Origin: Terrimicrobiaceae bacterium
GTDB lineage: Bacteria; Verrucomicrobiota; Verrucomicrobiia; Chthoniobacterales; JAATET01
Direction: 5' to 3'
Length of the DNA stretch: 64,000 bases
NCBI GenBank assembly: GCA_028713285.1
Contig: JAQTOP010000001.1
Location: 35,190 to 99,189 of the forward strand
Under the pieces are notes generated by a model. The model was not told the origin of the DNA. It ran no database searches and saw nothing but the letters and a program-made list of their open reading frames with translations. A program made the position numbers and the translations under genes. Below are positions 1-64,000 of the stretch, one piece after another. Positions within the stretch are counted from its first letter, which is position 1. Each line of letters begins with the position of its first letter.

Positions 1-258
1 TTGGAGGAAGTTCTTCTCGGTGGTCTGGTCGAACGCTACCGACCCAGTATCCAAACTCAGCAGGTCGCGCAAATAGCCGACATTACGCCCGAAGACTGCA
101 AGGCGGTCGACGTGGCCATGACAAAATGCTCAACATGGCTCACCGGTCACGATCAAGCCGCGGCAGCGCGTGCACCGGTTCCCAAACCGGATGAACTCAA
201 AGCCGACATCGAGACCTTGGAAAAATGGGTCAAGACGATACGTGATCGCCGCCAATAA
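1..258 (+). CDS. C-terminal fragment of an unknown protein (5' end outside window)
   Basis: The frame is open from the window edge and stops at 256-258, 17 nt before the next same-strand gene. No recognisable motif. Confidence 0.3.
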   Translation: MEEVLLGGLVERYRPSIQTQQVAQIADITPEDCKAVDVAMTKCSTWLTGHDQAAAARAPVPKPDELKADIETLEKWVKTIRDRRQ

Positions 259-275
259 GGCGCGGGTCATCACCT

Positions 276-1058
276 ATGGAAGAAGCCTCAGAACTCGCTA
301 ACTACCTGCCGCTCTCCTTCAAAACGCCGAAGGAGCAGGAATACATTCAATTCCTCTGGGACGCCTTCGAGACGAACTATAACCACCAAAAATACCAGTT
401 CGCCTTCCTTGCCTACCACATGCTCACCATGAGCTTCGTCTACTTCAATATCTGGCAGATCAAACGCACCGAGCCGGGAGATTTCGAGAAAGGGCTAATC
501 GGCTTTGGCAAGGACGTGGAGAAGGGCCTGCTCGTCGCTACCTCACCCTTTTCCTTCAGCGTCGTGCCCGAGCGAACGATGCTGCGCTTCCTCAAACTCA
601 TCGCCTGCGACAACGGCAAGATCGGCACCTACGCAAAGCTCGTGGACGACCGCAACGAAACCGCCCACCCTAACGGGAACATCTTCTTCAGCACCCAAGC
701 CGCGCTCGACATCAAGATCCGGGAAATCCTCCGCGTCGTGGACGAAATTCAAACCCACTCCGTTTCCACCATCCAACGTTGCTACGCTCGCTTCCTTGAG
801 GAGAGTAACAACCCCGACGACCGCGAGTATTCCGAAGACGCCGACCAAATCCGCGAAGTCCTCATCCACGCCCACTACCTCTCGCAGAAAGACGTCGAAA
901 TCTGCGCCGCTTTTGATTGGCAAGCACACGAGCACCTCGAAATGCACACGAACGCCCACGGCATTGAGTCCTTACACCAATCCCTCCGCGTCACCTACAT
1001 CGATCCTGAACCCATCCAGCTCATCGCCAGACCTGAAACCGGTCTCTCCCAACTATGA
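276..1058 (+). CDS. HEPN-like protein (Rx4H motif), function unknown
   Basis: 260-aa ORF. It contains 'LVDDRNETAHPNG', which fits the HEPN R-x4-H / RNxxAH signature seen in Abi-type HEPN families. Its stop overlaps the next start in an ATGA (1055-1058). Confidence 0.45.
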   Translation: MEEASELANYLPLSFKTPKEQEYIQFLWDAFETNYNHQKYQFAFLAYHMLTMSFVYFNIWQIKRTEPGDFEKGLIGFGKDVEKGLLVATSPFSFSVVPERTMLRFLKLIACDNGKIGTYAKLVDDRNETAHPNGNIFFSTQAALDIKIREILRVVDEIQTHSVSTIQRCYARFLEESNNPDDREYSEDADQIREVLIHAHYLSQKDVEICAAFDWQAHEHLEMHTNAHGIESLHQSLRVTYIDPEPIQLIARPETGLSQL

Positions 1059-2821
1059 TCACGCCAGCCCACTTTTCCGTTGACCCTCGGCTCGCAACCA
1101 TCCTGGGCGAGAACTACTCATCCAGTGAGCGCGCCTTGCGGGAGCTGATTGACAACGCATGGGATGCCGAAGCCAAAACCGTGCGGATCACTCTCCCAAC
1201 TGCCATGACGGAGGAACCCATCGTCATTGCAGACGACGGCAATGGCATGAAGGAACAGGAACTTCGCCAAGAGTATCTCAACATCGCCAGCCCTCGCACT
1301 AGCCGCAAAGGGGACCGCACGCCCAACCTCAATCGCGTGGTAAAAGGCCGCCGAGGGGTGGGCAAATTTTCAGGACTCATTCTCGCCGACGAGATGGAAG
1401 TCGTCACCCAAGCTCATGGCGTGGAGACGACCATTGTCATTTCTAAAAGTGCTCTGATGGCAGCGGGGAAGGACATCGAACAGGTTCCTCTTCCCGTGTC
1501 TGTTGCACCATGTCCCGAGGAAAACCGGGGGACAACAATCACGCTGCGGCACCTTAACCCAAATCTCAATTTTCCTCAGGCCGACAAGCTCCGTGAAATT
1601 CTCGCATACGATTACGGACGCGAAACTGGAATAGAGCTTTTTATCAACGGCGAGAAGGTGGCTCGTCACGATATTCAGGGCGAGACGTTTACCAAAGAAT
1701 ACACCCTGCCAAACGGTTCCAAAGCGACGGCAACCTATACCGTGAGCGACAAGCCGGTCGCCAGTCGCAAGGCGGGGCTCATCCTTCGGGCGGGCGACAA
1801 AGCGATTGGCAAGCCTCACCATTGGGGACTGGAACACGAGGAGCAACTCACAGACCGGCTTCGCAACCGGGTCGTAGGCGAGGTAAAGATCGAATCCGAG
1901 GCCATCGAACTCACCGCTGCGGGTGGTGATGTCATCGAAAGCGACAAAGGCTTCGAATATCTCACGAAGGCCATTCAGGAGGACGTAAAATCCAGCCTCA
2001 CCCAAGTTCATACCAACGAAGTCAATCTCGCCAAAGGCCGGTGGACTCAACTCATGAAGCGCCGACTCGAATCGGTGCCGGAACATCGCCGAGACATTGT
2101 TGAGGAAAGGCTCGAAAAGCTTATTTCCCGCAGCTACCAGGAAGGGGAAAAGGAAGAGCGCATCACCGTCCTCGTCAATCTCGCGCTCGATGCCCTTGAG
2201 ATGGACGAGTATTGGACGGTATGTCGGGAGGTCGAGGCCGCCGAAAAAGCGGATGTATTCATCTTCGCCCAAGCCCTCGACAAATTCGGCCTCACCGACC
2301 TTGCCTTCATCGGCCAGCAAGCCGAACGCCGCCGCATGTTCCTTGACAACCTCGACAAGCTCGCGGTCGATTCGACGACCAGCGAAGCCCAGATGCACAC
2401 CGCCCTACAACACAACTTGTGGATCTTCGGCAACGAATACAGCCTCATGGCGAGCAACCGCCAACTCCAGACGATTGTGAAGGACTTTACCGAGAAAATC
2501 TACAAGGCCAAGGACGCCACGGACCGCCCCGACCTCCTCCTCGCAGCCAACGTTGAAAATCGCCACCTTTTGGTCGAGTTCAAACGCCCGGAACTCCCCG
2601 TAGGCAGAGCTGCCGAAGCACAAGCCATCACGTATGCTGACACCCTGACCGGCCAGCTCGGTATCAGCTTGGATATTTTGATCGTCGGCGGCCAAGTGGA
2701 CCCCAAGCTCCAGGCCGAGTATTCCGGCAAGCGCACCAAATTCCTCGCCTACCGCGCTGTCATCGCGACGGCCCGCACCCAACTGGAATGGCTGCTCAAG
2801 CAACTCAACGAGAAGCCCTGA
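1055..2821 (+). CDS. GHKL (HATPase_c_3/MORC-like) ATPase fused to a C-terminal PD-(D/E)xK, DUF4263/Shedu-like nuclease domain
   Basis: Bergerat-fold motifs are present: 'ELIDNAWDA' (N-box), 'DDGNGM' (G1) and 'GRRGVGKFSG' (G2). The C-terminus reads 'HNLWIFGNEY...DRPDLLLA...HLLVEFKRP', a D...ExK restriction-endonuclease-like core. Confidence 0.7.
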   Translation: MITPAHFSVDPRLATILGENYSSSERALRELIDNAWDAEAKTVRITLPTAMTEEPIVIADDGNGMKEQELRQEYLNIASPRTSRKGDRTPNLNRVVKGRRGVGKFSGLILADEMEVVTQAHGVETTIVISKSALMAAGKDIEQVPLPVSVAPCPEENRGTTITLRHLNPNLNFPQADKLREILAYDYGRETGIELFINGEKVARHDIQGETFTKEYTLPNGSKATATYTVSDKPVASRKAGLILRAGDKAIGKPHHWGLEHEEQLTDRLRNRVVGEVKIESEAIELTAAGGDVIESDKGFEYLTKAIQEDVKSSLTQVHTNEVNLAKGRWTQLMKRRLESVPEHRRDIVEERLEKLISRSYQEGEKEERITVLVNLALDALEMDEYWTVCREVEAAEKADVFIFAQALDKFGLTDLAFIGQQAERRRMFLDNLDKLAVDSTTSEAQMHTALQHNLWIFGNEYSLMASNRQLQTIVKDFTEKIYKAKDATDRPDLLLAANVENRHLLVEFKRPELPVGRAAEAQAITYADTLTGQLGISLDILIVGGQVDPKLQAEYSGKRTKFLAYRAVIATARTQLEWLLKQLNEKP

Positions 2822-2850
2822 GCAAAAGCCCAAGATAGATAACGACAAAA

Positions 2851-3708
2851 ATGACACCTGAAGAGCACACAGAAGCCTGGCGGAACAACATCAAATCCAA
2901 GGCCCAAGAGATTCAGGGACTTCTCAATGAAGTCATCGGGCTCCTTCCCATGGTGGCCGACGAAAAGCGGAAGTCAAAATTTGAAGAACGCCTCCAAACC
3001 GTCACGGCGAAGGCCAGGGCCATGCATGATCTTTATGGGCCAAATCTCGCCCCCCAAACCCTCCAAGAACTGACCCACTCACTCACCCAGTGGAAGTCGA
3101 ATTTGCAGGACCATAACGTCACCCGAAAAATCGCCGAACTCTGGCAGCCCATCGGCAAACTTAACGGGGAGGAAGAAATTAGTAATGAACTCTCCTTCTC
3201 CGCCATCCTCGAAAAGCACAACCGTGACGGCACCCTTCAGAAATGCTTGGAGGAACTCATTTCCTCACTGGAAAAACTCCTCGCAGCGGGCGATGACACC
3301 CTGACAAAGCAAGCCGCCACCGAACTCGAAAGAATCCTCGCTGAACTCAAAAAACGGAAAAACGAGTCCCTGTTTGACATTCAACCATGGATCGAATTCG
3401 CCCTCGTTTCAACCGGAGCCATCGTGGACCACTACACTGGAACCCCGATTGCCACAATCGCCGCCGCCGCTCTCGTTGCCGCCAAGGAATCCCAAATCCA
3501 AGTCAACAACCTCTTCACCCTCGCTTACCATGAATACGTCGAAAGCCTCAAAATGAAGGGACAAGCCAAATGGGAAGGAATCTTCGGGAAGAAACTTAAA
3601 GGAGCCAGTCTTGAAGACATCCAGAAGGCCATCCAATCGCCGGATGGTCTTAAAAGCCTCCCGGAGCCGGACACGTTGGCTTTGCCCCCAGCTTCCTCGG
3701 AACAATAA
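2851..3708 (+). CDS. Hypothetical helical protein with a hydrophobic segment
   Basis: 285-aa ORF starting 29 nt after the GHKL gene on the same strand. It is rich in coiled-coil-like sequence and has a hydrophobic stretch, 'PWIEFALVSTGAIVDHYTGTPIATIAAAALVAA'. No family recognised. Confidence 0.5.
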   Translation: MTPEEHTEAWRNNIKSKAQEIQGLLNEVIGLLPMVADEKRKSKFEERLQTVTAKARAMHDLYGPNLAPQTLQELTHSLTQWKSNLQDHNVTRKIAELWQPIGKLNGEEEISNELSFSAILEKHNRDGTLQKCLEELISSLEKLLAAGDDTLTKQAATELERILAELKKRKNESLFDIQPWIEFALVSTGAIVDHYTGTPIATIAAAALVAAKESQIQVNNLFTLAYHEYVESLKMKGQAKWEGIFGKKLKGASLEDIQKAIQSPDGLKSLPEPDTLALPPASSEQ

Positions 3709-3835
3709 ACATCAACGTGAAAAACATCAGCTTCCCGAAGTGCCGCAGGAAATCGATTCTCTCCCACCAAACCTGCAAGGATCCGCGCCAGCGGAGCTGT
3801 CACGGCACCTTGCTCTATAATTTGCAAATTTGTGC

Positions 3836-3886
3836 GGGGCGGCGGAACGGGGCCCACCAAAAAGGAGAGCCCCGTTCCACCGCCCC
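3836..3886 (+). other. GC-rich 18-bp-stem hairpin (possible terminator or structured RNA element)
   Basis: GGGGCGGCGGAACGGGGC - 15-nt loop - GCCCCGTTCCACCGCCCC, with one C/A mismatch. There is no U-tract. It lies 128 nt downstream of the stop of 2851-3708. Confidence 0.6.
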
Positions 3887-4071
3887 GTAGGCTTGGTTGA
3901 GAGGAGATTCAAGATCGATCAAGAGAGAGTGAGGGGGGAGCGGAGTGGTGCTCATCGCGTGTCTGGTTCGAGGTATTTACCGTCCCCGTCGGGGAATGGG
4001 CTGCACCTAGGACATCCTATCACGGCCGGGTGCCTTTCGGCACCACCCGCCAATAAAGCACATCACCCGGT

Positions 4072-4263
4072 GTGCAAAATACACCAACTCAATCCGAGGA
4101 TGTCATTGTCACCAAATATGCCACTCGGCATTGGGCCGTCTGGCTCTCTGGTGAGCTCGTCGCCGTGACCGTCTATCGAAAAGGAGCCCAGCGCGTTGCG
4201 GAACTCCTGCAGACCGTCCAGCCATCGAACTCGACCACCGTGGCAGAGCCCGCCCAGAGGTGA
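4072..4263 (+). CDS. Small conserved protein (63 aa), unknown function
   Basis: GTG-initiated ORF. The core 'DVIVTKYATRHWAVWLSGELVAVTVYRKGAQRVAELLQT' is shared with 5426-5650. Over this core I count 9 synonymous and 2 non-synonymous codon differences, which argues for real coding sequence. Confidence 0.65.
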   Translation: MQNTPTQSEDVIVTKYATRHWAVWLSGELVAVTVYRKGAQRVAELLQTVQPSNSTTVAEPAQR

Positions 4264-4337
4264 GAATAGCCATTGGCTAGCCACAGAAGTCGCGATAAAC
4301 TGATCCCTGAATACAACCTATGCTACCCAATACCAAT

Positions 4338-4841
4338 TCACCGTCGTTGGTGAATTGGGCCAACACTGGAACAAAAACTATAGCCGCAAGAAGCAAACCA
4401 ACCGAGGGCATCTTTGGGAGTGACCTGTGCAAGGGCATGAGCGATGGCGGAGGTCAGATCGGAAGGGGTGCGTGCTTCGGTGGAGCGGAGGAGGGATTTG
4501 ACTTTGCTCCACATTTTTTCGATCGGATTGAAGTCAGGAGAGTAGGCGGGCAAAAAGAGCACTTGGGCTCCGGATTGGGAGATGAGTGCCAGGGTGGGAT
4601 CGCTTTTATGGGGGCCGAGGTTATCCATGATAACGATGTCGTCGGGACGCAGGCTCGGGCAGAGGACTTCGGCGACGTAAGCGCGGAAGACTTCCGTGTC
4701 GGTCGCTCCGGCGATGGCCATGGCGGCGGTGGTGCCATCCAAACGGATGGAAGAGATCATGGTGGTGCTCTGCCAGCGACCGCAGGGAGTGCTGGCGTGG
4801 CAGCGTGTCCCGCGGGGGGAACGCCCGTAGAGACGGGTCAT
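4338..4841 (-). CDS. IS630-family transposase, DDE catalytic part (orfB)
   Basis: '...IVIMDNLGPHKS...VLFLPAYSPDFNPIEKMWSKVK' is the DDE_3 / IS630 catalytic C-terminus. Confidence 0.8.
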   Translation of the reverse strand: MTRLYGRSPRGTRCHASTPCGRWQSTTMISSIRLDGTTAAMAIAGATDTEVFRAYVAEVLCPSLRPDDIVIMDNLGPHKSDPTLALISQSGAQVLFLPAYSPDFNPIEKMWSKVKSLLRSTEARTPSDLTSAIAHALAQVTPKDALGWFASCGYSFCSSVGPIHQRR

Positions 4842-5305
4842 GTTCGTTTTCGCCCCGCTTTCGTCGAGGAAGACGAGCCGCGCTGGATCGAACCCGCCCT
4901 GTCGCCGCCTCCACGCACGGCGCGCCCGGGCGATGTCGGGGCGCTCTTGCTCGCTGGCTCGCAGCGTCTTTTTTTATATGTCAGCCCCATCTTGCCCAGC
5001 ACCACATGGATCGCCTGCAGCGAGCAGTCCAGTTCCAGGGCCGCTCGCATCTGCTTCAAGGTAAGATCCACCTTGCCGGCCAGCAGCGCGCGAAGCTGGC
5101 GCTGATGGCTGGCCACGATCATCGGCTTGCGTCCCGCCAAGTGATGTCTCGCTCCGATCTCGCCCGTGCGCCGTCTCTGCTGCAGGAGCTTTTTGACCAT
5201 CCCCAACGACACGCGAAATCGCTGCGCGATCTCCTCCCTCGTGCCTTCCCCTCCATCGTAGCTGCACAAGATTCGCTCTCGCAGATCAAGGGAGAGTGTT
5301 CGCAT
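4838..5305 (-). CDS. IS630-family transposase, N-terminal HTH part (orfA)
   Basis: 155-aa ORF 'MRTLSLDLRERILCSYDGGEGTREEIAQRFRVSLGMVKKLLQQRR...', typical of the IS630/Tc1 helix-turn-helix region. It overlaps orfB by 4 nt, so this is either a programmed frameshift or a disruption. Confidence 0.75.
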   Translation of the reverse strand: MRTLSLDLRERILCSYDGGEGTREEIAQRFRVSLGMVKKLLQQRRRTGEIGARHHLAGRKPMIVASHQRQLRALLAGKVDLTLKQMRAALELDCSLQAIHVVLGKMGLTYKKRRCEPASKSAPTSPGRAVRGGGDRAGSIQRGSSSSTKAGRKRT

Positions 5306-5425
5306 CCCCTTTCTCTATCTTTGCCTTCTCCAAATGGCTACATTATTTATTCCAGTGTTGGCCCAATTCACCACTGACGGTGGATTGGTATCGGAGGACA
5401 TAGGTTTTGGTCGGAGGTCAGTTTA

Positions 5426-5650
5426 TCACAGATTCGCTTGGAAGCCAATCGCGTTGGCTGGCTCCGGCGGGGTAATTGGGACGACCTGTGAAATGGTTGG
5501 CCGGAGGGTTTGCAGGAGTTCGGCTACGCGCTGGGCTCCTTTTCGATAGACGGTCACGGCGACGAGTTCGCCTTGGAGCCAGACGGCCCAATGGCGGGAG
5601 GCGTATTTGGTAACGATGACATCGCCATTCGGAGTTGGTGGATTTTGCAC
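5426..5650 (-). CDS. Small conserved protein (74 aa), paralog of 4072-4263
   Basis: It has the same GTG context (CCCGGTGTGCAAAAT) and the core 'DVIVTKYASRHWAVWLQGELVAVTVYRKGAQRVAELLQT'. The longer 144-aa ORF call is not conserved in the left copy. Confidence 0.65.
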   Translation of the reverse strand: MQNPPTPNGDVIVTKYASRHWAVWLQGELVAVTVYRKGAQRVAELLQTLRPTISQVVPITPPEPANAIGFQANL

Positions 5651-5870
5651 ACCGGGCGATGTGCTTGATTGGCGACTGGTGCCGAAAGGCACCGGGTCGT
5701 GATTGGGATTCCACCACGCGAGACCGGGTGGCAGCGCACGAGGTCGGCGCGGTTGATCCACGGGCTGCAGGAAGCGACCGGACACGCCCGCCGCTCCGAA
5801 AGACGAGAGGCGTTCCGGCCCCCTCACTCTCTTGATCGATCTTGAATCTTCTCCTCTCAAACAACCCTGC

Positions 5871-5921
5871 GGGGCGGTGGAACGGGGCTCTCCTTATTGG
5901 TGGGCCCCGTTCCGCCGCCCC
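5871..5921 (-). other. GC-rich 18-bp-stem hairpin, second copy
   Basis: Same arms and same internal mismatch as 3836-3886, with one loop difference. It lies 145 nt downstream of the stop of the minus-strand E2 gene. Confidence 0.6.
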
Positions 5922-6066
5922 GGTGATTCCTCTCCCGGATAACGCAGGCGGAGTGCCAGCTCCGCTGGAACGACAGCCTGCCAGATTGGTTGGGTGCGCA
6001 TGTTTGTATAACCTTCATGGTTCTGTGTTCGTCCGTAACGATAACCATGGTGGTTGGCTTGGTCGG

Positions 6067-6720
6067 TCATCGCTTCCCGGTGACGACTTCCCGAAGCCAT
6101 GCTTTTGGGAGAACATTACGAAACTTTCTGACTGCGACGTTGAAGTCGCATTTTCCGAGCCGCTTTTTGCAACCACAGGGACAGGGCATTTTGTTGGCGA
6201 GTCGCTTCTTTTTGAGCAGGCAGAGCAGGGCTGGGACGACCTGGTTATTACGTTTGAGGCCGAGCAGTTCTTTGTAGTCGTCGAGTTCGCCATCGATGCC
6301 GTGGCGCAGTTCTCCAAAGATGAAGTCTTGGCCGTGTGTGAGCTTTAGGCTCATCGCATAAAGGTAGGGAACGATGCAGGTTTTGCTAAATCCGTGGACG
6401 GTTGGTTCTGCCTGTAGCCGAGCCATGAGGCGAATTCGTGAGCCGAGGCACAAGGTTCCGTTGCCATTTACGTGAAAATCGTTCACGCGGGGAATTCTGC
6501 CCCCTATCTCGCTTACCGTGGGAACCCGACGGGGGAACTCTTGGGGGATGGAGATTTGAAGATTGTAAGTGTCGTTGATCTGGGGGTGTCCCTCATGTTC
6601 GGCGCAAAACTGAAAATCCCCTTCTAGTAGAAGGGAATTTCCGTTCGATGGTTGAATCGAGATGAAGGGCTGATCGTTGAGGAACTCATCCAGCCCCGGA
6701 ATGGCGATCGGAGCGGGCAT
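6067..6720 (-). CDS. Stand-alone E2/UBC-like protein with C-terminal SEC-C zinc motif (CBASS type II-short accessory)
   Basis: 'FHVNGNGTLCLGS' matches the E2 HxN...G.LCL catalytic-Cys motif. The C-terminal 'CPCGCKKRLGKC' is a SEC-C-type metal-binding motif. The ATG at 6720 overlaps the upstream stop (TAATG); an alternative GTG is at 6732. Confidence 0.7.
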   Translation of the reverse strand: MPAPIAIPGLDEFLNDQPFISIQPSNGNSLLLEGDFQFCAEHEGHPQINDTYNLQISIPQEFPRRVPTVSEIGGRIPRVNDFHVNGNGTLCLGSRIRLMARLQAEPTVHGFSKTCIVPYLYAMSLKLTHGQDFIFGELRHGIDGELDDYKELLGLKRNNQVVPALLCLLKKKRLANKMPCPCGCKKRLGKCDFNVAVRKFRNVLPKAWLREVVTGKR

Positions 6721-7907
6721 TACATACACCACGGACGCGCCGGTTTTTCGGTGATGATCTGGATGTTCTGGTAGTCTGCGGGTTTAGACGGCAGGAGCGG
6801 AAGAATTTTGGCGATTTCACCTTGTGGGATACGAAGCCCAAACTTCTGCAGAGTGAACTTCTGGATCAGCTCTTCGGAGTTGAGCTTTTCCGTGTTCTGG
6901 AAGTCTGCTCGGGCCTGCTTGAGCCAGCCGTGGAAGTTTCCTTCCAAGTTGAGGTGGGCGTATTTCGGCTCGTGCCATTTGTCCGCGAAGTCTTCATTTG
7001 GGTTCACCGGATTGGGGACGCGGGGAATCGTCGGAAGGATGTAGCGATCCATGTCGGCAAGGATGCGCTCCAGAGTCGTGGTGGTGTTGTCCTCACCCCG
7101 GTAGGCAGCAGCCGCCAGTGTCGTGAGGATGATGGAAATGGGTTTGGAGTCGGGGTTCTTGGCGAACATCGAATCCCGGTGCCGCTTCAAAAGTTGGATG
7201 GCCTTTTGAAGTGGCGTTTTCCATTTCCAAGCGGGGAGTTTTTCTACCTTGGCCTGCTTTGCCATCATGGCGACTTTTTCCATGAGCCCGGCGGCGATTT
7301 CCATGCGGGATTCAAACCACTTGGCGTAGCCTTCGGAGTTGGAGATTCGCCAGTTGGGGTCGATATAGCGGTAGTTGGCCTGGCGGTTGTCGGTAATGTT
7401 GCCCGAGTGACGAGATACGTCTTCGGCGAGCCCGCGAGCGAGGCCATGCTTGATCATCGCGTCGGCGAGCGAGGCCTGCTTGGTCATTTCCTCAGGGATG
7501 GAGGGAACGATGTCCTCCGAGAACCGGAGTTCGTCCGCATATTCGAGGCACCAGCAACGGTGTTTTTCTTCGAGTTCCTTTTTGATTTGTCGAGCCTGCC
7601 GGTAGGCTTCGAGTTCGTCACCGACGAGCGTCTTCAACTTTTCCTGGGTGTGCGTGTGCTTGCTGATGCCGGCCTCAAGGCGGCAGCCAACATCCAGATC
7701 ATAGGATTCGCCTTCGTGAAGCGGACGGTTGACGGTGCCAAGGCGGAAGGAGCCTTGCGCATAAATTCTCGGCCTGTGGGCTTTTAGCGACCCTTGGCAG
7801 AACCAATCGCCCAAGTCCTTGTAGCGGTCGTGGGCCTTGTCGTAGGCACCGGGTGGAATTTCCAAAGCGGCCACGAGGGCCTCGATGATCTGAGCTTTCG
7901 TCTTCAT
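6720..7907 (-). CDS. CD-NTase / SMODS nucleotidyltransferase (CBASS cyclase)
   Basis: 'AQGSFRLGTVNRP...GESYDLDVGCRL' supplies the GS...DxD Pol-beta NTase motifs, and 'FSEDIVPS' supplies the third acidic residue. 'PISIILTTLAAAAY' is typical of the SMODS core. Start set at 'MKTKAQII' (7907); the longer ORF to 8045 would overlap the patatin gene. Confidence 0.75.
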   Translation of the reverse strand: MKTKAQIIEALVAALEIPPGAYDKAHDRYKDLGDWFCQGSLKAHRPRIYAQGSFRLGTVNRPLHEGESYDLDVGCRLEAGISKHTHTQEKLKTLVGDELEAYRQARQIKKELEEKHRCWCLEYADELRFSEDIVPSIPEEMTKQASLADAMIKHGLARGLAEDVSRHSGNITDNRQANYRYIDPNWRISNSEGYAKWFESRMEIAAGLMEKVAMMAKQAKVEKLPAWKWKTPLQKAIQLLKRHRDSMFAKNPDSKPISIILTTLAAAAYRGEDNTTTTLERILADMDRYILPTIPRVPNPVNPNEDFADKWHEPKYAHLNLEGNFHGWLKQARADFQNTEKLNSEELIQKFTLQKFGLRIPQGEIAKILPLLPSKPADYQNIQIITEKPARPWCM

Positions 7908-7938
7908 GGTCGTTTGGTGTCTTTGTTGGTTGGGTTGG

Positions 7939-8883
7939 TTAGCTGAGTTTGTGACAGGGCTCGAAGCGGGCCGCTTGATGGTCGAAGAACCCTCGGTCAA
8001 AGAGTTCGGAAGAGGCGTGGCGCCATTCGGCCTCGCCCATCGCAAGGAGTTCTTTGCTGAGTTTATCGAGCTGAAAATCCCCCGGTGCGGTTTTGGGGTT
8101 CACCTCGAAAAAGCGGTCTTTTCCGAGCAGATGATGAACCATCCCGGAAGCCGACTGTGACTGGCCTCTCATCATGAAGTCGATGACCGGAGCCGCCATT
8201 TGCAATTTTCCTCCCATGGTCTGGAGATCCTTTAGGGAGATGACTTCCTCGGTCGTGCCGATGCGAAGCGCGGCGATTTCGCTCTGAGGTTTTTCGAGGT
8301 ATCCCAACGCCTCGGCCACCGCGATCATGATCGGATTGTTTGCCCAGACGCCACCGTCAAGGAGTTGCAGGCCTGACTCGGTGACTTCGGGAGGAAGGTA
8401 GGTCGGGGCGGCGCTGGTCGCCATCGCGACATGAACGGCGCTTTGCTTGTAATCGGTCTGGAGCCGCTTGTGGTGCGCCGTCTTGAAGATATGGACTCCG
8501 CGGAACGCGGGGTCGTAAGCAGGTATAAGGAGTCGTTTCTCGCTTTCGCCGAATTTGCGTTCGCCGAGCAGGTCGTTTAGTGCCGCCCGCAGGCCCTCAC
8601 CCGAATGTTTGACCGCCAGCCAGTGTTTGGCGTTCGCGAAGTGCTTGGGCGGGAAGATTTGGTGAGCCTTGTCGAGATAGAGATCCTTGATCTGTTCGGC
8701 CGAGAAGCCGAGGCCCAAGGCAATGGCGATGATACCGCCGGTGCTGGTGCCAGAGATCAGGTCGAAATGGTCGATGATCCTTGTCCCCCGTTCTTTTTCC
8801 CAATGCGCCAGAAACGAGGCGGTAAAAAGGCCTTTCAGTCCACCGCCATCAAGAGAGAGAATTTGGAATCGGTTAGATGTCAT
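7939..8883 (-). CDS. capV: Patatin-like phospholipase (CapV-type CBASS effector)
   Basis: 'LSLDGGGLKG' (oxyanion hole), 'GTSTGG' (GxSxG nucleophile) and 'LLDGGVWANNP' (catalytic Asp). Confidence 0.85.
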   Translation of the reverse strand: MTSNRFQILSLDGGGLKGLFTASFLAHWEKERGTRIIDHFDLISGTSTGGIIAIALGLGFSAEQIKDLYLDKAHQIFPPKHFANAKHWLAVKHSGEGLRAALNDLLGERKFGESEKRLLIPAYDPAFRGVHIFKTAHHKRLQTDYKQSAVHVAMATSAAPTYLPPEVTESGLQLLDGGVWANNPIMIAVAEALGYLEKPQSEIAALRIGTTEEVISLKDLQTMGGKLQMAAPVIDFMMRGQSQSASGMVHHLLGKDRFFEVNPKTAPGDFQLDKLSKELLAMGEAEWRHASSELFDRGFFDHQAARFEPCHKLS

Positions 8884-8916
8884 ACTTTGAAGATTGTTTC
8901 CGTCAGATTGTTGCAG

Positions 8917-9303
8917 TTAGGTGAAGAATTTAAGCCAGAGTCGGCGCAGAACGCCGACCTGCCGACGGCTTGACGGGGGTTCGTCTGACATTTCCTTCGA
9001 AGGACTCGATTGGGGGCCGTGGTCCCAACTTGGGGCTTCAACTACGCGTCCGCGTCGAATGAAGTAATGGGACCGACAGGGAAATTTCCAGTTGCCTATT
9101 GAGGGGGAGAGCGAAATGGTTTCCCCATCGAACGACATCGTCCAATCCTTAGGTGTAAATGGGGTTACGATCTCGTTTCCGCATCCACAGCAGCATCTGT
9201 GGGTGGCCGTAGCGAATTCCATTGAGATGTAAATTTTGGATGGTTCCAGGATCTCGGGGATGAATTCAACGAACTCGTGTGTGAGGCGGTGCGTCTTGAT
9301 CAT
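8917..9303 (-). CDS. DUF6527-like small zinc-binding protein
   Basis: 128 aa with 'HRCCCGCGNEIVTPF...FPCRSHYFIRRGRV'. ATGA overlap with the upstream E1 gene. This family is a recurrent partner of ThiF/multiubiquitin operons (recalled from annotation patterns, not searched). Confidence 0.55.
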   Translation of the reverse strand: MIKTHRLTHEFVEFIPEILEPSKIYISMEFATATHRCCCGCGNEIVTPFTPKDWTMSFDGETISLSPSIGNWKFPCRSHYFIRRGRVVEAPSWDHGPQSSPSKEMSDEPPSSRRQVGVLRRLWLKFFT

Positions 9304-10481
9304 TGTGCCCCTTTGTTATCGATGTGGTTTCCGTCTGTGGTGTAAAGGCAGTGGATTTCGTTCTCTAGGTCGCGGTAGAATCCCCTCAGTTTTTTCCACT
9401 TAATGACCGCCAGCGCTGCATTGAGGGCGTTGAGTTCCGCGATCTGGATGTTTGAGGCGTAGATGTTTTCTTCTCCCTTTGCTGACGACAGGTATCTGTG
9501 GACGTGCGTTCTCTCCTCCGGGGTGCTTATGGTTGTCCGAAGCATGCCGCCGAGTGATCCGTCAGTCAGTTCTAGGCCCATGCCCACATCGATGAATGAG
9601 ACCCCGAGCGCTTCGAGTTTCTCGACGATGAGTTTTTTTGCGTCACCTCCATCCATACTGAGGAATGCGAACGTGATCCCGTCAAGCAGGTGCAGGTTGT
9701 TCACGTGCAATGGCTCGGTATGGGGTTTGATCCCCTTCCTCATCTTTGAGTAAATCGAAGTGAGGTAGTCGACCTTAGTTGGAACTTGCTCCAACTCTTC
9801 AAGCGAGGGTGCCCCCGGTGCACGGAAAGCGTTGTGCTGAAGGAACTCGTCTCCGTCGAAAAGACGGATCTCCTTGGCAGGTGTTTTAGCGACGAAATCG
9901 AGGATGTATGATCCCGTTCCTCCCGTTCCGATGATTGCAATCACTTCGTTCTCAAGTAACGAAGTGAGCGCACCGATGCCGGCGCGGCCGGACGCAGTTT
10001 CCGTGTAGAGGAAGGGTCCCGCGTCAACTGTCAGTTGACGCTGCCCCGTTCTCGCGTTGGCGCCAGGATAAAGGCTTTGAGCGGGGCTGGCGATGTAGCT
10101 CAGGTAGGTCGTCATCTTGTGATAATAGTCGTCGTAGCCCGCCTTTGGTTTGCACGAGAGTTTGCAATCCACCTCTATGCCGTGACCCAAATTCTCCTTC
10201 TCCCCGACCTTGTTGAACTTCGCCAGTGGCTGTCCTTCTCGGTCGCTTGGGAACTCCCCTGGTGACTCACTTTTGAAATACAAGGTGTGGTCTTCGGGTT
10301 TCCGGGTTTTTTCCCCTGCCAACTCGAGCGGGGAAACGAGCGCTCCTCGCCTCAGTTCCCGCTTCGTGTTCAAGTATGGGACATCCTTGAGAATGAGGAA
10401 CCCGCTTCGGATTTCCACGTTGTAACCGTCTTCGGACAGTTTGAGGAGATCTGGGCTACGACTTGTCAGTGAGTGTGACAT
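9300..10481 (-). CDS. ThiF-family E1-like adenylyltransferase with an N-terminal extension of about 170 aa of unknown function
   Basis: 'VIAIIGTGGTGSYILDFVAK...IRLFDGDEFLQHNAFRAPG' is the Rossmann GxGxxG plus E1 adenylation motifs. Start set at 'MSHSLTS' (10481). The upstream 120 codons of the ORF call overlap the Mub gene and are low-complexity. Confidence 0.75.
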   Translation of the reverse strand: MSHSLTSRSPDLLKLSEDGYNVEIRSGFLILKDVPYLNTKRELRRGALVSPLELAGEKTRKPEDHTLYFKSESPGEFPSDREGQPLAKFNKVGEKENLGHGIEVDCKLSCKPKAGYDDYYHKMTTYLSYIASPAQSLYPGANARTGQRQLTVDAGPFLYTETASGRAGIGALTSLLENEVIAIIGTGGTGSYILDFVAKTPAKEIRLFDGDEFLQHNAFRAPGAPSLEELEQVPTKVDYLTSIYSKMRKGIKPHTEPLHVNNLHLLDGITFAFLSMDGGDAKKLIVEKLEALGVSFIDVGMGLELTDGSLGGMLRTTISTPEERTHVHRYLSSAKGEENIYASNIQIAELNALNAALAVIKWKKLRGFYRDLENEIHCLYTTDGNHIDNKGAQ

Positions 10482-11169
10482 TGAAAATTGTTCCCTTCTT
10501 TTTGACTGTAACCGATTGGTTTTTACCGAGTTCACCCGAGTGGGGTGCGGATGCTGCTTTGCGGTATGTGACCGCGAAATCAATCTGTGGTCCTCCTTGG
10601 CCGGGAAACGCGAGTTCGGTGACTTGCTCGTAGGTGACGACTTCGTCTTCGACGATGCGGGGGCGACCGTTGACGAAGATTTCGTAGCCGGGTTTGGGTT
10701 TCGCAGCGACGATGAACCTTTCGATTCCGGGTTCGGTGAGCGGGATGACATCGCTCTCCTCCACCAAACGGTCCTCACCGCCAGGAACCTCCAAGAAAAC
10801 GGCTTCGTCTTCCTTGAGGTTCGCAAGTTTGCCGAGCTCACGGCCAGTGATTGCAGGTTTCCCCCATTCGAGTTGATTCCCCTTCAGAGTGAGCTTGAAG
10901 TCACGGTCCGTCTGGAAGGCGACGAATTGCTCGGCTCCCTTCCCTCGGAGATCGAAGGTTTCGTCCAGTCGAACGTCTTCAAAATCTCCCGACGGCAGGA
11001 TGGCAAAAACGCTCCAGTCTTCTTCAGGGTTCACCCCGGCGCAGGCGAGGATTTGACGCCCCGTCGGCACGGGGTCGTCAATGGCGCAGGGTTGAAACTC
11101 GATCCCTCCAATACCAATTTTGAGTTGATATTGGCGTTTGGTTGTTTGGTTGGAATTGGTTGTATTCAT
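10456..11169 (-). CDS. Multi-ubiquitin (three tandem beta-grasp-like repeats) protein
   Basis: Three internally similar segments of about 70 aa (e.g. 'PVPTGRQILACAGVNP', 'PAITGRELGKLANL', 'VVTYEQVTELAF') resemble the prokaryotic Multiubiquitin family. Start set at 'MNTTNSN' (11169). The C-terminus is '...NVTLTDKS', with no Gly-Gly. Confidence 0.6.
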   Translation of the reverse strand: MNTTNSNQTTKRQYQLKIGIGGIEFQPCAIDDPVPTGRQILACAGVNPEEDWSVFAILPSGDFEDVRLDETFDLRGKGAEQFVAFQTDRDFKLTLKGNQLEWGKPAITGRELGKLANLKEDEAVFLEVPGGEDRLVEESDVIPLTEPGIERFIVAAKPKPGYEIFVNGRPRIVEDEVVTYEQVTELAFPGQGGPQIDFAVTYRKAASAPHSGELGKNQSVTVKKKGTIFNVTLTDKS

Positions 11170-11249
11170 CAGTGTCGACCTTTCTGTTACCGGCGGGTGA
11201 TTTCCGCCTTTACAGATGAATCGACCCGACTTCGGGCAACCGGTAATTC

Positions 11250-14200
11250 TTAGCCCACTTTTTTTGAAATTTTTCCAAGAGGCACCTCCCCGCACACGAA
11301 CAGCGCGGGGCAGTTTGGGCAGGTGCGGGATGATCTATCTGCAGGAAACTGACCGGTCGTGATGGCAGTAAGGATTTTCTGAATGAGTTCCGCCCGGTTC
11401 CCGAGTTTTTTACCGCCCATCGAGGGCTCCCAAGTCTTTTGGTCCGCGAGGTAAGCGACTTCGAGTGATGCACCAGGGAACTGTCTGGTTCCCATCAGGA
11501 TGAAGGCTACCGTCGCCAAATCATCCTCATGGGCCTTTCGATAATGTCCGGATCTGATTCGCCGGATCACCTGATTTCCTGCCTGGTCCGTGAGAGTTTC
11601 GTCGAATGCCACGTTCACGTTGTGTCCACCGATCTCGATTTCAGCAGCGCCTCCTGGCGCGGCTTTTCGGCCATTTCGACTTGAGCGGAGAAACCCCAAC
11701 ATTTGTCCGGCGAGTGTTTGGTAGTCGTCGACGTAGCCGTGCTCGGATAGGCCGGTGGTTTTGAGAGCACTTTGCACCTTTTCGACGAGTTGCTCATCAG
11801 TGATTTCATCGTTGCCGGCCAGTTGGTCACATACTTGTCGCACGGCGTCGTGCATCATCATGAGGCCAGTTTGCTGCCTTTTGCCGCCCGTCCTCAGGAT
11901 GTGGGTGTAGAGGAACCTTCGGGGACACTTGTCATAGAGGGCCAACTCGGAGTCGCGGAAGGTATTGTCGGCCTCAAGCTCAGTCGGGATCGAAGTCTCC
12001 TCCGGCGCGGCGGGGATCTCACGGGTTGGTGCTACTTCGGTCCGGCGCACGTGATTCTGGAGCCGCTCCAAGAATGGAGTCGTCGGGCGGTTGTGGCCGT
12101 TGGATTTTGTCTTGGCAGCATAGAAGCAGAGACGCTCCTTGGCACGAGAGAGGGCGACATAGAAAAGGCACTCTTGCTCTTGATCGTGGGCTTTTTGCAG
12201 GTGTTCTTCTGAGCCTTCATGAGTGCCTTCGATCATTCCGTCCGGGATCGGACACGGCGGGCGCCTCCATGAAGTGGGGAGCGTATCCTTGCTCATTCCC
12301 GGCAGGTGGATGACATCGAACTCAAGTCCTTTTGCCCCATGGATTGTCATGAGCCTGACGGCATCCAGCCCGCTGGCCGCATCGGGCATCTGGCGTAGGT
12401 CTCGATCGTCTCCGAGCAGGATCAATCTTCGCACTCGATTGAGAAGGCGAACAATGGGCAAGCCTTGCGCGGCTGGCTGGCCCTTGAGAAAGTTCATGAA
12501 TTGCCAGATCGCTACTCCCTGTGCTCTGACGGCAACGTCGTTCGATAGGGCGATGTCTGCGGCTTGTCGGGTCCGGTCGAGCAGGAAGACGCTGAGAACG
12601 CGCCAAGGTTGAGACTCGGACGTGAATCCGGCCAATGCCTCGGCAAGGTGGTTGAGGGTATTGATACCTTCCCTGCTGATATGAGGGATTTTTTCGGGAT
12701 CATTGAGCCACGTTCTGGGAGGATCTTGTGTGTCTCTGAGATGATTTAAGATGGAGACCACATCCTCCATTCGCATCATGAACTCGGGCCAAGTAGCTAC
12801 TCGGAGGAGGCCTGCTGCCCGGCGGTCGGTCAAGATGGACAGCAGACTGAGCAAGTCCTTTATCTCCCGGCGTTCGAAGAGACTTCCGAGGAAGAGGACC
12901 GGAATCTTGAGAGATTCGAGTTCGGCGGCCATAGCCGCCAGTCGTTCGTTGCCACCGCACAGCACGGCTTGGTTGCGATAGGGAAAGCCCTGTTCGCGCA
13001 ACTTCTCGATGTTGTCTGCGAGGGCGACGGAGAGTTGATTTCCTCGTTCGACACATTGGAGTTCGGGAGCGATGCCTGAGTTTTCTCGGGTCGGAACGAG
13101 CCGAGTTTCTTCACGGAGCCCTCGCATCTGGGTTGCGAATGTGGAGAAGGTGTCGACGATTTCGACCGAGGAGCGGTAGTTCTTGATGAGCCGACCCCTC
13201 TGACCGCCCGAGAAATCTTGGTTTCCGAACTGGGTGACGTTGAACGAGGAGGCACCGCGAAATCTGTAAATCGATTGTTTGGGATCCCCGACTACCCAGA
13301 GGTTTTTCCCATCTGGCTTGAGGGCGGCGAGGAGCCGAACGCTGCTGCGATTGACGTCTTGGTATTCGTCAACAAGGATGTGATCGTAAAGTTGCTGGAG
13401 GCGGTTTCGGACCTCTTCATTTTGCTCCAGCAGGAGCGCAGGGAGTAGAACCAAATCTCCGAAATCCACGCATTTCTGAGCACGTTTAACTTCCTCGTAT
13501 CTTCGGTAAACTCGCGCGATTTCCTCGACCCTCTGGGCGTTTTGGAGGGATTCCTCGTCAGTAGCGGCTGCAAGCATCGCCTGTGCGAGTTGCTGGTAAC
13601 GGTCGGCGTTAACGACCTCGTCTTTCGCACGTGAAATTGCCCCGAGAATCTCTACAATGCGGGGTGTGGAGTCGTAGATGTCCCGGAAGTGAATGAGGTT
13701 CAGCCGATGAAATTCCTCTTCCAAGAGTTCCACCGCTTCAGTGCGATCCAGTAGTCGAGGATTTTTCGGTAAGTCCAGTTGGTCATTGAAACGCCGAATG
13801 AGATCGAGGCCGAACGCATGGAAGGTTCCTATCGACATGGCGGCCGCTGCTTGGGGATGCCTTTGCGCAAGTCGGTGTGCCATCTCTCCCGCAGCCTTGT
13901 TGGAGAAGGTCAGTAAAAGAATTCTCGCCGGGTCGACGCCATCGGAGAGAAGGGATTCGACCCTCGTGATCAGGGTTTGCGTCTTTCCAGTTCCGGGACC
14001 AGCTTCGAGCAGGTACGCCAGCCCCCAGTGGTTGGAGGCTTCTTGCTGTTCTGGATTGGGTGTTCTATCCCGGGGAGTTTCGTTTGCTGGCTCGACCTCT
14101 GGCAAGAGCAGGGCGTCGAGGAGTTGCTGAGCGACGATTTCGAGGTTGGCACCGAGTTTACTCGCGATGGCGGTGACTGTGAGGCCTTGATCGAGGTGCA

Positions 14201-14645
14201 ATTGCCTTACGAGTTTTCGCGGTAGCAAGAACTCCCTGGCGAATAAGTCCATTTGGACCTCCAGCCTTTGCCTGTGGCTGTAGTCGATAACTCGGTCCGT
14301 GCCGACCGGAGATGATTCTGCCGATCTGGTAGGATCGACCTCGAAGATCTGGCCGTCATCCGTCGAGTCACCCAGCTCGGCGTGTCCGATCTCGTGGGCG
14401 ATCAGAAATGCCTTTTCGAAATCAGTGCCCTTGTCTTCATGCAGAATCAGTTGATCTCGATCGCTGTAAGTCGCTCGGGCACCATTCAACTGGGCGGCCC
14501 CCACCGCCACTGTCTCGACGTCAATCTCCCGGCGTTTTGCTTCAGCCATGGCAAACCCGTAGGGTCGCCAAGGACTCTCTCCTCTTTGAACTGCTTCTGT
14601 ATGCAGGCGAGCGGCAATTTGGCGGGCGGCTTCGACTGCATCCAT
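11250..14645 (-). CDS. ImmA/IrrE-type metallopeptidase domain fused to UvrD-like SF1 helicase and a C-terminal Cas4/AddB-like PD-(D/E)xK nuclease
   Basis: N-terminus: 'AFLIAHEIGHAELGD' (HExxH). Helicase motifs: 'AGPGTGKTQT', 'ILVDEYQDVN', 'VVGDPKQSIYRFRGA', 'NYRS', 'TIHGAKGLEFDVIHL' and 'LFYVALSRAKERL'. C-terminus: 'YDKCPRRFLY...CPNCPALFVCGE' (four Cys, as in Fe-S nuclease domains). Confidence 0.8.
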   Translation of the reverse strand: MDAVEAARQIAARLHTEAVQRGESPWRPYGFAMAEAKRREIDVETVAVGAAQLNGARATYSDRDQLILHEDKGTDFEKAFLIAHEIGHAELGDSTDDGQIFEVDPTRSAESSPVGTDRVIDYSHRQRLEVQMDLFAREFLLPRKLVRQLHLDQGLTVTAIASKLGANLEIVAQQLLDALLLPEVEPANETPRDRTPNPEQQEASNHWGLAYLLEAGPGTGKTQTLITRVESLLSDGVDPARILLLTFSNKAAGEMAHRLAQRHPQAAAAMSIGTFHAFGLDLIRRFNDQLDLPKNPRLLDRTEAVELLEEEFHRLNLIHFRDIYDSTPRIVEILGAISRAKDEVVNADRYQQLAQAMLAAATDEESLQNAQRVEEIARVYRRYEEVKRAQKCVDFGDLVLLPALLLEQNEEVRNRLQQLYDHILVDEYQDVNRSSVRLLAALKPDGKNLWVVGDPKQSIYRFRGASSFNVTQFGNQDFSGGQRGRLIKNYRSSVEIVDTFSTFATQMRGLREETRLVPTRENSGIAPELQCVERGNQLSVALADNIEKLREQGFPYRNQAVLCGGNERLAAMAAELESLKIPVLFLGSLFERREIKDLLSLLSILTDRRAAGLLRVATWPEFMMRMEDVVSILNHLRDTQDPPRTWLNDPEKIPHISREGINTLNHLAEALAGFTSESQPWRVLSVFLLDRTRQAADIALSNDVAVRAQGVAIWQFMNFLKGQPAAQGLPIVRLLNRVRRLILLGDDRDLRQMPDAASGLDAVRLMTIHGAKGLEFDVIHLPGMSKDTLPTSWRRPPCPIPDGMIEGTHEGSEEHLQKAHDQEQECLFYVALSRAKERLCFYAAKTKSNGHNRPTTPFLERLQNHVRRTEVAPTREIPAAPEETSIPTELEADNTFRDSELALYDKCPRRFLYTHILRTGGKRQQTGLMMMHDAVRQVCDQLAGNDEITDEQLVEKVQSALKTTGLSEHGYVDDYQTLAGQMLGFLRSSRNGRKAAPGGAAEIEIGGHNVNVAFDETLTDQAGNQVIRRIRSGHYRKAHEDDLATVAFILMGTRQFPGASLEVAYLADQKTWEPSMGGKKLGNRAELIQKILTAITTGQFPADRSSRTCPNCPALFVCGEVPLGKISKKVG

Positions 14646-14650
14646 ATCAG

Positions 14651-15232
14651 CTAGTCCTCCTTGAGGAGTTTCTCCCTCAGCTCAACGGGGGTGTTCGTCT
14701 GAATGAGCAGCTGCTCAAATGTCACTTGGCTTTGAAGGCTCGGCTTTTCGGTCGCCTTGTAGCTGTGGGCCGACTGCATCTCTGGAGGAGTTGCCAAGAA
14801 ATTAGATAGTTCTTCCAGGCTGCTATCGATCTGGTTGGCCATTCTCCGCAAGAAGGCGCGTGGGATGGATGCCTCCAGAACAATTCTGTCGCGGATCGCC
14901 GCTAGAACTGCTCTTGAGATATTGAGCGCGCGCGCAGCTTCCCTTTGTTGGGCGATGGTCAAGGATACGAAGGGATCGCTGGTCTTGCTCGCTATTCCAG
15001 TTCGGTAGTGTTGCCAGGCCCTTTCTAGGATTGCGTGGTCTTGAGGTTGCAGTTCGGGCGCACTCGCTGAATCGTCTTCAGTGAGGAGCTTTCTGGAGAG
15101 CTCGATAAGATCTCCTGCCATGTGTGGATACTGATCGAGGTATTGATTTAGCGTGTCCTTGCCAGGGTTTGGCTCCATTGAAAAATGGAGTAGGACGTCA
15201 ATATCTTGGTCGCGGTCCGGATGCTGGTTCAT
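14651..15232 (-). CDS. Putative HTH/ImmR-like partner protein
   Basis: 193 aa, ending 5 nt upstream of the ImmA-helicase gene. 'LTIAQQREAARALNISRAVLAAIRDR' looks like a helix-turn-helix. The family was not recognised. Confidence 0.45.
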   Translation of the reverse strand: MNQHPDRDQDIDVLLHFSMEPNPGKDTLNQYLDQYPHMAGDLIELSRKLLTEDDSASAPELQPQDHAILERAWQHYRTGIASKTSDPFVSLTIAQQREAARALNISRAVLAAIRDRIVLEASIPRAFLRRMANQIDSSLEELSNFLATPPEMQSAHSYKATEKPSLQSQVTFEQLLIQTNTPVELREKLLKED

Positions 15233-15238
15233 GGCTGT

Positions 15239-16042
15239 CTACTCCTCGCGAAGAAGATCGCGCAAGGTGCTGAACGCCTTGTCGCGTTGGTTGCGGATGG
15301 TTTTCTCGACTCTTCCGAGAGTTGTTGAGATTGATCTCTCGTTGGGGTCTTTGGACTCGATCGGGTAGCCGAGTCGTAGGAGGTGGATGATGTTTTTTTG
15401 CATGGGCTCCAATTGGTTAATCGCTTGGTCCAGACGTTTCCGGTAATTTGGATCATCCAGTTTGTTTGGATCGGTAGGGTCGAAGCTGCCCGCGCTTCGT
15501 TCTGCCTTTGATGAGATTTCGCCCGATTCGGAGTCGATTTCCAACGGCGCCCTAGTGTCCTTCTCGCGTTGATATTTTCGTTCGCCGTCCGTCTCCAGTG
15601 CCTTTATGGCGACTCCGAAGCGGACCTCGAAGAAGTCCAAACGAGCGGATGGTTTTTCTCGATCCTTGAGCAGGAGGTTGACGAGCCTGTCAATGACGTA
15701 GGCCCGAACTGTGTCTTCTCTGGCCGAAAGGGGGGATTCCGGGTCTCTCATGCAACCGATCTGTTTGAGCACCCGCTCCATTAGAACCTTCCAAAGGCTT
15801 TCATGGCAGCGGTGATTGTGAGGAATTTTGTTGCCACGCAACAGGTGAACAATGACTTCGCTGGGGATGTAACTGTGATGCTCGGGGTCTGCGATGCCGC
15901 AATCCTCGCCAATGCGCTCGACTGATGACGTAAGGCTCTCCGAGATTTTCTTCTCTATTGCGGGGGGGCGGAGATAGAGGTTTTTGTCGCCCTTGCGTTT
16001 GGTAAGAGGATGAACTTCCGCATCAGTCGCTTTCATGTTCAA
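15239..16042 (-). CDS. Divergent sigma-70-like / region-4 HTH protein
   Basis: The C-terminal 'LEPMQKNIIHLLRLGYPIE...SISTTLGRVEKTIRNQRDKAFSTLRDLL' resembles sigma-70 region 4. It stops 6 nt before the next gene. Confidence 0.45.
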   Translation of the reverse strand: MNMKATDAEVHPLTKRKGDKNLYLRPPAIEKKISESLTSSVERIGEDCGIADPEHHSYIPSEVIVHLLRGNKIPHNHRCHESLWKVLMERVLKQIGCMRDPESPLSAREDTVRAYVIDRLVNLLLKDREKPSARLDFFEVRFGVAIKALETDGERKYQREKDTRAPLEIDSESGEISSKAERSAGSFDPTDPNKLDDPNYRKRLDQAINQLEPMQKNIIHLLRLGYPIESKDPNERSISTTLGRVEKTIRNQRDKAFSTLRDLLREE

Positions 16043-16128
16043 AGTTCAATTTTTGAAGGTGCCGAGCGTGACATTTTTCATGGAGAGAGGTTGCAGAGAA
16101 TGACGGTTTGTTTCCTGTCGTACGGCGA

Positions 16129-19100
16129 TTATTCCTCGTAGGTAATTCCGAAGATCGTGTCTGTCAGCCAGCGGCGGAAGGAGTCGTTGTCTTGGAATTG
16201 TTTGAAGAGCTGTGCGTCGTCTTTGAACATTGCCGTGATCACCCGTTTGAGGGCTTTGTCGTGTTCGATTCGCGCGTTCTGCCGGTCGGAGTTTTGCCTG
16301 GCATTTTGGTAGGCCGGGTCCGCTGATACCTTCGGCGGAATGATGTCTATGATCCGCCGTTCCACGGCCTTCGGGTCGTTAAATAGCCCGCCGAACTGGT
16401 CGTTGAAGGCTTTGATGATGTTTGAGAGTTTGTCCATCTCCGGCTCAGGTTTGCGACCGCCGCCGCTCGTTGGCACCGGTTCGATTTCGGCGTCGGCGTC
16501 GGGCAGCGCAATGGCCAGTGTTGCCTTTTTTTCGGCGCGGTAGCTGTCCATGTCGATGGCTTCGAGAATGCCTTTGGCGAGGTCTTCCTCCTTCGGTGCG
16601 GGGAGCTTCGGGATGAGGAAGTTCAGGAAGATCGAGAGTTTTTCCCACTCCTGCACGCCATACGGCAGGATGGTCGCGAGGAAATCATACGTGCGGGTGA
16701 AGGCCTTGGCCTTCCCCTTGAAATCGACCTGCTTGTCCTCGTCGAGGTCGTTCACATAGACGGCGACGCAGGCGTCGAGGATTGGATGAACCTTGTCAAC
16801 GATCTGCCCGTCGAGATAGAGGTTCACGAATTCTTCCACCTGATCCGGCGAATAGACCTGATACCCATCCAGCTCGTTCTTGAGGGTGTGGAGCTTGTTT
16901 GGGTCCGTCTCCTTGCTGAGGATCGTGGCGCGATAGTAGTCGGCGAAGGATTTTTCGATGGCCTCGGTGTCGTTTTGGAAGTCTAGGACGAAGACGTCGT
17001 GCTTTTTCGGGTGTGCCCGGTTCAGGCGAGAGAGAGTCTGAACGGCTTTGATGCCGCTGAGCGCCTTGTCCACATACATGGTGTGCAGCAACGGCTCGTC
17101 GTAGCCGGTCTGGAATTTGTCGGCGCAGATGAGGAATCGATAGGGGTCTTCCTGGATATTGTCCGCGATGTCGTTGCTCGAAAATCCGTTTAGTTTCGCC
17201 TCGCTGACTTTATCGCCCTTGTATTCCGGCTCCCCGGAGAAGGCGACGATGGCCTTGTAGGGGCTTTTGATTTCCTTGAGGTAGGCGGTGAAGGCGAAGA
17301 AATACTCGATGGCCCGCTGAATGCTGCCGGTGACGACCATTGCCCGTGCCTGTCCGCCGATCTTGTTCTGGCCGATCACCTGTTCGAGGAAGTGGTCCAC
17401 CATGATCTCCGCTTTGTCGCGGATGGCTTTGCTGTGACTCTCCACGTAGAGGCGCAGTTTCTTGCGGGCCTTCTTTACGTCGAACTCCGGGTCTCCCTCG
17501 ACGGTTTTGGCGAGTCGATAGTAGCTGTCCACGGGGGTGTATTGTTTCAACACGTCGAGAATGAAACCCTCCTGGATGGCCTGTTTCATCGTGTAGCCGT
17601 GGAAAGGCCGGTGTTTCACCTCGCCTTCCGGGTAGGCGATGCCAAACATTTCCAGCGTTTTGTTTTTCGGCGTGGCAGTGAAGGCGAAGTAACTGGCGTT
17701 TGGCAGCATCTTCCGCTGCTCGATGATGCGGTTGATCTTGTCCTCCGTTGTCTCCTCTTCTTCCTCGGTGGCCTCGCCCAGCGCTGCGCTGATCGCCGCC
17801 GCTGTGCGTCCGCCCTGGCTGCTGTGCGCTTCGTCAATGATGATGGCGAAGTTTCCGCCGCGGTGTTCCGCGCCGATGCTGTCGAGCACGAAGGGGAAGG
17901 TCTGCACCGTGGAGATGATGATTTTCTTCCCGTCCTTGAGGAACTTTGAGAGTTGCTCGGTCTTCGAGACGCCGGCGCCTTCTTTCACTGCACCGACGAT
18001 GCTGCCGACCTGGGCGAAGCCCTTGATGGTCTCGCGGATTTGTTTGTCGAGGATGCGCCGGTCGGTGACGACGATGATCGTGTCGAATGCTTCCTTGCCG
18101 TCCTTCCGCGCGCTGATGAGCTGATGTGCCAGCCATGCGATGGAGTTAGATTTGCCGCTGCCTGCGGAATGCTGGATGAGATAATGCTGGCCCGCGCCCT
18201 TCTCCCGCACGTCGGCCAGGAGTTTGCGCACCACGTCGAGTTGGTGGTAGCGGGGGAAAATCTGAACCTGCTTTTTCTTTCCGGTCTTCGGGTTCTCCTC
18301 CTCCACGATCTGCGCATAGTTTTCCAGAATCTCCGTGAGGCCCGCTGGGGTGAGGATGTGGTTCCAGAGGTAGTCCGTCTTCAATCCGTCCGGATTTGGT
18401 GGATTGCCCCCGCCGTCGTTCCAGCCCTGATCGAAGGGAAGAAACCACGACTCCTTCGCCATGCCCTTGCTGCCCTTGAGCGCCGTGCACATGGCTACCT
18501 TGGCGTCGTCCACCGCGAAATGAACGACGCAACGGCCAAACTCGAACAGCGTCTCGCGTGGATCGCGGTCGCGTTTGTATTGTTCGATGGCGTCCTCGAC
18601 CGTTTGCTTGGTCAGGCTGTTTTTCAGTTCAAAGGTCATCACCGGCAGGCCGTTGATGAAGGCGCAAAGGTCCAGTGCCCGCTTCGTTTCCTCGCGGCTA
18701 TAGGCGAGTTGGCGTGTGATGCTGAACCTGTTCTGCGCGTGCCGCTCCACTGCCTTTTTGTTCTCCGGTGAAGGTGTGCCGTAGAATAGATCGAAGCTCA
18801 GTGCCCCGTGCTTGATGCCGTGCCGCAGCACGTCAATCGTGCCGCGCCGCGAAATCTCTCCCTGCAAGCGGGCGAGGAACTTCTGGCGAGTAATGTTCTT
18901 CTTGTCCTTGTAGTCGCCGATGCCGAGTTTGGCTGTCGCCTCCGGTTGGGTGGCTTGGAGGAAGGCGAAGAGCTGCTCCACATCCACTGCGAACTCGCGA
19001 TCATACGCCGCCGCGTGCCCGGCAAACCAGCCGTTGCCGCCGGTCAGGGGCGCGGTTTCCGCAACGATGCCCGGTGCGCCGGAGAAAAGGCCGCTCGTGC

Positions 19101-19158
19101 CGGTCATGTGAGCCATGATCAGAGTTTCGAGGCCTTTTTCGGTGGTGTCGGTTGGCAT
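16129..19158 (-). CDS. hsdR: Type I restriction enzyme R subunit
   Basis: 1009 aa. N-terminal nuclease 'VMTFELKNSL', SF2 motifs 'HSAGSGKSNSIAW' and 'IIIDEAHSSQ', and a characteristic HsdR C-terminus. Confidence 0.9.
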   Translation of the reverse strand: MPTDTTEKGLETLIMAHMTGTSGLFSGAPGIVAETAPLTGGNGWFAGHAAAYDREFAVDVEQLFAFLQATQPEATAKLGIGDYKDKKNITRQKFLARLQGEISRRGTIDVLRHGIKHGALSFDLFYGTPSPENKKAVERHAQNRFSITRQLAYSREETKRALDLCAFINGLPVMTFELKNSLTKQTVEDAIEQYKRDRDPRETLFEFGRCVVHFAVDDAKVAMCTALKGSKGMAKESWFLPFDQGWNDGGGNPPNPDGLKTDYLWNHILTPAGLTEILENYAQIVEEENPKTGKKKQVQIFPRYHQLDVVRKLLADVREKGAGQHYLIQHSAGSGKSNSIAWLAHQLISARKDGKEAFDTIIVVTDRRILDKQIRETIKGFAQVGSIVGAVKEGAGVSKTEQLSKFLKDGKKIIISTVQTFPFVLDSIGAEHRGGNFAIIIDEAHSSQGGRTAAAISAALGEATEEEEETTEDKINRIIEQRKMLPNASYFAFTATPKNKTLEMFGIAYPEGEVKHRPFHGYTMKQAIQEGFILDVLKQYTPVDSYYRLAKTVEGDPEFDVKKARKKLRLYVESHSKAIRDKAEIMVDHFLEQVIGQNKIGGQARAMVVTGSIQRAIEYFFAFTAYLKEIKSPYKAIVAFSGEPEYKGDKVSEAKLNGFSSNDIADNIQEDPYRFLICADKFQTGYDEPLLHTMYVDKALSGIKAVQTLSRLNRAHPKKHDVFVLDFQNDTEAIEKSFADYYRATILSKETDPNKLHTLKNELDGYQVYSPDQVEEFVNLYLDGQIVDKVHPILDACVAVYVNDLDEDKQVDFKGKAKAFTRTYDFLATILPYGVQEWEKLSIFLNFLIPKLPAPKEEDLAKGILEAIDMDSYRAEKKATLAIALPDADAEIEPVPTSGGGRKPEPEMDKLSNIIKAFNDQFGGLFNDPKAVERRIIDIIPPKVSADPAYQNARQNSDRQNARIEHDKALKRVITAMFKDDAQLFKQFQDNDSFRRWLTDTIFGITYEE

Positions 19159-19162
19159 GGGC

Positions 19163-19759
19163 TCAGAGTTTATCGTTTAGAATTCTTTTCGACCGAGCGA
19201 AGCTCGGAAGCAGGGGTTCAAGCGTTGTCGGGTTTAGCTCGCCCAAGACCACGAACGACCGCTTTCCCTTTTTATACGCATTGGTGCAGTTCCGCGTGGC
19301 GTGTTCGAGCTTGGTATGAACGTCGGCCCGGCCGCGGCTCTCCAGACCATTTGTGGGTGGAAGGGCGTTCTCTTGAAGGTTGTGTCCGTAGTGGGCCTTC
19401 AGGGTTTCCCGGTCCGCCACGATCCACGACTCCATGCATGTCGTCATGAAAAGCACCTGTTCATCCTCGGCCCCTTCAGGTTTTTCCCAATTGTCTCGTG
19501 TCTTAAGGTGCGACCAAGCTTTCTCGATGTCCGCCATGGGGTCCTCGCTGTCGATGAGCATCGCCACAAAGTGGCCGGGCTTTGCATCTGAATGGGCGGT
19601 CTTGAAGTCGTCGAACGCGGAGTCCCTGCCTCCACACGCACTCAGTCGAGGTAGGCGACCCGTGAATCCGGATTTTTCCAGGAGTCGGCGAAATCCCTCG
19701 CGGCAGCGAATTTGATCCTCCTTGGATTCTGCACCCTCGATGTAAAGATGTGCGCTCAC
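19163..19759 (-). CDS. DUF4276-like protein with Toprim-like acidic motifs
   Basis: 'HLYIEGAES...' and 'AMLIDSEDP' give an E...DxD-like pattern. 4-nt overlap with the upstream ATPase gene. Confidence 0.6.
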   Translation of the reverse strand: MSAHLYIEGAESKEDQIRCREGFRRLLEKSGFTGRLPRLSACGGRDSAFDDFKTAHSDAKPGHFVAMLIDSEDPMADIEKAWSHLKTRDNWEKPEGAEDEQVLFMTTCMESWIVADRETLKAHYGHNLQENALPPTNGLESRGRADVHTKLEHATRNCTNAYKKGKRSFVVLGELNPTTLEPLLPSFARSKRILNDKL

Positions 19760-20946
19760 CAGCGGGAACCTCCGATTTCACCTTTGGTCCAGAGCTGCCC
19801 GAGCCGGTATTTTTTCAGCCATGCTGTGAGATCTTTCGCCTTGAGGCGATCCATGCGGGTTTGCCCCTGTTCCTTGGCACATACCACCACGGCCTCCGGC
19901 GTCTCCGTCATCGCGTCAACGAGGATGTCCGAGTGCGTGGTGATGATAAGTTGTGTGCGTTCTGCGGCGGCTTTGATGAGGTCCGCCACCTTGGGGAGGA
20001 TGTCGGGATGCAGACCCAGCTCCGGCTCCTCAATGCAGATCATCTTCGGTGGCTCGGGGTCGCAGAGGATGGCCAGCAAGCAGAGATAGCGCAGAGTTCC
20101 ATCCGAAAGGCGTGTCGCCGGTATGGAGAAGTCTCCTTCCGTGAAGAACACCTGAACGGTTCCGCCTTCGATGAAGACCTCGAAATCATGAATGCCGTCG
20201 TAGAGGTCTTTCAGACCGTTGAGGATCGCCTTCTTGGCTTTCGGGAACTTTGTTTTTAGCCTGTTCAGGAAAAGACCGAGGTTGGAAAAGTCTTCTTCCA
20301 ACGTGTCATTCCGCATGTCTGCCTTCTGCGGTTCGCGGAATACTGCTCCCCGCCCGAATGCCCATTCCCGGTAAATTCGGATGCTTTCGTAACTTTGTGC
20401 CAGCCACGCCAGTTCTGGATAGGTCTCGGGGTCACGACGCTGAGCGAGAATCGAGAGGTCCGTTTCGATGGTGTCACGCGCAAGTTTACGCTGTCCATCG
20501 CCCGCGGTATTCAAGACCGGATGGCCGCCTTGGAAGCGGTAATAGAAATAGGCTTCCGGTTGTCCCTGATAGGGGCTCTGGTTCTCGACCTGTTCATCAT
20601 CGAGGGCGAAGGCTTGCGATACGGCATGAAACGCCATGCTGTGACGAAGCGGCTGTTTCCCTTTTGGATTGCTGACCACGACTTCGAGGCGGGCTTTGCC
20701 GTTCTTCTTTTCACCTTTCCAAATCCACTCTGCTACTCCGCCGCCCTTGCGCGTGACCTCGCGCCATTCCTTTGGTGCGGCACGCAATAGGTTGATCGCT
20801 TCGAGGAGGTTCGATTTGCCACTCCCGTTTGCACCGATGAGCACGTTTAAGTTCCGCAGTTCGAGTCCGGGAAAATCCGGCCCGAAGGAGAGAAAGCTCC
20901 TGGGTTGCAGATGTCGGATTAGGGTTGGATCTGGTGCGGTTGGCAT
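19756..20946 (-). CDS. ABC/SMC-type AAA ATPase (AAA_15/21-like)
   Basis: Walker A 'LIGANGSGKSNLLEAI', Walker B and D-loop 'ICIEEPELGLHP', and 'IITTHS'. Confidence 0.8.
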   Translation of the reverse strand: MPTAPDPTLIRHLQPRSFLSFGPDFPGLELRNLNVLIGANGSGKSNLLEAINLLRAAPKEWREVTRKGGGVAEWIWKGEKKNGKARLEVVVSNPKGKQPLRHSMAFHAVSQAFALDDEQVENQSPYQGQPEAYFYYRFQGGHPVLNTAGDGQRKLARDTIETDLSILAQRRDPETYPELAWLAQSYESIRIYREWAFGRGAVFREPQKADMRNDTLEEDFSNLGLFLNRLKTKFPKAKKAILNGLKDLYDGIHDFEVFIEGGTVQVFFTEGDFSIPATRLSDGTLRYLCLLAILCDPEPPKMICIEEPELGLHPDILPKVADLIKAAAERTQLIITTHSDILVDAMTETPEAVVVCAKEQGQTRMDRLKAKDLTAWLKKYRLGQLWTKGEIGGSRW

Positions 20947-20959
20947 AATTTCAATTTAT

Positions 20960-22129
20960 CTATGGTTCGAGGCATCTTTCGCTGGCGGTTTCCGGAAGCA
21001 GTTTGCTGTAGCCCTCCAGCATGACCGACATCCCATCGAGGGTCGGCTGAACGGTTAGGTCTGGATATTTTTTGCTGATCAAGTCCGCCTTGTTTTTCAA
21101 CAAGACTCGCACGTCTTCAAGCCCTCTCAATTCATCCTCCAACGTCGTTTCAAACTCGGGCACCGTGTCACTGGCCACTGCAAGCGATTGATCGAGCCGC
21201 AGGGAGTATTCGATGAGCATGAGGTGGGGTTGCCTTTCCGTGATTTTCTGGTGCGTCTCTTGATGCGGCCCTTTGTCCACCGGCTCGATCCAGCCAAAAA
21301 TGTTCCGGAACCAGTCTCGTTGATTGGGATCCTTGACTAACTCGATTTCGTGTCGCATTTCGCGCCGCCAGCGCGTGCGTAGTTCTCGAAGTTCTCCTCG
21401 CATTTTCCAAAGCTCCCACTGTTTTTCTTTGGTGACTTCTCCCCGACAAAGTTCGCGGGCTGAGGTGTAGATGCGTTCCAGCGCCGACATTTGGTCGATC
21501 TTCCGATAAGCCAACAAAAGATCGATCTTCGCATCTACGGCCTTCAGTCGCCGAGCAATGTCCGCTCCAGATATGATATGCGCCGCGCCGACAACCACCG
21601 CGCCCAGAGAGGCTAAGCGACCCAATGCTTGGGCTCCTCGAGCCTCCTTCATCATCTCCAAAATGCGGCCGTCCTTGACACCTCGAATCACGGGAAGGGT
21701 CCGTTCGGAAGCGGTGCGGGAAATCACAGCGACGCCTTCTTGCAGCAATTTTTGTCCGTCTTTCGAGATGGATACCACCATGTTCACGCCGGTTTCGGCC
21801 AATTGCAGGCTATTGACCGCAATAACCAAACCGTCAGGCGCTGATGACATCAATCTGCGATTGAGATCGGACAGCGCGGCCTCTTGGCTGGCCCCTGCAA
21901 ACTTCTCCAGGTCCAGGGATTCATCGAAACTCAAGCGCGTGATGACATTATCGAGAGGGCGGGCGGCTTCTACATAATCAGCAACTCGCCCGTCAACGAC
22001 TGCGACGGTTTGACCCATGGGCCTCGCGGTGGTTGATCCAAACCATGATGCAAGCCGCGGCCAGAAAAGAGTCCCGGCTATAAAAACCAACGCAATTCCC
22101 AACAGGATCATGAGCCAATCCCAATTCAT
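20960..22129 (-). CDS. Membrane-anchored protein of unknown function
   Basis: 389 aa with an N-terminal TM helix, 'WLMILLGIALVFIAGTLFW'. The rest is helical and charged. 4-nt overlap with hsdS. Confidence 0.55.
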   Translation of the reverse strand: MNWDWLMILLGIALVFIAGTLFWPRLASWFGSTTARPMGQTVAVVDGRVADYVEAARPLDNVITRLSFDESLDLEKFAGASQEAALSDLNRRLMSSAPDGLVIAVNSLQLAETGVNMVVSISKDGQKLLQEGVAVISRTASERTLPVIRGVKDGRILEMMKEARGAQALGRLASLGAVVVGAAHIISGADIARRLKAVDAKIDLLLAYRKIDQMSALERIYTSARELCRGEVTKEKQWELWKMRGELRELRTRWRREMRHEIELVKDPNQRDWFRNIFGWIEPVDKGPHQETHQKITERQPHLMLIEYSLRLDQSLAVASDTVPEFETTLEDELRGLEDVRVLLKNKADLISKKYPDLTVQPTLDGMSVMLEGYSKLLPETASERCLEP

Positions 22130-23508
22130 GCCTCAACTTCCTCCAATTCTTGCGAGGCATCATAGATTGGGGCCTCGACTGGCATGAGTTCGGATGATTC
22201 AGGCAGCTTGGCTGCTGCGGCGCGGACGTCCAGTTTGCCGGTCACCACGTCCGCCGTCAGCCGCGTCCGGTATTCCTGCATCAGTGCGATTTCCCGCTCG
22301 GTGCGGGCGATTGCGGTGTTGAGGTCTGCCGATTGTTCTCCGATCCCTTTTAGGATGGTGTCCTGTTCGTTCCGAGGTGGTAGCGGAATATGGATCGCGC
22401 CGAACCGGTCGTTGTAGAGTCGCATGAATCCTGAGGTGCCCGTGCCTAGTCCTTTCGATTCGGAGCGAAATTTTACTCGGAGTGTGCGGGTCCGAAAAAG
22501 CTCCCCCAAGTAATCGACGTTCACGTCGGAAATTGGGTCGAAGACGGCGTAGTCGGGACTGACGAGGCCAGTGATTTCGAGACACGAAGGGAATATCACT
22601 CCGTTGCCTGCCTGCATTCGGTTCACTACAAACTGCCGTGGTTTGACAATCTTGAATCCGACCAGCGTTGCCGCTTGGGGTGGGCGAGTGAAGTGCTCGG
22701 AAAATACGACTAGGCCGTGATGCATTCGCATCGAAAGCAGTGGCTCTGCCCCGCTGGTGGAGCGGTTATCAACCTCTTTCAGCAGGTATTTAATTCGTAT
22801 CACCTCCCAATGCTTTGGGATGTCGCTGAGCCAGGGGATGCTGGAGCGTTTGAGGGGGGCGTTGGGGTTGAGGCCGCAGGTGACGGCGCGGTGGATGATG
22901 GCCTGCTTCTGCTCGTTCAGTAGCCCAATCAGCTTTCGTTTGGCGCGGATGAAGCCGTCGATCTTCCGGTTCGCATGGTCTAAAAATCGCACGATAGCCG
23001 CTTGTTCCTCGGGGGGAGGTAGCGGAGTCTTCAGGCTCGCAAATGTCCCGCGTTGAATCGTCTTCCGAAGCCCGGTGTAGAGCGGCTTCATCAGCTTTCC
23101 GTCGTCGATGAAGCGGTAGTAGTGGTTCAGGAAACGGGGATCAACTCGCGCCGTCGGGCTGAAGACGTCGTATGCACCGGTGATCATTCCCCGCTGACGC
23201 GACAGGCCAACACCACGCGGGGTCTCGTCGATGTCGAACAGGCAAAAGATCATGTCGTTTGGCCGAACGACTTTGTAGGTGTTGAACTGCGCTGGAAATT
23301 TCCCCTTGGGATTCACCATGTCGCGGGCAATGACGCCTTGGAGGGTGAGCGAGAGTAGCGTGTAGTCAGAAGCACCTTCGCCTACGACCTGGCGCTGGTC
23401 TTTCATCAGCGCACGATTCGGAATCATTTCCCAATGGCTGGGAACAGCGTCCAGCCACGGCAGGCTGGGATTCTTGTATTCCGAATGCTGCTGGAGTCCC
23501 TCGATCAT
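22126..23508 (-). CDS. hsdS: Type I R-M specificity subunit
   Basis: Two target-recognition halves are each followed by the conserved 'PLPPPEEQAAIVRFLD' / 'PLPPRNEQDTILKGIG' helices. Confidence 0.9.
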   Translation of the reverse strand: MIEGLQQHSEYKNPSLPWLDAVPSHWEMIPNRALMKDQRQVVGEGASDYTLLSLTLQGVIARDMVNPKGKFPAQFNTYKVVRPNDMIFCLFDIDETPRGVGLSRQRGMITGAYDVFSPTARVDPRFLNHYYRFIDDGKLMKPLYTGLRKTIQRGTFASLKTPLPPPEEQAAIVRFLDHANRKIDGFIRAKRKLIGLLNEQKQAIIHRAVTCGLNPNAPLKRSSIPWLSDIPKHWEVIRIKYLLKEVDNRSTSGAEPLLSMRMHHGLVVFSEHFTRPPQAATLVGFKIVKPRQFVVNRMQAGNGVIFPSCLEITGLVSPDYAVFDPISDVNVDYLGELFRTRTLRVKFRSESKGLGTGTSGFMRLYNDRFGAIHIPLPPRNEQDTILKGIGEQSADLNTAIARTEREIALMQEYRTRLTADVVTGKLDVRAAAAKLPESSELMPVEAPIYDASQELEEVEA

Positions 23509-25334
23509 GCCGTGGCTGCCTCCATGACACGGTTGGGATTCCAGATGTGCTCGGCAAGCTTGAGGTAGAGCGTGCAGCGCTCCTCCATCTCGGCGGACTT
23601 GAACAAGACTATCGGTTTGAACGGTAGGCCGGTGGTCTCGATAAATCGAAGGAAGCCGGGATTGTTCTGGTAACAGGTGGAGTGAAGCGAGCGGGCCAGT
23701 ATGTTTTGCCCGTGGTAGTGTGGTAACTTTTCCTCGTAGGTAAGGTCGCCATAGCTGGCATTGAAGCTTTTTGGCAACAGCAGCAACCCGCCGATCCGAT
23801 TGCGCATGGTGGCGAAGTCGCTGGGGTGGCTGAATTCATCCTTGTGCCGTTCAGGGTGGTTGGCCCAGATGTGCTCGATCTCGTAGCGCTTTTTCCCGGT
23901 GGCCATGTATTCCGCGTAGCGCGATGCCATGCCGGAGCGGGTCTCCACAAAATCCGTCATGCGGGCGAGGAGGCGGTGAATCTGACGGCCGTTTGTGCCG
24001 TGCATGGCGAAGCGCTCGTTTTTCGCAAAGGTCTCCTGGTCGTCTGCGAGCCGCTGCGCGAGGACGGCGGCGGTGTCGGCCGCAGATTTCCCCCGGATGT
24101 CCCTTATGACGTTGAACATCGCGTATTGGAGGGTGGAGTAGTCGATGGCTCGCCAATTCCAGATGCGGCGGGTGATGAGAATGTCGATGAAGGTGCTCAC
24201 GACGCGCAGCTTGCGGAGGATTTCCGGTTCTGGATCGTCGGGGAGCAATGGGGCGAGCAGGACTGAATACTGGAGGGTAAAGTTGTGGTGGGTGTTGAAA
24301 TGGATCGCTTCCAAGCCGGTGGTCAATTCCCACCCGGCCCATCTCGTCCGCAGGTATTGGGCGGTGTAGAACTTGAAGTCGCGTTCGATGAAACGGGCGA
24401 ATTCGGAGGATTTCGTCAGGCCGAGACTTTCCTCGTGGTCGCGAATCCAGCGGTGAAACTCGGTGCCGATGAGGTCGAAGTCTTCGGGCTTCGCGTTGCG
24501 TTTGCGTTCGCGAATTTTCTGGGCGTGCTGGCTGCGGAGCCACGCCTTGATGGCGTCGGCGTCTTCTTCCTTGCCCCAGTCCTGGCACTCAGCGATGCGT
24601 TCTTTCCAAACTTTGCTGGCGGCGTTGCGGGTGGACTCGTCGGTGATGTTGGCGAGAAGATAGCCCTTGAGCATGTCCGTAGGCGTGAGGGATAGCCCGC
24701 GGTCGTTCATGGTCTCGAAAATGGTATAGGCGTCCTCGTCGGAGTAGGCGGTGATTTCGACGAGATGGACGTTTTCGATGAGCCAGTCGGCAAAAAACGG
24801 AAGCACGGCTCCGCCGATCTCGTCGGGAAACTCGTCCGCTATGTCTTCGAAGCGGCCGAGGATGTTGACGACGGACTCCGACTGGTCGGTAGGGTCAAAG
24901 GGCTGGCCTGTGTAGATCGCATCCATGCAGGGCGTGCGGTCGGGCACGTCGAGGTTGAAGGAACGCTTACCGTGTTTCCGAGAAAAAATGAGATCGGCCA
25001 TCTGGCCTTTCTCCTCCTCGTCCTCCAAGTGACGGTGCAGGTAGATGAGAAGGAGCGTGAGCGAGGTCAGCCGTTGCTGACCGTCGATAATGTATTTTTG
25101 GCCGTCGCGGTCGCTGATGATGATCGAGCCAAGGAAGTAATGGCCGTAGTTCTCGACATCGGTGCGATCGTGGCCCGACTCGTGACTTTCGAGGAACTTG
25201 GCGGCGAGGTCCTCGACAAGCTCGGTGATCTGCTTGGTCTGCCAGCGGTATTCGCGCTGGTAATAGTCGATGGAGTATTTCGCGCCGCCAAGAAGCTCGC
25301 GAATGGTTTTGGCCTTGCCGAGGATTTCCTTCAT
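23505..25334 (-). CDS. DUF262 (ParB-like NTPase) plus DUF1524 (His-Me nuclease) protein, GmrSD-like
   Basis: 'IDYYQREYRW' and 'DGQQRLTSLTLL' (DUF262); C-terminal 'YEIEHIWANHP' (DUF1524). Confidence 0.8.
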   Translation of the reverse strand: MKEILGKAKTIRELLGGAKYSIDYYQREYRWQTKQITELVEDLAAKFLESHESGHDRTDVENYGHYFLGSIIISDRDGQKYIIDGQQRLTSLTLLLIYLHRHLEDEEEKGQMADLIFSRKHGKRSFNLDVPDRTPCMDAIYTGQPFDPTDQSESVVNILGRFEDIADEFPDEIGGAVLPFFADWLIENVHLVEITAYSDEDAYTIFETMNDRGLSLTPTDMLKGYLLANITDESTRNAASKVWKERIAECQDWGKEEDADAIKAWLRSQHAQKIRERKRNAKPEDFDLIGTEFHRWIRDHEESLGLTKSSEFARFIERDFKFYTAQYLRTRWAGWELTTGLEAIHFNTHHNFTLQYSVLLAPLLPDDPEPEILRKLRVVSTFIDILITRRIWNWRAIDYSTLQYAMFNVIRDIRGKSAADTAAVLAQRLADDQETFAKNERFAMHGTNGRQIHRLLARMTDFVETRSGMASRYAEYMATGKKRYEIEHIWANHPERHKDEFSHPSDFATMRNRIGGLLLLPKSFNASYGDLTYEEKLPHYHGQNILARSLHSTCYQNNPGFLRFIETTGLPFKPIVLFKSAEMEERCTLYLKLAEHIWNPNRVMEAATA

Positions 25335-27658
25335 TTCGCCGCTCCTTTCGTGATCTCGGTGAGCAGGCTCTCGGTTTCCTGCTCTAGCTTGAGGATGTCG
25401 GCACTTATCTCAGCGAGGGTGCGAAGCTGCGGCGGCAGGTAGAAGTGACGAGTGAAGCTGACTTCGTAGCCGATCTTGGTGTCGGCTTCGACGATCCACG
25501 CGTCGGGCGTGTAGGGCAGGACTTCGCGGCGGATGAATGCCTCGATGCCGCCTTCCTCCAGCAACGGAATTTGCTCGTAGTCGCGAAGTTCGCTGTCGGG
25601 TTCGTATTCGGCGACGCTGGTTTTCCCTTCGACCTTTGCTTCGTAGAGTCCGTGTAGAGGGTCGGGCTGAGCTTTGCCGGGCTTGTGAATCTTCTTGATG
25701 ACGGGTGCGGCGGCTTCATCACGCCAGCTCACGGCGGCGACGATGAGTTTCAGGTCGGCGGCACTAGGTTTCAGACCGAGTTTCCTCTGGGTCGCTTCGA
25801 CCTGATCGAGGAAGACGTTGTGATCCTCAAAGAGTCCATCGCCCAGGGCCTCGCGGAGTTTGGTGGCGGTGGCGACAAGCGCCGCGTCGCGCCGCCAGGT
25901 GTCGGTATCGAGCAGCTTCTTCTTTGTCTTTTCCGGCAGGCCCTTCTTTGCGGTGCCGTCGCCGTTGTCCTCATCGTCCCCGGCTTCGTCATCGCCCCAC
26001 GCCTCCACGAGTTTCGCCAGTTCCTCACGGACGGACTGCGGTTTTTCAAAAAGGTCGTCGCCGAGTTTTTCGTAGAGGGCGGCGCGAATCTCCTCGTCGC
26101 CCGACGCGAAGCGGAGCTTCTCGATGAGTGGGCGGGTGAGCTGGCTGTGCAGGCGGAGCGGGCGCTCGACCTTTACCTTCCAGTAACCGAAGGCGGCGTT
26201 GGGGAAGATTTTCGACTGCGGCGTTTCCTCGAACTTGAGGAAAGCATTGCAGATGCGCTGGATGTCCTCGGGGGCAAGTTCGCAGTTTTTCTTGCCCATG
26301 TTCTTTCGCAGCGGGCGGAACCATTGGGTGGCGTCGATGAGTTGCACCTGTCCCCGGCGGTGTTCCGGTTTTCGGTTTGTTACTACCCAGACGTAGGTGG
26401 CGATGCCGGTGTTGTAGAACATGTTCAACGGCAGGGCGACGATCGCCTCCAGCCAGTCGCTCTCGATGATCCAGCGGCGGATGTTGCTCTCGCCTTGGCC
26501 GGCGTCGCCGGTGAAGAGCGATGAGCCGTTGTGCACCTCGGCAACGCGGCTGCCGCGCGGGGTGTCGTGCTTCATCTTGCTGAGCATGTTGGCGAGAAAA
26601 AGCATCTGGCCGTCGCTGCTGCGGGTGAGAAGCGAGTAGTCGGACTCGCCAGCGTGCTGGATGACGAAGCGAGGGTCTTTGAGGTCCTTCTTGCCGCCCA
26701 TGCGCTCGAGATCGCCCTTCCAGCTTTTGCCGTAGGGCGGATTGGCGAGCATGAAGTCGAACTCGCGGGAGCGGAAGGCGTCGTTGGCCAGCGTGGAATG
26801 TTCCGGGCCGCCGACGATATTGTCAGCGGCGTCGCCGTCGCCCTTGAGCAGGAGGTCGGCTTTACAGATGGCGTAGGTTTCGCCGTTGATCTCCTGGCCG
26901 TAGAGATGCGTAGCGACCTGTTTGCCGTGGGCCTTGGCGATCTGCTGGAGCGTCTCCTCGGCGACGGTCAACATGCCTCCGGTCCCGCAGGCGCAGTCGT
27001 AGAGCAGGTAGGTGCCGCTCTCGATCTTGTCTGCCACGGGCAGGAACATGAGGTTTGCCATGAGCCGGACGGCGTCACGGGGCGTCCAGTGCTCGCCAGC
27101 CTCTTCGTTGTTGTCCTCGTTGAAGCGGCGGACGAGTTCCTCGAACATCGTGCCCATCGAGTGGTTATCGAGGCCGGGAAGGTTTCCTGCGGGCTGTGGA
27201 CTGAGGTTGATGTCCTTATCGAGGAACTTCTCGATGAGCTGGCCGAGCGCATCGGCCTTCGAGAGACGCGGGATCTGGTTGCGGAACTCGAAGTTGGTGA
27301 GAATGTCCTGCACGTTGGGCGAGAAGCCGTCGAGGTAAGCCTCGAAGTCATCGCGGAGTTTCTGCTGGGTTGCGCGGGATTTAAGGTCGCGCAGGAGGAA
27401 GGGCGAGGTGTTGTAGAACGCCTGCCCAGAAGCGGCGCGGAGGGCATCGTCCTGATTGGTGACGCCTTCTTTGTCGAGGGCGGCTTTCATTTCGAGAACG
27501 GTCTGCTTGGTGGGCTCCAGCACCGCGTCGAGGCGGCGGAGCACAGTCATCGGCAGAATGATGTCGCGGTATCTGCCGCGGACGTAAACATCCCGCAGGA
27601 CATCATCCGCGATGTTCCAAATGAAGTTGGTGAGTCCGCTGAGTTGAGTTTGGTCCAT
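25331..27658 (-). CDS. hsdM: Type I R-M N6-adenine DNA methyltransferase subunit
   Basis: 'YDCACGTGGML' (SAM motif I), 'MLANPPYGKSW' (motif IV) and an N-terminal HsdM_N-like region. Confidence 0.9.
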   Translation of the reverse strand: MDQTQLSGLTNFIWNIADDVLRDVYVRGRYRDIILPMTVLRRLDAVLEPTKQTVLEMKAALDKEGVTNQDDALRAASGQAFYNTSPFLLRDLKSRATQQKLRDDFEAYLDGFSPNVQDILTNFEFRNQIPRLSKADALGQLIEKFLDKDINLSPQPAGNLPGLDNHSMGTMFEELVRRFNEDNNEEAGEHWTPRDAVRLMANLMFLPVADKIESGTYLLYDCACGTGGMLTVAEETLQQIAKAHGKQVATHLYGQEINGETYAICKADLLLKGDGDAADNIVGGPEHSTLANDAFRSREFDFMLANPPYGKSWKGDLERMGGKKDLKDPRFVIQHAGESDYSLLTRSSDGQMLFLANMLSKMKHDTPRGSRVAEVHNGSSLFTGDAGQGESNIRRWIIESDWLEAIVALPLNMFYNTGIATYVWVVTNRKPEHRRGQVQLIDATQWFRPLRKNMGKKNCELAPEDIQRICNAFLKFEETPQSKIFPNAAFGYWKVKVERPLRLHSQLTRPLIEKLRFASGDEEIRAALYEKLGDDLFEKPQSVREELAKLVEAWGDDEAGDDEDNGDGTAKKGLPEKTKKKLLDTDTWRRDAALVATATKLREALGDGLFEDHNVFLDQVEATQRKLGLKPSAADLKLIVAAVSWRDEAAAPVIKKIHKPGKAQPDPLHGLYEAKVEGKTSVAEYEPDSELRDYEQIPLLEEGGIEAFIRREVLPYTPDAWIVEADTKIGYEVSFTRHFYLPPQLRTLAEISADILKLEQETESLLTEITKGAAK

Positions 27659-27817
27659 ACGTCAGGCTTCTATCAAGCCGCTGATGGAGCCGAGCGGACG
27701 CAAACTACAGAGTATATCGGAGCGGCGGGGTGGGTAGAGCACAAGCGATCGATCCTGTCAAATTGGAAGCGTTTTGACGAGAAAAACCCCCTACTGCCCG
27801 AAATGGGCTCCAAATAG

Positions 27818-27851
27818 AAAAACCCGGAGAGTTTGAACTCTCCGGGTTTTT
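27818..27851 (-). terminator. Bidirectional rho-independent terminator
   Basis: AAAAACCCGGAGAG-TTTGAA-CTCTCCGGGTTTTT, 32 nt downstream of the stop of 27883-29091. Confidence 0.75.
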
Positions 27852-27882
27852 CGTGGGAATGGTTTAGTCCGTCATCCTTCTC

Positions 27883-29091
27883 TCATTTTTCGATACGGCG
27901 GAAGACTTCCAGGTTGACCTCATCCGTTGACTTCAAGAGGGCTGTGAATTCGCCATTTCTGAAGAACCTGAAAGGAGCGTCCGGTGAGGCATTTTCCGGG
28001 CCAACGGGAAAGTGATTCCGCAGATGATCCAGGATGGTCTGTTCGTATTGCCGGGCGTTTTCAAAATGCGCCGTCAGTGCCTCGGCCACCTCCTCCTTTC
28101 TTGTCGCCTGCTCGAGCGTCAGCAAGCTTTGGGCTTCTTCGAGGGTTTTGGCCTTCTCGAACTGCCTGCGGAGCGCATTGGATTTCGGAGTGATCGCCGA
28201 GGAGCGCGCGCCGGAAAACGGACGAAGATAGCGCACCGTCAGATACGCCGTCCGATCGACGTCCCCCCCAGCGAAGGGGTTGAAGTATCCGACGGGCTCG
28301 ATTTCGAGAGCAAGCTCCCCAAAAAGAGGCTCGGCAATTTTCTTCGGGAAGAGGCTCTGGGACCCATCCCAAATCTTGGGGTCAAGTAATACCGCTGCCG
28401 CGTCTCCTTCTGCGGTATTCGCGGTATTACTTTCCGCGATTGTTGGTGCCTGTCGGAAAAGGTAGAGAGTCACTGATGCATATTGCGAATCGAGAACGGC
28501 AGACACATTCCGGTCACCAAACACAGCCCGACCGCTAAAATCTGGCCCGGCGGTTTGTTCTCGCCCATCTGTATTGTATTTCAGCCGATAATTTTCGTCG
28601 GGAAAGGCATGTTGAAGCGCTTTCCTGATGGATTCTGAGATGGCAGACAGTGCTTTTCCGGTTCCGTTGGAGAACTCCTTGTCTCTCTTTTGCCGTGCAG
28701 CGATGAGAGCAGATGCGAGCTGTTTCGCCTGCGCTTTATCAAACGGTGCCGTATTATTGACTGTGTCAAGCTGTGCTTGGAGAAGCTTTTCTTCCTCGGT
28801 TCGATAGGCGAAACGGTCCGCGAACGTGATGGTAATGCAGGTCAACTTACCGTGTCGGAACATTGCCTGTGCCATGACAGGGTTCTGTCCGAATAGCATT
28901 GTCGGTGTTTTCCAAGTCTGCATTTCCCAGTCCTTACCCGCCGACGCCTTGAGCCAATCGCCGGGGAGGTTGACCGGAGTAGTTTTCCACGCGTCGGTAA
29001 GAAAAATAGATTCGGCCGTGGGTGATTGAGCGTGGATGTCTGGCACAATGGCCAGAACCACCATGATGGTAGTGAGCAGGGTTATTTTCAT
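27883..29091 (-). CDS. Secreted protein of unknown function
   Basis: Start set at 'MKITLLTTIMVVLAIVPDIHAQSP', a signal-peptide-like N-terminus. 402 aa with no recognised domain. Confidence 0.55.
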   Translation of the reverse strand: MKITLLTTIMVVLAIVPDIHAQSPTAESIFLTDAWKTTPVNLPGDWLKASAGKDWEMQTWKTPTMLFGQNPVMAQAMFRHGKLTCITITFADRFAYRTEEEKLLQAQLDTVNNTAPFDKAQAKQLASALIAARQKRDKEFSNGTGKALSAISESIRKALQHAFPDENYRLKYNTDGREQTAGPDFSGRAVFGDRNVSAVLDSQYASVTLYLFRQAPTIAESNTANTAEGDAAAVLLDPKIWDGSQSLFPKKIAEPLFGELALEIEPVGYFNPFAGGDVDRTAYLTVRYLRPFSGARSSAITPKSNALRRQFEKAKTLEEAQSLLTLEQATRKEEVAEALTAHFENARQYEQTILDHLRNHFPVGPENASPDAPFRFFRNGEFTALLKSTDEVNLEVFRRIEK

Positions 29092-29270
29092 AAATGGTTG
29101 CGGAAATCGGTGCCTCCCGTCGAGGGACGCCAGCACGCAAAGCATGCGAAGAAGGGGAAATCGGTCTTATGCAGGAGCATCGGAATGCGTTTACCCGCGA
29201 ACCGTAGTTTCCACCAGTAGAATTTCTATTAGTAGAAAACAGGAAGGGCTTCATGCCCTAAAAAGAAGGT

Positions 29271-29549
29271 GTGTCTGGTCGAAATTCACCCTTTGGGCAA
29301 CGGCGCAACGCGTTCGGGGCGGCATTGCGCCGTATGCGGGTGACGCAGGGGCTCTCGGCGACCGAGGTGATCGCAAAGTTGGGAGTGCGCGGATGGGATG
29401 TTGCGGCCTCGTCTTATTCTCAAATTGAGAGCGGGCAACGCATTCTTGCGGACATCGAATTGCTGCTGATTTTAGAGGTGTTCGGCGCGGAATTAAAGGA
29501 CTTGGAGATTCCGAAATCCCTACGACGGCCTGCCAAAAATCCAAAGTAG
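29271..29549 (+). CDS. XRE-family HTH regulator
   Basis: 'FGAALRRMRVTQGLSATEVIAKLGVRGWDVAASSYSQIESGQR' is a typical Cro/C1 HTH. Confidence 0.75.
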   Translation: MSGRNSPFGQRRNAFGAALRRMRVTQGLSATEVIAKLGVRGWDVAASSYSQIESGQRILADIELLLILEVFGAELKDLEIPKSLRRPAKNPK

Positions 29550-29564
29550 GTCAATTCAGTGGGG

Positions 29565-29744
29565 TCAGCGCAGTTTTCTAGCAACGTAGAGTACGAATTC
29601 GATGGCGTAAGCGAGAGCGTAAAACCCGATGGCTGCAATCCCGCAGGCCAATCCCCAAACAATTTGCCCAAGTCCCCGAATGATGTTGATGATGCCCCAA
29701 GCCAGCCAAATTGAGATGAAGGCGATAAGGATTACTTGAATCAT
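29565..29744 (-). CDS. Small two-TM membrane protein (59 aa)
   Basis: 'MIQVILIAFISIWLAWGIINIIRGLGQIVWGLACGIAAIGFYALAYAIEFVLYVARKLR'. The upstream part of the 144-aa ORF call is Pro/Arg-rich and unlikely to be coding. Confidence 0.45.
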   Translation of the reverse strand: MIQVILIAFISIWLAWGIINIIRGLGQIVWGLACGIAAIGFYALAYAIEFVLYVARKLR

Positions 29745-29816
29745 GTTAGGCCACGTCTTTTCGTCCCTGGGGAGGAGCAAACGTGACGACCAAGGAGGCT
29801 CCCTGCGGCTGACACG

Positions 29817-29844
29817 AAAAAACGGGCGGTTTCCCGCCCGTTTT
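29817..29844 (-). terminator. Rho-independent terminator
   Basis: AAAAAACGGGCGG-TTTC-CCGCCCGTTTT, immediately downstream of the SSB-like gene stop (29854). Confidence 0.7.
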
Positions 29845-29853
29845 GGTGATCGA

Positions 29854-30237
29854 CTACCCTGCGGCCGATTTCCGTTTTTTGGGTTTGGAAGCGGGGGGTG
29901 CTTCCAAGGGAAGTTGTTCGGCTTGCGAGAGCTTGGGTCTGGAATTGAGGAACTCCAGATCGTTGATGTGAACGACGAGTTCACCAGAAACGGTGCCATC
30001 GCCCTTTTGAAAGCCCTTTGCCTCGGGGCGCCCTCTGATGAGGATTTTCATGCCAACGGAAATACGCTCTCGGAGCTTTTCTCCGCGTGTGCCCCAGAGT
30101 TTCGCAGAAATCCAATCGGTGTATTCTCGTTCGTTGATTTTCCGACTGCTAGCGACCGAGACATTTAGCACGCTTGTTTCCCCGGCGCGGGCGAAGCGCA
30201 CCGAGCCGACATTTCCAACTACAATTGTTTCTAACAT
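29854..30237 (-). CDS. ssb: Single-stranded DNA-binding (OB-fold) protein, atypical basic tail
   Basis: 'MLETIVVGNVGSVRFARAGETSVLNVSVAS...WISAKLWGTRGEKL...GMKILIRGR' follows the SSB OB-fold pattern. The C-terminus is Lys-rich rather than an acidic tip. Confidence 0.5.
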   Translation of the reverse strand: MLETIVVGNVGSVRFARAGETSVLNVSVASSRKINEREYTDWISAKLWGTRGEKLRERISVGMKILIRGRPEAKGFQKGDGTVSGELVVHINDLEFLNSRPKLSQAEQLPLEAPPASKPKKRKSAAG

Positions 30238-30291
30238 TTCAGGATAAGGTGTTTATGGTGATAGCGGAGGCGCGAAAGCCGTCTCCGATGG

Positions 30292-30576
30292 CTATTCCGA
30301 AGAGGCCTTTGCGATGAATCGCGGGAGATTCTGGAGGAACAATCTGAGAGTCGGGCAGGCCGTATTGCGGGCCGGACGGTTCAGGTCAGGGAAGACATGG
30401 CTGCCGATCGCATTGGGGTTCGCACTCGCGTTGATGGACGGCCACCGTGAGGAGAGATAGGAGACAGGGTTAACGTCTTCCGGCAAGAAGCAGTAAACGG
30501 GGAGAATTTGGTGAAAATCGGGGTGACCTTCAGAGTAAAAAATTCGCCCCGGTCGTCCTTCGATTACCAATCGCAT
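30292..30576 (-). CDS. Possible small hypothetical protein
   Basis: 94-aa ORF filling the gap between the AAA+ and SSB genes. No motif found. Called on position only. Confidence 0.25.
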   Translation of the reverse strand: MRLVIEGRPGRIFYSEGHPDFHQILPVYCFLPEDVNPVSYLSSRWPSINASANPNAIGSHVFPDLNRPARNTACPTLRLFLQNLPRFIAKASSE

Positions 30577-31577
30577 AGGTCGGGCTCCGGGGAAGGCGGT
30601 TCAGAAGCGGGAGCCTTGGCGCATTTTAATGCGTCTGAAAGTGCCTCTTCCACAAAACGACACCCCGACCGCGCAGCTATGGCCTGTGTCAAACGGACGC
30701 TGGCGGCTTCGCGGAACGCGGGCTGAATCCACGAGGGAAGGGATTGTTCCGCTTGATGTGCGATGAGTTTGTAATGGCTGGGGTCAAGTTGGGGAATGAG
30801 TAGCAGACTCGAGTTAAATCTGTTCACGACTTCTCGCGGTAATTTCTTTGCGATGATTTCGGGGGTTGGGCCGAAGCTTTGGAGCAGAGTCTGGTGCTCT
30901 GGTTGGAATCCGATTTGGCCCGAACCTCCCTGCGCTTCGTAAAAATCTTGAAAGGTTCCTGCGCCAATCACGAAAGTGGTTGTGCATAGTTTTTCTGCAA
31001 GGGTGTTTCGTTGGGATAAGGACAGCGTGCCCTGATCGTCCACCGCAAGAGAACTGTCTTCGGTGCCTTTGGCACCGACCGGAAAGACACCGTCTAGAAT
31101 TTCAAACAATTCCCCGCGGATGTAGCTGTTCCACGGCGTCTCATACCCGACCTTGTCGATCTCATCCAAAAACAAAATGGACTTGGGATGACTGTGGATG
31201 TGTTCGATAATGGTGGAGATTGTTTCGGCCACTGCCCGATTATGGGCACCGCTTGGCATCCATCCCGTGACGTTGATCCGTAGCAGGGCCGCGCCAGTTT
31301 CCGCCGCGAGTATGGTTCCAAGCGCCGATTTACCACCGCCGGTCGGCCCAATGATCAGTGAGTGCCATCGGGTCTTAATTGGGAGGTGACGCCAGTGCCC
31401 GGCAAAATACGTCTGAGCGCGAATCAGTAATTCTTGGTAAGCGGCGGATTGATGATCGAAGATTTTCATTTCCGACGCGACGTTTCCATAGCGAATCGGG
31501 CGGCGAAAGACCGCCCGGTATGTGCCGGTGGCTGTGATTGTGAGTGGCGGTCCTGCGCTGCATCCTTTCGCAGACAC
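30564..31577 (-). CDS. AAA+ ATPase (ClpX/MoxR-like core)
   Basis: Walker A 'IIGPTGGGKSALG' and Walker B 'ILFLDEIDK'. The start is uncertain; an alternative is 'MKIFDH' 36 codons downstream. Confidence 0.7.
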   Translation of the reverse strand: MSAKGCSAGPPLTITATGTYRAVFRRPIRYGNVASEMKIFDHQSAAYQELLIRAQTYFAGHWRHLPIKTRWHSLIIGPTGGGKSALGTILAAETGAALLRINVTGWMPSGAHNRAVAETISTIIEHIHSHPKSILFLDEIDKVGYETPWNSYIRGELFEILDGVFPVGAKGTEDSSLAVDDQGTLSLSQRNTLAEKLCTTTFVIGAGTFQDFYEAQGGSGQIGFQPEHQTLLQSFGPTPEIIAKKLPREVVNRFNSSLLLIPQLDPSHYKLIAHQAEQSLPSWIQPAFREAASVRLTQAIAARSGCRFVEEALSDALKCAKAPASEPPSPEPDLCDW

Positions 31578-31600
31578 CGCCGTTTTACGTTAGCTCCGAG

Positions 31601-33637
31601 CTAGACGATGTCGTTCGTGGGGCTTTGCTTGCTCTTTCGGAATTTCGGTGATTCGCGAATATATCGATCCCAAGACAAAAAATCCTTCGGTGGGGCAATT
31701 TCGTTGATAGAGGGAATGGCGATACGCATCCACTGTCGAAATTTGTCTCCGATTTCAGTGCGGGCGGCGCTGACAAATAACTTGGTCGATTTCGCCATTG
31801 AGGCGAGCATTGAGGTTATTCTGGGTTTGGGCTTTCGTCCGACCACGATGATACTTCGTCTGATCGCCGCTTGGGCTTCGTGAACATTGAGGGCGAGAGC
31901 TTCAACAAGATCATCAACGACAATCGTGTCCGCCTTTTTGGAGCCTTCAATGTAGATTTGTCCATTATGGCCATACTCAAAATAGAAACCCGCCTCAGAG
32001 TCCTGTATATCCTGGACAATACGACCGGCAGGTTCTGAGGCCAATTCACCGGGAAAATAATGCAGATTTGTCACCAAATGGCCCCGGTTGTTCGCATGAA
32101 TCCAGCCCCGCTGTTTGAGCTCATCGATAATTTTTGCATTGCAGTTGAGCGGATCAACAAGGCGCTTGCGGAGTTCCGGCCACCTCGCTTCATTGGATTG
32201 ACTGATTTCCCAGCGGATTGTGTCGGCAAATTTAGCGAGGGCCTTTCGTTCGTCGGTTTGTGGCTCTGCTTCGATTGATTGGGCAATGGTGGCGGTCGCT
32301 GTCTGGATGGAGAATAGGTCAGTAATGAGTAGGGTGGCAGCGTCGCGGGTGCAGCCGGTCAGATAGATTGCGGCATCGATACCTCCGCGTCCTCCTGATT
32401 TATCCCGCATGTTCCCGAGCCCTTTGATTGCTGGCGTGAGGTTACGGAATTTGTTCGTATTTTCGTCCACTTCCAGAGTCATCCCTGAGTGAAGGACATA
32501 CTGATATTTTCCGGGTTCGGTTGCGGGTTTTGCGTCAATACCGGTCAATTTCTCGATGAGTTCTCCCACGGGGACGACTCGCGACATAGCAGAGAGGTCT
32601 TTCGAGAGGCGTTGCTTTTCGTTGACGATGACCGCTTTTTCTTCTGAAAGGCGAAAATTGGCGAGCAGTAGAGGCTTCTGATCTTTGGCCATTTGATTTT
32701 TAATTTGATCAAGTTCCTTTGCAACCCGGTCGTAATCCTGCGCCTTCATGATTCCTGAGACGGCAATTTCACGGAGAGTTTCTACATCCGCTATCTTCTC
32801 GAGTTCTTCGCGTGTGCGAGCCTGGGTGCGAAGCAGGTGATTTTGATTCGCAACTTCTCGATATTTTGCCCGGCTGCCGATGATGCCTCGAACAACGTCA
32901 AGACCTTGTTTCTGGCAATAGTCAGCAAACTCGGATTGAAGACGCGAGAGAGTTCCCGTAAGGGGAATGCGGATTTCTCTCTCTCCGTGTGGGTCATCAG
33001 GATCGCGGATTCGCTTATCCGGAGTGAACATGGATTTGCTATCGAGCCCCCAGTTTTCTTGAGCGGGTCGAACCGACTTTTTACTGGATTTACGTCCGGC
33101 TTTGCTCCGCATTTTGAATACGGCAGGGAGCACATATCCAGTCAGGTGTGGGTTGAGTTCGTCCATGTGGCCGAGGCCACCGAGATAGTTGTCGCCGAAG
33201 CGTTCGCGGAGAAATCCATTGGCGATTCTCGTCCACTTTTCGCTCTTTTCCATGTTCAAGGGCTGCGTCTCGCTGCCATCGCGGAGCCATTGCGGCGAAA
33301 CCATCAACATGAGATTCACAACTTTGCACAATTCGGGCCTGCTATCGTCTATCCCGAGGTCTTTGATGCGGGCTTTCGCTTTTTTCGCAACGAAGTCGGT
33401 TTTATTCGCTCCAATTTTTTGCGCGAGTTCTGCCGAGAGCTTTGCCGGATTCCATCCGGTCTCCTCGGAGCATATGGTGATTTCCCGGAGCCGTTCTGGA
33501 TCGGCATTGGGCGTATCAATTAGCCGTAAATCGTGAGCTGTCAGGCCTTGGACGCCGTGTTTTTTCTTTCCATTTTGGAATGATCCCATTCCCCAGTCAT
33601 GGAGTTTGCGGATGCGGATGCTGACGAATTTATTCAT
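31601..33637 (-). CDS. MobV-family (Mob_Pre) relaxase with a long C-terminal extension
   Basis: N-terminal 'VSIRIRKLHDWG...GLTAHDLR' and 'GHMDELNPHLTGYVLP' (HxDE...pHxH metal motif) are typical of Mob_Pre plasmid recombination/relaxase proteins. Confidence 0.7.
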   Translation of the reverse strand: MNKFVSIRIRKLHDWGMGSFQNGKKKHGVQGLTAHDLRLIDTPNADPERLREITICSEETGWNPAKLSAELAQKIGANKTDFVAKKAKARIKDLGIDDSRPELCKVVNLMLMVSPQWLRDGSETQPLNMEKSEKWTRIANGFLRERFGDNYLGGLGHMDELNPHLTGYVLPAVFKMRSKAGRKSSKKSVRPAQENWGLDSKSMFTPDKRIRDPDDPHGEREIRIPLTGTLSRLQSEFADYCQKQGLDVVRGIIGSRAKYREVANQNHLLRTQARTREELEKIADVETLREIAVSGIMKAQDYDRVAKELDQIKNQMAKDQKPLLLANFRLSEEKAVIVNEKQRLSKDLSAMSRVVPVGELIEKLTGIDAKPATEPGKYQYVLHSGMTLEVDENTNKFRNLTPAIKGLGNMRDKSGGRGGIDAAIYLTGCTRDAATLLITDLFSIQTATATIAQSIEAEPQTDERKALAKFADTIRWEISQSNEARWPELRKRLVDPLNCNAKIIDELKQRGWIHANNRGHLVTNLHYFPGELASEPAGRIVQDIQDSEAGFYFEYGHNGQIYIEGSKKADTIVVDDLVEALALNVHEAQAAIRRSIIVVGRKPKPRITSMLASMAKSTKLFVSAARTEIGDKFRQWMRIAIPSINEIAPPKDFLSWDRYIRESPKFRKSKQSPTNDIV

Positions 33638-34076
33638 GGGAGCCGTCCTTCCATGTTCGCGCGGTCAGCGGGAAAGCGATTCCGCCGTTCTGTGAAAACC
33701 GACGTGGACTCGTGAAAAAAATCCGTATGGATTTTCATTGGAAACCTTGACGGTTTCCACGTATTGTGTGAGTGGCAGCCGTTCATGGCTACACGGTTGC
33801 GGAGCCGGATTTCCGGCGATGCGATGGGGTCGAGGGGAGCACTCCCCCGCTCACAAAACCGAATTTTCCCGAAGGGCGGCGGGACGCCGTGGCTTAGCCA
33901 AAAAATTCGGTTTAGTGAGTTATACCGATTTTCTTCCGAAAATCGAGTTTCAGGCGGCATCTCGCCGCTCATGGGCGCGATTGCGCCCGGGAGAATGGCA
34001 TTCGCCATCCGGGCAATGCCGACCGAGGGAGCAGCATTTTGCTGCTCCCCGGTTTGCATGGCTTTGCCAGGGTGGG

Positions 34077-34403
34077 TCATTTTTTGCACAGGGTGCCGAA
34101 CGCCTTCTGCGCGTAGCGGCTGACTTTGGCGGCGGTGCATTTCCGCCGGATGTCCTCGTTCATGGTGGTGGTGACTGCCGGGGCAAGGGCCTCGGCGATG
34201 GCTGTCGGAAATCCGGCGGCTTCCAGCACTTCCTTGGTCCACTCCGGGTTGAGGGGGCTGGTTTTGGTGGATGCCATTGCTTTGGCGGCTGGCTTCGCGG
34301 AGGTTTTTCCGGTGGCCGGTTTTTCTGCCGCGTCGGGAGTTCCGACCGGCAGGTTTTCGCTGGGTTGTTGTGTTGTGGTCATGGTGGATTTTTGTGCGAG
34401 CAA
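34077..34403 (-). CDS. Small hypothetical protein downstream of the recombinase
   Basis: 108-aa ORF starting 15 nt after the recombinase stop. The N-terminal half is Ala/Lys/Thr-rich. No motif found. Confidence 0.35.
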   Translation of the reverse strand: MLAQKSTMTTTQQPSENLPVGTPDAAEKPATGKTSAKPAAKAMASTKTSPLNPEWTKEVLEAAGFPTAIAEALAPAVTTTMNEDIRRKCTAAKVSRYAQKAFGTLCKK

Positions 34404-34418
34404 TCCTTTGGTGCTCGG

Positions 34419-36173
34419 TTAGGTGGAAGAGGGGATGCCGACTTCGGGGGCAAGCGTGGCTTGATCGACACCGTCTTCGTCTGGGTCGCGCTCCATGTCG
34501 GGTGCTTCGTCAAGGGTGTGTCGGCCTTTCCCCGGAGCTTCAAATTCGACCGCCTTGGACGGGATGCTGCCACGCACGATTGGACTGGTGATGACCCAGG
34601 TGGCAGCTCCGTTTACGAAGTATATCGCGATTTTCGCGATCTTACCTTGGCGGGTCTTCTCCGTGCGAATGCTGATTTCTTTGATCCGACGACGGACTTC
34701 GGATTGCAGGGCAAGACGGCTCTGTGGGTCTCCCGCCTCTATCAGGGATTTGAATCCCTCGATACCCTCGGTCATGTGGTTGCGGGCGGCAGTCAGTTGG
34801 TCCCTCTGCCGTCGGAGTTCTTCGGCCCGCGCCTGAACTTCCTCCATTTCCTCGGCCATTGTGGTCGCCCTCGCCATGGCAGATTTGCGCAGGATTTCGG
34901 GCATTTCTGCGAGGGCATCCAGAAATTTATTGATCTCCGCGTCGAGCTTTCCGATATGCAACTCGGCGTCCGCGATTTGAGTTATGAGTTTGGCGGTTTC
35001 TTGGTCCGGGCCTTTATTCACGAGGCTGGACCAGTCGAGGTCTCGAAGGTGTTTGAGGACGGTTCGCTCGAACTGGTCATAGGGCCACATCTGGGACTTG
35101 ATTCCAATCGGGCGGAGGCGGGCAGTGCAGAGATACACGCGAGTCTTTCCGGCGGCAGTCTTCTCGTTGTAGTGCATTTTGAAGCCGTTGTGGCCGTCGA
35201 TGACGAGCCCGGTGAAAAGGTTGTGCGTGCTCGGGCGGCGTGGGCCACGAGGGGCTTGCGTGCGGCATTGGGCGCGCTGCCAGAGTTCGTTTGAGATCAC
35301 CTGCGGAAAATATCCATCGATTGGTGGGCCTTCGGGGATACGGCGACGGGTTTCTGGATCGAGGCGACAAGGTTGATAAATTCCCATCGCCGCAGGCCAT
35401 TTGAGGAGGAAGTGAAGGGAGCTTTCGGCCCACTCCTCGCCAACTCGCCAGGGCTTGATTTTCTCCGCGTTGAGGACGTTGGCAATCGAGCGTTTTCCGA
35501 GGCCACTGGCGGCCAGTTCGAACATGCGCACGAGCAGCTCGGCGCGTTCGGGGATGACGACGTAGAGTTTCTTACCGTCCTCGCCCGTGACGAGTTTCAG
35601 CCAATTCGGGCAGTTTTTTCCCCGCGGGGCCTTGGTTTCCAGCGCCATCTGGCGCTTCTTTTTCCAGGCCGCGCCGATGCGCTTGCTCTTGGTGGCCGAT
35701 TCCTCGTGCGCTCTCATCATGAACACGATGCTCATCATGAGGCTTCCGGGGTTCTCATTGATTGTCGCCCGGCTGTAAATCATCTTGTCGATCAGGGTGA
35801 CGACCACGACGCCCGCGTTGATGATTTGGAGGAATTGCGTCAGCGCTTCGGTGATCTGTTCCCGACTGAGCCTGTCCAAACTTTCGACCAACAGGGTCGA
35901 TCCGGCTGGCACGTATCCGGTCTGAATGGCCGTGAGAAAGGCGGCGAGTTTTCCTTCCGTGGCGTGTTTCCCGTGGTAGGCCGAGATGCCCAGATCCTGC
36001 AGGTGCAGGCTGTAATTCAGAATCAGGCCGTGCTCGGCGGCGTATGCCTCGCTGGCCTCGGTCTGCCGCCGCAGGCTGTCGCCTTTCATTTGCGCGGGTG
36101 AAGAAAACCGGATGTAGCTGTAGGCTACGTTGGTTTTCTTTTCGGTAGGGATGGTAGGTTCCATCCCAAGCAT
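34419..36173 (-). CDS. Large serine recombinase (resolvase/invertase catalytic domain plus recombinase and zinc/coiled-coil domains)
   Basis: 'VAYSYIRFSSPAQ...GDSLRRQ' holds the catalytic Ser motif, and 'LLVESLDRLSRE' is also present. 584 aa, with a long C-terminal coiled-coil region. Confidence 0.85.
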   Translation of the reverse strand: MLGMEPTIPTEKKTNVAYSYIRFSSPAQMKGDSLRRQTEASEAYAAEHGLILNYSLHLQDLGISAYHGKHATEGKLAAFLTAIQTGYVPAGSTLLVESLDRLSREQITEALTQFLQIINAGVVVVTLIDKMIYSRATINENPGSLMMSIVFMMRAHEESATKSKRIGAAWKKKRQMALETKAPRGKNCPNWLKLVTGEDGKKLYVVIPERAELLVRMFELAASGLGKRSIANVLNAEKIKPWRVGEEWAESSLHFLLKWPAAMGIYQPCRLDPETRRRIPEGPPIDGYFPQVISNELWQRAQCRTQAPRGPRRPSTHNLFTGLVIDGHNGFKMHYNEKTAAGKTRVYLCTARLRPIGIKSQMWPYDQFERTVLKHLRDLDWSSLVNKGPDQETAKLITQIADAELHIGKLDAEINKFLDALAEMPEILRKSAMARATTMAEEMEEVQARAEELRRQRDQLTAARNHMTEGIEGFKSLIEAGDPQSRLALQSEVRRRIKEISIRTEKTRQGKIAKIAIYFVNGAATWVITSPIVRGSIPSKAVEFEAPGKGRHTLDEAPDMERDPDEDGVDQATLAPEVGIPSST

Positions 36174-36612
36174 ATCCGGTTTTTGGTACGACCGGTTAAG
36201 CGGTATTTTTGGAAATTTTACGCCTGCGGGATCAAGGCTCTGGTGAATTGGGTCAGCACTTCTTGAAACGCTCTAGTGGCCAAGGCGATCAAGACGGTCT
36301 ATTTCGAGACCGGCAGCCAAGACATCGCCGGCCGCACGGCAAGTTGGGCTACCGACGCTTGATGGCCAGCCAAGGCGCTCGGTCTCCGGCGCAAGGAGTC
36401 CGAGGATGACCGGGGCCGGAGATGGACAATCCACTGCAAACAACTTAACTAATAATCAGTCCTCAGGCTTACTTTCAACCCAGCTCGAAATGGTGAATTC
36501 GCTCATGGTAAAGAGGGAGGAGGTCGTGGGCATCGGGTGAGAATGAAAAGCGAATGGGTGTGGTTCGAGCCGAACAACGCTCTTTTCATCAATCCATTTG
36601 ATAATACGCGGG

Positions 36613-39600
36613 TTATTTGGATGTCGGCGCGTGAATCATGGGATAAACACCCACCGCTTGCTCCGATTGGATGGCCGCCGCCAGTTCCTTCGGACTTAGA
36701 GCCTCTCGGATCCCCCGTCCATCATCATTCCAACTGCCCGGTTTATAAAAGTTCAACTCCGCACTCTTATATACATGGCCGGCCACTCTCCATCCCTCAT
36801 CCATCCCTTGGGAGGCGATAACAATTCTGTTGATCTCACCGAATCGCACATCCGGAGTGATGTTGATCTCCAGGCAGTTTTTCAACTCGCGGATGATCCC
36901 TCCGGATCCGTAGCGCTTTCTGCCATTCACAATCAGATATTTTGAGGATTGGGAGCTTTCGGTTTCGACTTTCACCCAGACTTCCTGTGAGGAGACGTCC
37001 GACGGGATGATCAGATCCTTATAGATGAACGAGGTTTCGATTTTGCCCGGGAGGGTGAACGGTTTTTCGGATTGAGGCCCATCGACGGCGTGCCATTCCC
37101 CTGTGAGCGGAATGGTCGAGGAGGGTTTCGCCGACCGGATCAGGCAGATCATGGGCATGATCCCTTTGCCTTCGTGGATGATCTCAAGCTTGTTGCCGAA
37201 CTGCTGCAGATGACCGGTCAGATCAATCGATTGGGAAGTCAGCTTGTCGCCTTTCCAGACCTCGGCTCCGTTGATCAGAATTCGCACGGGGCCGGGAAAG
37301 CCGGGCAGGCGCGAATAGAGGACGCGACCATTGACCTCGAGCCGATAGCCATCGCGGCTATCCCACGACTGGGGCAGGTCGAAATGTCTCCGGTAAAGGC
37401 CGATCCCCAGATCCGGTTTGATACCGATTCCAGGCGCATCCCAGAAGACGAGCGGACTGGGTTTCATCCCCGCTTCGAAATCGCTCAAGCCGGCGAGGCG
37501 GGTCGCTGCTGCCAGGGAACCCGCCTGGGCCAGCAACCAGTCGTGATTCAAGTCGAGGCTGCGAAATGGCTTGATGTCGGGAGGAGGAGTCCCTGTCACC
37601 AGTCCGCCCCAGATTTCCGACTGTCTCGTCAGCCAGTGGGAGAACTGTTCCTCCGGATTCTTCCGGTGGATCGCGAACCACTGGAAATCCCAGTCCGGAA
37701 TATTGGCTTTGAACGTCGCGGAGTTGCCGCTGATGGTCGCGGGCACATCTTTGCCTGTCACGGGATCATAGACATGGGACGGGGGGAAATCCATTGTCCA
37801 TGTCACGGTGCTTTCCTGTCCCGTGCCGCGGATCATCAGGAATTCCTCGGAGCCATTGTTCGAGACAAGAGTCCGCACCAAAGTCTTTCCACCGCCGGTT
37901 TCCGCCGCATGGACAGCCGAGCCCAGTTGATCGAGCACCGCCTGGCGGATGAACCGGGGCCAGACACCCGCCGCGCAATAATAAATCGTGCCCTTGCCAA
38001 GGGAACGGCTCGTTACCGCAGGGCTTCCATCCATGAAAGTTCCCAGAACGGCTGTTGCCCCCACCGGCCGGATGGTAAGGCATTTCGTCATCTTGTGGGG
38101 GGTGGTGCCTTCTGACACTCCTTTCACCGTGGAAAAGATGGGGTCGTCCCCGCCGGTGATGCGCACCACATCCCCGTCGCGTTCGCCCACGATGGTCACA
38201 CCCGCCAGTTTGGCGCCCGGGTGCGCGTCACGCACGCTGTCGGAATGTCGACCGCTGCCCGCCTGCAAGAACAAAATGCCCCCTTCCGAAACATAGCGTT
38301 CGAGAGATTGGGCGACCCCGTCGTCCCAGCACAAATTTCCTTCGTCGAAGATGGCGCGATACGGCAGTCCCCCCTCCTTGACCCTGACCTCGTCGAGAAG
38401 CGGCGTCATCTCGCCGCCGCGCTCCAAGCCATAGCCATGCCGCCAATCTTCCTCTTTGGCAAATTCCCCGATATACCATCCGTTCTGCAGACCACGGAAA
38501 CTCGCCAGCGGAGAGGTGTGGACATTGGCTCTCCCCATGATGCGAATGGCGGGCAGGTGATCCTCCAGCCACTTTCTCATTTCCGGCTGTCGGGTGATCG
38601 ACTGAATGGTGTTGAAATAGTCGTGCGCGTTCTTCCCCATGAAGATCAGGCAGCCCATGAGCCCCCGGACGCCCCGCGAATCCCCAATGGGTCCGGATGT
38701 CTCGGAGCTGTCCTGCAGGTTCCTGGCGACACCATATTGTTTTGGGGTGGTGAACCACCAACCCGGGCCCGATCCGGTATGATGGGAGTAACCTCCCACC
38801 TCCTGGAGAACCTTCCAACCGTAAGGCGAACCGCTGTAGGCGTGAACCTTGATTGGGCGGTCCGGGTCCACCGATCTCAGACTCAGAAGCGTGCTCCTCA
38901 CGGAATCCGCAACCGCCCAGTCGATGAAATCCATATGATCGAAGCGGCGGGCGTTCAGGAGCGGGTCACTTGTCGGAAATTCCTCCAGTTTTCTGGTTGT
39001 CACGAAGACCGGGCCGCGGGGAGACTCCTCGCCGCCGGACATTTTCAGCGTCACTGTCAGCTTGGAACCGGGCTTGAGGGCATTCGAAATATCAAACTGC
39101 CCGACTCCCCGCATCGTGCGGAAGGTGGGATCGACCGACCCCATTTCCTTTCCATTGACGAAGACCTGGACCGGCTGGCGGGTCAATGTGGCGACCGTCA
39201 GATACGCCGGACGTCCCAAAGGCATCGCGCCAACGTCGATGGTGCGTCTCATCCAAATCGTGGATTTGGAGGTGTGATGGAAGAGAGAGGAAAAAATCGC
39301 ATCGCCCGGGTAATGGAGCCGTATCCAGCCGGAGTCGTCATGGGACGGGGAATACCATTGTTCGCGCGCTCCCCGATCGCCATTATCGGGCATGACCCTC
39401 CACTCGCCCGCGAGATCGACCGAGGCGTTGGTCCATCCATAGAAGGTTCTCCAATCGACCATCTGGACATCATCCCAGCTCTTGAAGGAGTCCGGTTTGC
39501 CCGTGTAACGCAGGGACACATCCCGCAGGGAGAGCTTTCGGAAATCTCTCAGGAACCTGACGAAGTTGCGCCTCTGCACTGGGCCGTATTCGCTCCATGC

Positions 39601-40989
39601 GCCAAAGAATTGGAAGAGGCTCATGGAAACCTCGCCGTCCGGATCGAGGATGGCCATCAGGTTGTCGTCCTTGTCGATGGACTTCAGGAGATTGGTGGCG
39701 GTGACATTCTGGGCGTCCTTCAGGAGCCCGGGCGCGTGAGGCACCTCCCCGTAATACGTCGATTCATACATGATGCCCGACCCCGGAAAGGTGGAAAGAA
39801 AAGGATTGCGGTTATAGAGATCAGGACACGTCTCCAGCCATTCGACATTCTGAAATTTGACACCATAGCGCTTGAAAAACGCCCTCGCCCAAGTCAGGTC
39901 ATTGTCGTTGATGGTCATGTCGAAACACCTGACGACATTCATCTGGGCGTTGAGCCCGATCTTTCCCATCCACGAGTAAAATAAGTCGGGGGTATTATAT
40001 TCGGGATCGGCCGCGAAGTCACCGGTCCCCTGCCAGGTACCGAAGCAATAGCGGTCCCATTTGTCCATGAAGAGCGGATGGGAAAGCTTCGCGCGACGCA
40101 GCGGCTTCGGAGTCCCGAGGTTGCGCAGTTCCTCCATGAGACGCCCCTTGTCCATGCCCGTCAGAACATGAACAACCCGCGCGTCCTTCCCTAAAACCGG
40201 TACGATGAATCCTCCCTCGCCAAGAGAGATCGCGTCCCGGGTCTCAACCCCCTGATTCCAGGCCTCGATCTTGTTTCCCACACTCAGCTCGTAGTCGGAA
40301 AAAATTTTTGAGGCGAAGATTACGGCTCGAGACGGGTCTTCAAACGTGAACTTGTGAATGGTGACGGCGGTTGAGCCGGAGCCGCGCGTCGCTGCGGAAT
40401 GGCCGAAATGCCGATAGCCGCGAAGGGCGAATGGCTGGCCTTCCATGGCCGGTGCAGGGGAGGGAACGGGAACTGGGGGTGGGGAGACCTCCGCCGCCAT
40501 CTCCTTTTCTGCGAACGAAAGCAGATCCGTGTTCCTGATCGGAATACGCTGCGAGGATCCATTGTGGGTCCCTGTCACGTTTTCCAAATCGATCTGAATG
40601 ACGTTGATCACGTTCCCGGCCGGCAGTTTTACCGCGCCGCAAACCTTCCCGTTGAAGAGCAAAGGGAACTCGACAGGCACGGTCAACACGACGGTTTTCG
40701 GCCAGGATTTCGGATGCTCAACCAGCCAGGCCAGCGGGTCGGGCTTTGGTGTCGCGGTCGGCCCGGGAGTCGGCTCTGGAGTGGGGGTGGGAGTGAGAGC
40801 CGGTGTGGGCGTTGGCAAAGGCGTTGGCGAAGGCGTTGGTTCGGGAGCGGGCGCCTGCGGGAGGATGAACCTTTCGGTGGTTCCAACGATCCGCTTCCAA
40901 GCCTGTTGGGGCGATCCGTTATTGAGGAGCATGACAGCCGCGAAGATTGCCGCCGCCAGCACCAGGACGCTGACCGCCAGACGTTTCAT
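36613..40989 (-). CDS. Giant secreted glycoside-hydrolase-like protein (GH2-type sugar-binding jelly-roll and GH42-like segments)
   Basis: Start set at 'MKRLAVSVLVLAAAIFAAV' (signal/anchor), followed by a Pro/Thr linker. 'GEWRV...WYSPSHDDSGWIRLHYPGD...WMRRTIDV...VFVNGKEMG' resembles the GH2 sugar-binding domain. It is a paralog of the upstream gene. Confidence 0.45.
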   Translation of the reverse strand: MKRLAVSVLVLAAAIFAAVMLLNNGSPQQAWKRIVGTTERFILPQAPAPEPTPSPTPLPTPTPALTPTPTPEPTPGPTATPKPDPLAWLVEHPKSWPKTVVLTVPVEFPLLFNGKVCGAVKLPAGNVINVIQIDLENVTGTHNGSSQRIPIRNTDLLSFAEKEMAAEVSPPPVPVPSPAPAMEGQPFALRGYRHFGHSAATRGSGSTAVTIHKFTFEDPSRAVIFASKIFSDYELSVGNKIEAWNQGVETRDAISLGEGGFIVPVLGKDARVVHVLTGMDKGRLMEELRNLGTPKPLRRAKLSHPLFMDKWDRYCFGTWQGTGDFAADPEYNTPDLFYSWMGKIGLNAQMNVVRCFDMTINDNDLTWARAFFKRYGVKFQNVEWLETCPDLYNRNPFLSTFPGSGIMYESTYYGEVPHAPGLLKDAQNVTATNLLKSIDKDDNLMAILDPDGEVSMSLFQFFGAWSEYGPVQRRNFVRFLRDFRKLSLRDVSLRYTGKPDSFKSWDDVQMVDWRTFYGWTNASVDLAGEWRVMPDNGDRGAREQWYSPSHDDSGWIRLHYPGDAIFSSLFHHTSKSTIWMRRTIDVGAMPLGRPAYLTVATLTRQPVQVFVNGKEMGSVDPTFRTMRGVGQFDISNALKPGSKLTVTLKMSGGEESPRGPVFVTTRKLEEFPTSDPLLNARRFDHMDFIDWAVADSVRSTLLSLRSVDPDRPIKVHAYSGSPYGWKVLQEVGGYSHHTGSGPGWWFTTPKQYGVARNLQDSSETSGPIGDSRGVRGLMGCLIFMGKNAHDYFNTIQSITRQPEMRKWLEDHLPAIRIMGRANVHTSPLASFRGLQNGWYIGEFAKEEDWRHGYGLERGGEMTPLLDEVRVKEGGLPYRAIFDEGNLCWDDGVAQSLERYVSEGGILFLQAGSGRHSDSVRDAHPGAKLAGVTIVGERDGDVVRITGGDDPIFSTVKGVSEGTTPHKMTKCLTIRPVGATAVLGTFMDGSPAVTSRSLGKGTIYYCAAGVWPRFIRQAVLDQLGSAVHAAETGGGKTLVRTLVSNNGSEEFLMIRGTGQESTVTWTMDFPPSHVYDPVTGKDVPATISGNSATFKANIPDWDFQWFAIHRKNPEEQFSHWLTRQSEIWGGLVTGTPPPDIKPFRSLDLNHDWLLAQAGSLAAATRLAGLSDFEAGMKPSPLVFWDAPGIGIKPDLGIGLYRRHFDLPQSWDSRDGYRLEVNGRVLYSRLPGFPGPVRILINGAEVWKGDKLTSQSIDLTGHLQQFGNKLEIIHEGKGIMPMICLIRSAKPSSTIPLTGEWHAVDGPQSEKPFTLPGKIETSFIYKDLIIPSDVSSQEVWVKVETESSQSSKYLIVNGRKRYGSGGIIRELKNCLEINITPDVRFGEINRIVIASQGMDEGWRVAGHVYKSAELNFYKPGSWNDDGRGIREALSPKELAAAIQSEQAVGVYPMIHAPTSK

Positions 40990-41041
40990 GCGGTTCTCCC
41001 AAGACGATTCATTGCATTGGCCCCAAAGCAAAAAGTCCCCG

Positions 41042-44000
41042 CTATTTTGCCGGATAGAGGTCAAGGCGGATCACCTTGATATCCCAATCGAAGGAGGCCT
41101 TGGGATCGAGGTTCACCCCGTTGTAGTCACCACCGTTGGCGAGGATCAGTTCGTTTTCCTGTCCGAATTTGAGCTGGGAGGTGATGTCGATGTCGCATCG
41201 GGATCCCAAGCTGTGGTGGTGGCGGCGCACCAGACGGTCGTTGACCCATGCGCCCAGGATGCTGCGGCTCGCCCCTTCCATATACAGGCGCACCTGGTAG
41301 CGGCCTTCCCATTCCTTCGGGATAAACACCGTGCGCGATGGCATCTTCAGCCGTCCCTGGCCGGGCAGGGCCAGAGTGGCCGGGCTGCCATTTTCCATGC
41401 CATTCCAGATCCCGGCGAGGTTGAGCGATCGTTCGGCGGGTGTCGCGTAGTAGAGCCACACGTTCCCGGCGAATCCCTGGTATTTGTTGTCCCCCTTGAA
41501 TGTGAAGGACAGGACATTTTCGCCGCCTGTCACGAGGTCCGTCACATCGAACTCGTTGAAGCTGTCCTTGGTGAAGTCGTGAAGCATTTTCCCGTTCAGC
41601 GCCATGCGTGCCGCCCCGAGATAGTGGGGGCCGCTCCACGCCCCGCTGGTCATGTAGATTCTGCCTCCCCGGTTCAGCCAGGCCTCGGGCACGGTGAAAG
41701 TCTTGCGGACATAGGCCGGCTTGTTTGGCTGCGCGCCATACGTGTTGAGCAGACCGAGGATGCACGGTTTCCAGGAACCGGCCAGGAATCCGGCCTTGGT
41801 CCAGTCCTCCCCGGCAGGCTGCCCGATCGCAAGTTGAGCCCCCTCGCGCAGATCGAGCGTCGGATCGGCAAATTTGCCCTTGGTATAGGGGCCGAAATCG
41901 ATGGTCGGCTTGGCCAGCCCATGCCACATGCGCTGCTGATAGGTCCACCAATGCGCCACCGCTTCGTTGGGATCATAGACATCGGCGGTGACGACCTTGA
42001 CCTCCTTGGCTGGCAGGAAGACCTTCGTCGTGGCCACTCCGTCCGCCCATGTGAACGGCAGGTGTTTCTCTCCCTCCACTCCGAAGGCAGCAAGCCGGGC
42101 CGGCTTGCGCGGCAGGCGCATGGCAAGCGTGACGGTCACGCCGGCATCGTCATGCCAACTCACAAGGGTCGTGGAAGCTTCCAGCCCGTTGTTATAGCGA
42201 TACGGCTGCGCCCACACCAGGAGGTCATCCGTGGTGCATCGGGCGGCGGGAAAACCAACTCCGCCCAGGAGATCGGTCATGAAATCGACTTCGCACGGCC
42301 CCGGCTTCCACAGGCCGTGAACATCCTTTGCATCGCGCCAGAAGGCGGTGCCGAGGGCGATCACCGAGCCCTTGCCGAGTTTGCGCCGGACGATGGCCGG
42401 TGCACCGTTTTCGAAGGTCGCCAGCACTTCGGAGTCCGCGCCGGGTTTCAGTTCGATGCTGAGCAGGTTGTGCTCGCCGCCCTGCCAGTCGGCACTGTGG
42501 CCGTTGTCGTCCATGGTCTTTCCCGCGAAAGATTTGAACAGGCTCTGTTTGGCATTGAACGTGATCCTGCCCTGGCCGGGAGCCCGCAAGCGTCCGATTT
42601 CGCAGCCGGTGAGCTGGCGGATCGGCCAGGAATCCGGTTGGGAAAACGTGCTGCGACCGGTGAACGGGAGCGTCACGAATGTCCCTCCGGCCTTCACCCA
42701 CTCGGCGATCCCCTGCAGGGCTGCGGGGGAAACGACTTCGTTTCCATCGTCAATCATCAGCGGGTAACCGTTCATTTTTCCATCCCTTACGCCGCCCTCA
42801 TCAAGGTAGAGATAGGATTGGCCGAGCGTCTGCATGGTGCCGCGGCCAAAATCCCAATTCCAAGGGGACTGCACCTCCTTGCTCGCGCCCACCGGTGGAT
42901 ACGGAGCGTCCTGCAGCAGTCCGCTCTCCCCTTGGGTGGAACGAAAGAGGAGCACCTGCTGACCCGGGTCGAGATCGAATCGCCCCATCTGCTTCAACAC
43001 CGGCCCGTGTTCCAGCCAGAACTTCCGCAAACCTTCGTTCCGCGTGTAGGTTTGGATGAGGAAGACCGGGTCGTGGGCGTTCAGCCCCGCGAGAAAGGTG
43101 CGGCGGAAAGACTCGAACTGATCGGCGACGTTTCTTGCCGGCCCGGCCGTTTCACTGGTGCCCGGCACATCATACAGAAATGCGTAGCGTTTATACCAGG
43201 GGAAGAACCATCCGCCCTCGCCGGTGAAGTGCGGAAAGCCGCCATAGTCCGCCGCCAGTTGAAGATAGCGGTCCGTTCCCATGCCGCTTGGGGCCATGAA
43301 CTTGATCGGACGGTTGGGATCGACCTGCCGCATGCCGTCGAGGATGTCGCGCCAGGCAAGATACTTGGAATCAAGGTGCCAATCCTTCCACATCGTCCAC
43401 AGCTGGTTCATTTCCCCGCCAAAATACGGGAAGATGCGCGGCGGCTGGGTGGAGAGGTACATCCGGCCGTTCCACCTGGCGCCGAGCAGATGCAGCGCGA
43501 TTTGATTCTCTCCCGGCCGGACCCATTTCGTCACGTCGATCGCTCCCCAGCCGCCGATTTCTCCGGCCTTCTCCCCGTTGAGATAAATCTCGTGGAAACG
43601 TCCCTTCGGTCCGGTATGGATGCCGGCATTGCTGATCGGGAAAAAGTAGAGGAAAAGGCGCGGGCTCGCCGCCTGCGCCGGGGTCAGAGTGAAGCTTCTG
43701 CGGAACCACGTTGACATGGAATCGTGGCCGGCACTGCCCAGCTCGAGGTCATGAAAGAGGCCGTAGATCCCATCGTTGCCCGGCAGGCGCATGGACTGCC
43801 ACTCGCCCGGCCTCATCGGCGCTTTATACCATTGTCCACGCACGCCGGGATAACGGTCTCCCGGCGATTTGGAATACCAGGCATCGTCCAGAACGGTTTT
43901 TGGAGGGATATCCACGCGGTAATTCCAGGTTCCATCCAATGAGACAACCTGCTGACTCAATCCCTCGAAGGTGGCGAATTCGGGGATCGTCACCTGTTCC

Positions 44001-45271
44001 CAGTCGGCGAAGGGTTTGTCCTGCAAGCCATACATTCTCGTCGCCTCCCCGAGGGTGACGCCGTGCTTCTGCAGGTAGTCCCGCCAACTGCGCTGGGCGG
44101 CGGGCGAGTAGTCGTCATGCATGTCAAACCAGGGATCATGCGACAGCTCGCCCTGCGGATGCATCCAGCCCATCAGGAACGGGTTGTCGGTGACCTTCCG
44201 CATATTGGCCATCGTTTCGGCGGCGATGTAGCGCTGGATGTCCGGCTGGAACCAGGAGAAGTGTTTCTGGGCGGTATAGAACTGGATCGGACCATGCCAT
44301 CCGCTCTGCAGGAAGGAAGCGGGCTGCTCCACGTATTCCGGGAACCGGCGGTCGGTCCAGTTGCTGCCACCGGGAGGTCCATAGACGCGGAGGGAGAATG
44401 GCTGCCCGGCATCGGAGAGCATTTTGGAGATCCATTCCCACTGCGTGTCCTTCATCAGACCATCGCCGAAGTCGAATTCCGTAGGGTCGATAAACAGGTC
44501 GCTGCGAATCCTGTTGTCGATGAGGAATTGCACGTCCTCCGTCGGGTCGATGCCCGTTTTCTTTCCCGCGCTGGCGGTCTTGTCCGGACCGTCGGGGCTG
44601 TCAAATCCACCAACCCCGTAGCTGCCCCAGCCGTAGCGGTCAAACCGATCCAGATACAGGGGATACCTGGCGGAGGCGACCGCTCCGGAAACCATCGCTG
44701 GATGACTCTCCGCGAATGCCTGCAATGCCTTCTGGTTTTCGGAACAGACGATGCGTCCTTCGGCTCCATCCACGCAGCCAACGAATGCGGAGCCATTCGA
44801 AGTGACATTCAGCGGCACCGTTTTCCCGGCCACCTGCAAAGTCTCCACTTTCAGCCCTTCCGAAAGCTTGAGGTCGGAAAGGAATTTGCCGATCACTGCG
44901 GACGCCTTCTCCTGGTTCTCACAGCGGAACGTCCATGCCCACGCGCGCTCGCCCGCGCTGGAGTCGAATGCGCTGCTCGTCGTGCCCACGCGACCATAGC
45001 CGCGCAGCGTCTGGGTGGCGGGGGTGTCGGTCGCATACGCGACTTTCCATGGGCTCCCGCCATCATCGGCTTTCTGGGTCTGCAACCCGGCTGCCAAAAC
45101 CAAAAAGAGAACGAGGAAGGTCGGACAGCGGGTTCGTCCGGTATCGATCAGGCGCAGGGGCGTGGCGGCATGAGCGGGGAAACCGGTGCGCCCGCTCATC
45201 CGGGGTTGGCGGGATTGCCGCAGTTTATTGATGAAAGAGGCAGTCAAGGAGGCGGGGGAACTGAAACGCAT
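41042..45271 (-). CDS. Giant secreted glycoside-hydrolase-like protein, paralog of 36613-40989
   Basis: 1409 aa with a signal-like 'CPTFLVLFLVLAAGLQTQKA'. It shares blocks with its neighbour, e.g. 'FTGEGGWFFPWYKRY...TSETAGP' versus 'HTGSGPGWWFTTPKQY...SSETSGP'. Confidence 0.45.
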   Translation of the reverse strand: MRFSSPASLTASFINKLRQSRQPRMSGRTGFPAHAATPLRLIDTGRTRCPTFLVLFLVLAAGLQTQKADDGGSPWKVAYATDTPATQTLRGYGRVGTTSSAFDSSAGERAWAWTFRCENQEKASAVIGKFLSDLKLSEGLKVETLQVAGKTVPLNVTSNGSAFVGCVDGAEGRIVCSENQKALQAFAESHPAMVSGAVASARYPLYLDRFDRYGWGSYGVGGFDSPDGPDKTASAGKKTGIDPTEDVQFLIDNRIRSDLFIDPTEFDFGDGLMKDTQWEWISKMLSDAGQPFSLRVYGPPGGSNWTDRRFPEYVEQPASFLQSGWHGPIQFYTAQKHFSWFQPDIQRYIAAETMANMRKVTDNPFLMGWMHPQGELSHDPWFDMHDDYSPAAQRSWRDYLQKHGVTLGEATRMYGLQDKPFADWEQVTIPEFATFEGLSQQVVSLDGTWNYRVDIPPKTVLDDAWYSKSPGDRYPGVRGQWYKAPMRPGEWQSMRLPGNDGIYGLFHDLELGSAGHDSMSTWFRRSFTLTPAQAASPRLFLYFFPISNAGIHTGPKGRFHEIYLNGEKAGEIGGWGAIDVTKWVRPGENQIALHLLGARWNGRMYLSTQPPRIFPYFGGEMNQLWTMWKDWHLDSKYLAWRDILDGMRQVDPNRPIKFMAPSGMGTDRYLQLAADYGGFPHFTGEGGWFFPWYKRYAFLYDVPGTSETAGPARNVADQFESFRRTFLAGLNAHDPVFLIQTYTRNEGLRKFWLEHGPVLKQMGRFDLDPGQQVLLFRSTQGESGLLQDAPYPPVGASKEVQSPWNWDFGRGTMQTLGQSYLYLDEGGVRDGKMNGYPLMIDDGNEVVSPAALQGIAEWVKAGGTFVTLPFTGRSTFSQPDSWPIRQLTGCEIGRLRAPGQGRITFNAKQSLFKSFAGKTMDDNGHSADWQGGEHNLLSIELKPGADSEVLATFENGAPAIVRRKLGKGSVIALGTAFWRDAKDVHGLWKPGPCEVDFMTDLLGGVGFPAARCTTDDLLVWAQPYRYNNGLEASTTLVSWHDDAGVTVTLAMRLPRKPARLAAFGVEGEKHLPFTWADGVATTKVFLPAKEVKVVTADVYDPNEAVAHWWTYQQRMWHGLAKPTIDFGPYTKGKFADPTLDLREGAQLAIGQPAGEDWTKAGFLAGSWKPCILGLLNTYGAQPNKPAYVRKTFTVPEAWLNRGGRIYMTSGAWSGPHYLGAARMALNGKMLHDFTKDSFNEFDVTDLVTGGENVLSFTFKGDNKYQGFAGNVWLYYATPAERSLNLAGIWNGMENGSPATLALPGQGRLKMPSRTVFIPKEWEGRYQVRLYMEGASRSILGAWVNDRLVRRHHHSLGSRCDIDITSQLKFGQENELILANGGDYNGVNLDPKASFDWDIKVIRLDLYPAK

Positions 45272-45457
45272 AATTGGAACGATGGGTGAAAAACGGGTGC
45301 GACATCATCAATCGAGGGAGTCGCGGACACAAGGGCTCACAGATCCCAATTGTCCGTGCGAAACGGCGGTCAGAGGCACGGCGAAGATCGATCCACCGCC
45401 GCCTGTCAGGCCGAGCGAGAGCCCGACGATTCCCCCGTAGCAGAGGGCAAGGATCAT

Positions 45458-46894
45458 TTAATGAGTCACTCCCTCCGCCGTGGCGATGCGCTCGCACTCG
45501 GCGCAGACTCCATCGATATGCACGGCGTCGAAGCCCTCGGATCGCAGGAACGAGGCGGCCAGCGAGGCCCGCTTGCCCGTGCCGCAATGGATGAAGAGTC
45601 GGCGGTCCTTTGGCAGGTCCGCCAGGCGCGTTTTCAGCCGGGTGTAGGGGAACGAGCGTGCGCCATCGAGATGACCGCGCTGATACTCGCCGGTGGTCCG
45701 CACGTCGATGATCTCGCCTTGCTGGAGCGCCCTGGCGGGATCGAATTCCCGAAAATCCATTCGATCCAGACGCTCTGAAAGCACGCCGGCGGCTTTCGCC
45801 TCTTCCACGGTGATCCAGCCGGCAATCCCGTCGAAGCCGATGCGATAAAGCTGCCGCGCCGCAAGATCGGCATCCTCCGGCCTCTCCAGCACGAGGAGAA
45901 TCGGGGCGTTCTCTGTCAGATAGGAGCCGGCAGAGGTGGAGAAAAATGGCGAATGCAACGGCGCATGAATCGCCCTGGTTACGTGCGCCAGGTCGAACGC
46001 CTCGCGGTCGCCGCGGGCATCCAGAATGCGGACCGCCGGATCGCCTGCCTTGCGGGAAAACTCCGCCGCTTCCAGATGCGGCGGTGTCGGCGCGCCTCCG
46101 GTGACCGCAATGCCATCGCGATTCACCCGCTTCATCGTGGCGAAGTAAAGAGGCGACTCCGGTTGCCCGGAGAGGATGTCCTTCACGAACGCCTCGCCGT
46201 CGGTCATCGCGAGCTTGAGCGGCGCATTGAAGCGGCGTTCGTAGCCGAGCGTGGTCGTGGGCACGGCCCCGAGGGCCTTGCCGCAGGCGCTGCCCGCGCC
46301 GTGGGCGGGCAGGATTTGCAGATAGTCGAGGAATGGCAAAAGGCGGTCGCGAAGAGATTCGCGCAGCTTGCGGGCCGATGGCTCCATCGCGCCCTTGACG
46401 CCTGCGGCGGATTCCAGCAGGTCGGGGCGGCCCACGTCGCCCACGAAGACAAAATCGCCGGTCGCGAGGGCGATAGGCCGATCCGCTCCACCGCCGATAT
46501 CGGTGATGAGAAAGCTCAGGTGCTCGGGCGTGTGCCCGGGAGTATGCACGGCGTCGATTCGGATATTGCCGACCATGAAGTGATCGCCATCCTCGAGGAA
46601 ATGGGTGTTCGGCCGCTGACCGGGCCATTGATAGAGCCAATCCGGACCGCCTTCCGCGGACAGGTAGAGGCGGACATCGGGATCCTGCGCGAACTCGCGT
46701 CCGCCGCTCACGAAATCGGCATGGATGTGCGTCTCTGCCACGGCGGTGATGCGCAGGCCATTCTCGGTGGCGAGCGACTGGTATCGGTCGATGTCGCGCT
46801 CGGGATCGATGAGGAGGGCTTCGCCCGTGCGCTGGCAGCCGACGAGGTAGGCGTATTGCGCGAGCTGGGGATCGAAGATTTGACGGAGAAGCAT
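45458..46894 (-). CDS. MBL-fold hydrolase (persulfide-dioxygenase-like) fused to two rhodanese domains
   Basis: Start set at 'MLLRQIFDPQLAQYAYLVG'. 'ETHIHADFVSG' is the metal motif. The C-terminal rhodanese has the active-site loop 'IHCGTGKRAS'. Confidence 0.75.
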   Translation of the reverse strand: MLLRQIFDPQLAQYAYLVGCQRTGEALLIDPERDIDRYQSLATENGLRITAVAETHIHADFVSGGREFAQDPDVRLYLSAEGGPDWLYQWPGQRPNTHFLEDGDHFMVGNIRIDAVHTPGHTPEHLSFLITDIGGGADRPIALATGDFVFVGDVGRPDLLESAAGVKGAMEPSARKLRESLRDRLLPFLDYLQILPAHGAGSACGKALGAVPTTTLGYERRFNAPLKLAMTDGEAFVKDILSGQPESPLYFATMKRVNRDGIAVTGGAPTPPHLEAAEFSRKAGDPAVRILDARGDREAFDLAHVTRAIHAPLHSPFFSTSAGSYLTENAPILLVLERPEDADLAARQLYRIGFDGIAGWITVEEAKAAGVLSERLDRMDFREFDPARALQQGEIIDVRTTGEYQRGHLDGARSFPYTRLKTRLADLPKDRRLFIHCGTGKRASLAASFLRSEGFDAVHIDGVCAECERIATAEGVTH

Positions 46895-46913
46895 GGGATG
46901 GAGTGTTGGGGGT

Positions 46914-47492
46914 TTAGCGGGGCGAGGTGCAGTGCGAGCCGCCGGAGGGACCGCGGCGGTTGTTCCAGGGCATTCGGGCAATGAGCATCCCCATGCCGCA
47001 GGTGTCTGTGATGCCCGCAAACACAAGCCCCGTGCCGACAAAGGCGGGAAGCGCGATCCATGCGGGATGCACGAAGTAGCCGAGCATCGCTCCCGTAAAG
47101 ACGAGTGTGCCGGCCGCGATGCGGACCTGGCGCTCGAGCGACATCGTTTTCGTTCCGCGGCTGAGAGGCAGACCCGCGGCATCCCATGCCTGCACGCCGC
47201 CTTCGAGGATCCGCAAGCCCTCCAGTTCGCATGATTTGAGTTTCTCTGCGGCCTGGCGGGCCCGGTTGCCGGACCGGCAAATGAGGAAACAGGCGCTCTT
47301 GCCGGCGGCGAGCTGCTTCACCTCTTCAGGATTCAAATCCCCGAGGGGATGCAGAACGGAACCGTCGATGTGAGCTTCCTCGAACTCCGCCGGGGTGCGC
47401 ACGTCGAGAAGTAGAGCGTCGCCGTTCCTCTTCTGGGCCTCGGCGGGTGAGATGGTGGATATTGGAGTTTCTGGAGTCGCTGTGATGTTCAT
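46914..47492 (-). CDS. Rhodanese domain plus DUF2892 membrane domain (YgaP-like)
   Basis: 'LLLDVRTPAEFEEAHIDGS...FLICRSGNRARQAA' (rhodanese). C-terminal 'ERQVRIAAGTLVFTG...GLVFAGITDTCGMGMLIARMPWN' (DUF2892). Confidence 0.7.
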   Translation of the reverse strand: MNITATPETPISTISPAEAQKRNGDALLLDVRTPAEFEEAHIDGSVLHPLGDLNPEEVKQLAAGKSACFLICRSGNRARQAAEKLKSCELEGLRILEGGVQAWDAAGLPLSRGTKTMSLERQVRIAAGTLVFTGAMLGYFVHPAWIALPAFVGTGLVFAGITDTCGMGMLIARMPWNNRRGPSGGSHCTSPR

Positions 47493-47568
47493 GAATTTGA
47501 CGGGTGCGTGGGATTGCCGGTCGCGGCGGTGAGCGGTGAAATGCATGGGAAGCCTGCGATCATGACGG

Positions 47569-48258
47569 TCAATTTATGGAGGAGGTCCGTGAGTCGATCT
47601 CGAGCGGCAGGTTCGCCGCCTTCCACTCGGGCACTCCGAATCGGAGGCGCTGCACGGAGACTCCGGCCTCCTGCAATGAGCGGGCGCCATTCAGAGCGGT
47701 GATGCAGTAGGGGCCGCGGCAATAGGCGAGGACCGGGACGCCGGCGGGGAGTTCGCCCGCGCGTTTGACCAGATCAGCGAAGGGAATGTGCCGGGCGTGC
47801 GGGAGATGACCGGTCAGGAACTCGTCCTCGTCACGCAGGTCGAGGAGAATGATCCGGTCATGGCCCGCCTCATCCATGACTTCCTGCATCGTCAGTGTGG
47901 ACAACGACTCGGGATGCTCGAAGTAGTCGCGAACGATCTCGCGGACCTCGGGCAGCAACTCCTCGCCCAGATTCCGCAGGGCGAGCCACACCCGGATGAC
48001 GCTCTCCCCTGCGAGACTACACCAGACCCGGCGCCCTTCCTTGCTGGCCTCCACCAGGCCGGAGGCGCGCAGCACCTTGAGATGGGAGCTGGTCGCAGCG
48101 ACCGATTGGTCGGTCATGCCGGCAAGCTGCTCGACGGTTTTCCTTCCCTGGCTGAGCAGAGCGATGATTTTGAGGCGTCTGGGGCTCGACATGGCATCGC
48201 CAAACCGCGCGAGCATGCAGAAGATCGCTTCCTGTTTTTGTGAAATGTCATTCTTCAT
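47569..48258 (-). CDS. ArsR/SmtB-family regulator fused to a rhodanese domain
   Basis: 'RRLKIIALLSQGRKTVEQLAGMTDQSVAATSSHLKVLRASGLV' (winged HTH) is followed by 'ILLDLRDEDEFLTGHLPHARHIP...VLAYCRGPYC' (rhodanese). Confidence 0.75.
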   Translation of the reverse strand: MKNDISQKQEAIFCMLARFGDAMSSPRRLKIIALLSQGRKTVEQLAGMTDQSVAATSSHLKVLRASGLVEASKEGRRVWCSLAGESVIRVWLALRNLGEELLPEVREIVRDYFEHPESLSTLTMQEVMDEAGHDRIILLDLRDEDEFLTGHLPHARHIPFADLVKRAGELPAGVPVLAYCRGPYCITALNGARSLQEAGVSVQRLRFGVPEWKAANLPLEIDSRTSSIN

Positions 48259-48425
48259 CGAAGTCCGGCGATCTGGAGTGGATTTCCAAGATACTCCTCA
48301 CAATCCAACACATCCAATGAAGAGAGTCAAAGACTTAATATAGTATTTGAATGTTTGACAGGGAGATTGATTTCCGAGGCATGAATCGGCGACACTTGTG
48401 CGTCAATACCTCCGTGGATCCTCGG

Positions 48426-49733
48426 ATGATCGACCTCCCATACGGCAAGGGCCATCTTTCCGTGCGTCTGCCGGCGAAGGCGCGGCCTGCGATCATCCGC
48501 AAGACGCCCTTGCCAAAAATCCAGGACGGGCGAGCGGCTGTGCGTCAGGCTCTCGACCACCCCGTCCAGGCACGCCCATTCAAGGTGCTCGCGCAAGGCC
48601 GGCGCAGCGCATGCATCCTGATTTGCGACATTACCCGTCCCGTCCCGAATCACCTCTTTCTCCGCCCAATGATCGAGGACTTGCTCGCTGCGGGCATTCC
48701 CGCGCAAGAGATTTGCGTCCTGATTGCCACGGGACTGCATCGTCCCAACGTGGGGGCGGAGCTGGCGGAACTCGTCGGCGATCCCTGGGTGCTCTCGACC
48801 GTCCGAGTGGAAAATCACAACGCGCGCGACGATGCCGGGCACGTCGATCTCGGATCGACGCGGACGCGCGGCACTCCGGTGAAAATCAACCGGCGCTTTA
48901 TCGAGGCGGATCTCAAGATCGCCACGGGGCTGGTGGAGCCCCACTTCATGGCCGGATACTCGGGCGGACGCAAATTGGTTGCACCCGGGATCGCCCACGC
49001 GGACACGATCCGCACCTTTCACAGCGCCCGGTTCATGGCGGATCCTTTTGCCAGCTCATGCAATCTCAACGGCAATCCGCTGCACGAGGAACAACTCGAG
49101 ATCGTGCGGATGATTGGCGAAATCCATGGACTGAACACTGTCATCGACGAAGAACGCGATCTGGTCCACGTCACGTTTGGCGAGATTGTCGCGAGCCACC
49201 TCGCGGCGGTCGCTGTCGTCCGCAGTGTCACCGAAATCGACGTGCATCGGCGATTCCACACCATCGTCACGTCGTCTGCGGGCCATCCGCTCGACAAGAC
49301 CTACTACCAGACCATCAAGGGAATGGTTACGCCTCTCGACATCCTCGTGCCGGGGGGCACATTGATCATCGCCTCGGAGTGCTCGGAGGGCTTCGGCTCA
49401 CCGGAATTCCGGGAGGCGCAGTCGCGGCTCGTCGATCTCGGGCGGGATGCCTTTCTTCGGACTCTCCTGTGCAAGCCACTGGCTGACATCGACGAGTGGC
49501 AGACGCAGATGCAACTCAAACCGATGCGCGCCGCCCGCATACAGCTTTACACATCAGGTTTGTCGGCGGAGGAGCGCCGGCTCGCGGGCGTCGAAGTCAT
49601 TGAATCCATTGACGAGGCCATCGAGGAGAGCATCGGTCGCTGCGGCGAGGCCGATGTGGCGGTGATTCCAGAGGGGCCCTACGTCATTCCCTTTTACGCG
49701 ATGGGACCGGACGCCGGCGGAGACGCTGATTGA
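48426..49733 (+). CDS. larA: LarA-like nickel-dependent racemase (DUF2088)
   Basis: Start set at 'MIDLPYGKGHLSV'. 'ILICDITRPVP' and 'VEPHFMAGYSGGRKLV' are LarA family signatures. Confidence 0.7.
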   Translation: MIDLPYGKGHLSVRLPAKARPAIIRKTPLPKIQDGRAAVRQALDHPVQARPFKVLAQGRRSACILICDITRPVPNHLFLRPMIEDLLAAGIPAQEICVLIATGLHRPNVGAELAELVGDPWVLSTVRVENHNARDDAGHVDLGSTRTRGTPVKINRRFIEADLKIATGLVEPHFMAGYSGGRKLVAPGIAHADTIRTFHSARFMADPFASSCNLNGNPLHEEQLEIVRMIGEIHGLNTVIDEERDLVHVTFGEIVASHLAAVAVVRSVTEIDVHRRFHTIVTSSAGHPLDKTYYQTIKGMVTPLDILVPGGTLIIASECSEGFGSPEFREAQSRLVDLGRDAFLRTLLCKPLADIDEWQTQMQLKPMRAARIQLYTSGLSAEERRLAGVEVIESIDEAIEESIGRCGEADVAVIPEGPYVIPFYAMGPDAGGDAD

Positions 49734-50313
49734 GGGCGAAGCCGGCGATGAGGAGCGGAGGGGCGGCGAGGAAGGCCCAGTAGGCTGCGAGGGGCGGAGC
49801 GGGCGGCTGGATGGCGACCTGGGTGTGCAGGGATTCGCCGCCATCGCCGAATCGAATCGTCACTTCATGCGGACCGGAGGAGGACAGGAGGACGTTCGCG
49901 GCATAGAGGAGTTTGTTCTGCGCTCCGGCGTGGGTGGCCGAAGCCGCGTCCGTTGTCGTCTTCATCGAGCAGCAGGGAGGCACCCAGGCTTCGGAGCCGG
50001 GATTGGCGGCGGCCTGGATTTGGATGGTGACGGAGCGGTCGAGGATCGGCGCGCCGGTGGCGGCATCCTGGAGCATTACGCTCAAGTCCGCGGGACCGGC
50101 CCGGAGCGGGGCCGGGGAGCCGAAGAGCGTGACGCGGCAGGCGCCGACGACTTCCTGCGCGAGCACGGCGCCGCCGTCTGCGAAGGCGATCTGCGGAACG
50201 AGGAATAAAGAAAGCAGGAATGCGGGAAATGCGATTGGAGATCGCTGGGCTCGAAGCCCAGCCAAGCAGGCTGGAAGCCTGCGCTCCCCGTCAATTGGAA
50301 GAGCGAAATTCAT
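49684..50313 (-). CDS. FixH/YtkA-like periplasmic protein with N-terminal signal and C-terminal TM
   Basis: Only the last 209 codons of ORF 49684-51357 look protein-like ('MNFALPIDG...FLLSLFLVPQIAFA...'). ATGA overlap with the CtaG-FixG gene stop at 50310. The family call is by context and is tentative. Confidence 0.45.
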   Translation of the reverse strand: MNFALPIDGERRLPACLAGLRAQRSPIAFPAFLLSLFLVPQIAFADGGAVLAQEVVGACRVTLFGSPAPLRAGPADLSVMLQDAATGAPILDRSVTIQIQAAANPGSEAWVPPCCSMKTTTDAASATHAGAQNKLLYAANVLLSSSGPHEVTIRFGDGGESLHTQVAIQPPAPPLAAYWAFLAAPPLLIAGFALNQRLRRRPVPSRKRE

Positions 50314-52538
50314 GGCGTGAGGGTGCCGCGCATTTGCATCGGCTGGAAAATAATCCATGTGCCGGCGACGTAAAGCGCGGCGGCGAGCGCGGCCCAGGGC
50401 AGGGCGGCGCGGAGGGGGCGCGGCGATCGGTTTTTGGCGATGCGCCACGCTGCGTAGAGCGTGAGGAGAAAGCCGGCGTCGAGGAAGAGGAGTTCGATGC
50501 CGAGCAGGCCGGGCCAGGCCCAGGAGGCGACGGTCCAATCGGGTTCCAGACCGAACAGGCGCTGGAAGACGGGGATGGGCGTGTGGGAGGCGGTCAAGAG
50601 GTGAAAGACAAAATGGGCGAGCCACATGCCGAAACCTAGCGGGGCGAGGGAGATTGCGTAGGCGGCGAGGGTTCGAAGCACGGATGCGCGAGTTCGCTCG
50701 TGCGGACGCGTGAGGCTGGCGGCGGCGAACGTGGTGCTGAGCGGGAGAAACACGAGGGAGATCGCAATAAAGAGCGTGGTGAAGGCGAGGTGCGAGAGGC
50801 CAAGCGCCGGAGCGAGGGATTGGATCGGAGTGATCATTCCCGCTGCGTTCGCGAAGGCGCCGAACGTGAGCACGAGCACGAGAGCGGCGAGATCGGGCCG
50901 GGATTCCCAGCGCCCGATGGAGGAGCGCGGTGCCGGATTCCAAAGGTCGGAGGCGGGCAGGGTGCGCTGGAGGGCGACGTTGTCGTGCGGGCAGGCGGAA
51001 ACGCAATCGAGGCAGAAGGTGCAGTCCATGTTGCCGGATTTTTTCGGCTGGAAGAGCTGGAGCTCGCAGCCGCGGCGGGTGGCGTTGCCCTTGATGCAAT
51101 CGAAGGTGCGGCAGGTGCGGCAAACGTCGGGCTCGCGAATGCGGATTTCGGAGGGCGAGGCGAGGGATTGGACGAAGTGAAACTGGCCGATGGGGCAGAC
51201 GTATTTGCAGAAGCTGGCGCCCTTGAAGAGTCCGTCGATGAGCGTGGCGGCGGCAAAGTAGCCGACGATGAGGGCGGCGGTGGCCCAGGGGCGGTCCCAG
51301 AGGCTGAAGCCCTCGTAGGCCCATAGGTAGATCGCGATGAGCGCGACGGGCAGCCACTTATTGCGCAGGAAATGGGGCCAGGGGAGCTGGCGGCTGCCGA
51401 AGATGCGGCGGGCGGTGTCGCGCACGAGCATGAACGGGCAGGAGAGGCAGAAGAGATTGCCGGCGAAGACGAGCGCCAGCACGGTGAGGCCGCGCCAATG
51501 GGTCCAGGGCAGCACGCCGGCGGCGTTCATGGCGCTGACCTGCGGGCCGGTGAAGCCGTCCCAGACGACGAGGGCGGCGAGGAGGAGGAGCGCGAACTGG
51601 AGAGGGCGGCGGAGCTTCGTGAGCGGAAGGCGGGGGAGAGCGGATTTGAATTTGGAAATCAGGAAAGCGAAAAGAATTCCCGAGGCGGCGGCGCGGCGCG
51701 GCGGGGGAGGCGGCGGAGTTTTTTTTCGGGAGAGGAATTGGACGGCGATGAAGCCGCAGGGGATGAGGAAAGCGATGGAACCGGGCACCCACATGATCGC
51801 GCCGGCGGCGGCCTGGTCGCTGAGCGCATTGAGGTCGGTGACGCGCGGGGCGGCGGCGTAGGTCGGGTAGAGGACGCGGTCGTAGAAGGAGAAGAACGCG
51901 GCGAGCGCGGTGTTTTGAAAATCCGCAAGGAGGAGGTAGGGAATGACGATCCAGCGGGGACGGGTCTGGTGCGTGGGCCAGGGCAGGATGACGTTCCACC
52001 AAAACAGCAGGGCGGTGCCGAGAAAGAAGCCGTGCTCGACGCGGTGCCATCCGGTGGAGTGGAGGGCGAGCTCGTAAAGCGGAGGAGTGTGCCATGCGAC
52101 GTTGGAAATCGCGAAAAGAAGCCAGGCGGTGACGGGATGGGTGAGAAAGGCTGCGGCGGCCCTGAGCGGCGCCCAGGTGAGGAACGGGCCGAGAACATCT
52201 GCGGTGAGCCGGCGCGGAAGGCCGAGCAGGATCGGGAGCCAGGGCGCGCCGAGCAGGAGGAGCGGCGGAGCGACCATGGTGAGCAGGAGGTGCTGCACCA
52301 TGTGGATGCTCAGCAGGAAATTCGCAAAGGCGTCGAGGGGCGAGGTGAGCGCGAAAAAAATCGTGACGATGCCGCCGAGAAAGCATCCAAGCCGCCAGGG
52401 GGGAAAGCGATGGGGGGCGCGGCTTTGAAGGCGCTGCCAGCCGCGGGCGTAGAGAATGGCCGCGAGGAGGAGCCCGGCGACGAGGCCGGGCTCGAATTTC
52501 CACGAGGCGAAGGCGGCCGCTGCGGCGTCGGAGTTCAC
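50310..52538 (-). CDS. ctaG: Caa3-type CtaG cytochrome oxidase assembly domain fused to a FixG/NapH-like polyferredoxin membrane domain
   Basis: N-terminus: 'LSIHMVQHLLLTMVAPPLLLLGAPWLP' (Caa3_CtaG signature). C-terminal half: Cys clusters 'CLSCPF', 'CKYVCPIGQF', 'CRTCRTFDC' and 'CTFCLDCVSACPHDNV'. Confidence 0.65.
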   Translation of the reverse strand: MNSDAAAAAFASWKFEPGLVAGLLLAAILYARGWQRLQSRAPHRFPPWRLGCFLGGIVTIFFALTSPLDAFANFLLSIHMVQHLLLTMVAPPLLLLGAPWLPILLGLPRRLTADVLGPFLTWAPLRAAAAFLTHPVTAWLLFAISNVAWHTPPLYELALHSTGWHRVEHGFFLGTALLFWWNVILPWPTHQTRPRWIVIPYLLLADFQNTALAAFFSFYDRVLYPTYAAAPRVTDLNALSDQAAAGAIMWVPGSIAFLIPCGFIAVQFLSRKKTPPPPPPRRAAASGILFAFLISKFKSALPRLPLTKLRRPLQFALLLLAALVVWDGFTGPQVSAMNAAGVLPWTHWRGLTVLALVFAGNLFCLSCPFMLVRDTARRIFGSRQLPWPHFLRNKWLPVALIAIYLWAYEGFSLWDRPWATAALIVGYFAAATLIDGLFKGASFCKYVCPIGQFHFVQSLASPSEIRIREPDVCRTCRTFDCIKGNATRRGCELQLFQPKKSGNMDCTFCLDCVSACPHDNVALQRTLPASDLWNPAPRSSIGRWESRPDLAALVLVLTFGAFANAAGMITPIQSLAPALGLSHLAFTTLFIAISLVFLPLSTTFAAASLTRPHERTRASVLRTLAAYAISLAPLGFGMWLAHFVFHLLTASHTPIPVFQRLFGLEPDWTVASWAWPGLLGIELLFLDAGFLLTLYAAWRIAKNRSPRPLRAALPWAALAAALYVAGTWIIFQPMQMRGTLTP

Positions 52539-52562
52539 CGCCCGGGGGCGGCCCGTGCGATC

Positions 52563-54098
52563 CTAGCCGTGGTCGCCATGGGCGGGATCCGCGCTGGCCT
52601 GCCGTTTGGAGTTTTCCGGCGGTGGCACCGAGGGCTTCGCGCTATCCTGCGCGGGCGTCGTGCCCGTGGGATGGAGCGAGACCATGTAGGCAACGAGCGC
52701 GTTGACTTCGTAGGGCGAGAGATTTTTGCCGTAGGCGGGCATGTTGCCGCCGCCTTGGATGACCTGGCGGGCGAGCTCCGGCGCAGTGAGTCGGCTGCCC
52801 ACCTCGGCGAGGTCGGGTCCGCGCACGCCGCCGATGCCATCGATGGCGTGGCAGTTGCGGCACTGCTTTTGTTGGAGCACAATGGCGCCCTGCAATTCGA
52901 GCGGGGTATGGCCGACGAGGAATTGTTTCGGCGTGGGGTCGGCGCGCCAGGCGGTCATTGCCGGCGACCATGGAGAGGTGATGCCCCACCAACTGAGCAG
53001 GCCGAGGGAAAGATAGAGGCCGACGACGGTGAGCACGGCGGCCGGGCGGCGGCTCCAATGCTTCTCGCCGGTGTTGTTGAGGAACGGCAGAAGGAACAGG
53101 AGAGTGATGACGATGGGCGGAGCGACGAGGAGGGCGACTGTCTCCATGTAGTCGGGCATGAGCGCCGCGATGGCGAAGATCCACATGAAGAAGAAGTCGG
53201 GGCGGGGGTTCGCGTCGATCTGCGTCGGATCCGGGGGGCCGATGGGACCCTTGGGACCGAAGACGGCCGCGCAGACGAGGATGCCGACGATGACGATGGC
53301 GCCGGCGATGAGGTCCTTGCCGATGCCGTGCGGGACGAAGGGCATGCCTTCGCGCTTGATGATGGCGGCATAGTGACGGTCGTAGGTCTCGCGGTTGACC
53401 TCCACGCCGGGCTCGGGCCATTCGTTGATGCCCTTGAGAAGCACCATGCGCAGGTGGAGCACGATGATGGCGAGGATGGAGCCGGGGAGGACAAAGACGT
53501 GAAGCGTAAAGAATCGCGACAACGTCTCGGCGCTGATGATCGGGCCGCCGAGCAGCATCTGGACGAGCGGGCCGCCGATGCCCGGCGAGCGACCGGTGAT
53601 CGCGGCGCCGATGCCGATGCCCCAGTAGGCGTCCTCGTCAAAGCGCATGACCTGGCCGGTGAAGGCGAGACCGAGCGTGATGACCAGCAGGAGAACGCCC
53701 GACATCCAGGTGACCTCGCGCGGGTATTTGTAAGCGCCGAAGAGATAGACCTGCGTCATGTGGATCAACATGATCGAGACCATGAAGTTCGATCCCCAGT
53801 AGTGGATACCGCGCAGATACCAGCCTAGGGGCTGCTCGAAGGTGAGGTATTCCAGCGTGGTGTAGGCCTCGGCTCCCGAGGGCACGTAGGCGAGGGCGAG
53901 GAGCGTGCCGGTGACGAGCTGGATGATGAGGCAGAGCAGGGTCGCGCTGCCGAAGACGTAGAACCAACTGCTGGTGCTCTTCGGGATGTGATGCCCGGCG
54001 GTGTGCTCGAATATCTCGCTGACGTGAATGCGGTCGTCGATCCAGCCGAATACGCCAAGCGCGGCGTCGGTGACTTTCTTTTTCGCGTTGGCGATCAT
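52563..54098 (-). CDS. Cytochrome b (bc-complex type) with a C-terminal mono-haem cytochrome c domain
   Basis: Start set at 'MIANAKKK', in an ATGA overlap with the Rieske stop. 'WYLRGIHYWGSNFMVSIMLIHMTQVY' and later haem-ligand His residues are present. C-terminal 'CRNCHAIDG' (CxxCH). Confidence 0.8.
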   Translation of the reverse strand: MIANAKKKVTDAALGVFGWIDDRIHVSEIFEHTAGHHIPKSTSSWFYVFGSATLLCLIIQLVTGTLLALAYVPSGAEAYTTLEYLTFEQPLGWYLRGIHYWGSNFMVSIMLIHMTQVYLFGAYKYPREVTWMSGVLLLVITLGLAFTGQVMRFDEDAYWGIGIGAAITGRSPGIGGPLVQMLLGGPIISAETLSRFFTLHVFVLPGSILAIIVLHLRMVLLKGINEWPEPGVEVNRETYDRHYAAIIKREGMPFVPHGIGKDLIAGAIVIVGILVCAAVFGPKGPIGPPDPTQIDANPRPDFFFMWIFAIAALMPDYMETVALLVAPPIVITLLFLLPFLNNTGEKHWSRRPAAVLTVVGLYLSLGLLSWWGITSPWSPAMTAWRADPTPKQFLVGHTPLELQGAIVLQQKQCRNCHAIDGIGGVRGPDLAEVGSRLTAPELARQVIQGGGNMPAYGKNLSPYEVNALVAYMVSLHPTGTTPAQDSAKPSVPPPENSKRQASADPAHGDHG

Positions 54099-54688
54099 GC
54101 GGGTTTCGCTACCTCGGTCGGGTTGCCGGGATTGCCCAGATTCGGGAGAATGCCTCCCTTGATCTCGAGGCTGCCGTTCGTCACCCGGCACTCGTAGGTG
54201 AAGAGGCCGCGCGGGGGCGGGCCGGCGGCGTGGTCGCCATTCTCGTAGTAGGCGCCGCCATGGCACGGGCACATGAAAAGCTTGGATTCCGAGAACCAGC
54301 GGACGGGGCAGCCGAGGTGGGCGCAGTTGATGGCGAAGACCTGGAAATCATTCGCCGAGATGTGGCGCACCCAGCAGGGGATCCTGGCCATCTCGCCGTC
54401 CCAGGGGCGGCGGTAGGGATTTTCGTAGGAGGCGAGTTGAGTGGTCCCCTCGGGAAACTGGCTGGTGGAGCCGAGGTTGATCCACTCGAGCGGGAATTTT
54501 TTCGCAAAGCTCGAAAGGACGTAGCCGAGAATGGGCACGCTGATGAGCGCGCCGGCGAGGACATTGAGGCCGATGCCGATTTGGAGAAGGAAATTGCGGC
54601 GCGAGGTGGGCGCGGCGACTGCGGTGCCGCTTTGGCAGGCGCAGCCTTCGGCGGCGGGCGTGGTTTCCTTTGGAGCGTCTGGTGTCAT
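54095..54688 (-). CDS. Rieske 2Fe-2S subunit
   Basis: Tat-like 'SRRNFLLQIG'. 'CAHLGCPV...CPCHGGAY' is the Rieske cluster motif. Confidence 0.85.
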   Translation of the reverse strand: MTPDAPKETTPAAEGCACQSGTAVAAPTSRRNFLLQIGIGLNVLAGALISVPILGYVLSSFAKKFPLEWINLGSTSQFPEGTTQLASYENPYRRPWDGEMARIPCWVRHISANDFQVFAINCAHLGCPVRWFSESKLFMCPCHGGAYYENGDHAAGPPPRGLFTYECRVTNGSLEIKGGILPNLGNPGNPTEVAKPA

Positions 54689-54700
54689 GCAGAAAGTGGG

Positions 54701-55405
54701 TTACGGGTTCGGAGCGGCGAGCGGCTGGCCGAGATCGTTGCGCCGGTTGGAGGCGAGCCACGCGACGACATCGGAGATATCCTGATCGGTCATTGCCCTG
54801 CCGGGCACGCGGGAGCGGAAGTCGGGGCAGCCGAGTTCCGGACGGCCGGCGATGACGATGGTGCGCAGGTATTGGTCGGTGACGAGGCCGAGGTAGTCGG
54901 GATCGACGATGGAGCCGGCCTTCGCGCCCGCGCCAGTCCCGCCATGGCAGCTCGCGCAAAAGGTGGCGAAGGCAACCTGGCCCGTCGCCGCATTTCCGAG
55001 AGGGGCGGCGTAGGGAGGCAGCGGGCCTTCGATCGGCTTCTTGTTCTTGAGGATGAAATCCACGAGGAGGTCGATCTGCGCGGCGGTGAGGCTTCCACCC
55101 TTCGATTCGACGAAAGCGGGCATGCGCGAACCGGGGATGCCATTGGTGATGGTATCCTTGAGCGTCGCAGGGGGAATCACCGCAAGGAAGGTGGGACTAT
55201 TCAACGCGATCGCCGCGGATGTGGTTGCGCCGATGCTGTGGCACGCGAGGCAGTTTTGCGCGAAGAGCGTGGCCGGATCCGTGATGGACGCGGCGGGTTT
55301 CCATCGATTGGCCGGATTGGGTTTTCCTGGCATCCAATCGCAGCCGACAAGCGCCGAAGCGATGATGGCGCAGAGCGCGAGGGGCAGAAGGCGCGAGCGG
55401 ATCAT
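54701..55405 (-). CDS. Di-haem cytochrome c lipoprotein
   Basis: Start set at 'MIRSRLLPLALCAIIASALVGC' (lipobox). There are two CxxCH sites, 'CLACH' and 'CASCH'. The upstream part of the ORF call is Arg/Pro-rich and non-coding-like. Confidence 0.75.
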   Translation of the reverse strand: MIRSRLLPLALCAIIASALVGCDWMPGKPNPANRWKPAASITDPATLFAQNCLACHSIGATTSAAIALNSPTFLAVIPPATLKDTITNGIPGSRMPAFVESKGGSLTAAQIDLLVDFILKNKKPIEGPLPPYAAPLGNAATGQVAFATFCASCHGGTGAGAKAGSIVDPDYLGLVTDQYLRTIVIAGRPELGCPDFRSRVPGRAMTDQDISDVVAWLASNRRNDLGQPLAAPNP

Positions 55406-56247
55406 GGCTTCTTCTCCCCCGGGTGCTGGGCCTCGACGCCGAGGCGGGCGGCGACGGTCCAGCCCTGCTGCGTCGAAACCTTCGTGGAGCGAAAGACGTA
55501 AAAGCCGCACACCATGCCGAATGCGATCTGGCTGATGACAAACGGGAGCCATTCGAAGCGGGCATTGAGCGTGGGATTGATGAACCGGAGGCTCGCCCAG
55601 ATGAGGCCGGTCCACATGAGCGGAATGAGGATTCCTCCCCAAATCCATTCGCGCTTTGCCGGCAGCATCGGGAGCAGGACGGTGTAGAGGAGGCCGACGA
55701 GGACCGACGTGGTGACGTGGGTGATGAGCGCGACGACGAGGCCTGCGAGGCTGAACTGTTTGAGCACTTCGGTGCTGGCGGTGGAGAGTTCGGGCAGGCC
55801 GGCGGCGGCCAGCAGATTCACAGGATACCAGAGACTTTGATCCACGAGATAGCCCCAGGCGCAGGCAATGACGGCCATTACCGCGCCGCCCGCGAGTCCG
55901 CCGATGAAGCCGGCCGTATAGGGATGGACGGCGGCGGGAAATTGCTCGCGATGGCCGTGCTCCCCCACATGCAGATGCGTGACGGTGCGGCCCACGCGGC
56001 AGACATCCTTCGGCCATTCGTCGTGCGGGCGGATGGGAAAAGGCTCGTGTTTGGGATGCGGGAAGACATCGCCGAACCAGCCGATGGCGCCGATCAGCCC
56101 GAGCAGGAAGCCGGCCAGCGAGACGAAAAGCGTGGTGACGAGGCCGAGGAAGAGCAGCGTGAGGCCGAAGGCTGTGATGATCGGCCAGGCGGTCGGCGTG
56201 GGCAGCTCGACCGAGTTGGCGGAATCATGGTGAGGATCGCTTTGCAT
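55402..56247 (-). CDS. Polytopic membrane protein of unknown function within the oxidase/bc cluster
   Basis: Start set at 'MQSDPHHD'. It has several hydrophobic helices. 4-nt overlap with the downstream cytochrome c gene. Confidence 0.5.
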   Translation of the reverse strand: MQSDPHHDSANSVELPTPTAWPIITAFGLTLLFLGLVTTLFVSLAGFLLGLIGAIGWFGDVFPHPKHEPFPIRPHDEWPKDVCRVGRTVTHLHVGEHGHREQFPAAVHPYTAGFIGGLAGGAVMAVIACAWGYLVDQSLWYPVNLLAAAGLPELSTASTEVLKQFSLAGLVVALITHVTTSVLVGLLYTVLLPMLPAKREWIWGGILIPLMWTGLIWASLRFINPTLNARFEWLPFVISQIAFGMVCGFYVFRSTKVSTQQGWTVAARLGVEAQHPGEKKP

Positions 56248-56249
56248 GC

Positions 56250-56858
56250 TCAATAGTGTGCGCTGATGAAATACACGACCGTGAGGACGACGGCCCAGAC
56301 GGCATCGACGAAGTGCCAATACCACGAGATGATTTCCACGTGCTCATGGTGCTCGTGATCGAGCTTGTTCCTCAGGCTGCTGATGAGGATCGTGCCCAGC
56401 AGGAGCAGGCCGACGACCACGTGGCTGGCATGAAGGCCGACGAGTGAATAGAAGGTCGTGCCGAAGACGTTCGTGCTGATGGTGAGGTGCTTCTCGAAGA
56501 TGAACTCGTGCCATTCATAGGCCGTGAAGCCGAGGAAGTAGATGCCCATCGCGATGGTGATGAACCACCACAGGTGAAACAGCGGGCGATTGCCTTTTTT
56601 GAGCGCGAACTCGGCGAAGGTGATCGTCGCGCTGCTGCCAAACAGCGCAAAGCTGGCAGACCAGGGAATCTCGAGCAGTTCGTGTGGGTAGGGACCGTTG
56701 AGGCTCTTGCCGATGTAGAAAATGTAGGCGACGACGAAGATCGCGAAGAGCGCGCTCTCGGTCGTAATGAGCGTGAGCATGCCGACCTTGCGGATCGAGG
56801 GCGGACGCCATGGCGTGATCTCGTCGATCGAGACGGGCTGATTGATAAAGGTATCCAT
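56250..56858 (-). CDS. ctaE: Cytochrome c oxidase subunit III
   Basis: 202 aa, with 'FYSLVGLHASHVVVGLLLL' and 'SWYWHFVDAVWAVVLTVVY' typical of subunit III. Confidence 0.85.
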   Translation of the reverse strand: MDTFINQPVSIDEITPWRPPSIRKVGMLTLITTESALFAIFVVAYIFYIGKSLNGPYPHELLEIPWSASFALFGSSATITFAEFALKKGNRPLFHLWWFITIAMGIYFLGFTAYEWHEFIFEKHLTISTNVFGTTFYSLVGLHASHVVVGLLLLGTILISSLRNKLDHEHHEHVEIISWYWHFVDAVWAVVLTVVYFISAHY

Positions 56859-56870
56859 CGGGCAAGGCGG

Positions 56871-58577
56871 CTATTCGTATTTCCAATCCGGATCGTCCGG
56901 GTGCTTGAGATCCCAAAGCGGCCGGCGGCTCCGGACCTCGGGAATTTTTTCGAAATTGTAGTCCGGCGGCGGCGAGGTGGTCGCCCATTCGAGCGTCCAG
57001 GCGTCCCATGGATCGTCACCGGCGATCTTTCCTTTCCGGTAGGAGTAGATGAGGTTCCAGACAAAGAGCAGGACGCCGGCGAGCTGGAAAATGACGCCGA
57101 TGGAGGACATGAGGTTCCAGATTTCCCAGCCTCGACCCGCTTCATACGTGTAGATGCGGCGGGGCATGCCGAGGAATCCGGCGATGTGCTGCGGGCCGAA
57201 CGTGAGGTGAAAACCAATCGTGAAAAGCCAGAAGTGCCAGAGGCCGATCTTGTGGCTCATCATGCGACCGAATGCCTTCGGATACCAGTAGTAGATGGAG
57301 GCAAAGATCGTGTAGAGGAGGCCGCCGATGAGGACGTAGTGGAAGTGCGCCACGACGAAATATGAATCGCTGAGCTGCCAGTCGAATGGCGCCACCGAGA
57401 GCATCACGCCCGTAAGGCCGGCGATGAGGAATTGGAACAGGAAGGCGATGCAGAAAATCATCGGCATCTCGAAGCGGATTTTGCCGCCATACATCGTGCC
57501 GATCCAGTTGAAGATCTTGATGCCGGTGGGGATGGCCACGAGCATCGTCGAGATCGCGAAAAACGAATTGCCGAGGGAGGTCATGCCGACCGTGAACATG
57601 TGGTGCGCCCACACGCCGAGGCTGATGAAGGCGATCATGACATTCGCGCCGACCATGATCGGGTAGCCGAAGATGGGCTTGCGCGAGAAGACGGGCACGA
57701 TCTCGTTCATTGCGGCAAAGCCCGGAAGGATGAGGATGTAAACCTCGGGATGGCCGAAGATCCAAAAGAAGTGCTGCCACAGCACGGCGGAGCCACCCGA
57801 CTGGGTGTCGAAAAACTTCGCGCCGAGGTAGCGGTCGAGGATGAGCATGATCTGGCAGGCCGAGAGCGGCGGGAGGGCCAGGATGACGAGGAAGGCGACC
57901 ACGAGGAACGTCCACACGAAGAGCGGCATGCGTCCGAGCGTCATTCCCTTGCACCGCAGGCTGATCGTCGTGACGATGATATTGAGCGCGGTGGCCATGC
58001 TGCCGATGCCGCTCGATAGCAGGCTGAGGGTCCAGTAGTCGGAGCTGTGGCCGCGCGAGAATGCCTTGGCGGTGAGCGGCGAGTAGGCGAACCAGCCGAT
58101 GTCGGGCGCGCTGCCGGCGTTGTAGAGGCCGGGGCCCGCGAAGTAGCTGAAATAGAGGAACCAGCCGCTGAAGAAAAACATCCAGAAGCCGAAGGCGTTC
58201 AGCCGCGGGAAGGCCATGTCGCGCGCGCCGATCATGATCGGGACGAGGTAGTTGGCCATGCCGAAGATGATGGGCATGCCGACCATGAACACCATGGCCG
58301 TGCCGTGCATCGTGAAGAAGCGGTTGTAAACGTCGGGCGCGATGAGGTGGCTGTTCGGAAAAGCGAGCTGTGCGCGGATGAGCGTCGCCATGAGGCCCGC
58401 GACCACGAAGAACAGCAGGCCCGAGCCGATATACATGAGGCCGAGCTTTTTGTGATCGACGGTGAAGAGGAGGTCTTGGATCCAAGCCGACCAGGCGCCC
58501 TTCTCCTCGCCGGGGCGGGTGGGCGTGATGACGAAGTCGTCGTCGTCGGTGGCGGTGGTCGTGGTGCCGTTGGCCAT
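56871..58577 (-). CDS. ctaD: Cytochrome c oxidase subunit I
   Basis: 568 aa. 'WFFGHPEVYILILPGF' aligns to 'FWIFGHPEVYILILPGF' here. 'HHMFTVG' and 'VAHFHYVLIGG' are also present. Confidence 0.95.
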   Translation of the reverse strand: MANGTTTTATDDDDFVITPTRPGEEKGAWSAWIQDLLFTVDHKKLGLMYIGSGLLFFVVAGLMATLIRAQLAFPNSHLIAPDVYNRFFTMHGTAMVFMVGMPIIFGMANYLVPIMIGARDMAFPRLNAFGFWMFFFSGWFLYFSYFAGPGLYNAGSAPDIGWFAYSPLTAKAFSRGHSSDYWTLSLLSSGIGSMATALNIIVTTISLRCKGMTLGRMPLFVWTFLVVAFLVILALPPLSACQIMLILDRYLGAKFFDTQSGGSAVLWQHFFWIFGHPEVYILILPGFAAMNEIVPVFSRKPIFGYPIMVGANVMIAFISLGVWAHHMFTVGMTSLGNSFFAISTMLVAIPTGIKIFNWIGTMYGGKIRFEMPMIFCIAFLFQFLIAGLTGVMLSVAPFDWQLSDSYFVVAHFHYVLIGGLLYTIFASIYYWYPKAFGRMMSHKIGLWHFWLFTIGFHLTFGPQHIAGFLGMPRRIYTYEAGRGWEIWNLMSSIGVIFQLAGVLLFVWNLIYSYRKGKIAGDDPWDAWTLEWATTSPPPDYNFEKIPEVRSRRPLWDLKHPDDPDWKYE

Positions 58578-58585
58578 AGGTCGGG

Positions 58586-59809
58586 CTATTTGAGCGTCAT
58601 GAGGTAGGCGACCACCTGGTCCACCTGCGCTTCGCTGAGCTGCATGTCCGGCATGAGGACGCCGGGCTTGAGGTGAGCGGGGTTCCGAACCCAGTCACGA
58701 AGGGATGCCTGGCCGATCGGCGCGACGCCGGAGCCGATCGCCGTGCGCGCCATGAGGTGGGTGAGGTCCGGGCCGAAGAGGCCCACGGCGACCGTGCCGG
58801 CGATCTTGTGGCAGCTCACGCAGGAGTTGCCGAAGAACACCTGCCGGCCCTGGAGCGCGATGGCATCCAATGGTGTGCGGGGGGCGGCCCGCTGGTCGGC
58901 GAGCCATTTCTCGAATTCGTCGGGTTTTTGCACCATCACGCGGATGAGCATGTTCGCATGTTGCGTGCCGCAATACTCGGCGCAGTTCCCAAGAAATGTC
59001 CCGGTCGCCCACGGCTCGAACCACATGTGGTTCTGGTGATTCGGAATGACGTCGGTCTTGCCGTTGAGCTGCGGCACCCAGTAGCTGTGGATCACGTCGG
59101 CGGACTCGAGCGTGAGCGCCGTGGGGCGGGGTTTGTCCTTCGGGCTGAGCGGGATGTGCAGCTCGTTTGCGGTGACGAAGTCGGTGATCCATCCGCCCTT
59201 GCCGTCGGGTTTCATGTAATGGATTTCCCACCACCATTGGTGGCCGATGATCGTCACGCGCACGGCATTCTCGGGCATTTTTTTGTCCTGGATTTCGCCG
59301 ATGGTGCGTGTCGTGACGAGAATGAGGACGACCGTGATGAGGATCGGGATGACGGTCCAGGCGAGTTCGATCTGGGAACTGCCGTAGATTTGCGGCGGTT
59401 CCTGGCGATCATCGGACGCGCCCTTGCTCGGGAATTTCACCACCACATAGGCGATCATTCCGGTGACGAGGAGGAAGATGACGAGGCAGATGAGCGAGAC
59501 GACAATCGACGACTCGTGAATCATGAGCGCCGGCTTCGAAAGCGGGTCGAACATGTTCGAGATCGGGTAAACGGTCGGTTCCGCCGCGCGTGCCGTCAGG
59601 GCGGGAAGGAGCAGGGTCAATATGGAAAGAAGGTTCGGGAAACGGAACTTCCCTGCGCCCGCCGGACGGGAAGTCGAAAGAGATGAAAAAGACGGCCTTC
59701 GGATCACTGGGGGAACGGAATTATCGAGCCAGCCGGAAAAATTCAACCCATTACTTTGCGCAATTTGTGCGAAGGAAAACGCACAGGCCGTGGACTCGCG
59801 TGGAATCAA
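58586..59809 (-). CDS. ctaC: Cytochrome c oxidase subunit II with fused cytochrome c domain (caa3 type); start uncertain
   Basis: CuA motif 'CAEYCGTQHANM' and C-terminal 'CVSCHKIAG'. The first 60 or so codons of the ORF call lie in AT-richer, promoter-like sequence, so the true start is probably downstream. Confidence 0.85.
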   Translation of the reverse strand: MIPRESTACAFSFAQIAQSNGLNFSGWLDNSVPPVIRRPSFSSLSTSRPAGAGKFRFPNLLSILTLLLPALTARAAEPTVYPISNMFDPLSKPALMIHESSIVVSLICLVIFLLVTGMIAYVVVKFPSKGASDDRQEPPQIYGSSQIELAWTVIPILITVVLILVTTRTIGEIQDKKMPENAVRVTIIGHQWWWEIHYMKPDGKGGWITDFVTANELHIPLSPKDKPRPTALTLESADVIHSYWVPQLNGKTDVIPNHQNHMWFEPWATGTFLGNCAEYCGTQHANMLIRVMVQKPDEFEKWLADQRAAPRTPLDAIALQGRQVFFGNSCVSCHKIAGTVAVGLFGPDLTHLMARTAIGSGVAPIGQASLRDWVRNPAHLKPGVLMPDMQLSEAQVDQVVAYLMTLK

Positions 59810-60957
59810 GCTCCCGCCTTGAGGAAGCGCACGCGCTGATCGTGGCGGGGCAGCCGGATGGTGAGCGTGAGGCCCTTGCCCTCGGTGCTCTCGATGGCGA
59901 CCTCGCCGCCGTGGGCGCGCACGATGCGCCTCACGATGAGCAGGCCGAGGCCGGTGCCCCCGGTCTTCGTCGAGAAATACGCCTCGAACACGCGGCCCAT
60001 GTTCTCCGCCGCGATGCCGCCGCCATTGTCTGTGAAGGACACGAAAAAGTGCGTCTCGTCCATGCCTGTGCGCACGCGCAGAAATCCGCCGGTGTTCATG
60101 GCCTGGAGGCCGTTGCGGATGACATTGTAGAATGCCTGTTTGAGCTGGTCGCGATCCACTTCGACGGGCGGCAGCCTTTCGTCGAGGGCGACGTCCACGA
60201 GGATGTCGCGATCCTTCAGCTCGGGCTCGAGGAAGGCGACGGATTCGCTGACCAGCACGTTGAGATTCTCGAGCCGCGTTTCGAGCGGCTGCGGGCGGAT
60301 CGCGCGCAGGAATTGCATGATGATGTGGTCGAGTCGCGTGACCTCGGCGCGAGCGATGCCGATGCTTTCCTCGAAGTCCGCCCGCGCCCGCGCCGGCAGC
60401 TTGCGAGCGCGCCGCTCGAGGAGCTGGAGGTGGATGTTGAGCGAATTGAGCGGGTTGCCGATCTCATGGGCGACGCCCGCCGCGAGCAGCGTGAGCGCGG
60501 AGAAGCGCTCGCTCTCGATGGTCTCGGCCGTCGAGCGGCGGCTCTCCGTGGCGTCGCGCAGGATGACGGCGTGGCCCTCGATCTCGTCGCCGTCGTCATC
60601 CATCAGCGGGACGATATAGAAATTGAGCGTGCGAGTTTCCGGATAAAAGACTTCGAGGTCGCGATTGACCGTCTGTCCCGAGGCGGTGACGGATTCCAGG
60701 TCGAGCCCGCGCACGACCTCCTTGAGCGGCCGGCCCATGCTGGCCTCGGCCTCGATGGCGAAGAAGCCGCATGCGGCCTTGTTCAGCCAGATGATTCGGC
60801 CCTTGGGGTCGGTGACGATCACGCCCTCGAGGATCGCGTTGAAGATGGTCTCGAGGAAGCCCTTCTCGCGCGCCAGCTCGACGAGGTAACTCTGCACGTC
60901 GGCGGGCTGCACGACGCCGAGGCGGTGGATGAGTTTGTCGAGAAAGCCGCGTTTCAT
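59806..60957 (-). CDS. PAS-domain sensor histidine kinase
   Basis: Start set at 'MKRGFLDKLI'. 'FNAILEGVIVTDPKGRIIWLNKAA' (PAS), 'LAAGVAHEIGNPLNSL' (H-box), and 'NGLQAM...DNGGGI...GTGLGL' (N, G1 and G2 boxes). Confidence 0.85.
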   Translation of the reverse strand: MKRGFLDKLIHRLGVVQPADVQSYLVELAREKGFLETIFNAILEGVIVTDPKGRIIWLNKAACGFFAIEAEASMGRPLKEVVRGLDLESVTASGQTVNRDLEVFYPETRTLNFYIVPLMDDDGDEIEGHAVILRDATESRRSTAETIESERFSALTLLAAGVAHEIGNPLNSLNIHLQLLERRARKLPARARADFEESIGIARAEVTRLDHIIMQFLRAIRPQPLETRLENLNVLVSESVAFLEPELKDRDILVDVALDERLPPVEVDRDQLKQAFYNVIRNGLQAMNTGGFLRVRTGMDETHFFVSFTDNGGGIAAENMGRVFEAYFSTKTGGTGLGLLIVRRIVRAHGGEVAIESTEGKGLTLTIRLPRHDQRVRFLKAGA

Positions 60958-61034
60958 TCGGAAGGGCTGGGCCGAATCTGGAGAGATAAGAAGGAACGCG
61001 GGCGACGGGAAGGAGAATTGGCGGCCGCCGCTCG

Positions 61035-63446
61035 TCATGGAGCCCTGCCGGGCGGATAGGCGGGCCGATGTTGCATGGGCAGCAGGGACCAATTCGCCCC
61101 GCCGTCGGCCACGAGCGGGGCGGGCAGGTTTTCCACGACCTGCACCTCGATTTCGCCGGCTTGCGGGAGGCCGGCGGCACGGGCGACTTCCAGCGCGACG
61201 CAACGATCCGCGCAGGCGAGGGCCGGGCGAAGGCCGGTCGGAAGCCGGTCGGACGAGGCGCGCTGAATGGAGCGCAAATACTCCGCCAGCGGCAGGCCGG
61301 CGAACCACTTTTCGCGCAGGCCGATCACGTTGCGCGCGGCATCCCATTCGATCCAGGAGTTGGCCAGCGTGATGACCGGGCCTTTCGGCGGTTCGGATGC
61401 CGAGCCGACCACATACATCGCAACGCCGTCCGCGTGCCGGAGGAGCGGATCGAGGCATTTCCCGGTCGCGCGCACCCGCTCGCAAGCCGCGGCGACGCGT
61501 TTCCAATCGACCTGTTCGAGCGTTTTCCCGCCGACGAGGCCGATGATCGGCATGCCGACGTAGAAATCGCCCCGCACGATCCACGCGTCCGGAAAGACGA
61601 TACGGAACGTGCGCAGAATGGCGTCGAATTGCGCCCGCGTGAGTTGATACATCGGCAGCCATTGGCAGTAGAGCCCGCCGGGCCGCAGCGCGGCGCGCAC
61701 GCCGGCGAAGTGCTCCCGGGTGAACAGCCGCCCCTCGCCGGTGTTCCATGGAAGAAAGAGATCTCCGACGACGACGTCGAAGGCGCCGCGGCGCTCGCGA
61801 ATGACGCGGCGGGCGTCGCCCCGGGTCAGCCGCACGCGCGGGTCGGCGGCCATCGAGCGGTTGAAGGGGGCGAAATCATTCCGGGCGAACCCGAGCACGA
61901 GCGGCGAGAGGTCGATGCCCTCGATGGCTTCGACTTCGGGATCGAGCGCGGCTCCGGCCACGGTGCTGCCGGTGGCCACGCCGAGCGTCGCGACGCGGCG
62001 CGCATCGCCGTGCAGCAGGATCGGCAGCAAGGCCTCGCGCTCCTGATTGCCCGCCGCGCGCGAGCCGCCGAGGGTGTAACTGTTGTTCACGACCAGCCGC
62101 CAGTCGTCCGGCTCGCCATGCACCACGGCGACGACTCCCTCGCGGCCCATGGCGACTTTGACGAGCGCATCCTCCCCGGCGAGGCCGATGTAGGGCAGAC
62201 GGGCGTCGATCCTCCAGCTCCAGGCCACGACCGCCGCTCCCAGCGCGAGCGCGATCCAGCGCCACCGGGCGGCCTGCGCGCCGAGGCAAAGCAGATACCC
62301 GCCCGCCAGCACGCTCATCGCGAACCAGATGCCGAACATGGGAGTGAGCAGACGCTCGCCCAGCTCGGCGCCGAGGCAGCCGCCGAGGCCATTCACCGCG
62401 AGCAGCCGGCCGGCGTCGATCCTGCGCGCGGCCGCCTCGCGAAGCAGCAGCGGGAAAACGAGCCCCGCCGGGAGGAGCACGAGGAAGAGGGCGGGGGCGC
62501 CGAGGCGCACCGCATCGGCCAGATACGCCCCGAGCGGCTTCGCATAGGCCAGGTAATGCACGCCGCCGCGCTGGACGACGAGCACGAGCGGCTGCGCGGC
62601 GCAGGCAATCGCGGCGAGGAAGAGTGCCGCCGGCAGCAGCGCGGGCGCCGGTCCGCGCCAGAGCGCGACGAATGCGGAGGCGGCCCCGAGCGCCGCCAGC
62701 GCCAATGCGAGGACCAGCGCGCCGGCCAGGTGCGAGCTGATCAGGAATTGCGCGAACTGATGCTGGAAAATCACCTCGGCGGCGAGCACGAGAAAACCCG
62801 ATGCGAATGCCAGCCCTTCGAGCGTTGCGGAACTCGCGCCTGCATCCGCGGCAGGCGTCGCTTCCGCCTCGTCAGCCGTTTGCAGCCGCCACGCGACCGC
62901 CGCGACGACGAGGTTGAGGGCGAGGGTGAAGCCGGACGCGCCCGCCAGGCCCAGTGCCGGAAGCGACCACGAGAACGTGACGACGAGTCCCGCGACCCCT
63001 CCGAAGATGTTCGCGGCGTAGAGCGACACGCTCCGGCTGGCGCCCGCCGCGCGGATCATCCACGGCAGCACGGCCCCCATCGCCGCGGCCGGCGGGAGCA
63101 CCAGCGCGAGGGGCAGCGCCCAGCTCAGCCACGGCCAGGCGGGCCACGGAATCTGCCCCGCAGCCAGGACGACGAAGGCGAGCGCGGCGACGAGGCACTC
63201 CGCGAGCGCGACGCTGCGCCATGGACGCGGCGTCGCGCGCCGCGCCGCCCACCACGCCCCCAAGGAGAGGCCGAGGAAGAATGCGCCGATCACCCGCGAG
63301 AACGTGCCGGCATCCGCGCCGAGCACGTCGATCATGCGGCGCACCCACAGGAGCTGGTGCGCGAGCCCCGCCGCGCCGCTGAGAGTCGCGAGCGCGAGCG
63401 GTGGAATGGAATCGCGCCGCCTCACCGCATGGCGCGCCGCCTCCAA
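61035..63446 (-). CDS. Polytopic membrane protein fused to a spermidine-synthase-like methyltransferase-fold domain
   Basis: About 12 hydrophobic helices are followed by 'VATLGVATGSTVAGAAL...IEGIDLSP...DVVVGDLFLPW...GGLYCQW', which resembles polyamine aminopropyltransferase. The start is uncertain. Confidence 0.6.
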   Translation of the reverse strand: MEAARHAVRRRDSIPPLALATLSGAAGLAHQLLWVRRMIDVLGADAGTFSRVIGAFFLGLSLGAWWAARRATPRPWRSVALAECLVAALAFVVLAAGQIPWPAWPWLSWALPLALVLPPAAAMGAVLPWMIRAAGASRSVSLYAANIFGGVAGLVVTFSWSLPALGLAGASGFTLALNLVVAAVAWRLQTADEAEATPAADAGASSATLEGLAFASGFLVLAAEVIFQHQFAQFLISSHLAGALVLALALAALGAASAFVALWRGPAPALLPAALFLAAIACAAQPLVLVVQRGGVHYLAYAKPLGAYLADAVRLGAPALFLVLLPAGLVFPLLLREAAARRIDAGRLLAVNGLGGCLGAELGERLLTPMFGIWFAMSVLAGGYLLCLGAQAARWRWIALALGAAVVAWSWRIDARLPYIGLAGEDALVKVAMGREGVVAVVHGEPDDWRLVVNNSYTLGGSRAAGNQEREALLPILLHGDARRVATLGVATGSTVAGAALDPEVEAIEGIDLSPLVLGFARNDFAPFNRSMAADPRVRLTRGDARRVIRERRGAFDVVVGDLFLPWNTGEGRLFTREHFAGVRAALRPGGLYCQWLPMYQLTRAQFDAILRTFRIVFPDAWIVRGDFYVGMPIIGLVGGKTLEQVDWKRVAAACERVRATGKCLDPLLRHADGVAMYVVGSASEPPKGPVITLANSWIEWDAARNVIGLREKWFAGLPLAEYLRSIQRASSDRLPTGLRPALACADRCVALEVARAAGLPQAGEIEVQVVENLPAPLVADGGANWSLLPMQHRPAYPPGRAP

Positions 63447-64000
63447 ATCCAGCCGGCGGCGGCGGCGAATCCAAGAAGGCTGAATGCCGCCGGCTCGGGA
63501 ATCGCCACGAAGTGAAACGTGTAGGGCACGCTCGGATCATGAATCGGGCCGGCGCCGGGTCCGTTCGCGCTGCGGTCGATCAGCGTAAAGGTCACGTCGT
63601 AGGCCCCCGGCTGCGTCACCGTCCACGCGCGGTTGTGGATGTGGCCCTGGGGATCTTCATCCGGCGCCGGAGGAAAGCTGGATTCGCTCAATACGAAGGA
63701 AAATCCTCCGGTCGAGTCGCCCGTGAGGAACGATTGCGAGGGAGTCGTGTGCGTGAGGCCCCAGTTTTCGTCCCAGAATCCGACGCTTGCCCCGGCGGGG
63801 CCGGTCACGCTCGTGACTTGCGCCCAGATGGACGAGCCGGCGGCGGCGTGGAAGGGCGCGGCGATGTCCACGTCTCCGTCGGAGAGCGCGGTGAACGTGA
63901 AATAATCGTTCGGAAAGAGCGGCCGCGGATCCTCATCGAGCGAGTAGTAGCCGCCGTATTCGAGGCCCGCGGCTTTGGGATAAAAGTGGAAAATTGTGCC
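63422..64000 (-). CDS. PEP-CTERM sorting-signal protein (probably truncated by window end)
   Basis: The C-terminus 'VAIPEPAAFSLLGFAAAAGWIWRRRAMR' gives PEP, a TM segment and a basic tail. The track starts it at a GTG (63871), but the same frame stays open to 64000. Confidence 0.65.
   Translation of the reverse strand, partial: GTIFHFYPKAAGLEYGGYYSLDEDPRPLFPNDYFTFTALSDGDVDIAAPFHAAAGSSIWAQVTSVTGPAGASVGFWDENWGLTHTTPSQSFLTGDSTGGFSFVLSESSFPPAPDEDPQGHIHNRAWTVTQPGAYDVTFTLIDRSANGPGAGPIHDPSVPYTFHFVAIPEPAAFSLLGFAAAAGWIWRRRAMR

What the first reader, a model, noticed from the sequence alone, without database searches (positions are those of the whole stretch)
8917..11169. Ubiquitination-like module lacks any recognisable deconjugating peptidase, and its triple beta-grasp protein has no Gly-Gly terminus
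Seen in sequence: the Mub protein has three repeats of about 70 aa and ends in '...NVTLTDKS'. No JAB/MPN or other protease ORF occurs between 6067 and 11250. The E1 carries an unassigned N-terminal region of about 170 aa ('DLLKLSEDGYNVEIRSGFLILKDVPYLNTK...'). Established knowledge: Bil and CBASS type II systems use JAB peptidases and Gly-terminal substrates. Some recently described bacterial pathways were reported to use non-canonical chemistry and serine proteases (recalled, not verified here). Inference: conjugation here may be non-canonical. Alternatively the Mub may act as a scaffold or filament rather than a modifier, or the E1 N-terminal region or DUF6527 may be the E2-like or processing component.
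Basis: partly seen in the sequence, partly recalled or inferred. Interest (0 to 1): 0.55.

Follow-up and report, generated by a model that had tools for sequence, protein, structure and literature searches.

The report
Type II Bub ubiquitin-like conjugation operon

Summary
The three minus-strand genes at 8917-11169 are a Type II Bub operon (formerly "6E.2/DUF6527"; Ye, Gong, Chambers & Corbett 2024). bubA is a triple beta-grasp Ubl, bubBD an E2-E1 fusion, and bubE a DUF6527 protein. The sequence observations hold, but they are family rules, not anomalies.

- **No Gly-Gly end:** BubA ends ...TDKS, like the crystallised E. coli ZDHYS365 BubA. Of 42 relatives, 41 end in Ser directly before the stop codon.
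- **"Unassigned" E1 N-terminus:** it is Pfam DUF6791, the E2 (BubB) domain. It keeps Ser109, Lys111, Arg220 and Tyr341, the residues behind the published oxyester mechanism. The family has no conserved cysteine.
- **"Missing" peptidase:** DUF6527 is BubE, a Ser/His peptidase with a C4 zinc site. Ser68, His79 and Cys37/39/41/76 are all present. JAB is normally absent from Type II.
- **CBASS genes at 6067-8883:** a separate E2-only CBASS, adjacent in 2 of 46 operons.
- **Filament idea:** the Ca2+ ligands reported for Ubl filaments are also conserved.

The side observation worth keeping is a three-gene cassette upstream: a sigma-like protein, a 193-aa protein, and an M78-UvrD-nuclease fusion. It accompanies Bub operons in 14 surveyed loci plus 7 of 7 contexts looked up. 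The Bub papers I could search do not mention it.

The parts
10456..11169 (-). bubA: 237-aa ubiquitin-like protein with three beta-grasp (Multi_ubiq) domains. The C-terminal residue is Ser237 (codon 10459-10461), directly followed by the stop. Ca2+-ligand equivalents are D88, D133 and E150.
   Evidence: Pfam PF14452, 3 stretches, 2.7e-56. Best PDB match is 9CD2, E. coli ZDHYS365 BubA, 1e-29, with the same ...TDKS end. 41 of 42 relatives end in Ser. Ca2+ ligands are conserved in 17-19 of 19 sequences.
9993..10481 (-). bubBD, N-terminal E2-like (BubB) domain, residues 1-163 (DUF6791). The predicted catalytic residue is Ser109 (10155-10157), with Lys111, His65 and Lys122 nearby in sequence. The start codon lies 26 nt inside bubA.
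   Evidence: PF20590, 1.7e-44. S109 and K111 align with S106 and K108 of the mutated E. coli protein. S109, H65 and K122 are invariant in 121 close and 46 diverse relatives. The AF2 model has pLDDT 79. Foldseek gave only weak E2 hits.
9300..9992 (-). bubBD, C-terminal E1 adenylation (BubD) domain with Arg220 (9822-9824) and crossover-loop Tyr341 (9459-9461). No conserved cysteine.
   Evidence: ThiF PF00899. NCBIfam PRK06153, full length, 1e-165. The best PDB profile match is the Citrobacter BubCD E1. R220 and Y341 are invariant.
8917..9303 (-). bubE: 128-aa DUF6527 Ser/His peptidase. The C4 zinc site is C37/C39/C41/C76. The dyad is S68 (9100-9102) and H79 (9067-9069). There is a disordered linker and a C-terminal amphipathic helix (RRQVGVLRRLWLKFFT). 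Overlaps bubBD by 4 nt.
   Evidence: PF20137, 7.7e-26. The motif aligns to Citrobacter C57/C59/C61/S92/C99/H102. These residues are at least 95% conserved in 46 sequences. The AF2 model shows 8 strands plus a terminal helix. No PDB fold match.
11250..14645 (-). Upstream partner gene (association inferred): 1131-aa fusion of an M78/IrrE peptidase (HEIGH, residues 84-88), a UvrD-type SF1 helicase, and a PD-(D/E)XK nuclease with a C-terminal Cys cluster.
   Evidence: Pfam. Motifs are conserved in 119 relatives. It sits next to a Bub operon in 12 full and 2 partial genome loci and in 7 of 7 contexts looked up.
14651..15232 (-). Upstream partner gene (association inferred): 193-aa protein of unknown family, always found between the sigma-like gene and the fusion gene.
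   Evidence: Conserved position in 13 loci. No Pfam or PDB match.
15239..16042 (-). Upstream partner gene (association inferred): 267-aa protein with a sigma-70 region-4-like C-terminus.
   Evidence: Sigma70_r4_2 or r4 hits in 11 and 9 of 13 family members. Weak PDB profile hits to FliA and other sigma factors.

Best explanation

Inferred from homology to the tested E. coli ZDHYS365 and Citrobacter proteins:
- BubA is translated in its mature form, ending in Ser237.
- The E1 half of a BubBD dimer adenylates that carboxylate, with Arg220 in the ATP site.
- BubA passes to Tyr341 on the crossover loop as an oxyester, then to Ser109 of the N-terminal E2 domain as a second oxyester, and finally to lysines of targets that remain unknown.
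- BubE, a zinc-stabilised beta-sandwich with a Ser68/His79 dyad and an amphipathic tail, removes BubA from targets and so restrains the pathway.
- BubA's first two beta-grasp domains probably also mediate Ca2+-dependent dimer or filament assembly.

No JAB peptidase is needed, because there is no pro-peptide to remove.

Shown here: gene identities, gene order, intact catalytic residues, and family-wide conservation of the Ser terminus. Inferred: every chemical step and the biological role.

The upstream sigma-like / 193-aa / M78-UvrD-nuclease cassette most likely senses DNA damage or foreign DNA and controls the operon. This would resemble the CapH+CapP pairs found upstream of other Bub operons. 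It is a hypothesis.
For: - **Domain content and order** match the published Type II definition of BubA, BubBD (E2-E1) and BubE without JAB.
- **BubA:** the best solved-structure match is E. coli ZDHYS365 BubA (9CD2, 1e-29), with an identical ...TDKS terminus. That protein forms ATP-, R219-, Y342- and S106-dependent conjugates with its BubBD in vitro.
- **BubBD:** window S109, K111, R220 and Y341 correspond to those residues. They are invariant or nearly so in 121 close and 46 diverse relatives, and no cysteine is conserved throughout.
- **BubE:** it keeps all six published functional residues. Its AF2 model reproduces the published 8-strand fold with a terminal hydrophobic helix and no PDB homologue.
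- **Conserved trio:** all 44 genome loci with a BubBD relative keep the trio where the contig allows. The bubBD ATG is embedded exactly 26 nt before the end of bubA in 42 of 42.
- **No JAB nearby:** JAB is not among the families seen in two or more of 133 neighbouring ORFs.
- **E1 half:** the best PDB profile match is the Citrobacter BubCD E1.
Against: - Nothing was assayed here. Identity to the tested E. coli proteins is only 33-44%.
- The ZDHYS365 BubBD sequence was available only as error-prone OCR text. The Tyr341 = Y342 match therefore rests on position and invariance, not on an exact alignment.
- BubE peptidase activity was shown only for a Type I protein and was very weak in vitro.
- No Bub operon has yet been shown to protect against phage.
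Confidence: 0.9

Rival explanations
1. Bub and the adjacent CBASS genes form one integrated system. For example, the Cys-containing E2 at 6067-6720 serves BubA, or BubBD supplies the missing E1 for CD-NTase conjugation.
For: All nine genes are co-directional and tightly packed: 33 nt separate bubE from capV, and the other junctions are overlaps or short gaps. No terminator is predicted between them. The same arrangement occurs in the 96%-identical relative L002.
Against: CBASS follows bubE only in the window and L002, out of the window plus 45 loci. L007 has an unrelated CD-NTase 1.1 kb away. BubBD carries its own E2 domain. E2-only CBASS is self-sufficient in Serratia, where the E2 itself processes and ligates cGAS. 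PADLOC and NCBIfam recognise the three genes as a standard cyclase, phospholipase and E2 set.
Confidence: 0.05
2. BubA acts mainly as a Ca2+-responsive scaffold or filament rather than as a covalent modifier.
For: Triple beta-grasp Ubls from Bub and Bil operons form Ca2+-dependent dimers and helical filaments. The ligand equivalents D88, D133 and E150 are conserved here.
Against: The homologous E. coli BubA is conjugated by BubBD. The strictly conserved free C-terminal Ser, the intact E1 and E2 catalytic residues and the dedicated peptidase make little sense for a pure scaffold. The two roles are compatible rather than exclusive.
Confidence: 0.12
3. The M78/IrrE domain of the upstream fusion protein is the real BubA-processing or deconjugating peptidase, and DUF6527 has another role.
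For: An intact HExxH motif is conserved. M78 domains, fused or free-standing, lie upstream of about 29 of 44 surveyed Type II loci.
Against: BubA needs no processing, because the ORF ends at the conserved Ser. In related contexts M78/IrrE/CapP peptidases cleave HTH repressors (and established knowledge of IrrE-DdrO and ImmA-ImmR). BubE S92A and H102A mutants restore conjugates in cells. Many Type II loci have no M78 gene nearby.
Confidence: 0.05
4. The module is a ThiF/MoeB/MccB-type biosynthetic adenylation system (sulfur carrier or peptide modification), not a protein conjugation system.
For: The non-Gly C-terminus recalls the MccB substrate MccA. Weak profile matches to TcdA and MccB have E of 0.002-0.008.
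Against: The best match is the Bub E1. The system has a fused E2-like domain with an invariant Ser and a dedicated peptidase. In vitro BubA-BubA conjugates were seen for the homologue. No sulfurtransferase or biosynthetic genes are nearby.
Confidence: 0.03

Closest known systems
Type II Bub operon (6E.2), prototype E. coli ZDHYS365 BubA/BubBD/BubE (Ye et al., bioRxiv 10.1101/2024.11.21.623953; PDB 9CD2)
   Same: Same three genes in the same order. Same domain content: Multi_ubiq x3, DUF6791-ThiF, DUF6527. Same ...TDKS terminus. The same catalytic Ser, Lys, Arg and Tyr in BubBD, and the same Zn and Ser/His residues in BubE. No JAB.
   Different: Only 33-44% identical, and from a Verrucomicrobia-like host (96% to 'Verrucomicrobia bacterium 61-8'). 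The window BubBD lacks the Cys79 found in 93% of diverse relatives and has Cys at 106 and 110 flanking Ser109. It also carries the upstream sigma-like / 193-aa / M78-UvrD-nuclease cassette. I could not check whether the ZDHYS365 locus has that cassette.
Type I Bub operon (6E.1), prototype Citrobacter sp. RHBSTW-00271 BubAB/BubCD/BubE (PDB 9EA4-9EAV)
   Same: Same BubE family and same E1 clade (best PDB profile hit). Same triple beta-grasp Ubl family and the same oxyester logic. The same upstream cassette can accompany it (L046, L049).
   Different: Type I fuses the Ubl to the E2 and a JAB peptidase to the E1. Its Ubl is released by cleavage after a conserved Gly. The window has a free Ubl ending in Ser, an E2-E1 fusion, and no JAB.
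Bil (bacterial ISG15-like) operons
   Same: Ubl, E1, E2 and a peptidase encoded together in defence islands. Some Bil Ubls are Multi_ubiq triple beta-grasp proteins (8U38).
   Different: Bil uses Cys thioesters, a JAB deubiquitinase, separate E1 and E2 proteins, and Gly termini. None of these applies here.
Type II CBASS Cap2 (E2-E1 fusion) with Cap3 (JAB)
   Same: The E2-E1 fusion architecture. Cap2 was the top, non-significant, structural hit for the DUF6791 domain.
   Different: Cap2 has catalytic cysteines and conjugates the CD-NTase itself, not a Ubl. Cap3 is a JAB peptidase. PADLOC E1-E2 models hit BubBD only weakly, 2e-6 or worse.
Operon type 6e of Iyer, Burroughs & Aravind 2006 (PMC1779556)
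   Same: The original bioinformatic description: polyUbl, an E1 with 'domain X' in place of JAB, and a metal-binding protein 'Y'.
   Different: In 2006 domain X was unassigned and protein Y was thought to recognise targets. Neither the oxyester chemistry nor the protease activity was known.

Membership tests
Type II Bub operon | Free-standing Ubl (BubA) with 1-3 beta-grasp domains | tested here: met
   PF14452, 3 stretches, 2.7e-56. 9CD2 match at 1e-29 over residues 28-237.
Type II Bub operon | E2-E1 fusion protein BubBD (DUF6791 plus ThiF adenylation domain) | tested here: met
   PF20590 at 1.7e-44 plus PF00899. Full-length NCBIfam PRK06153 at 1e-165. 41.5% identity to the OCR copy of ZDHYS365 BubBD.
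Type II Bub operon | Conserved E2 serine (S106 in E. coli) with a nearby Lys, instead of a catalytic Cys | tested here: met
   S109 and K111 align with S106 and K108. S109 is present in 121/121 and 46/46 sequences; K111 in 120/121 and 44/46.
Type II Bub operon | Invariant crossover-loop tyrosine (Y342) and adenylation arginine (R219) in the E1 domain | tested here: met
   R220 and Y341 are invariant in 121 and 46 sequences. Y341 is the only Tyr at least 99% conserved between D298 and the following helix. The exact alignment to Y342 is blurred by OCR errors.
Type II Bub operon | No conserved catalytic cysteine in the E1 or E2 domains | tested here: met
   The window's Cys106, Cys110 and Cys378 are not conserved. 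The most conserved Cys column in relatives (position 79, 93%) is Ser in the window.
Type II Bub operon | BubE (DUF6527) with a C4 zinc site and a Ser/His dyad | tested here: met
   PF20137 at 7.7e-26. C37/C39/C41/C76, S68 and H79 are at least 95% conserved and align to Citrobacter C57/C59/C61/C99, S92 and H102.
Type II Bub operon | No JAB/JAMM peptidase in the operon | tested here: met
   No JAB family in any window gene. None among families seen in two or more of 133 neighbouring ORFs from 42 loci.
Type II Bub operon | The DUF6791 domain adopts an E2/UBC-like fold | tested here: inconclusive
Type II Bub operon | ATP-dependent BubA conjugation through Tyr and Ser oxyester intermediates; BubE cleaves conjugates | not testable with these tools
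   Known only from experiments on the E. coli and Citrobacter homologues.
Type I Bub operon | Ubl-E2 fusion (BubAB) cleaved after a conserved Gly, and a JAB-E1 fusion (BubCD) | tested here: not met
   BubA is free-standing and ends in Ser. No Prok-E2_E or Prok-JAB domains. Compare the Type I loci L046 and L049.
Bil operon | Separate Cys-dependent E1 and E2, a JAB deubiquitinase, and a Gly-terminal Ubl | tested here: not met
   No JAB, no conserved Cys, a Ser terminus, and a fused E2-E1.
Type II CBASS (Cap2/Cap3) | A Cys-dependent E2-E1 fusion acting on a CD-NTase, plus a JAB Cap3 | tested here: not met
   BubBD hits PADLOC E1-E2 models only at 2e-6 or worse, over about 65 residues. There is no Cap3. 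The neighbouring CBASS is the E2-only type.

The most novel reading that the evidence does not exclude
The functional unit may be six genes, not three. A sigma-70-region-4-like protein, a 193-aa protein of unknown fold, and an M78 peptidase-UvrD helicase-PD-(D/E)XK nuclease fusion form a cassette. It is found next to Bub operons of both types across Proteobacteria, Planctomycetes, Myxococcota and Verrucomicrobia. It could be a dedicated DNA-damage or foreign-DNA sensor that licenses Bub expression through protease-triggered release of a sigma factor. It could also be the nuclease effector or the conjugation target of the pathway. Separately, the invariant C-terminal Ser of Type II BubA and the fixed 26-nt bubA/bubBD overlap are family rules that the preprint's main text does not comment on.
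Probability: 0.4. Interest if true: 0.55.

Novelty: already known. Interest (0 to 1): 0.2.

Why it matters
For the finding as given, the value is a correct label: this is a textbook Type II Bub operon, and none of its apparent anomalies is an anomaly. Bub pathways are of interest in themselves. They are the only ubiquitin-like cascades known to run on oxyester intermediates, and their targets and biological role remain unknown. First, the Type II Ubl always ends in a free Ser rather than Gly. Second, a large clade of Bub operons is always accompanied by a sigma-like / 193-aa / M78-UvrD-nuclease cassette. That cassette points to a DNA-linked trigger or effector that can be tested directly.

Tried and rejected
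- **The true ZDHYS365 BubBD sequence** could not be obtained. The E. coli genomes reachable by DNA similarity carry a different Type II operon (STEC383). tblastn against plasmids found only relatives at 47% identity or less. I used the OCR copy from the supplement, which has visible errors.
- **The promoter/terminator scan** of 5800-16800 gave counts no different from shuffled sequence, so it says nothing about transcription units.
- **The 193-aa protein** got no Pfam assignment, even by voting over 12 family members, and no PDB profile hit.
- **PADLOC 2.0** has no models for BubA or BubE.
- **Literature searches** for DUF6791, multiubiquitin, helicase or UvrD in the Bub context found no description of the upstream cassette.
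- **Rejected idea, Cys110 as the catalytic residue:** an alignment to E. coli STEC383 numbering briefly suggested that the catalytic Ser might correspond to window Cys110. The ZDHYS365 sequence (FS106NK108P) showed the catalytic Ser is window S109.
- **Rejected idea, one combined Bub-CBASS system:** comparative genomics argues against it.
Full report
**What is in the sequence.** Nine co-directional minus-strand genes fill 6067-16042 with short gaps or overlaps.
- 15239-16042: 267 aa
- 14651-15232: 193 aa
- 11250-14645: 1131 aa, an M78/IrrE peptidase, UvrD helicase and PD-(D/E)XK nuclease fusion
- 10456-11169: 237 aa, three Multi_ubiq repeats
- 9300-10481: 393 aa, DUF6791 plus ThiF
- 8917-9303: 128 aa, DUF6527
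- 7939-8883: patatin phospholipase
- 6720-7907: CD-NTase
- 6067-6720: E2

The Pfam assignments for the three genes of the finding are strong: 2.7e-56, 1.7e-44 and 7.7e-26. The Ubl has three repeats and ends ...NVTLTDKS. No JAB gene lies between 6067 and 11250. The E1 has about 160 extra N-terminal residues.

**Identification.** A full-text search for DUF6527 led to two preprints from the Corbett laboratory. They rename the "6E/DUF6527" operons of Iyer et al. 2006 as Bub. Type II Bub is defined there as BubA (a Ubl with 1-3 beta-grasp domains), BubBD (an E2-E1 fusion) and BubE (DUF6527), typically without a JAB peptidase. The window matches this definition gene for gene. In that work, E. coli ZDHYS365 BubA formed conjugates with BubBD in vitro. 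The reaction needed ATP, R219 (adenylation), Y342 (E1 crossover loop) and S106 (E2 domain), which argues for oxyester rather than thioester intermediates. Citrobacter BubE cleaved a BubA-GFP fusion and removed conjugates in cells, dependent on S92 and H102. It has a C4 zinc site.

**Tests of membership.**
- **BubA.** Its best solved-structure match is 9CD2, ZDHYS365 BubA (1e-29). That protein ends ...YVTQTDKS, the same terminus as the window.
- **BubBD.** Using the sequences in the preprint's supplement (OCR with some errors), window S109 and K111 align with S106 and K108. In 121 close relatives and 46 diverse ones from genome loci, H65, S109, K122, R220 and Y341 are invariant, and K111 nearly so. 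None of the window's three cysteines is conserved. The one cysteine column common in relatives (position 79, 93%) is Ser in the window.
- **BubE.** It has C37/C39/C41/C76, S68 and H79, all at least 95% conserved in 46 sequences. These correspond to Citrobacter C57/C59/C61/C99, S92 and H102.
- **E1 half.** A BubBD profile finds the Citrobacter BubCD E1 as its best PDB match, ahead of UBA5, TcdA and MccB.
- **Current annotation.** Pfam now labels PF20137 "BubE". RefSeq names one E. coli copy "ubiquitination-like system serine protease family protein".

- **BubE.** The AF2 model (pLDDT 77) has eight strands, a disordered linker at 97-114, and a C-terminal helix. It has no PDB fold match (best E = 0.8), as the authors also reported.

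**The Ser terminus is a family rule.** I fetched 44 genome loci encoding BubBD relatives at 39-96% identity, from many phyla. All keep the bubA-bubBD-bubE trio where the contig allows. Of 42 complete BubA ORFs, 41 end in Ser and one in Ala, within the motif G[TM]xFNVTxT[DNVI][KQR]S followed by the stop. None ends in Gly, and none has a C-terminal extension. The Ubl is therefore made in its mature form, which explains why Type II can do without the JAB peptidase that Type I uses to cut BubAB after Gly229. The preprint's main text does not comment on the Ser terminus. In all 42 loci the bubBD ATG sits exactly 26 nt before the end of bubA. It is formed by the last two bases of the N/D/H codon and the first base of the V/A codon in the last beta-strand. 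The final eight bubA codons are thus dual-coding, and translation of the two genes is presumably coupled.

**Filament alternative.** The companion preprint shows that triple beta-grasp Ubls form Ca2+-dependent dimers and helical filaments. The ligands are D73 and E136 in E. coli and D131 in M. brachiatum. The window equivalents D88, E150 and D133 are present, and conserved in 17-19 of 19 triple-domain BubA proteins. Self-assembly is therefore likely here too, alongside conjugation rather than instead of it.

**Neighbours.**
- **CBASS.** The three genes downstream of bubE are a standard E2-only CBASS: PADLOC cyclase 9e-115, phospholipase 2e-99, E2 7.5e-81, and NCBIfam CBASS lipase. They follow bubE only in the window and its 96%-identical relative L002. 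L007 has an unrelated CD-NTase nearby. E2-only CBASS works on its own in Serratia. I therefore treat it as a separate defence-island neighbour.
- **Upstream cassette.** The 267-aa, 193-aa and fusion genes precede bubA in 12 complete loci. Two more are partial: L001, truncated by IS1, and L006, cut at a contig end. L020 has the two small genes without the fusion. The cassette appears only where BubA has three beta-grasp domains, and in none of the 26 loci with shorter BubA.
- **The fusion family.** It is large and well conserved, with the top 120 hits at least 54% identical. HExxH, Walker A, the helicase motifs and a C-terminal Cys cluster are all intact. In 7 of 7 contexts looked up, a gene of about 220-285 aa and one of about 173-201 aa precede the fusion, and the set lies next to a Bub operon. 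Five were Type II and two Type I. In L046 (Cupriavidus) the Bub operon is divergently oriented from the cassette.
- **The two small proteins.** The 267-aa family hits sigma-70 region 4 in 11 of 13 members (weak PDB support). The 193-aa family has no assignable fold.
- **Other loci.** Many Type II loci lacking the cassette have free-standing M78 and HTH genes (16 and 11 of 133 neighbouring ORFs). These are the CapP/CapH regulators the authors describe.
- **Interpretation.** I found no mention of a helicase or nuclease partner in the preprint, its supplement, or the later CapK/CapS paper. The simplest reading is a CapH/CapP-like, DNA-responsive control module in which the protease is fused to a helicase-nuclease. 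An effector or target role is not excluded.

**Verdict.** The finding is real sequence, correctly described and already explained. It is a Type II Bub operon, and every apparent anomaly is a defining feature of that family. Novelty is nil for the module itself. A modest residue of interest lies in the invariant Ser terminus, the fixed 26-nt gene overlap, and above all the conserved upstream cassette.

Noticed in passing
window 11250-16042 (-); also L002-L004, L007-L010, L012-L014, L032, L044, L046-L052: A conserved three-gene cassette lies next to Bub operons of both types: a sigma-70-region-4-like protein of about 270 aa, a protein of about 190 aa with no known fold, and an M78 peptidase-UvrD helicase-PD-(D/E)XK nuclease fusion of about 1133 aa. 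Among Type II loci it occurs only with triple beta-grasp BubA. The Bub papers I could search do not mention it.
   Followed up: yes
window 10456-10481; all 42 loci with a complete bubA: The bubBD start codon is always embedded exactly 26 nt before the end of bubA, within the N/D/H-V/A codons of BubA's last strand. The last eight bubA codons are therefore dual-coding and the tail length is fixed (42 of 42).
   Followed up: yes
window 6067-8883 (-): An E2-only ('type II short') CBASS: patatin effector, CD-NTase and a Cys-containing E2 (motif HVNGNGTLCLG) with a C-terminal CxCxC/SEC-C-like motif. The CD-NTase ends ...EKPARPWCM, with no Gly in its last ~30 residues. The studied Serratia E2-CBASS instead uses a near-terminal Gly (G406). 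The CD-NTase stop and the E2 start overlap as TAATG.
   Followed up: partly
window 3835-5922: An IS630-like element lies just beyond the CBASS E2 gene and probably marks the edge of the defence island. It has a DDE_3 transposase at 4338-4841 and an upstream ORF at 4838-5305. It is flanked by about 550 nt of inverted repeat (3835-4385 against 5336-5922, 76-95% complementary).
   Followed up: partly
window 10143-10166 and 10245-10247 (BubBD residues 106-113 and 79): The window BubBD has Cys at 106 and 110, on either side of catalytic Ser109; most relatives have His106 and Ser/Asn110. It has Ser at position 79, where 93% of diverse relatives have Cys. The significance is unknown.
   Followed up: partly
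L001 (E. coli STEC383, NZ_CP091026.1) 2147-7161: This is a second E. coli Type II Bub variant, whose BubA ends ...RTIQS. It sits beside an integrase and tRNA-Leu. Its upstream helicase-nuclease gene is cut by an IS1 insertion, leaving only the C-terminal 587 aa, annotated as '3'-5' exonuclease'.
   Followed up: partly
L013 9974-11611 and L024 14885-15770: In Methylobacterium phyllosphaerae (L013), BubBD and BubE lie in one stop-free ORF of 546 aa. This is either a natural fusion or an assembly error. In L024 the bubE gene is displaced by about 4 kb and appears frameshifted.
   Followed up: no
plasmid collection: BubBD relatives occur on 128 plasmids (Acinetobacter 45, Rhizobium 15, Ralstonia 13), and 97 of these are mobilizable or conjugative. 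Chromosomal copies sit next to integrases, AbiE, Tn7-like genes and restriction genes. Both patterns fit a mobile defence or stress module.
   Followed up: partly

Follow-up and report, generated by a model that had tools for sequence, protein, structure and literature searches.

A probable composite anti-phage operon with three accessory modules in a type I restriction-modification locus of a Terrimicrobiaceae bacterium

Seven intact minus-strand genes (16129-27658) in a 64,000-nt stretch of a Terrimicrobiaceae contig (the window, i.e., the whole stretch of DNA that was analysed) probably form a composite anti-phage operon, in which a complete type I restriction-modification (R-M) system carries three accessory modules in two slots: a GmrSD-like gene, a membrane protein of 389 residues (TM389), and an ATPase/DUF4276 gene pair. 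This reading draws on the gene content, the intact catalytic motifs, the coupling-type junctions, the signature of purifying selection, and the pattern of slots and cassettes observed among related loci. The embedding of additional genes in type I R-M, BREX, and DISARM loci has already been described, and the locus adds an example of this known arrangement. The ORF listing and the junction read-out returned the same gene order (hsdM, GmrSD-like, hsdS, TM389, ABC ATPase, DUF4276, hsdR; Table 1) and junction coordinates as the initial annotation of this DNA, and the gene labels given there agree with the Pfam and PADLOC domain calls.

Table 1. Genes and transcription-related features of the locus (coordinates are those of the window)
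Feature	Position	Strand	Description
Intrinsic terminator hairpin	27822..27858	-	16-bp stem followed by a U run; closes off gene 27883-29145, which lies upstream
Leader and presumed promoter region	27659..27821	-	163 nt; promoter position inferred only
hsdM	25331-27658	-	775 aa
GmrSD-like (DUF262/DUF1524)	23505-25334	-	609 aa
hsdS	22126-23508	-	460 aa
TM389 membrane protein	20960-22129	-	389 aa
ABC ATPase (HEC-01A family)	19756-20946	-	396 aa
DUF4276 (HEC-01B family)	19163-19759	-	198 aa, GTG start
hsdR	16129-19158	-	1009 aa
Spacer after hsdR	16043..16128	-	86 nt, no terminator-like structure

Neighbouring genes are joined by three ATGA overlaps (25331-25334, 23505-23508, and 22126-22129) and one GTGA overlap at the ATPase/DUF4276 junction (19756-19759), the remaining junctions being intergenic gaps of 13 nt (20947-20959) and 4 nt (19159-19162), and a GGAGG/AGGAG Shine-Dalgarno-like motif lies 9-15 nt 5' of each of the four overlapping starts. 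As tight same-strand junctions were also found in independent relatives, the pattern was taken as operon architecture and not as the product of chance. The hairpin upstream of the leader folds stably (-28.4 kcal/mol, z = -6.8, a stability reached by 0 of 200 shuffles) and is predicted to insulate the hsd operon from upstream transcription. At the other end, the spacer after hsdR showed neither a stable RNA fold (z = +0.27) nor a minus-strand terminator call, and transcription may run past hsdR into 15239-16042, 14651-15232, and 11250-14645. We infer co-transcription of the seven genes from one promoter. An unlikely alternative is that they represent several transcription units, with internal promoters situated in coding sequence driving hsdR and/or the inserted genes, as hsdR is transcribed separately in the classical type I loci (EcoKI, EcoR124I). 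A sigma-70 scan of positions 14000-30000 found no minus-strand site, even 5' of hsdM, and is thus uninformative for this phylum and has no power against internal promoters; however, gaps of at most 13 nt, Shine-Dalgarno motifs of the four 4-nt overlaps placed inside the upstream gene, and the retention of the same junctions in relatives all speak for a single unit, and terminator-like matches inside it were no stronger than chance (28 vs. 21.6 ± 4.5 expected).

By their domain content, hsdM, hsdS, and hsdR are a predicted complete type I R-M system of a long-HsdM lineage. HsdM carries the Pfam domains HsdM_N and N6_Mtase, matches the PADLOC model MTase_I (PDLC03029, E = 5e-253) over its full length, and shows CACGTGG as its AdoMet motif close to residue 225, with a catalytic NPPY at residue 306; it is a predicted long-form type I N6-adenine methyltransferase. 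HsdS was recognised by PADLOC Specificity_I (1e-79, residues 6-433 of 460) and Pfam Methylase_S, and has two target-recognition domains (of which Pfam finds only one) as well as a conserved C-terminal helix common to its relatives. Its identity to the HsdS of loci with 91% identical HsdM and HsdR is only about 40%, which points to swapped target-recognition domains. HsdR combines the Pfam domains HSDR_N, SWI2_SNF2, ResIII, and a T1R_D3-like domain (TIGR00348 4e-59; PADLOC REase_I), with a PD-(D/E)xK-type nuclease motif (D..ELK, approximately residues 163-182) and an SF2 translocase bearing GSGKS (333) and DEAH (442). HsdM and HsdS would together methylate adenine in a bipartite target, and HsdR would join them for the translocation and cutting of unmethylated incoming DNA. 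Membership in the MADS systems was considered and rejected, as the NCBIfam matches stayed far below their cut-offs (MADS2 38 bits vs. 720, MADS3 88 vs. 420) and neither DUF4276 nor HsdR had any mad match in PADLOC.

Additional genes in this hsd lineage use two slots, hsdM-to-hsdS and hsdS-to-hsdR. In the comparison with orthologous hsdMSR loci that had been proposed initially, three loci (L002, L003, L007) read M-S-TM389-R with no other insert, and Klebsiella plasmids read DUF262-M-S-R, with M, S, and R following each other without inserts between. Other relatives are more heavily loaded, i.e., M-SLFN-S-TM389-R (L058), M-S-TM389-ATPase-DUF4276-R (L001), M-SLFN-GmrSD-S-pP_pnuc-TM389-313aa-R (L056), M-[none, DUF1016 or Fic]-S-ATPase-DUF4276-[variable]-R (L063, L065, L066), and M-DUF262-S-DarT-DarG-ATPase-DUF4276-R on Meiothermus plasmid pMtWR-220, and the cassettes found among relatives include GmrSD, SLFN/AlbA, DarTG, NYN, PIN, Fic, HigB with M78, and pP_pnuc. 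The identity of TM389 amounts to 85% in L056, against 66-70% for HsdM and HsdR, and to 79% in L001, against 91% for these two; these discordant identities indicate cassette exchange. The GmrSD-like gene and TM389 are variable, swappable cassettes. The ATPase/DUF4276 pair behaves differently, as it follows hsdS in every close homologue sampled, all within the same type I lineage, and its identity tracks that of HsdM/HsdR (91/95/90/91, 85/81/80/85, and 68/73/67/67% across relatives); because of this co-variation and constant position we regard it as an old resident of the hsd lineage. The initial description of four foreign genes inserted into the operon therefore combines genes of two distinct origins. 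All four inserts evolve under purifying selection, with dN/dS values of 0.05-0.16 (ATPase 0.05, GmrSD-like 0.10, DUF4276 0.10, TM389 0.14-0.16) compared with 0.08 for hsdM and hsdR.

The product of 23505-25334 is a candidate GmrSD-like type IV (modification-dependent) endonuclease, based on Pfam matches to GmrSD_N (1e-33) and GmrSD_C (9e-07; 29.3 bits vs. a cut-off of 23). A DGQQR NTPase motif is present at residue 84 of the DUF262 part, and the DUF1524 part has the HNH-like sequence EIEHIWANH, in which E-H is present and the proline of the usual (D/E)HxxP is replaced (EHIWA). Its top PADLOC match was HEC-06 (2.9e-38), a moderate one (130 bits in 3 fragments) that was nearly equalled by "Orf5" models, and a 77%-identical orthologue occupies the same slot in L056. 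Such a GmrSD-family enzyme would most likely cut modified-base DNA (e.g., with hypermodified cytosines) that escapes type I restriction. A similar nesting is known from the BREX locus of pEFER with BrxU/GmrSD, where a modified-DNA enzyme also lies within a system acting on unmodified DNA and the two give complementary coverage (Picton et al. 2021); the present locus differs in that the host system is a type I R-M and the enzyme is closer to HEC-06 than to BrxU models.

The ATPase and DUF4276 proteins, by model comparison, are together a full-length match to HEC-01 of PADLOC (HEC-01A PDLC04177, E = 1e-172, residues 9-396 vs. 4-393 of 393; HEC-01B PDLC04201, 2.8e-64, residues 2-197 vs. 3-199 of 202). 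The ATPase also matches Pfam AAA_21, AAA_15, and SMC_N, with the Walker A motif GANGSGKS at residue 38 and an ABC signature-like LSDG at residue 280. The partner carries the Pfam domain DUF4276, which has been assigned to Toprim (PMC12065111; Payne et al., bioRxiv 10.1101/2024.01.29.577857), and its acidic residues E8, D70, E72, and E110 show conservation of at least 97% across 121 homologues, consistent with a Toprim-like putative nuclease; plasmids searched by tblastn with DUF4276 at 1e-10 yielded no match. The start codons of the ATPase gene, ATGCCAACC (MPT), are the same as those of hsdR, and the idea of an hsdR remnant was rejected because "MP(T/N/D)..NP.LI" belongs to the ATPase family itself in loci where hsdR starts differ. 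By analogy with OLD, PARIS, and PrrC, the ATPase would most likely be a sensor that licenses the nuclease upon recognition of a phage factor, possibly one that attacks the R-M enzyme. The pair resembles PARIS (AriA/AriB) and OLD-family ATPase-Toprim systems in combining an ABC ATPase with a Toprim nuclease, encoded by two overlapping genes, with partial AriA matches (5.9e-34), but its ATPase is shorter (396 aa) and its nuclease is a DUF4276 protein with HEC-01B matches only, not DUF4435; an assignment to PARIS was rejected on the nuclease and the partial AriA match. An ABC-type ATPase-nuclease module likewise lies within an hsd operon in the case of PrrC (EcoprrI) and of RloA/RloB (Campylobacter hsd loci), and PrrC, restrained by the R-M enzyme, is set free upon phage inhibition of that enzyme; the putative nuclease here is in contrast a separate Toprim/DUF4276 protein and not a fused anticodon-nuclease domain. 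An ATPase-Toprim pair that stays with its hsd partner across phyla is the pattern expected of a functionally coupled guard. In the sole published test, done in E. coli, HEC-01 failed to protect against the phages used (Payne et al., bioRxiv 10.1101/2024.01.29.577857), and coupling to R-M may explain this inactivity when tested alone, outside an R-M context.

TM389 has an N-terminal transmembrane (TM) helix at approximately residues 4-29: the 19-residue Kyte-Doolittle mean peaks at 2.3 (residues 5-23), hydrophobicity is kept across the family, and the anchor is retained in 105 of 138 full-length members, even though the NCBI gene call begins at M38 and omits it. Residues 103-158 form a small alpha/beta region, which is followed by a second hydrophobic helix whose AAH..AD motif (182-190) is invariant and by a helical bundle at the C-terminus with a conserved W..RGELRELR..WRRE motif (AF2 model pLDDT 70). 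No match was obtained in Pfam, PADLOC, or NCBIfam, against PDB and BFVD folds, or with an alignment profile against PDB sequences. Longer relatives yielded domain fusions to TPR and GNAT in one case each and no others. Plasmids and phages searched by tblastn, and IMG/VR scanned with a pattern, were likewise blank, so there is no clear sign that plasmids or phages carry the family. The family is rare, being present in 12 of 185,579 species genomes and contributing 366 cluster representatives among 1.84e9, and relatives recur within type I, BREX, DUF1998-helicase, and type IIG loci. This embedding in four kinds of methylation-based systems makes TM389, by "guilt by embedding", a defence candidate absent from current PADLOC models. 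A partnership of TM389 with the ABC ATPase is not supported. TM389 is found without the ATPase in L002 and L058, and it also occurs in BREX, DUF1998-helicase, and type IIG loci, and L063-L066 have the ATPase but lack TM389; moreover, an ABC transporter made of the two was rejected since TM389, with a single clear TM helix, contains no permease domain, and the ABC_tran score of the ATPase (17.5 bits) is below the cut-off of 25.

We would place TM389 as a single-gene, membrane-anchored, independent cassette lodging in methylation-based defence operons, most likely serving as an extra defence or back-up effector at the membrane. The alternative, in which methylation-based DNA-translocating systems would use TM389 as an accessory subunit (e.g., an inner-membrane tether or regulator at the point of phage-DNA entry) and it would not be an autonomous defence, is in our view distinctly improbable. 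It would fit the almost fixed place of TM389 directly after hsdS with a 4-nt overlap in the hsd lineage of the window, the occurrence of distant relatives inside methyltransferase-containing systems and not beside CBASS or toxin-antitoxin (TA) systems, and the conservation of the TM anchor, and cytoplasmic-membrane association has been reported for type I enzymes such as EcoKI. However, TM389 is absent from members of the same hsd lineage (L063, L065, L066, the Klebsiella plasmids, and Meiothermus), its identity disagrees with that of the flanking hsd genes, other cassettes split it from hsdS in L022, L056, and L057, the host systems have no shared subunit to bind, and at least one homologue, a stand-alone copy in a Nitrospirales locus (L059), lies among glycoside-hydrolase genes with no defence neighbours. 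A broader proposal, which we put forward as tentative, would see TM389 as a new membrane-anchored family for methylation-based DNA-translocating immunity, whether as effector/back-up or as tether/regulator, and, separately, the ATPase-Toprim pair as a possible PrrC-like guard of the R-M enzyme and not an independent system.

Genes nested within Hma, BREX, DISARM, and type I R-M loci, 96.7% of them co-oriented, were described by Payne et al. (bioRxiv 10.1101/2024.01.29.577857), with HEC-06 validated and PrrC and BrxU as precedents. The present locus shares with these the nesting of co-oriented extra genes between core genes, and both the full-length HEC-01A/B match and the top HEC-06 match belong to candidate families of that paper; it differs in that a single type I operon holds a stack of three modules, TM389 matches no PADLOC v2 HEC or PDC model, and the HEC-01 pair co-diverges with the host hsd genes instead of being sporadic and insert-like. 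The layered locus of the initial annotation is upheld by homology for the type I core, the GmrSD-type enzyme, and the OLD/PARIS-like ATPase-nuclease pair, and fits published embedding, but its "abortive-type" modules are a supposition, given the HEC-01 result and a TM389 protein without known function. The locus is a natural example of one type I R-M lineage acting as a two-slot scaffold that collects and exchanges defence cassettes. In Meiothermus taiwanensis pMtWR-220 (NZ_CP021131.1, 47.8-59.7 kb), HsdM and HsdR are 80% and 69% identical to those of the window and the architecture is the same (hsdM-DUF262-hsdS-X-ATPase-DUF4276-hsdR), but X stands for DarT/DarG on the plasmid and for TM389 in the window, the plasmid DUF262 protein has no BLAST match to the GmrSD-like protein, and the plasmid ATPase is only 28% identical, indicating that the slots were filled independently.

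That the inserts are selfish or addiction cargo, or decaying passengers in a permissive operon with no anti-phage benefit, is very improbable: slots of relatives do take TA-like cargo (DarTG, HigB with M78, Fic, PIN, NYN), HEC-01 did not protect E. coli, and the ATPase gene of L064 is broken by an opposite-strand insertion, but the four inserts have retained their full length and their motifs, purifying selection acts on them as strongly as on hsdM/hsdR, the ATPase/DUF4276 pair is retained with this hsd lineage across phyla, and both HEC-06, which is GmrSD-like, and DarTG have been validated experimentally as defences. The hsd and GmrSD genes of L057 are split, and this apparent decay most likely reflects assembly frameshifts, as housekeeping genes on the same contig are also split.

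At this locus a type I R-M operon carries further defence systems between its genes, a phenomenon already known. The initial annotation's interpretation holds in part: there is good support for the concept of a layered locus, which is not novel, as embedding of exactly this kind was described by Payne et al. (bioRxiv 10.1101/2024.01.29.577857). What goes beyond that first reading is an ATPase-Toprim pair that co-diverges with the hsd genes and a rare, recurring membrane-protein family. The seven minus-strand genes originally proposed at 16129-27658 were recovered with exact coordinates in the ORF table and in a direct read-out of the junctions, which comprise three ATGA overlaps, one GTGA overlap, and gaps of 13 and 4 nt. 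Every overlapping start has a GGAGG/AGGAG motif 9-15 nt on its 5' side, within the preceding gene.

Features of the operon and its surroundings in the window
Feature	Position	Strand	Remark
hsdM	25331-27658	-	775 aa
GmrSD-like gene	23505-25334	-	609 aa
hsdS	22126-23508	-	460 aa
TM389 (membrane protein)	20960-22129	-	389 aa
ATPase gene	19756-20946	-	396 aa
DUF4276 gene	19163-19759	-	198 aa, GTG start
hsdR	16129-19158	-	1009 aa
Hairpin + U run	27822-27858	-	-28.4 kcal/mol, z = -6.8; upstream gene ends there
Upstream ORF	27883-29145	-	420 aa
Orphan ORF	15239-16042	-	precedes fusion gene
Orphan ORF	14651-15232	-	precedes fusion gene
M78-UvrD-PD-(D/E)xK fusion gene	11250-14645	-	1131 aa
CBASS E2-like	6067-6732	-	type II CBASS operon (6067-10841)
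CBASS CD-NTase	6720-8045	-	type II CBASS operon
CBASS patatin phospholipase effector	7939-8883	-	type II CBASS operon
CBASS E1-like DUF6791/ThiF protein	9300-10841	-	type II CBASS operon
HATPase_c_3 protein	1055-2821	+	588 aa
AAA ATPase	30564-31577		near GC boundary
Mob_Pre relaxase	31601-33637		near GC boundary
Large serine recombinase	34419-36173		at GC boundary
Glycoside-hydrolase-like giants	36613-41064, 41042-45271		right of boundary

Six of the seven products were identified by Pfam, PADLOC, and NCBIfam, and only the membrane protein (TM389) had no match in any of them. HsdM (HsdM_N and N6_Mtase; PADLOC MTase_I, 5e-253) retains its NPPY and AdoMet motifs, HsdR (HSDR_N, SWI2_SNF2, ResIII, T1R_D3-like) its D..ELK, GSGKS, and DEAH motifs, and the hsdS product was recognised as HsdS. 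The GmrSD-like protein (GmrSD_N and GmrSD_C) had HEC-06 as its top PADLOC match, a validated GmrSD-like enzyme for which DGQQR and an HNH motif are required (10.1101/2024.01.29.577857), and its DGQQR motif is intact, with an HNH-like EIEHIWANH in the DUF1524 part that lacks the usual proline. The ABC-type ATPase (AAA_21, AAA_15, SMC_N; Walker A intact) and the DUF4276 protein matched HEC-01A (1e-172) and HEC-01B (3e-64) over their full lengths; HEC-01, an ABC ATPase and Toprim pair, gave no protection in the assay of Payne et al. (10.1101/2024.01.29.577857). DUF4276 is assigned to the Toprim superfamily and is kin to Mad4 and RloB (PMC12065111), and its Toprim-type acidic residues E8, D70, E72, and E110 are each at least 97% conserved among 121 homologues. 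Searches of the same three databases did not support membership in PARIS, MADS, or an ABC transporter.

In all relatives the conserved block starts with hsdM and ends with hsdR between unrelated flanks, which makes this block the evolutionary unit. The ORF directly upstream, closed by the strong hairpin terminator, had no matches in Pfam, PADLOC, or NCBIfam. Folding of the 86 nt 3' of hsdR is on a par with that of shuffled sequences (z = +0.27), and since no minus-strand terminator was called downstream of hsdR, transcription could possibly read through into the two orphan ORFs and the fusion gene. The promoter scan returned no minus-strand sites even 5' of hsdM and is thus uninformative on internal promoters.

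The comparison with orthologous loci suggested by the initial annotation yielded loci with nothing between the three core genes, and its "four foreign genes" resolved into two histories. The lineage to which the window's hsd genes belong is widespread (HsdM ~770 aa, HsdR ~1010 aa); on plasmids of Klebsiella and Enterobacter its arrangement is DUF262-hsdM-hsdS-hsdR, M, S, and R being uninterrupted (HsdR 57% identical). Among the related loci (L-numbers), L002, L003, and L007 (Spartobacteria MAG) have TM389 as their sole insert (hsdM-hsdS-TM389-hsdR, joined by 4-nt overlaps), L058 has hsdM-SLFN/AlbA_2-hsdS-TM389-hsdR, L056 has hsdM-SLFN-GmrSD-hsdS-pP_pnuc-TM389-313aa-hsdR, and L063, L065, and L066 have hsdM-[none, DUF1016 or Fic]-hsdS-ATPase-DUF4276-[variable]-hsdR. 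L001 lacks only the GmrSD gene (hsdM-hsdS-TM389-ATPase-DUF4276-hsdR). The Meiothermus taiwanensis plasmid pMtWR-220 shares the window's architecture (hsdM-DUF262-hsdS-DarT-DarG-ATPase-DUF4276-hsdR), but the known DarTG defence occupies the slot of TM389. BLAST gives no match between its DUF262 protein and the window's GmrSD, and identity is just 28% for the ATPase against 80% for HsdM and 69% for HsdR; the slots were therefore filled independently.

Every close homologue of the window's DUF4276 that was sampled (67-90% identity) belongs to an hsd locus of this lineage and lies immediately after hsdS. Identities of HsdM, ATPase, DUF4276, and HsdR to those of the window are 91/95/90/91% in L001, 85/81/80/85% in L063, and 68/73/67/67% in L065, so that in three of the four comparisons the pair follows the two Hsd subunits, L066 being discordant (81/61/70/82%); synonymous divergence from L001 is also similar (0.53-0.70). 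The ATPase/DUF4276 pair is therefore an old resident of the lineage, and its co-divergence may reflect a functional link to the R-M enzyme, which could explain the inactivity of HEC-01 alone. PrrC and BrxU are precedents for functional coupling or complementarity (10.1101/2024.01.29.577857). For HsdS, identity falls to ~40% even in L001, in keeping with target-recognition domain swapping.

The history of TM389 is discordant, with 85% identity in L056 (HsdM/HsdR 66-70%) and 79% in L001 (HsdM/HsdR 91%). Its last ten codons, ETASERCLEP (20960-20995, -), match codons 3-11 of hsdR (PTDTTEKGLE) in an in-frame alignment, with a score reached by 3 of 2000 shuffles in a post hoc comparison, and a 52-aa ORF just 5' of TM389 in L056 (9846-10004) is a remnant of an HsdR N-terminus. 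Both are only suggestive as possible molecular fossils of cassette transfer between hsd loci, and would fit a source locus of the L002 or L058 type, with TM389 directly adjoining hsdR.

Pseudogenised inserts in relatives, which would have spoken against the initial reading, were looked for and no evidence was found, pairwise dN/dS being 0.05 for the ATPase, 0.10 for DUF4276 and GmrSD, and 0.14-0.16 for TM389, next to 0.08 for hsdM and hsdR. The split genes of L057 lie on one contig with split housekeeping genes and are probably assembly errors. In L064 (Candidatus Accumulibacter, 6064-9000) a DUF6399 gene on the opposite strand leaves the HEC-01 ATPase truncated at 229 aa, while the ATPase is intact in the near-identical L065, a recent disruption of the pair. 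The HsdM of L001, the closest relative, has an unrelated C-terminal extension (7171-8634, 487 aa, no Pfam match) at the position of the window's GmrSD slot, either an uncharacterised fused cassette or a lost stop codon.

The TM389 family comprises 51 clusters in a search of 5.8 billion proteins and 366 representatives among 1.84 billion, and occurs in 12 of 185,579 species genomes (Verrucomicrobiota, Planctomycetota, Nitrospirales, Calditrichaeota, and one Vibrio) and in a further 40 metagenomic loci, with none found in plasmids, phages, or IMG/VR. The family alignment contains an N-terminal hydrophobic helix (105 of 138 full-length members), a further hydrophobic segment bearing an invariant AAH..AD motif (182-190), and a conserved arginine/glutamate-rich helix (W241..RGELRELR..WRRE). 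The AF2 model (pLDDT 70, pTM 0.67), with a TM helix, a small alpha/beta region, and a helical bundle, had no significant match in PDB or BFVD. TM389 shows 100% identity to a hypothetical protein from a Terrimicrobiaceae (Verrucomicrobiota) MAG. The public annotation of this source MAG (PHC88_00295, 352 aa) begins at M38 and leaves out 22019-22129 (-), which encodes the conserved transmembrane helix and overlaps hsdS by 4 nt.

Close relatives of TM389 reside in the window's hsd lineage, and distant ones in other type I families (L008, L011, L015, L030, L031, L047), in BREX loci 5' of PglZ (L006, L052/L053), beside giant DEAD+MZB/DUF1998 helicases (L012, L033), after a type IIG Eco57I-like enzyme (L043), or adjoining an N6_N4 methyltransferase with AAA_13 (L023), SMEK (L044), or a KAP NTPase (L013). 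Among 109 neighbours (47 non-redundant loci, two genes on each side), the commonest Pfam families were DEAD, HSDR_N, ResIII, SWI2_SNF2, Methylase_S, and N6_Mtase, and the commonest PADLOC families type I S and R subunits; L059, a lone homologue among glycoside-hydrolase genes, is an exception. No conserved partner gene emerged. TM389 therefore behaves as a cassette of one gene that strongly prefers operons of methylation-based defence. TM389 and the ATPase were rejected as an ABC transporter because each occurs without the other. TM389 belongs to a rare, undescribed family recurring inside several kinds of methylation-based systems, and is for this reason a reasonable new defence or accessory candidate.

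The operon lies in the lower-GC left 36 kb of the window (1-36200; 0.51-0.60 vs. 0.60-0.72 right of ~37 kb, 36600-64000), together with the type II CBASS, the M78 fusion, the relaxase, and the serine recombinase. The GC shift falls at the recombinase, with the relaxase and the AAA ATPase nearby, and the defence genes are therefore part of an integrated mobilisable defence island running off the window's left end. The cluster 11250-16042 (-) begins 86 nt after hsdR with no terminator between and has genes spaced by 5-6 nt; it may be co-transcribed with the hsd operon and may be a further uncharacterised defence cluster. Its two orphan ORFs had no Pfam, PADLOC, or NCBIfam matches, and its last gene fuses an M78 (IrrE-like) peptidase, a UvrD/GajB-like helicase, and a PD-(D/E)xK nuclease. 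At the island's left edge, the HATPase_c_3 protein weakly matches SduA_C (Shedu nuclease) and may represent one more defence gene.

Follow-up and report, generated by a model that had tools for sequence, protein, structure and literature searches.

On the minus strand of the 64-kb window (the whole stretch of DNA that was analysed), the genes hsdM, GmrSD-like, hsdS, X, ABC ATPase, DUF4276 and hsdR form, in this order, one compact operon (Table 1), where X denotes a 389-aa membrane-tethered protein. The operon extends from hsdM at 27658 to hsdR at 16129 and is wider than the segment 19163-22129, which holds X and the ATPase/DUF4276 pair. Its genes are closely packed throughout, neighbours either overlapping by 4 nt or lying 4-13 nt apart. 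The GmrSD-like gene lies between hsdM and hsdS and overlaps each of them by 4 nt, X overlaps hsdS by 4 nt (ATGA), its stop is followed after 13 nt by the ATG of the ATPase, the ATPase and DUF4276 genes overlap by 4 nt, and hsdR starts 4 nt past the DUF4276 gene. The spacings given for X and the pair in an earlier note on this DNA were all confirmed from the ORF coordinates. Counts of internal promoters and terminators in the operon were no different from chance.

The subunit genes hsdM, hsdS and hsdR are co-directional and joined through overlapping junctions, and their Pfam and PADLOC matches identify them as a type I restriction-modification system. The GmrSD-like protein carries GmrSD_N and GmrSD_C in a single chain, both over the Pfam cut-offs. 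Its top PADLOC family is HEC-06 (2.9e-38) and, because this match is broken into three stretches, its placement in a HEC-06-like subfamily is tentative. The island in which the operon lies also holds a Mob_Pre relaxase and a serine recombinase.

Table 1. Features of the restriction operon and of protein X (positions in the window).
Feature	Position	Strand	Basis or remark
hsdM	25331..27658	-	Pfam HsdM_N 2e-24, N6_Mtase 1e-49; PADLOC MTase_I 5e-253; operon's first gene
GmrSD-like type IV restriction enzyme	23505..25334	-	Pfam GmrSD_N (DUF262) 1e-33, GmrSD_C (DUF1524) 9e-7
hsdS, specificity subunit	22126..23508	-	Pfam Methylase_S 1e-8; PADLOC Specificity_I 1e-79, full length
X, 389-aa membrane-tethered protein, ATG start	20960..22129	-	no family match; slot between hsdS and hsdR
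X N-terminal transmembrane anchor, residues 5-23, WLMILLGIALVFIAGTLFW	22061..22117	-	Kyte-Doolittle mean 2.34
X most conserved segment, residues 172-190, LASLGAVVVGAAHIISGAD	21560..21616	-	includes A183, H184, D190
HEC-01A, ABC-type ATPase, 396 aa	19756..20946	-	PADLOC PDLC04177; Pfam AAA_21, AAA_15, SMC_N
HEC-01B, DUF4276 Toprim-like, 198 aa	19163..19759	-	PADLOC PDLC04201; Pfam DUF4276
hsdR, restriction/translocase subunit	16129..19158	-	Pfam HSDR_N, SWI2_SNF2, ResIII, T1R_D3-like; PADLOC REase_I 4e-43; operon's last gene

The ATPase/DUF4276 pair

Judged by its profile matches, the pair is the PADLOC candidate system HEC-01 (Hma-embedded candidate 01), a two-gene combination in which an ABC ATPase is joined by a TOPRIM protein, found inside other defence systems (Payne et al., bioRxiv 10.1101/2024.01.29.577857). 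The ATPase matched HEC-01A at 1.1e-172 (residues 9-396 on profile positions 4-393 of 393) and the DUF4276 protein matched HEC-01B at 2.8e-64 (residues 2-197 on positions 3-199 of 202), so that both proteins fit their profiles from end to end. As in the definition of the family, the two genes are adjacent, overlapping, on the same strand and embedded in another defence system, here between hsdS and hsdR; the host differs in being a type I restriction operon and not Hma. The Pfam matches, all over their cut-offs, are AAA_21 (1e-35), AAA_15 (6e-19) and DUF4276 (1e-10, at 42.3 bits against a cut-off of 30.2). The translated ATPase contains a Walker A motif (GANGSGKS, residues 38-45), a signature-like LSDGT and a Walker B motif (IEEPE). 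In the partner we found the YIEG and IDSED motifs that the earlier note had pointed out, with E8 in the former and D70 and D73 in the latter, and both aspartates are invariant in the alignment with a Meiothermus homolog that is 28% identical. The note's description of DUF4276 as Toprim-like agrees with its placement in the Toprim superfamily (PMC12065111). Its view of the pair as a two-gene module of a known type is upheld by the full-length HEC-01A and HEC-01B matches, which are also the outcome of the PADLOC assignment that it had suggested.

The pair belongs to none of the related systems AbiL, PARIS and MADS. The earlier note's tentative link of DUF4276 to AbiL was not borne out: AbiLi matches the ATPase weakly and over part of the profile (6.2e-25, against 1e-172 for HEC-01A), and the partner has no AbiLii match in PADLOC. 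The pair shares its plan, in which a Toprim protein accompanies an AAA_15/21 ABC ATPase, with PARIS (the ABC ATPase AriA with the DUF4435 Toprim protein AriB) and with systems of the OLD/Gabija class, and in the PARIS paper (PMC11464382) the same ATPase phylogeny also takes in DUF4276 modules. However, the partner here is DUF4276 and not DUF4435, the AriA profiles match only partially (6e-34) and far below HEC-01A, and the partner's PADLOC matches include no AriB model. Likewise, the ATPase weakly matches MAD3, and Mad4 is a reported DUF4276 homolog (PMC12065111); the NCBIfam MAD3 model NF047739 has a cut-off of 420 bits and reached 88.4, and the remaining genes of MADS, the methylation-associated defence system, are absent.

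By analogy with OLD, PARIS and Gabija, the ABC ATPase of HEC-01 would sense infection and thereby license the Toprim nuclease. In the only published assay, a HEC-01 representative in E. coli protected against none of the tested phages (bioRxiv 10.1101/2024.01.29.577857), and for this reason we treat the pair as a candidate and not as a proven system. In itself it offers nothing new, being one further instance of HEC-01.

Protein X: anchor, domain and family

X is a real gene under purifying selection, with a dN/dS of 0.14-0.15 against its two closest relatives. Its homologs form 51 clusters at 90% identity, and a wider set holds 366 representatives at 50% identity. Public annotation starts the protein at Met38 (352 aa). 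The longer 389-aa start is supported by the ATGA overlap with hsdS and by the N-terminal helix, which has an equivalent in 63 of 68 aligned relatives. The single N-terminal transmembrane segment described in the earlier note was confirmed (Table 1). The count of lysine and arginine residues rises from 0.1 ahead of the helix to 3.4 behind it, a bias that indicates an N-out/C-in orientation, and the AF2 model of X (mean pLDDT 82.6) places a helix at residues 3-31.

The protein consists of this anchor, a variable linker and a conserved cytoplasmic domain of about 330 aa. In the AF2 model the domain begins as a single helix, followed by a small beta-sheet, the conserved hydrophobic segment AAH-x5-D and long helices packed in a bundle. 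Conservation peaks in that segment: among 68 diverse relatives, 95% keep A183 and H184 and 97% keep D190. The pLDDT is below 50 over residues 168-188. The uncharged part of the conserved hydrophobic stretch is only some 15 residues long, which falls short of a canonical membrane span. Residues 168-188 were considered as a second transmembrane helix and rejected as a canonical span: the stretch is flanked by K171 and K174 on one side and by D190, K193 and K194 on the other, and its Kyte-Doolittle mean reaches 1.6 only in some relatives. In some relatives a coiled coil of 100-300 aa separates the anchor from the domain, and the sequence of the anchor is not conserved, both of which fit a tether better than a pore-lining helix. 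About twelve polar residues are conserved, including H184, D190, R209, D212, E218, R251 and E257, and an enzyme or a ligand-binding site would account for them just as well. The median pI of the domain (8.4) is uninformative on DNA binding or DNA mimicry.

The earlier note had recognised no family for X, and our searches agree with it. At E <= 0.01, X matched zero families in Pfam-A, PADLOC v2.0.0 (5027 models), NCBIfam 20 and PHROGs v4, and 68 relatives scanned singly gave no consistent weak Pfam match. The Foldseek comparison that the note had suggested found no match in PDB or BFVD at E <= 0.001, and there was no sequence-profile match in PDB. The top Foldseek match, JukB (9jht_B), is not significant (E 0.44, TM 0.24-0.34, rmsd 17 A), shares no sequence similarity with X and serves at most as a lead. 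An SPFH/flotillin-like or EzrA-like architecture is unsupported by Pfam and Foldseek. Homologs are absent from 2.9 million viral contigs, 50,697 phage records and BFVD, and a phage or plasmid origin found no matches in viral, plasmid and phage collections. The distribution is very patchy, with 12 loci among 185,579 species genomes, and the hosts belong mostly to poorly studied phyla (Verrucomicrobiota, Planctomycetota, Nitrospirota). Profile queries to a word-indexed protein database added almost no homologs, and the broad alignment (A2) proved too divergent to scan loci with. Within the reach of these databases, the X family is rare, undescribed and devoid of a detectable fold relative.

Genomic contexts and possible role of X

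The earlier note had taken X for an added effector or sensor coupled to the pair, and had proposed a co-occurrence check in which independent occurrence of the two would speak against this. Independent occurrence is what we found, and the coupling is abandoned. The pair is present in two of 43 informative X loci, the window and L069, both of the same lineage, and tblastn detected the window's HEC-01 proteins in none of the loci L001-L067. A single three-gene system, in which an OLD/PARIS-like pair has gained X as its membrane sensor or effector, could be read from the adjacency and common direction of the genes (13-nt gap, 4-nt overlap), from the same trio in L069 and from a different ABC ATPase gene 16 nt downstream of X in L059. 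However, L069 belongs to the same operon lineage (hsdM 91%, HEC-01A 95%, hsdR 91% and flanking genes 89-95% identical) and is not an independent observation, and the pair is missing in the other 41 loci and next to the closest relative of X (85% identical), in L068. There one flank of X is taken by a pP_pnuc gene with a 52-aa ORF and the opposite flank by a 313-aa unknown, and identity is mosaic, with X at 85% identity against 66-69% for the flanking hsdM and hsdR.

Conversely, an ATPase/DUF4276 pair is found without X in the same restriction lineage. The Meiothermus plasmid pMtWR-220 (hsdR 69.5% identical) has the order hsdM, DUF262, hsdS, DUF4433, macro, AAA ATPase, DUF4276, hsdR, in which a DarTG-like pair (DUF4433 and macro) takes the slot of X. 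HEC-01 is itself defined as a two-gene system (bioRxiv 10.1101/2024.01.29.577857), and the ABC modules of other X operons come from different families (Septu in L042, an NsnB-like ATPase in L059). Since ABC ATPases are the commonest embedded cargo (bioRxiv 10.1101/2024.01.29.577857), such modules beside X are expected background. On these grounds we consider a three-gene system most improbable. Because X homologs occur without regard to ATPase/DUF4276 pairs, X and the pair, as far as gene content can tell, are independent modules in one operon.

The contexts of X point in another direction. Restriction-type systems host or directly adjoin it in 28 of the 43 informative loci, all of which were collected by searching with X, so that its persistence within one restriction lineage is not readable from them. 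The 28 comprise 17 type I, four DISARM-like, two BREX, two type IIG/L, one McrBC and two other methyltransferase systems. Four further loci adjoin other defence genes (Tiamat TmtA, a KAP NTPase, an SMEK_N protein and an Lhr-like helicase fragment), and 11 of the 43 have no recognisable defence neighbour (e.g., L003, L052, L058). X is thus repeatedly embedded, co-directionally, in several unrelated defence systems, and the types of host system are interleaved on its tree. In sister operons its slot is filled by known defence genes (DarTG-like, GmrSD, NYN, PIN, Septu). A conserved partner was not found among its variable neighbours: a 260-aa gene in L010 and a 281-aa gene in L005 are mutually unrelated and have no PADLOC match. 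PDB searches with three other neighbours (L016, L022, L068) were empty.

X could be an accessory of the restriction systems themselves and not an independent defence, a membrane tether or regulator for DNA-translocating restriction complexes (HsdR, SNF2/DISARM, BREX, McrBC) that positions or controls them where DNA enters, or curbs them so as to limit self-damage. The predominance of restriction-type loci, most of them with an ATP-dependent translocase or helicase, is consistent with this, as are the usual position of X directly behind hsdS with an overlap of 4-8 nt (L001, L008, L010, L030, L068, L069), its start 2 nt past McrC in L070, and a topology that places the conserved domain in the cytoplasm at the membrane. 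But the partner systems share no common subunit for X to bind, plasmids of Meiothermus and Sphaerotilus carry the same type I lineage and lack X, other copies of X stand alone or next to non-restriction defences (Tiamat, KAP NTPase), and the interleaved host types fit a free-moving module. An accessory role is therefore unlikely.

Yet another explanation is that X has no part in defence and is a mobile-element membrane protein, or serves a niche housekeeping function, hitch-hiking in recombination-prone restriction loci. The 11 loci devoid of recognisable defence neighbours, and the relaxase and recombinase in the window's island, would agree with it. We regard it as improbable in view of the translational coupling of X, in the same direction, inside at least six kinds of restriction or defence system, its patchy distribution, its absence from plasmid and phage collections, and the known defence genes that fill its slot elsewhere.

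Within a defensive role, X could block the entry of phage genomes at the inner membrane in the style of superinfection exclusion, sparing the cell. A single-pass protein that is tethered on the cytoplasmic face, and is expressed together with enzymes attacking the DNA that comes in, would be sensible as a first defensive layer. Against this role, exclusion proteins of known function are typically encoded by prophages; further points against it are the lack of homologs in the viral contigs, phage records and BFVD and the lack of any sequence feature suggesting a phage-specific contact; this too is improbable.

The best reading of X is that of an autonomous membrane-tethered candidate defence gene, by guilt-by-embedding. 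For the operon as a whole we favour, with a probability of roughly 0.6, the view that three independent passenger modules have gathered in the inter-subunit slots of one type I system, the pair being HEC-01 and X a separate, putative single-gene anti-phage module. Type I restriction, a GmrSD-like enzyme, X and HEC-01 are then densely layered in a single restriction operon. As such a module, X would be expressed together with the restriction enzyme, would add a second defensive layer to it and would sit at the membrane's inner face, the place of phage DNA entry. In the mechanism that we prefer, with low confidence, the cytoplasmic domains assemble in response to a phage cue, and the clustered anchors and hydrophobic segments might then compromise the membrane, as an abortive-infection effector would; permeabilisation by activated X is a low-confidence guess. 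We give about even odds to the broader proposal that X founds a new membrane-tethered anti-phage family, of unrecognised fold, which works at the inner membrane and can be combined with any DNA-restriction system (type I, IIG/L, McrBC, BREX, DISARM). In that proposal X could serve as a backup abortive effector once restriction is evaded or, alternatively, could couple restriction to the entry of phage DNA at the membrane.

X is the part of this operon worth following. Five or more restriction systems that differ in mechanism have repeatedly taken up members of its conserved family. Should it protect against phage, it would be a membrane-tethered addition to the embedded second-line defences and a route to study the ties between membrane-proximal events and DNA restriction. 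Hundreds of comparable candidates exist, so its value depends on experiment.

Among known systems, X shares the defining behaviour, co-directional embedding, of the guilt-by-embedding candidates of the PADLOC PDC and HEC sets, which reside in type I restriction-modification, BREX and DISARM systems. Of the genes that lie inside BREX, DISARM and type I systems, more than half are still without a clear function. X differs from these sets in matching no PADLOC v2.0.0 model and in being too rare for the abundance cut-offs of that study. Like the membrane-acting abortive effectors, such as the transmembrane effectors of CBASS and Pycsar and the pore-forming JukB, it is a membrane-bound protein of defence islands; unlike them, it combines a single non-conserved anchor with a large conserved cytoplasmic domain.

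The operon and the island around it

The three open reading frames (ORFs) from which the earlier note set out, encoding a 389-aa membrane-tethered protein (hereafter X), an ABC ATPase and a DUF4276 protein, exist at the positions claimed for them and occupy the central part of a longer operon on the minus strand, in which neighbouring genes either overlap by 4 nt or lie 4–13 nt apart and every gene except X can be assigned with Pfam and PADLOC. The ORF immediately upstream of hsdM has no Pfam family match, and its hydrophobic N-terminus was read by eye as a signal peptide.

The operon, from a Terrimicrobiaceae metagenome-assembled genome, lies inside a low-GC block (53–59% up to ~37 kb vs 60–72% beyond) that also contains CBASS-type genes, an IrrE-UvrD-PD-(D/E)xK protein, a Mob_Pre relaxase and a serine recombinase. 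Because of its low GC content and these defence, relaxase and recombinase genes, the block resembles a mobile defence island, and, taken as a whole, the island has the look of an integrative mobilisable element. No tRNA gene was found. The IrrE-UvrD-PD-(D/E)xK protein has RTasHel and GajB as its top PADLOC matches, and its region may be an additional defence module. Two genes separate it from hsdR, a 193-aa ORF and a 267-aa ORF, the latter with a faint match to sigma-70 region 4.

Features of the window discussed in the text
Feature	Position	Strand	Remark
CBASS-like cluster	6067-11295	minus	
221-aa ORF	6067-6732	minus	CBASS-like cluster
CD-NTase (DncV-like_NTFase)	6720-8045	minus	CBASS-like cluster
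Patatin phospholipase	7939-8883	minus	CBASS-like cluster
DUF6791+ThiF Cap2-like protein	9300-10841	minus	CBASS-like cluster
279-aa ORF	10456-11295	minus	CBASS-like cluster; overlaps Cap2-like gene
1131-aa fusion, with 193-aa and 267-aa ORFs	11250-16042	minus	fusion: IrrE/M78 peptidase (HEIGH motif), UvrD helicase, PD-(D/E)xK nuclease
hsdR	16129-19158	minus	operon
DUF4276	19163-19759	minus	operon
ABC ATPase	19756-20946	minus	operon
X	20960-22129	minus	operon
First 37 codons of X	22019-22129	minus	
hsdS	22126-23508	minus	operon
GmrSD-like	23505-25334	minus	operon
hsdM	25331-27658	minus	operon
420-aa ORF	27883-29145	minus	upstream of hsdM
AAA ATPase, relaxase and recombinase group	30564-36173		edge of low-GC block
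Mob_Pre relaxase	31601-33637		
Large serine recombinase	34419-36173		

The ATPase/DUF4276 pair and its relation to X

The ATPase matches PADLOC HEC-01A from end to end (E 1.1e-172) and retains the Walker A, signature and Walker B motifs, while its partner matches HEC-01B (E 2.8e-64) and keeps the Toprim acidic residues E8, D70 and D73; DUF4276 has been placed in the Toprim superfamily, related to Mad4 (PMC12065111). These matches, the Toprim assignment and the retained motifs therefore bear out the suggestion that the pair is an abortive module of known type with a Toprim-like partner. The suggested link to AbiL was mistaken (a weak match to AbiLi, none to AbiLii), and PARIS and MADS are ruled out by the absence of DUF4435 and by a score of 88 bits against a 420-bit cut-off, respectively. 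DUF4276 has been counted among the AAA15/21-associated modules in work on PARIS (PMC11464382). The definition of HEC-01 is an ABC ATPase with a TOPRIM partner, forming a module that sits inside other defence systems, and the representative assayed in E. coli gave no protection (bioRxiv 10.1101/2024.01.29.577857). As a candidate system, the pair had thus been described before.

The interpretation in the earlier note holds for the type of the pair and fails for the role given to X, which had been taken to be coupled to the pair as an added effector or sensor. Loci of X were drawn from encoding contigs, species genomes and metagenomes, and their neighbours annotated with tblastn, Pfam and PADLOC, giving 43 non-redundant informative loci. 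Only two, the window and a near-identical operon (L069), carry HEC-01 beside X, and identities between them (hsdM 91%, HEC-01A 95%, HEC-01B 89%, hsdR 91%) indicate a single operon lineage. At the locus of the closest X relative (L068, X 85% identical), the order is hsdM, SLFN/AlbA_2, GmrSD, hsdS, pP_pnuc, a 52-aa ORF, X, a 313-aa unknown and hsdR. Conversely, Meiothermus taiwanensis plasmid pMtWR-220 (L072), whose restriction genes belong to the lineage of the window (hsdR 69.5% identical), has an ATPase/DUF4276 pair without X, in the order hsdM, DUF262, hsdS, DUF4433, macro, AAA ATPase, DUF4276, hsdR, its pair being 28% identical to that of the window; in a Sphaerotilus plasmid, hsdR directly follows hsdS. 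X and such pairs are thus found apart, the outcome that the earlier note said would refute its reading, and X is not coupled to the pair.

Two peculiarities of these loci were also seen. A DUF4433 and macro-domain (DarT/DarG-like) pair occupies the slot of X in pMtWR-220 (L072 4390-7998). In L069 (4843-8634), which has no separate GmrSD gene, hsdM is called as one 1263-aa product that aligns only to residues 1-773 of the window hsdM; either hsdM is fused there to another domain or the gene call is an artefact.

Family, anchor and possible action of X

As the earlier note had held, X belongs to no recognised family: searches of Pfam, PADLOC, NCBIfam and PHROGs gave no match, and 68 diverse relatives scanned singly gave no consistent weak Pfam hit. 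It represents a new, rare family that fits embedded defence cargo: a search of 5.8 billion proteins gave 51 clusters (90% identity), one of 1.84 billion gave 366 representatives (50% identity), and 185,579 species genomes contained 12 loci (Planctomycetota, Verrucomicrobiota, Nitrospirales, Calditrichaeota and one Vibrio); no homologs were found in viral contigs, phage records or plasmids. A dN/dS of 0.14-0.15 against its closest relatives reveals purifying selection, more relaxed in codons 1-60 than in the remainder.

Of 68 relatives, 63 have a hydrophobic helix at the N-terminus, and the mean number of K/R residues (0.1 before the helix, 3.4 in the following 15 residues) points to an N-out/C-in topology, which places the domain in the cytoplasm. 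In the public NCBI annotation (PHC88_00295, 352 aa), X begins at Met38 and so loses this anchor; the 389-aa form is supported both by the homologs and by the ATGA that X shares with hsdS. Some family members (P0062, P0068, P0092, P0097, P0124) have the N-terminus replaced or extended, with a coiled coil of 100-300 aa, a 200-aa soluble domain or an alanine/proline-rich extension (TPR-like by eye) ahead of the anchor; one variant has a C-terminal region read by eye as acetyltransferase-like, and a BREX-embedded copy (L064 193-2136) carries an N-terminal extension of ~325 aa.

An AF2 model from the 68-sequence alignment (mean pLDDT 82.6) predicts the anchor helix and, beyond a disordered linker, a helix at 74-96, a small sheet at ~134-159 and long helices from 189 to 375. 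Foldseek searches of PDB and BFVD gave nothing significant (best E 0.44 and 0.18), and a profile search of PDB was empty. Conservation peaks at V180, A183, H184, I186 and D190, in a segment with pLDDT <50, and extends to the polar residues R209, D212, E218, E226, R251, R255, E257 and E333.

The mechanism that we favour, with low confidence, is that X acts as a self-contained sensor and effector, whose cytoplasmic domains would assemble upon a phage cue and, once assembled, would lead to membrane damage. Alternatively, the anchored protein might block phage entry. Several features count against a pore: the anchor varies in sequence, long coiled-coil spacers occur in some relatives, and the conserved hydrophobic segment falls short of the length needed to span the membrane. 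The conserved polar residues, which cluster, might belong to an enzyme or binding site instead. The worth of the finding rests on experiment.

X as embedded cargo

The 43 loci place X in type I restriction systems of at least three divergent lineages (17), DISARM-like systems (4), BREX (2), with MmeI/Eco57I-type enzymes (2), McrBC (1) or other methyltransferase-helicase systems (2), and beside other defence genes (4: Tiamat TmtA, a KAP NTPase, a SMEK_N protein and an Lhr-like helicase fragment); in 11 there is no recognisable neighbour. X might also be a passenger unrelated to defence. Within type I systems X usually lies immediately 3' of hsdS, overlapping it by 4-8 nt, and another possibility is that it tethers or regulates translocating restriction complexes.

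One of the 11 loci, L026 (10001-10937, uncultured Verrucomicrobiae), holds a frame-shifted copy next to aceK, with no defence genes near; broken across three reading frames, it is probably a decaying pseudogene. In a DISARM-like locus (L005 9159-10004), a gene for a 281-aa protein overlaps the start of X; its translation contains RNPIAH, a HEPN-like Rx4H motif, and has neither a Pfam nor a PADLOC match.

In a neighbour-joining tree of X, host-system types are interleaved, and comparison of L068 with the window gives a mosaic, X being 85% identical and the flanking hsdM and hsdR 66-69%. The accompanying cargo changes freely from one operon to the next (GmrSD, SLFN/AlbA_2, a large helicase, NYN, PIN, Septu, an NsnB-like ATPase, a HEPN-like protein). 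X is conserved, membrane-tethered with a cytoplasmic domain, predicted to be co-transcribed with restriction enzymes and mobile as an independent module, and we infer that it is a defence gene. Its behaviour is that named guilt-by-embedding by Payne et al., in whose survey over half of the genes residing within type I, BREX and DISARM systems were unexplained (bioRxiv 10.1101/2024.01.29.577857).
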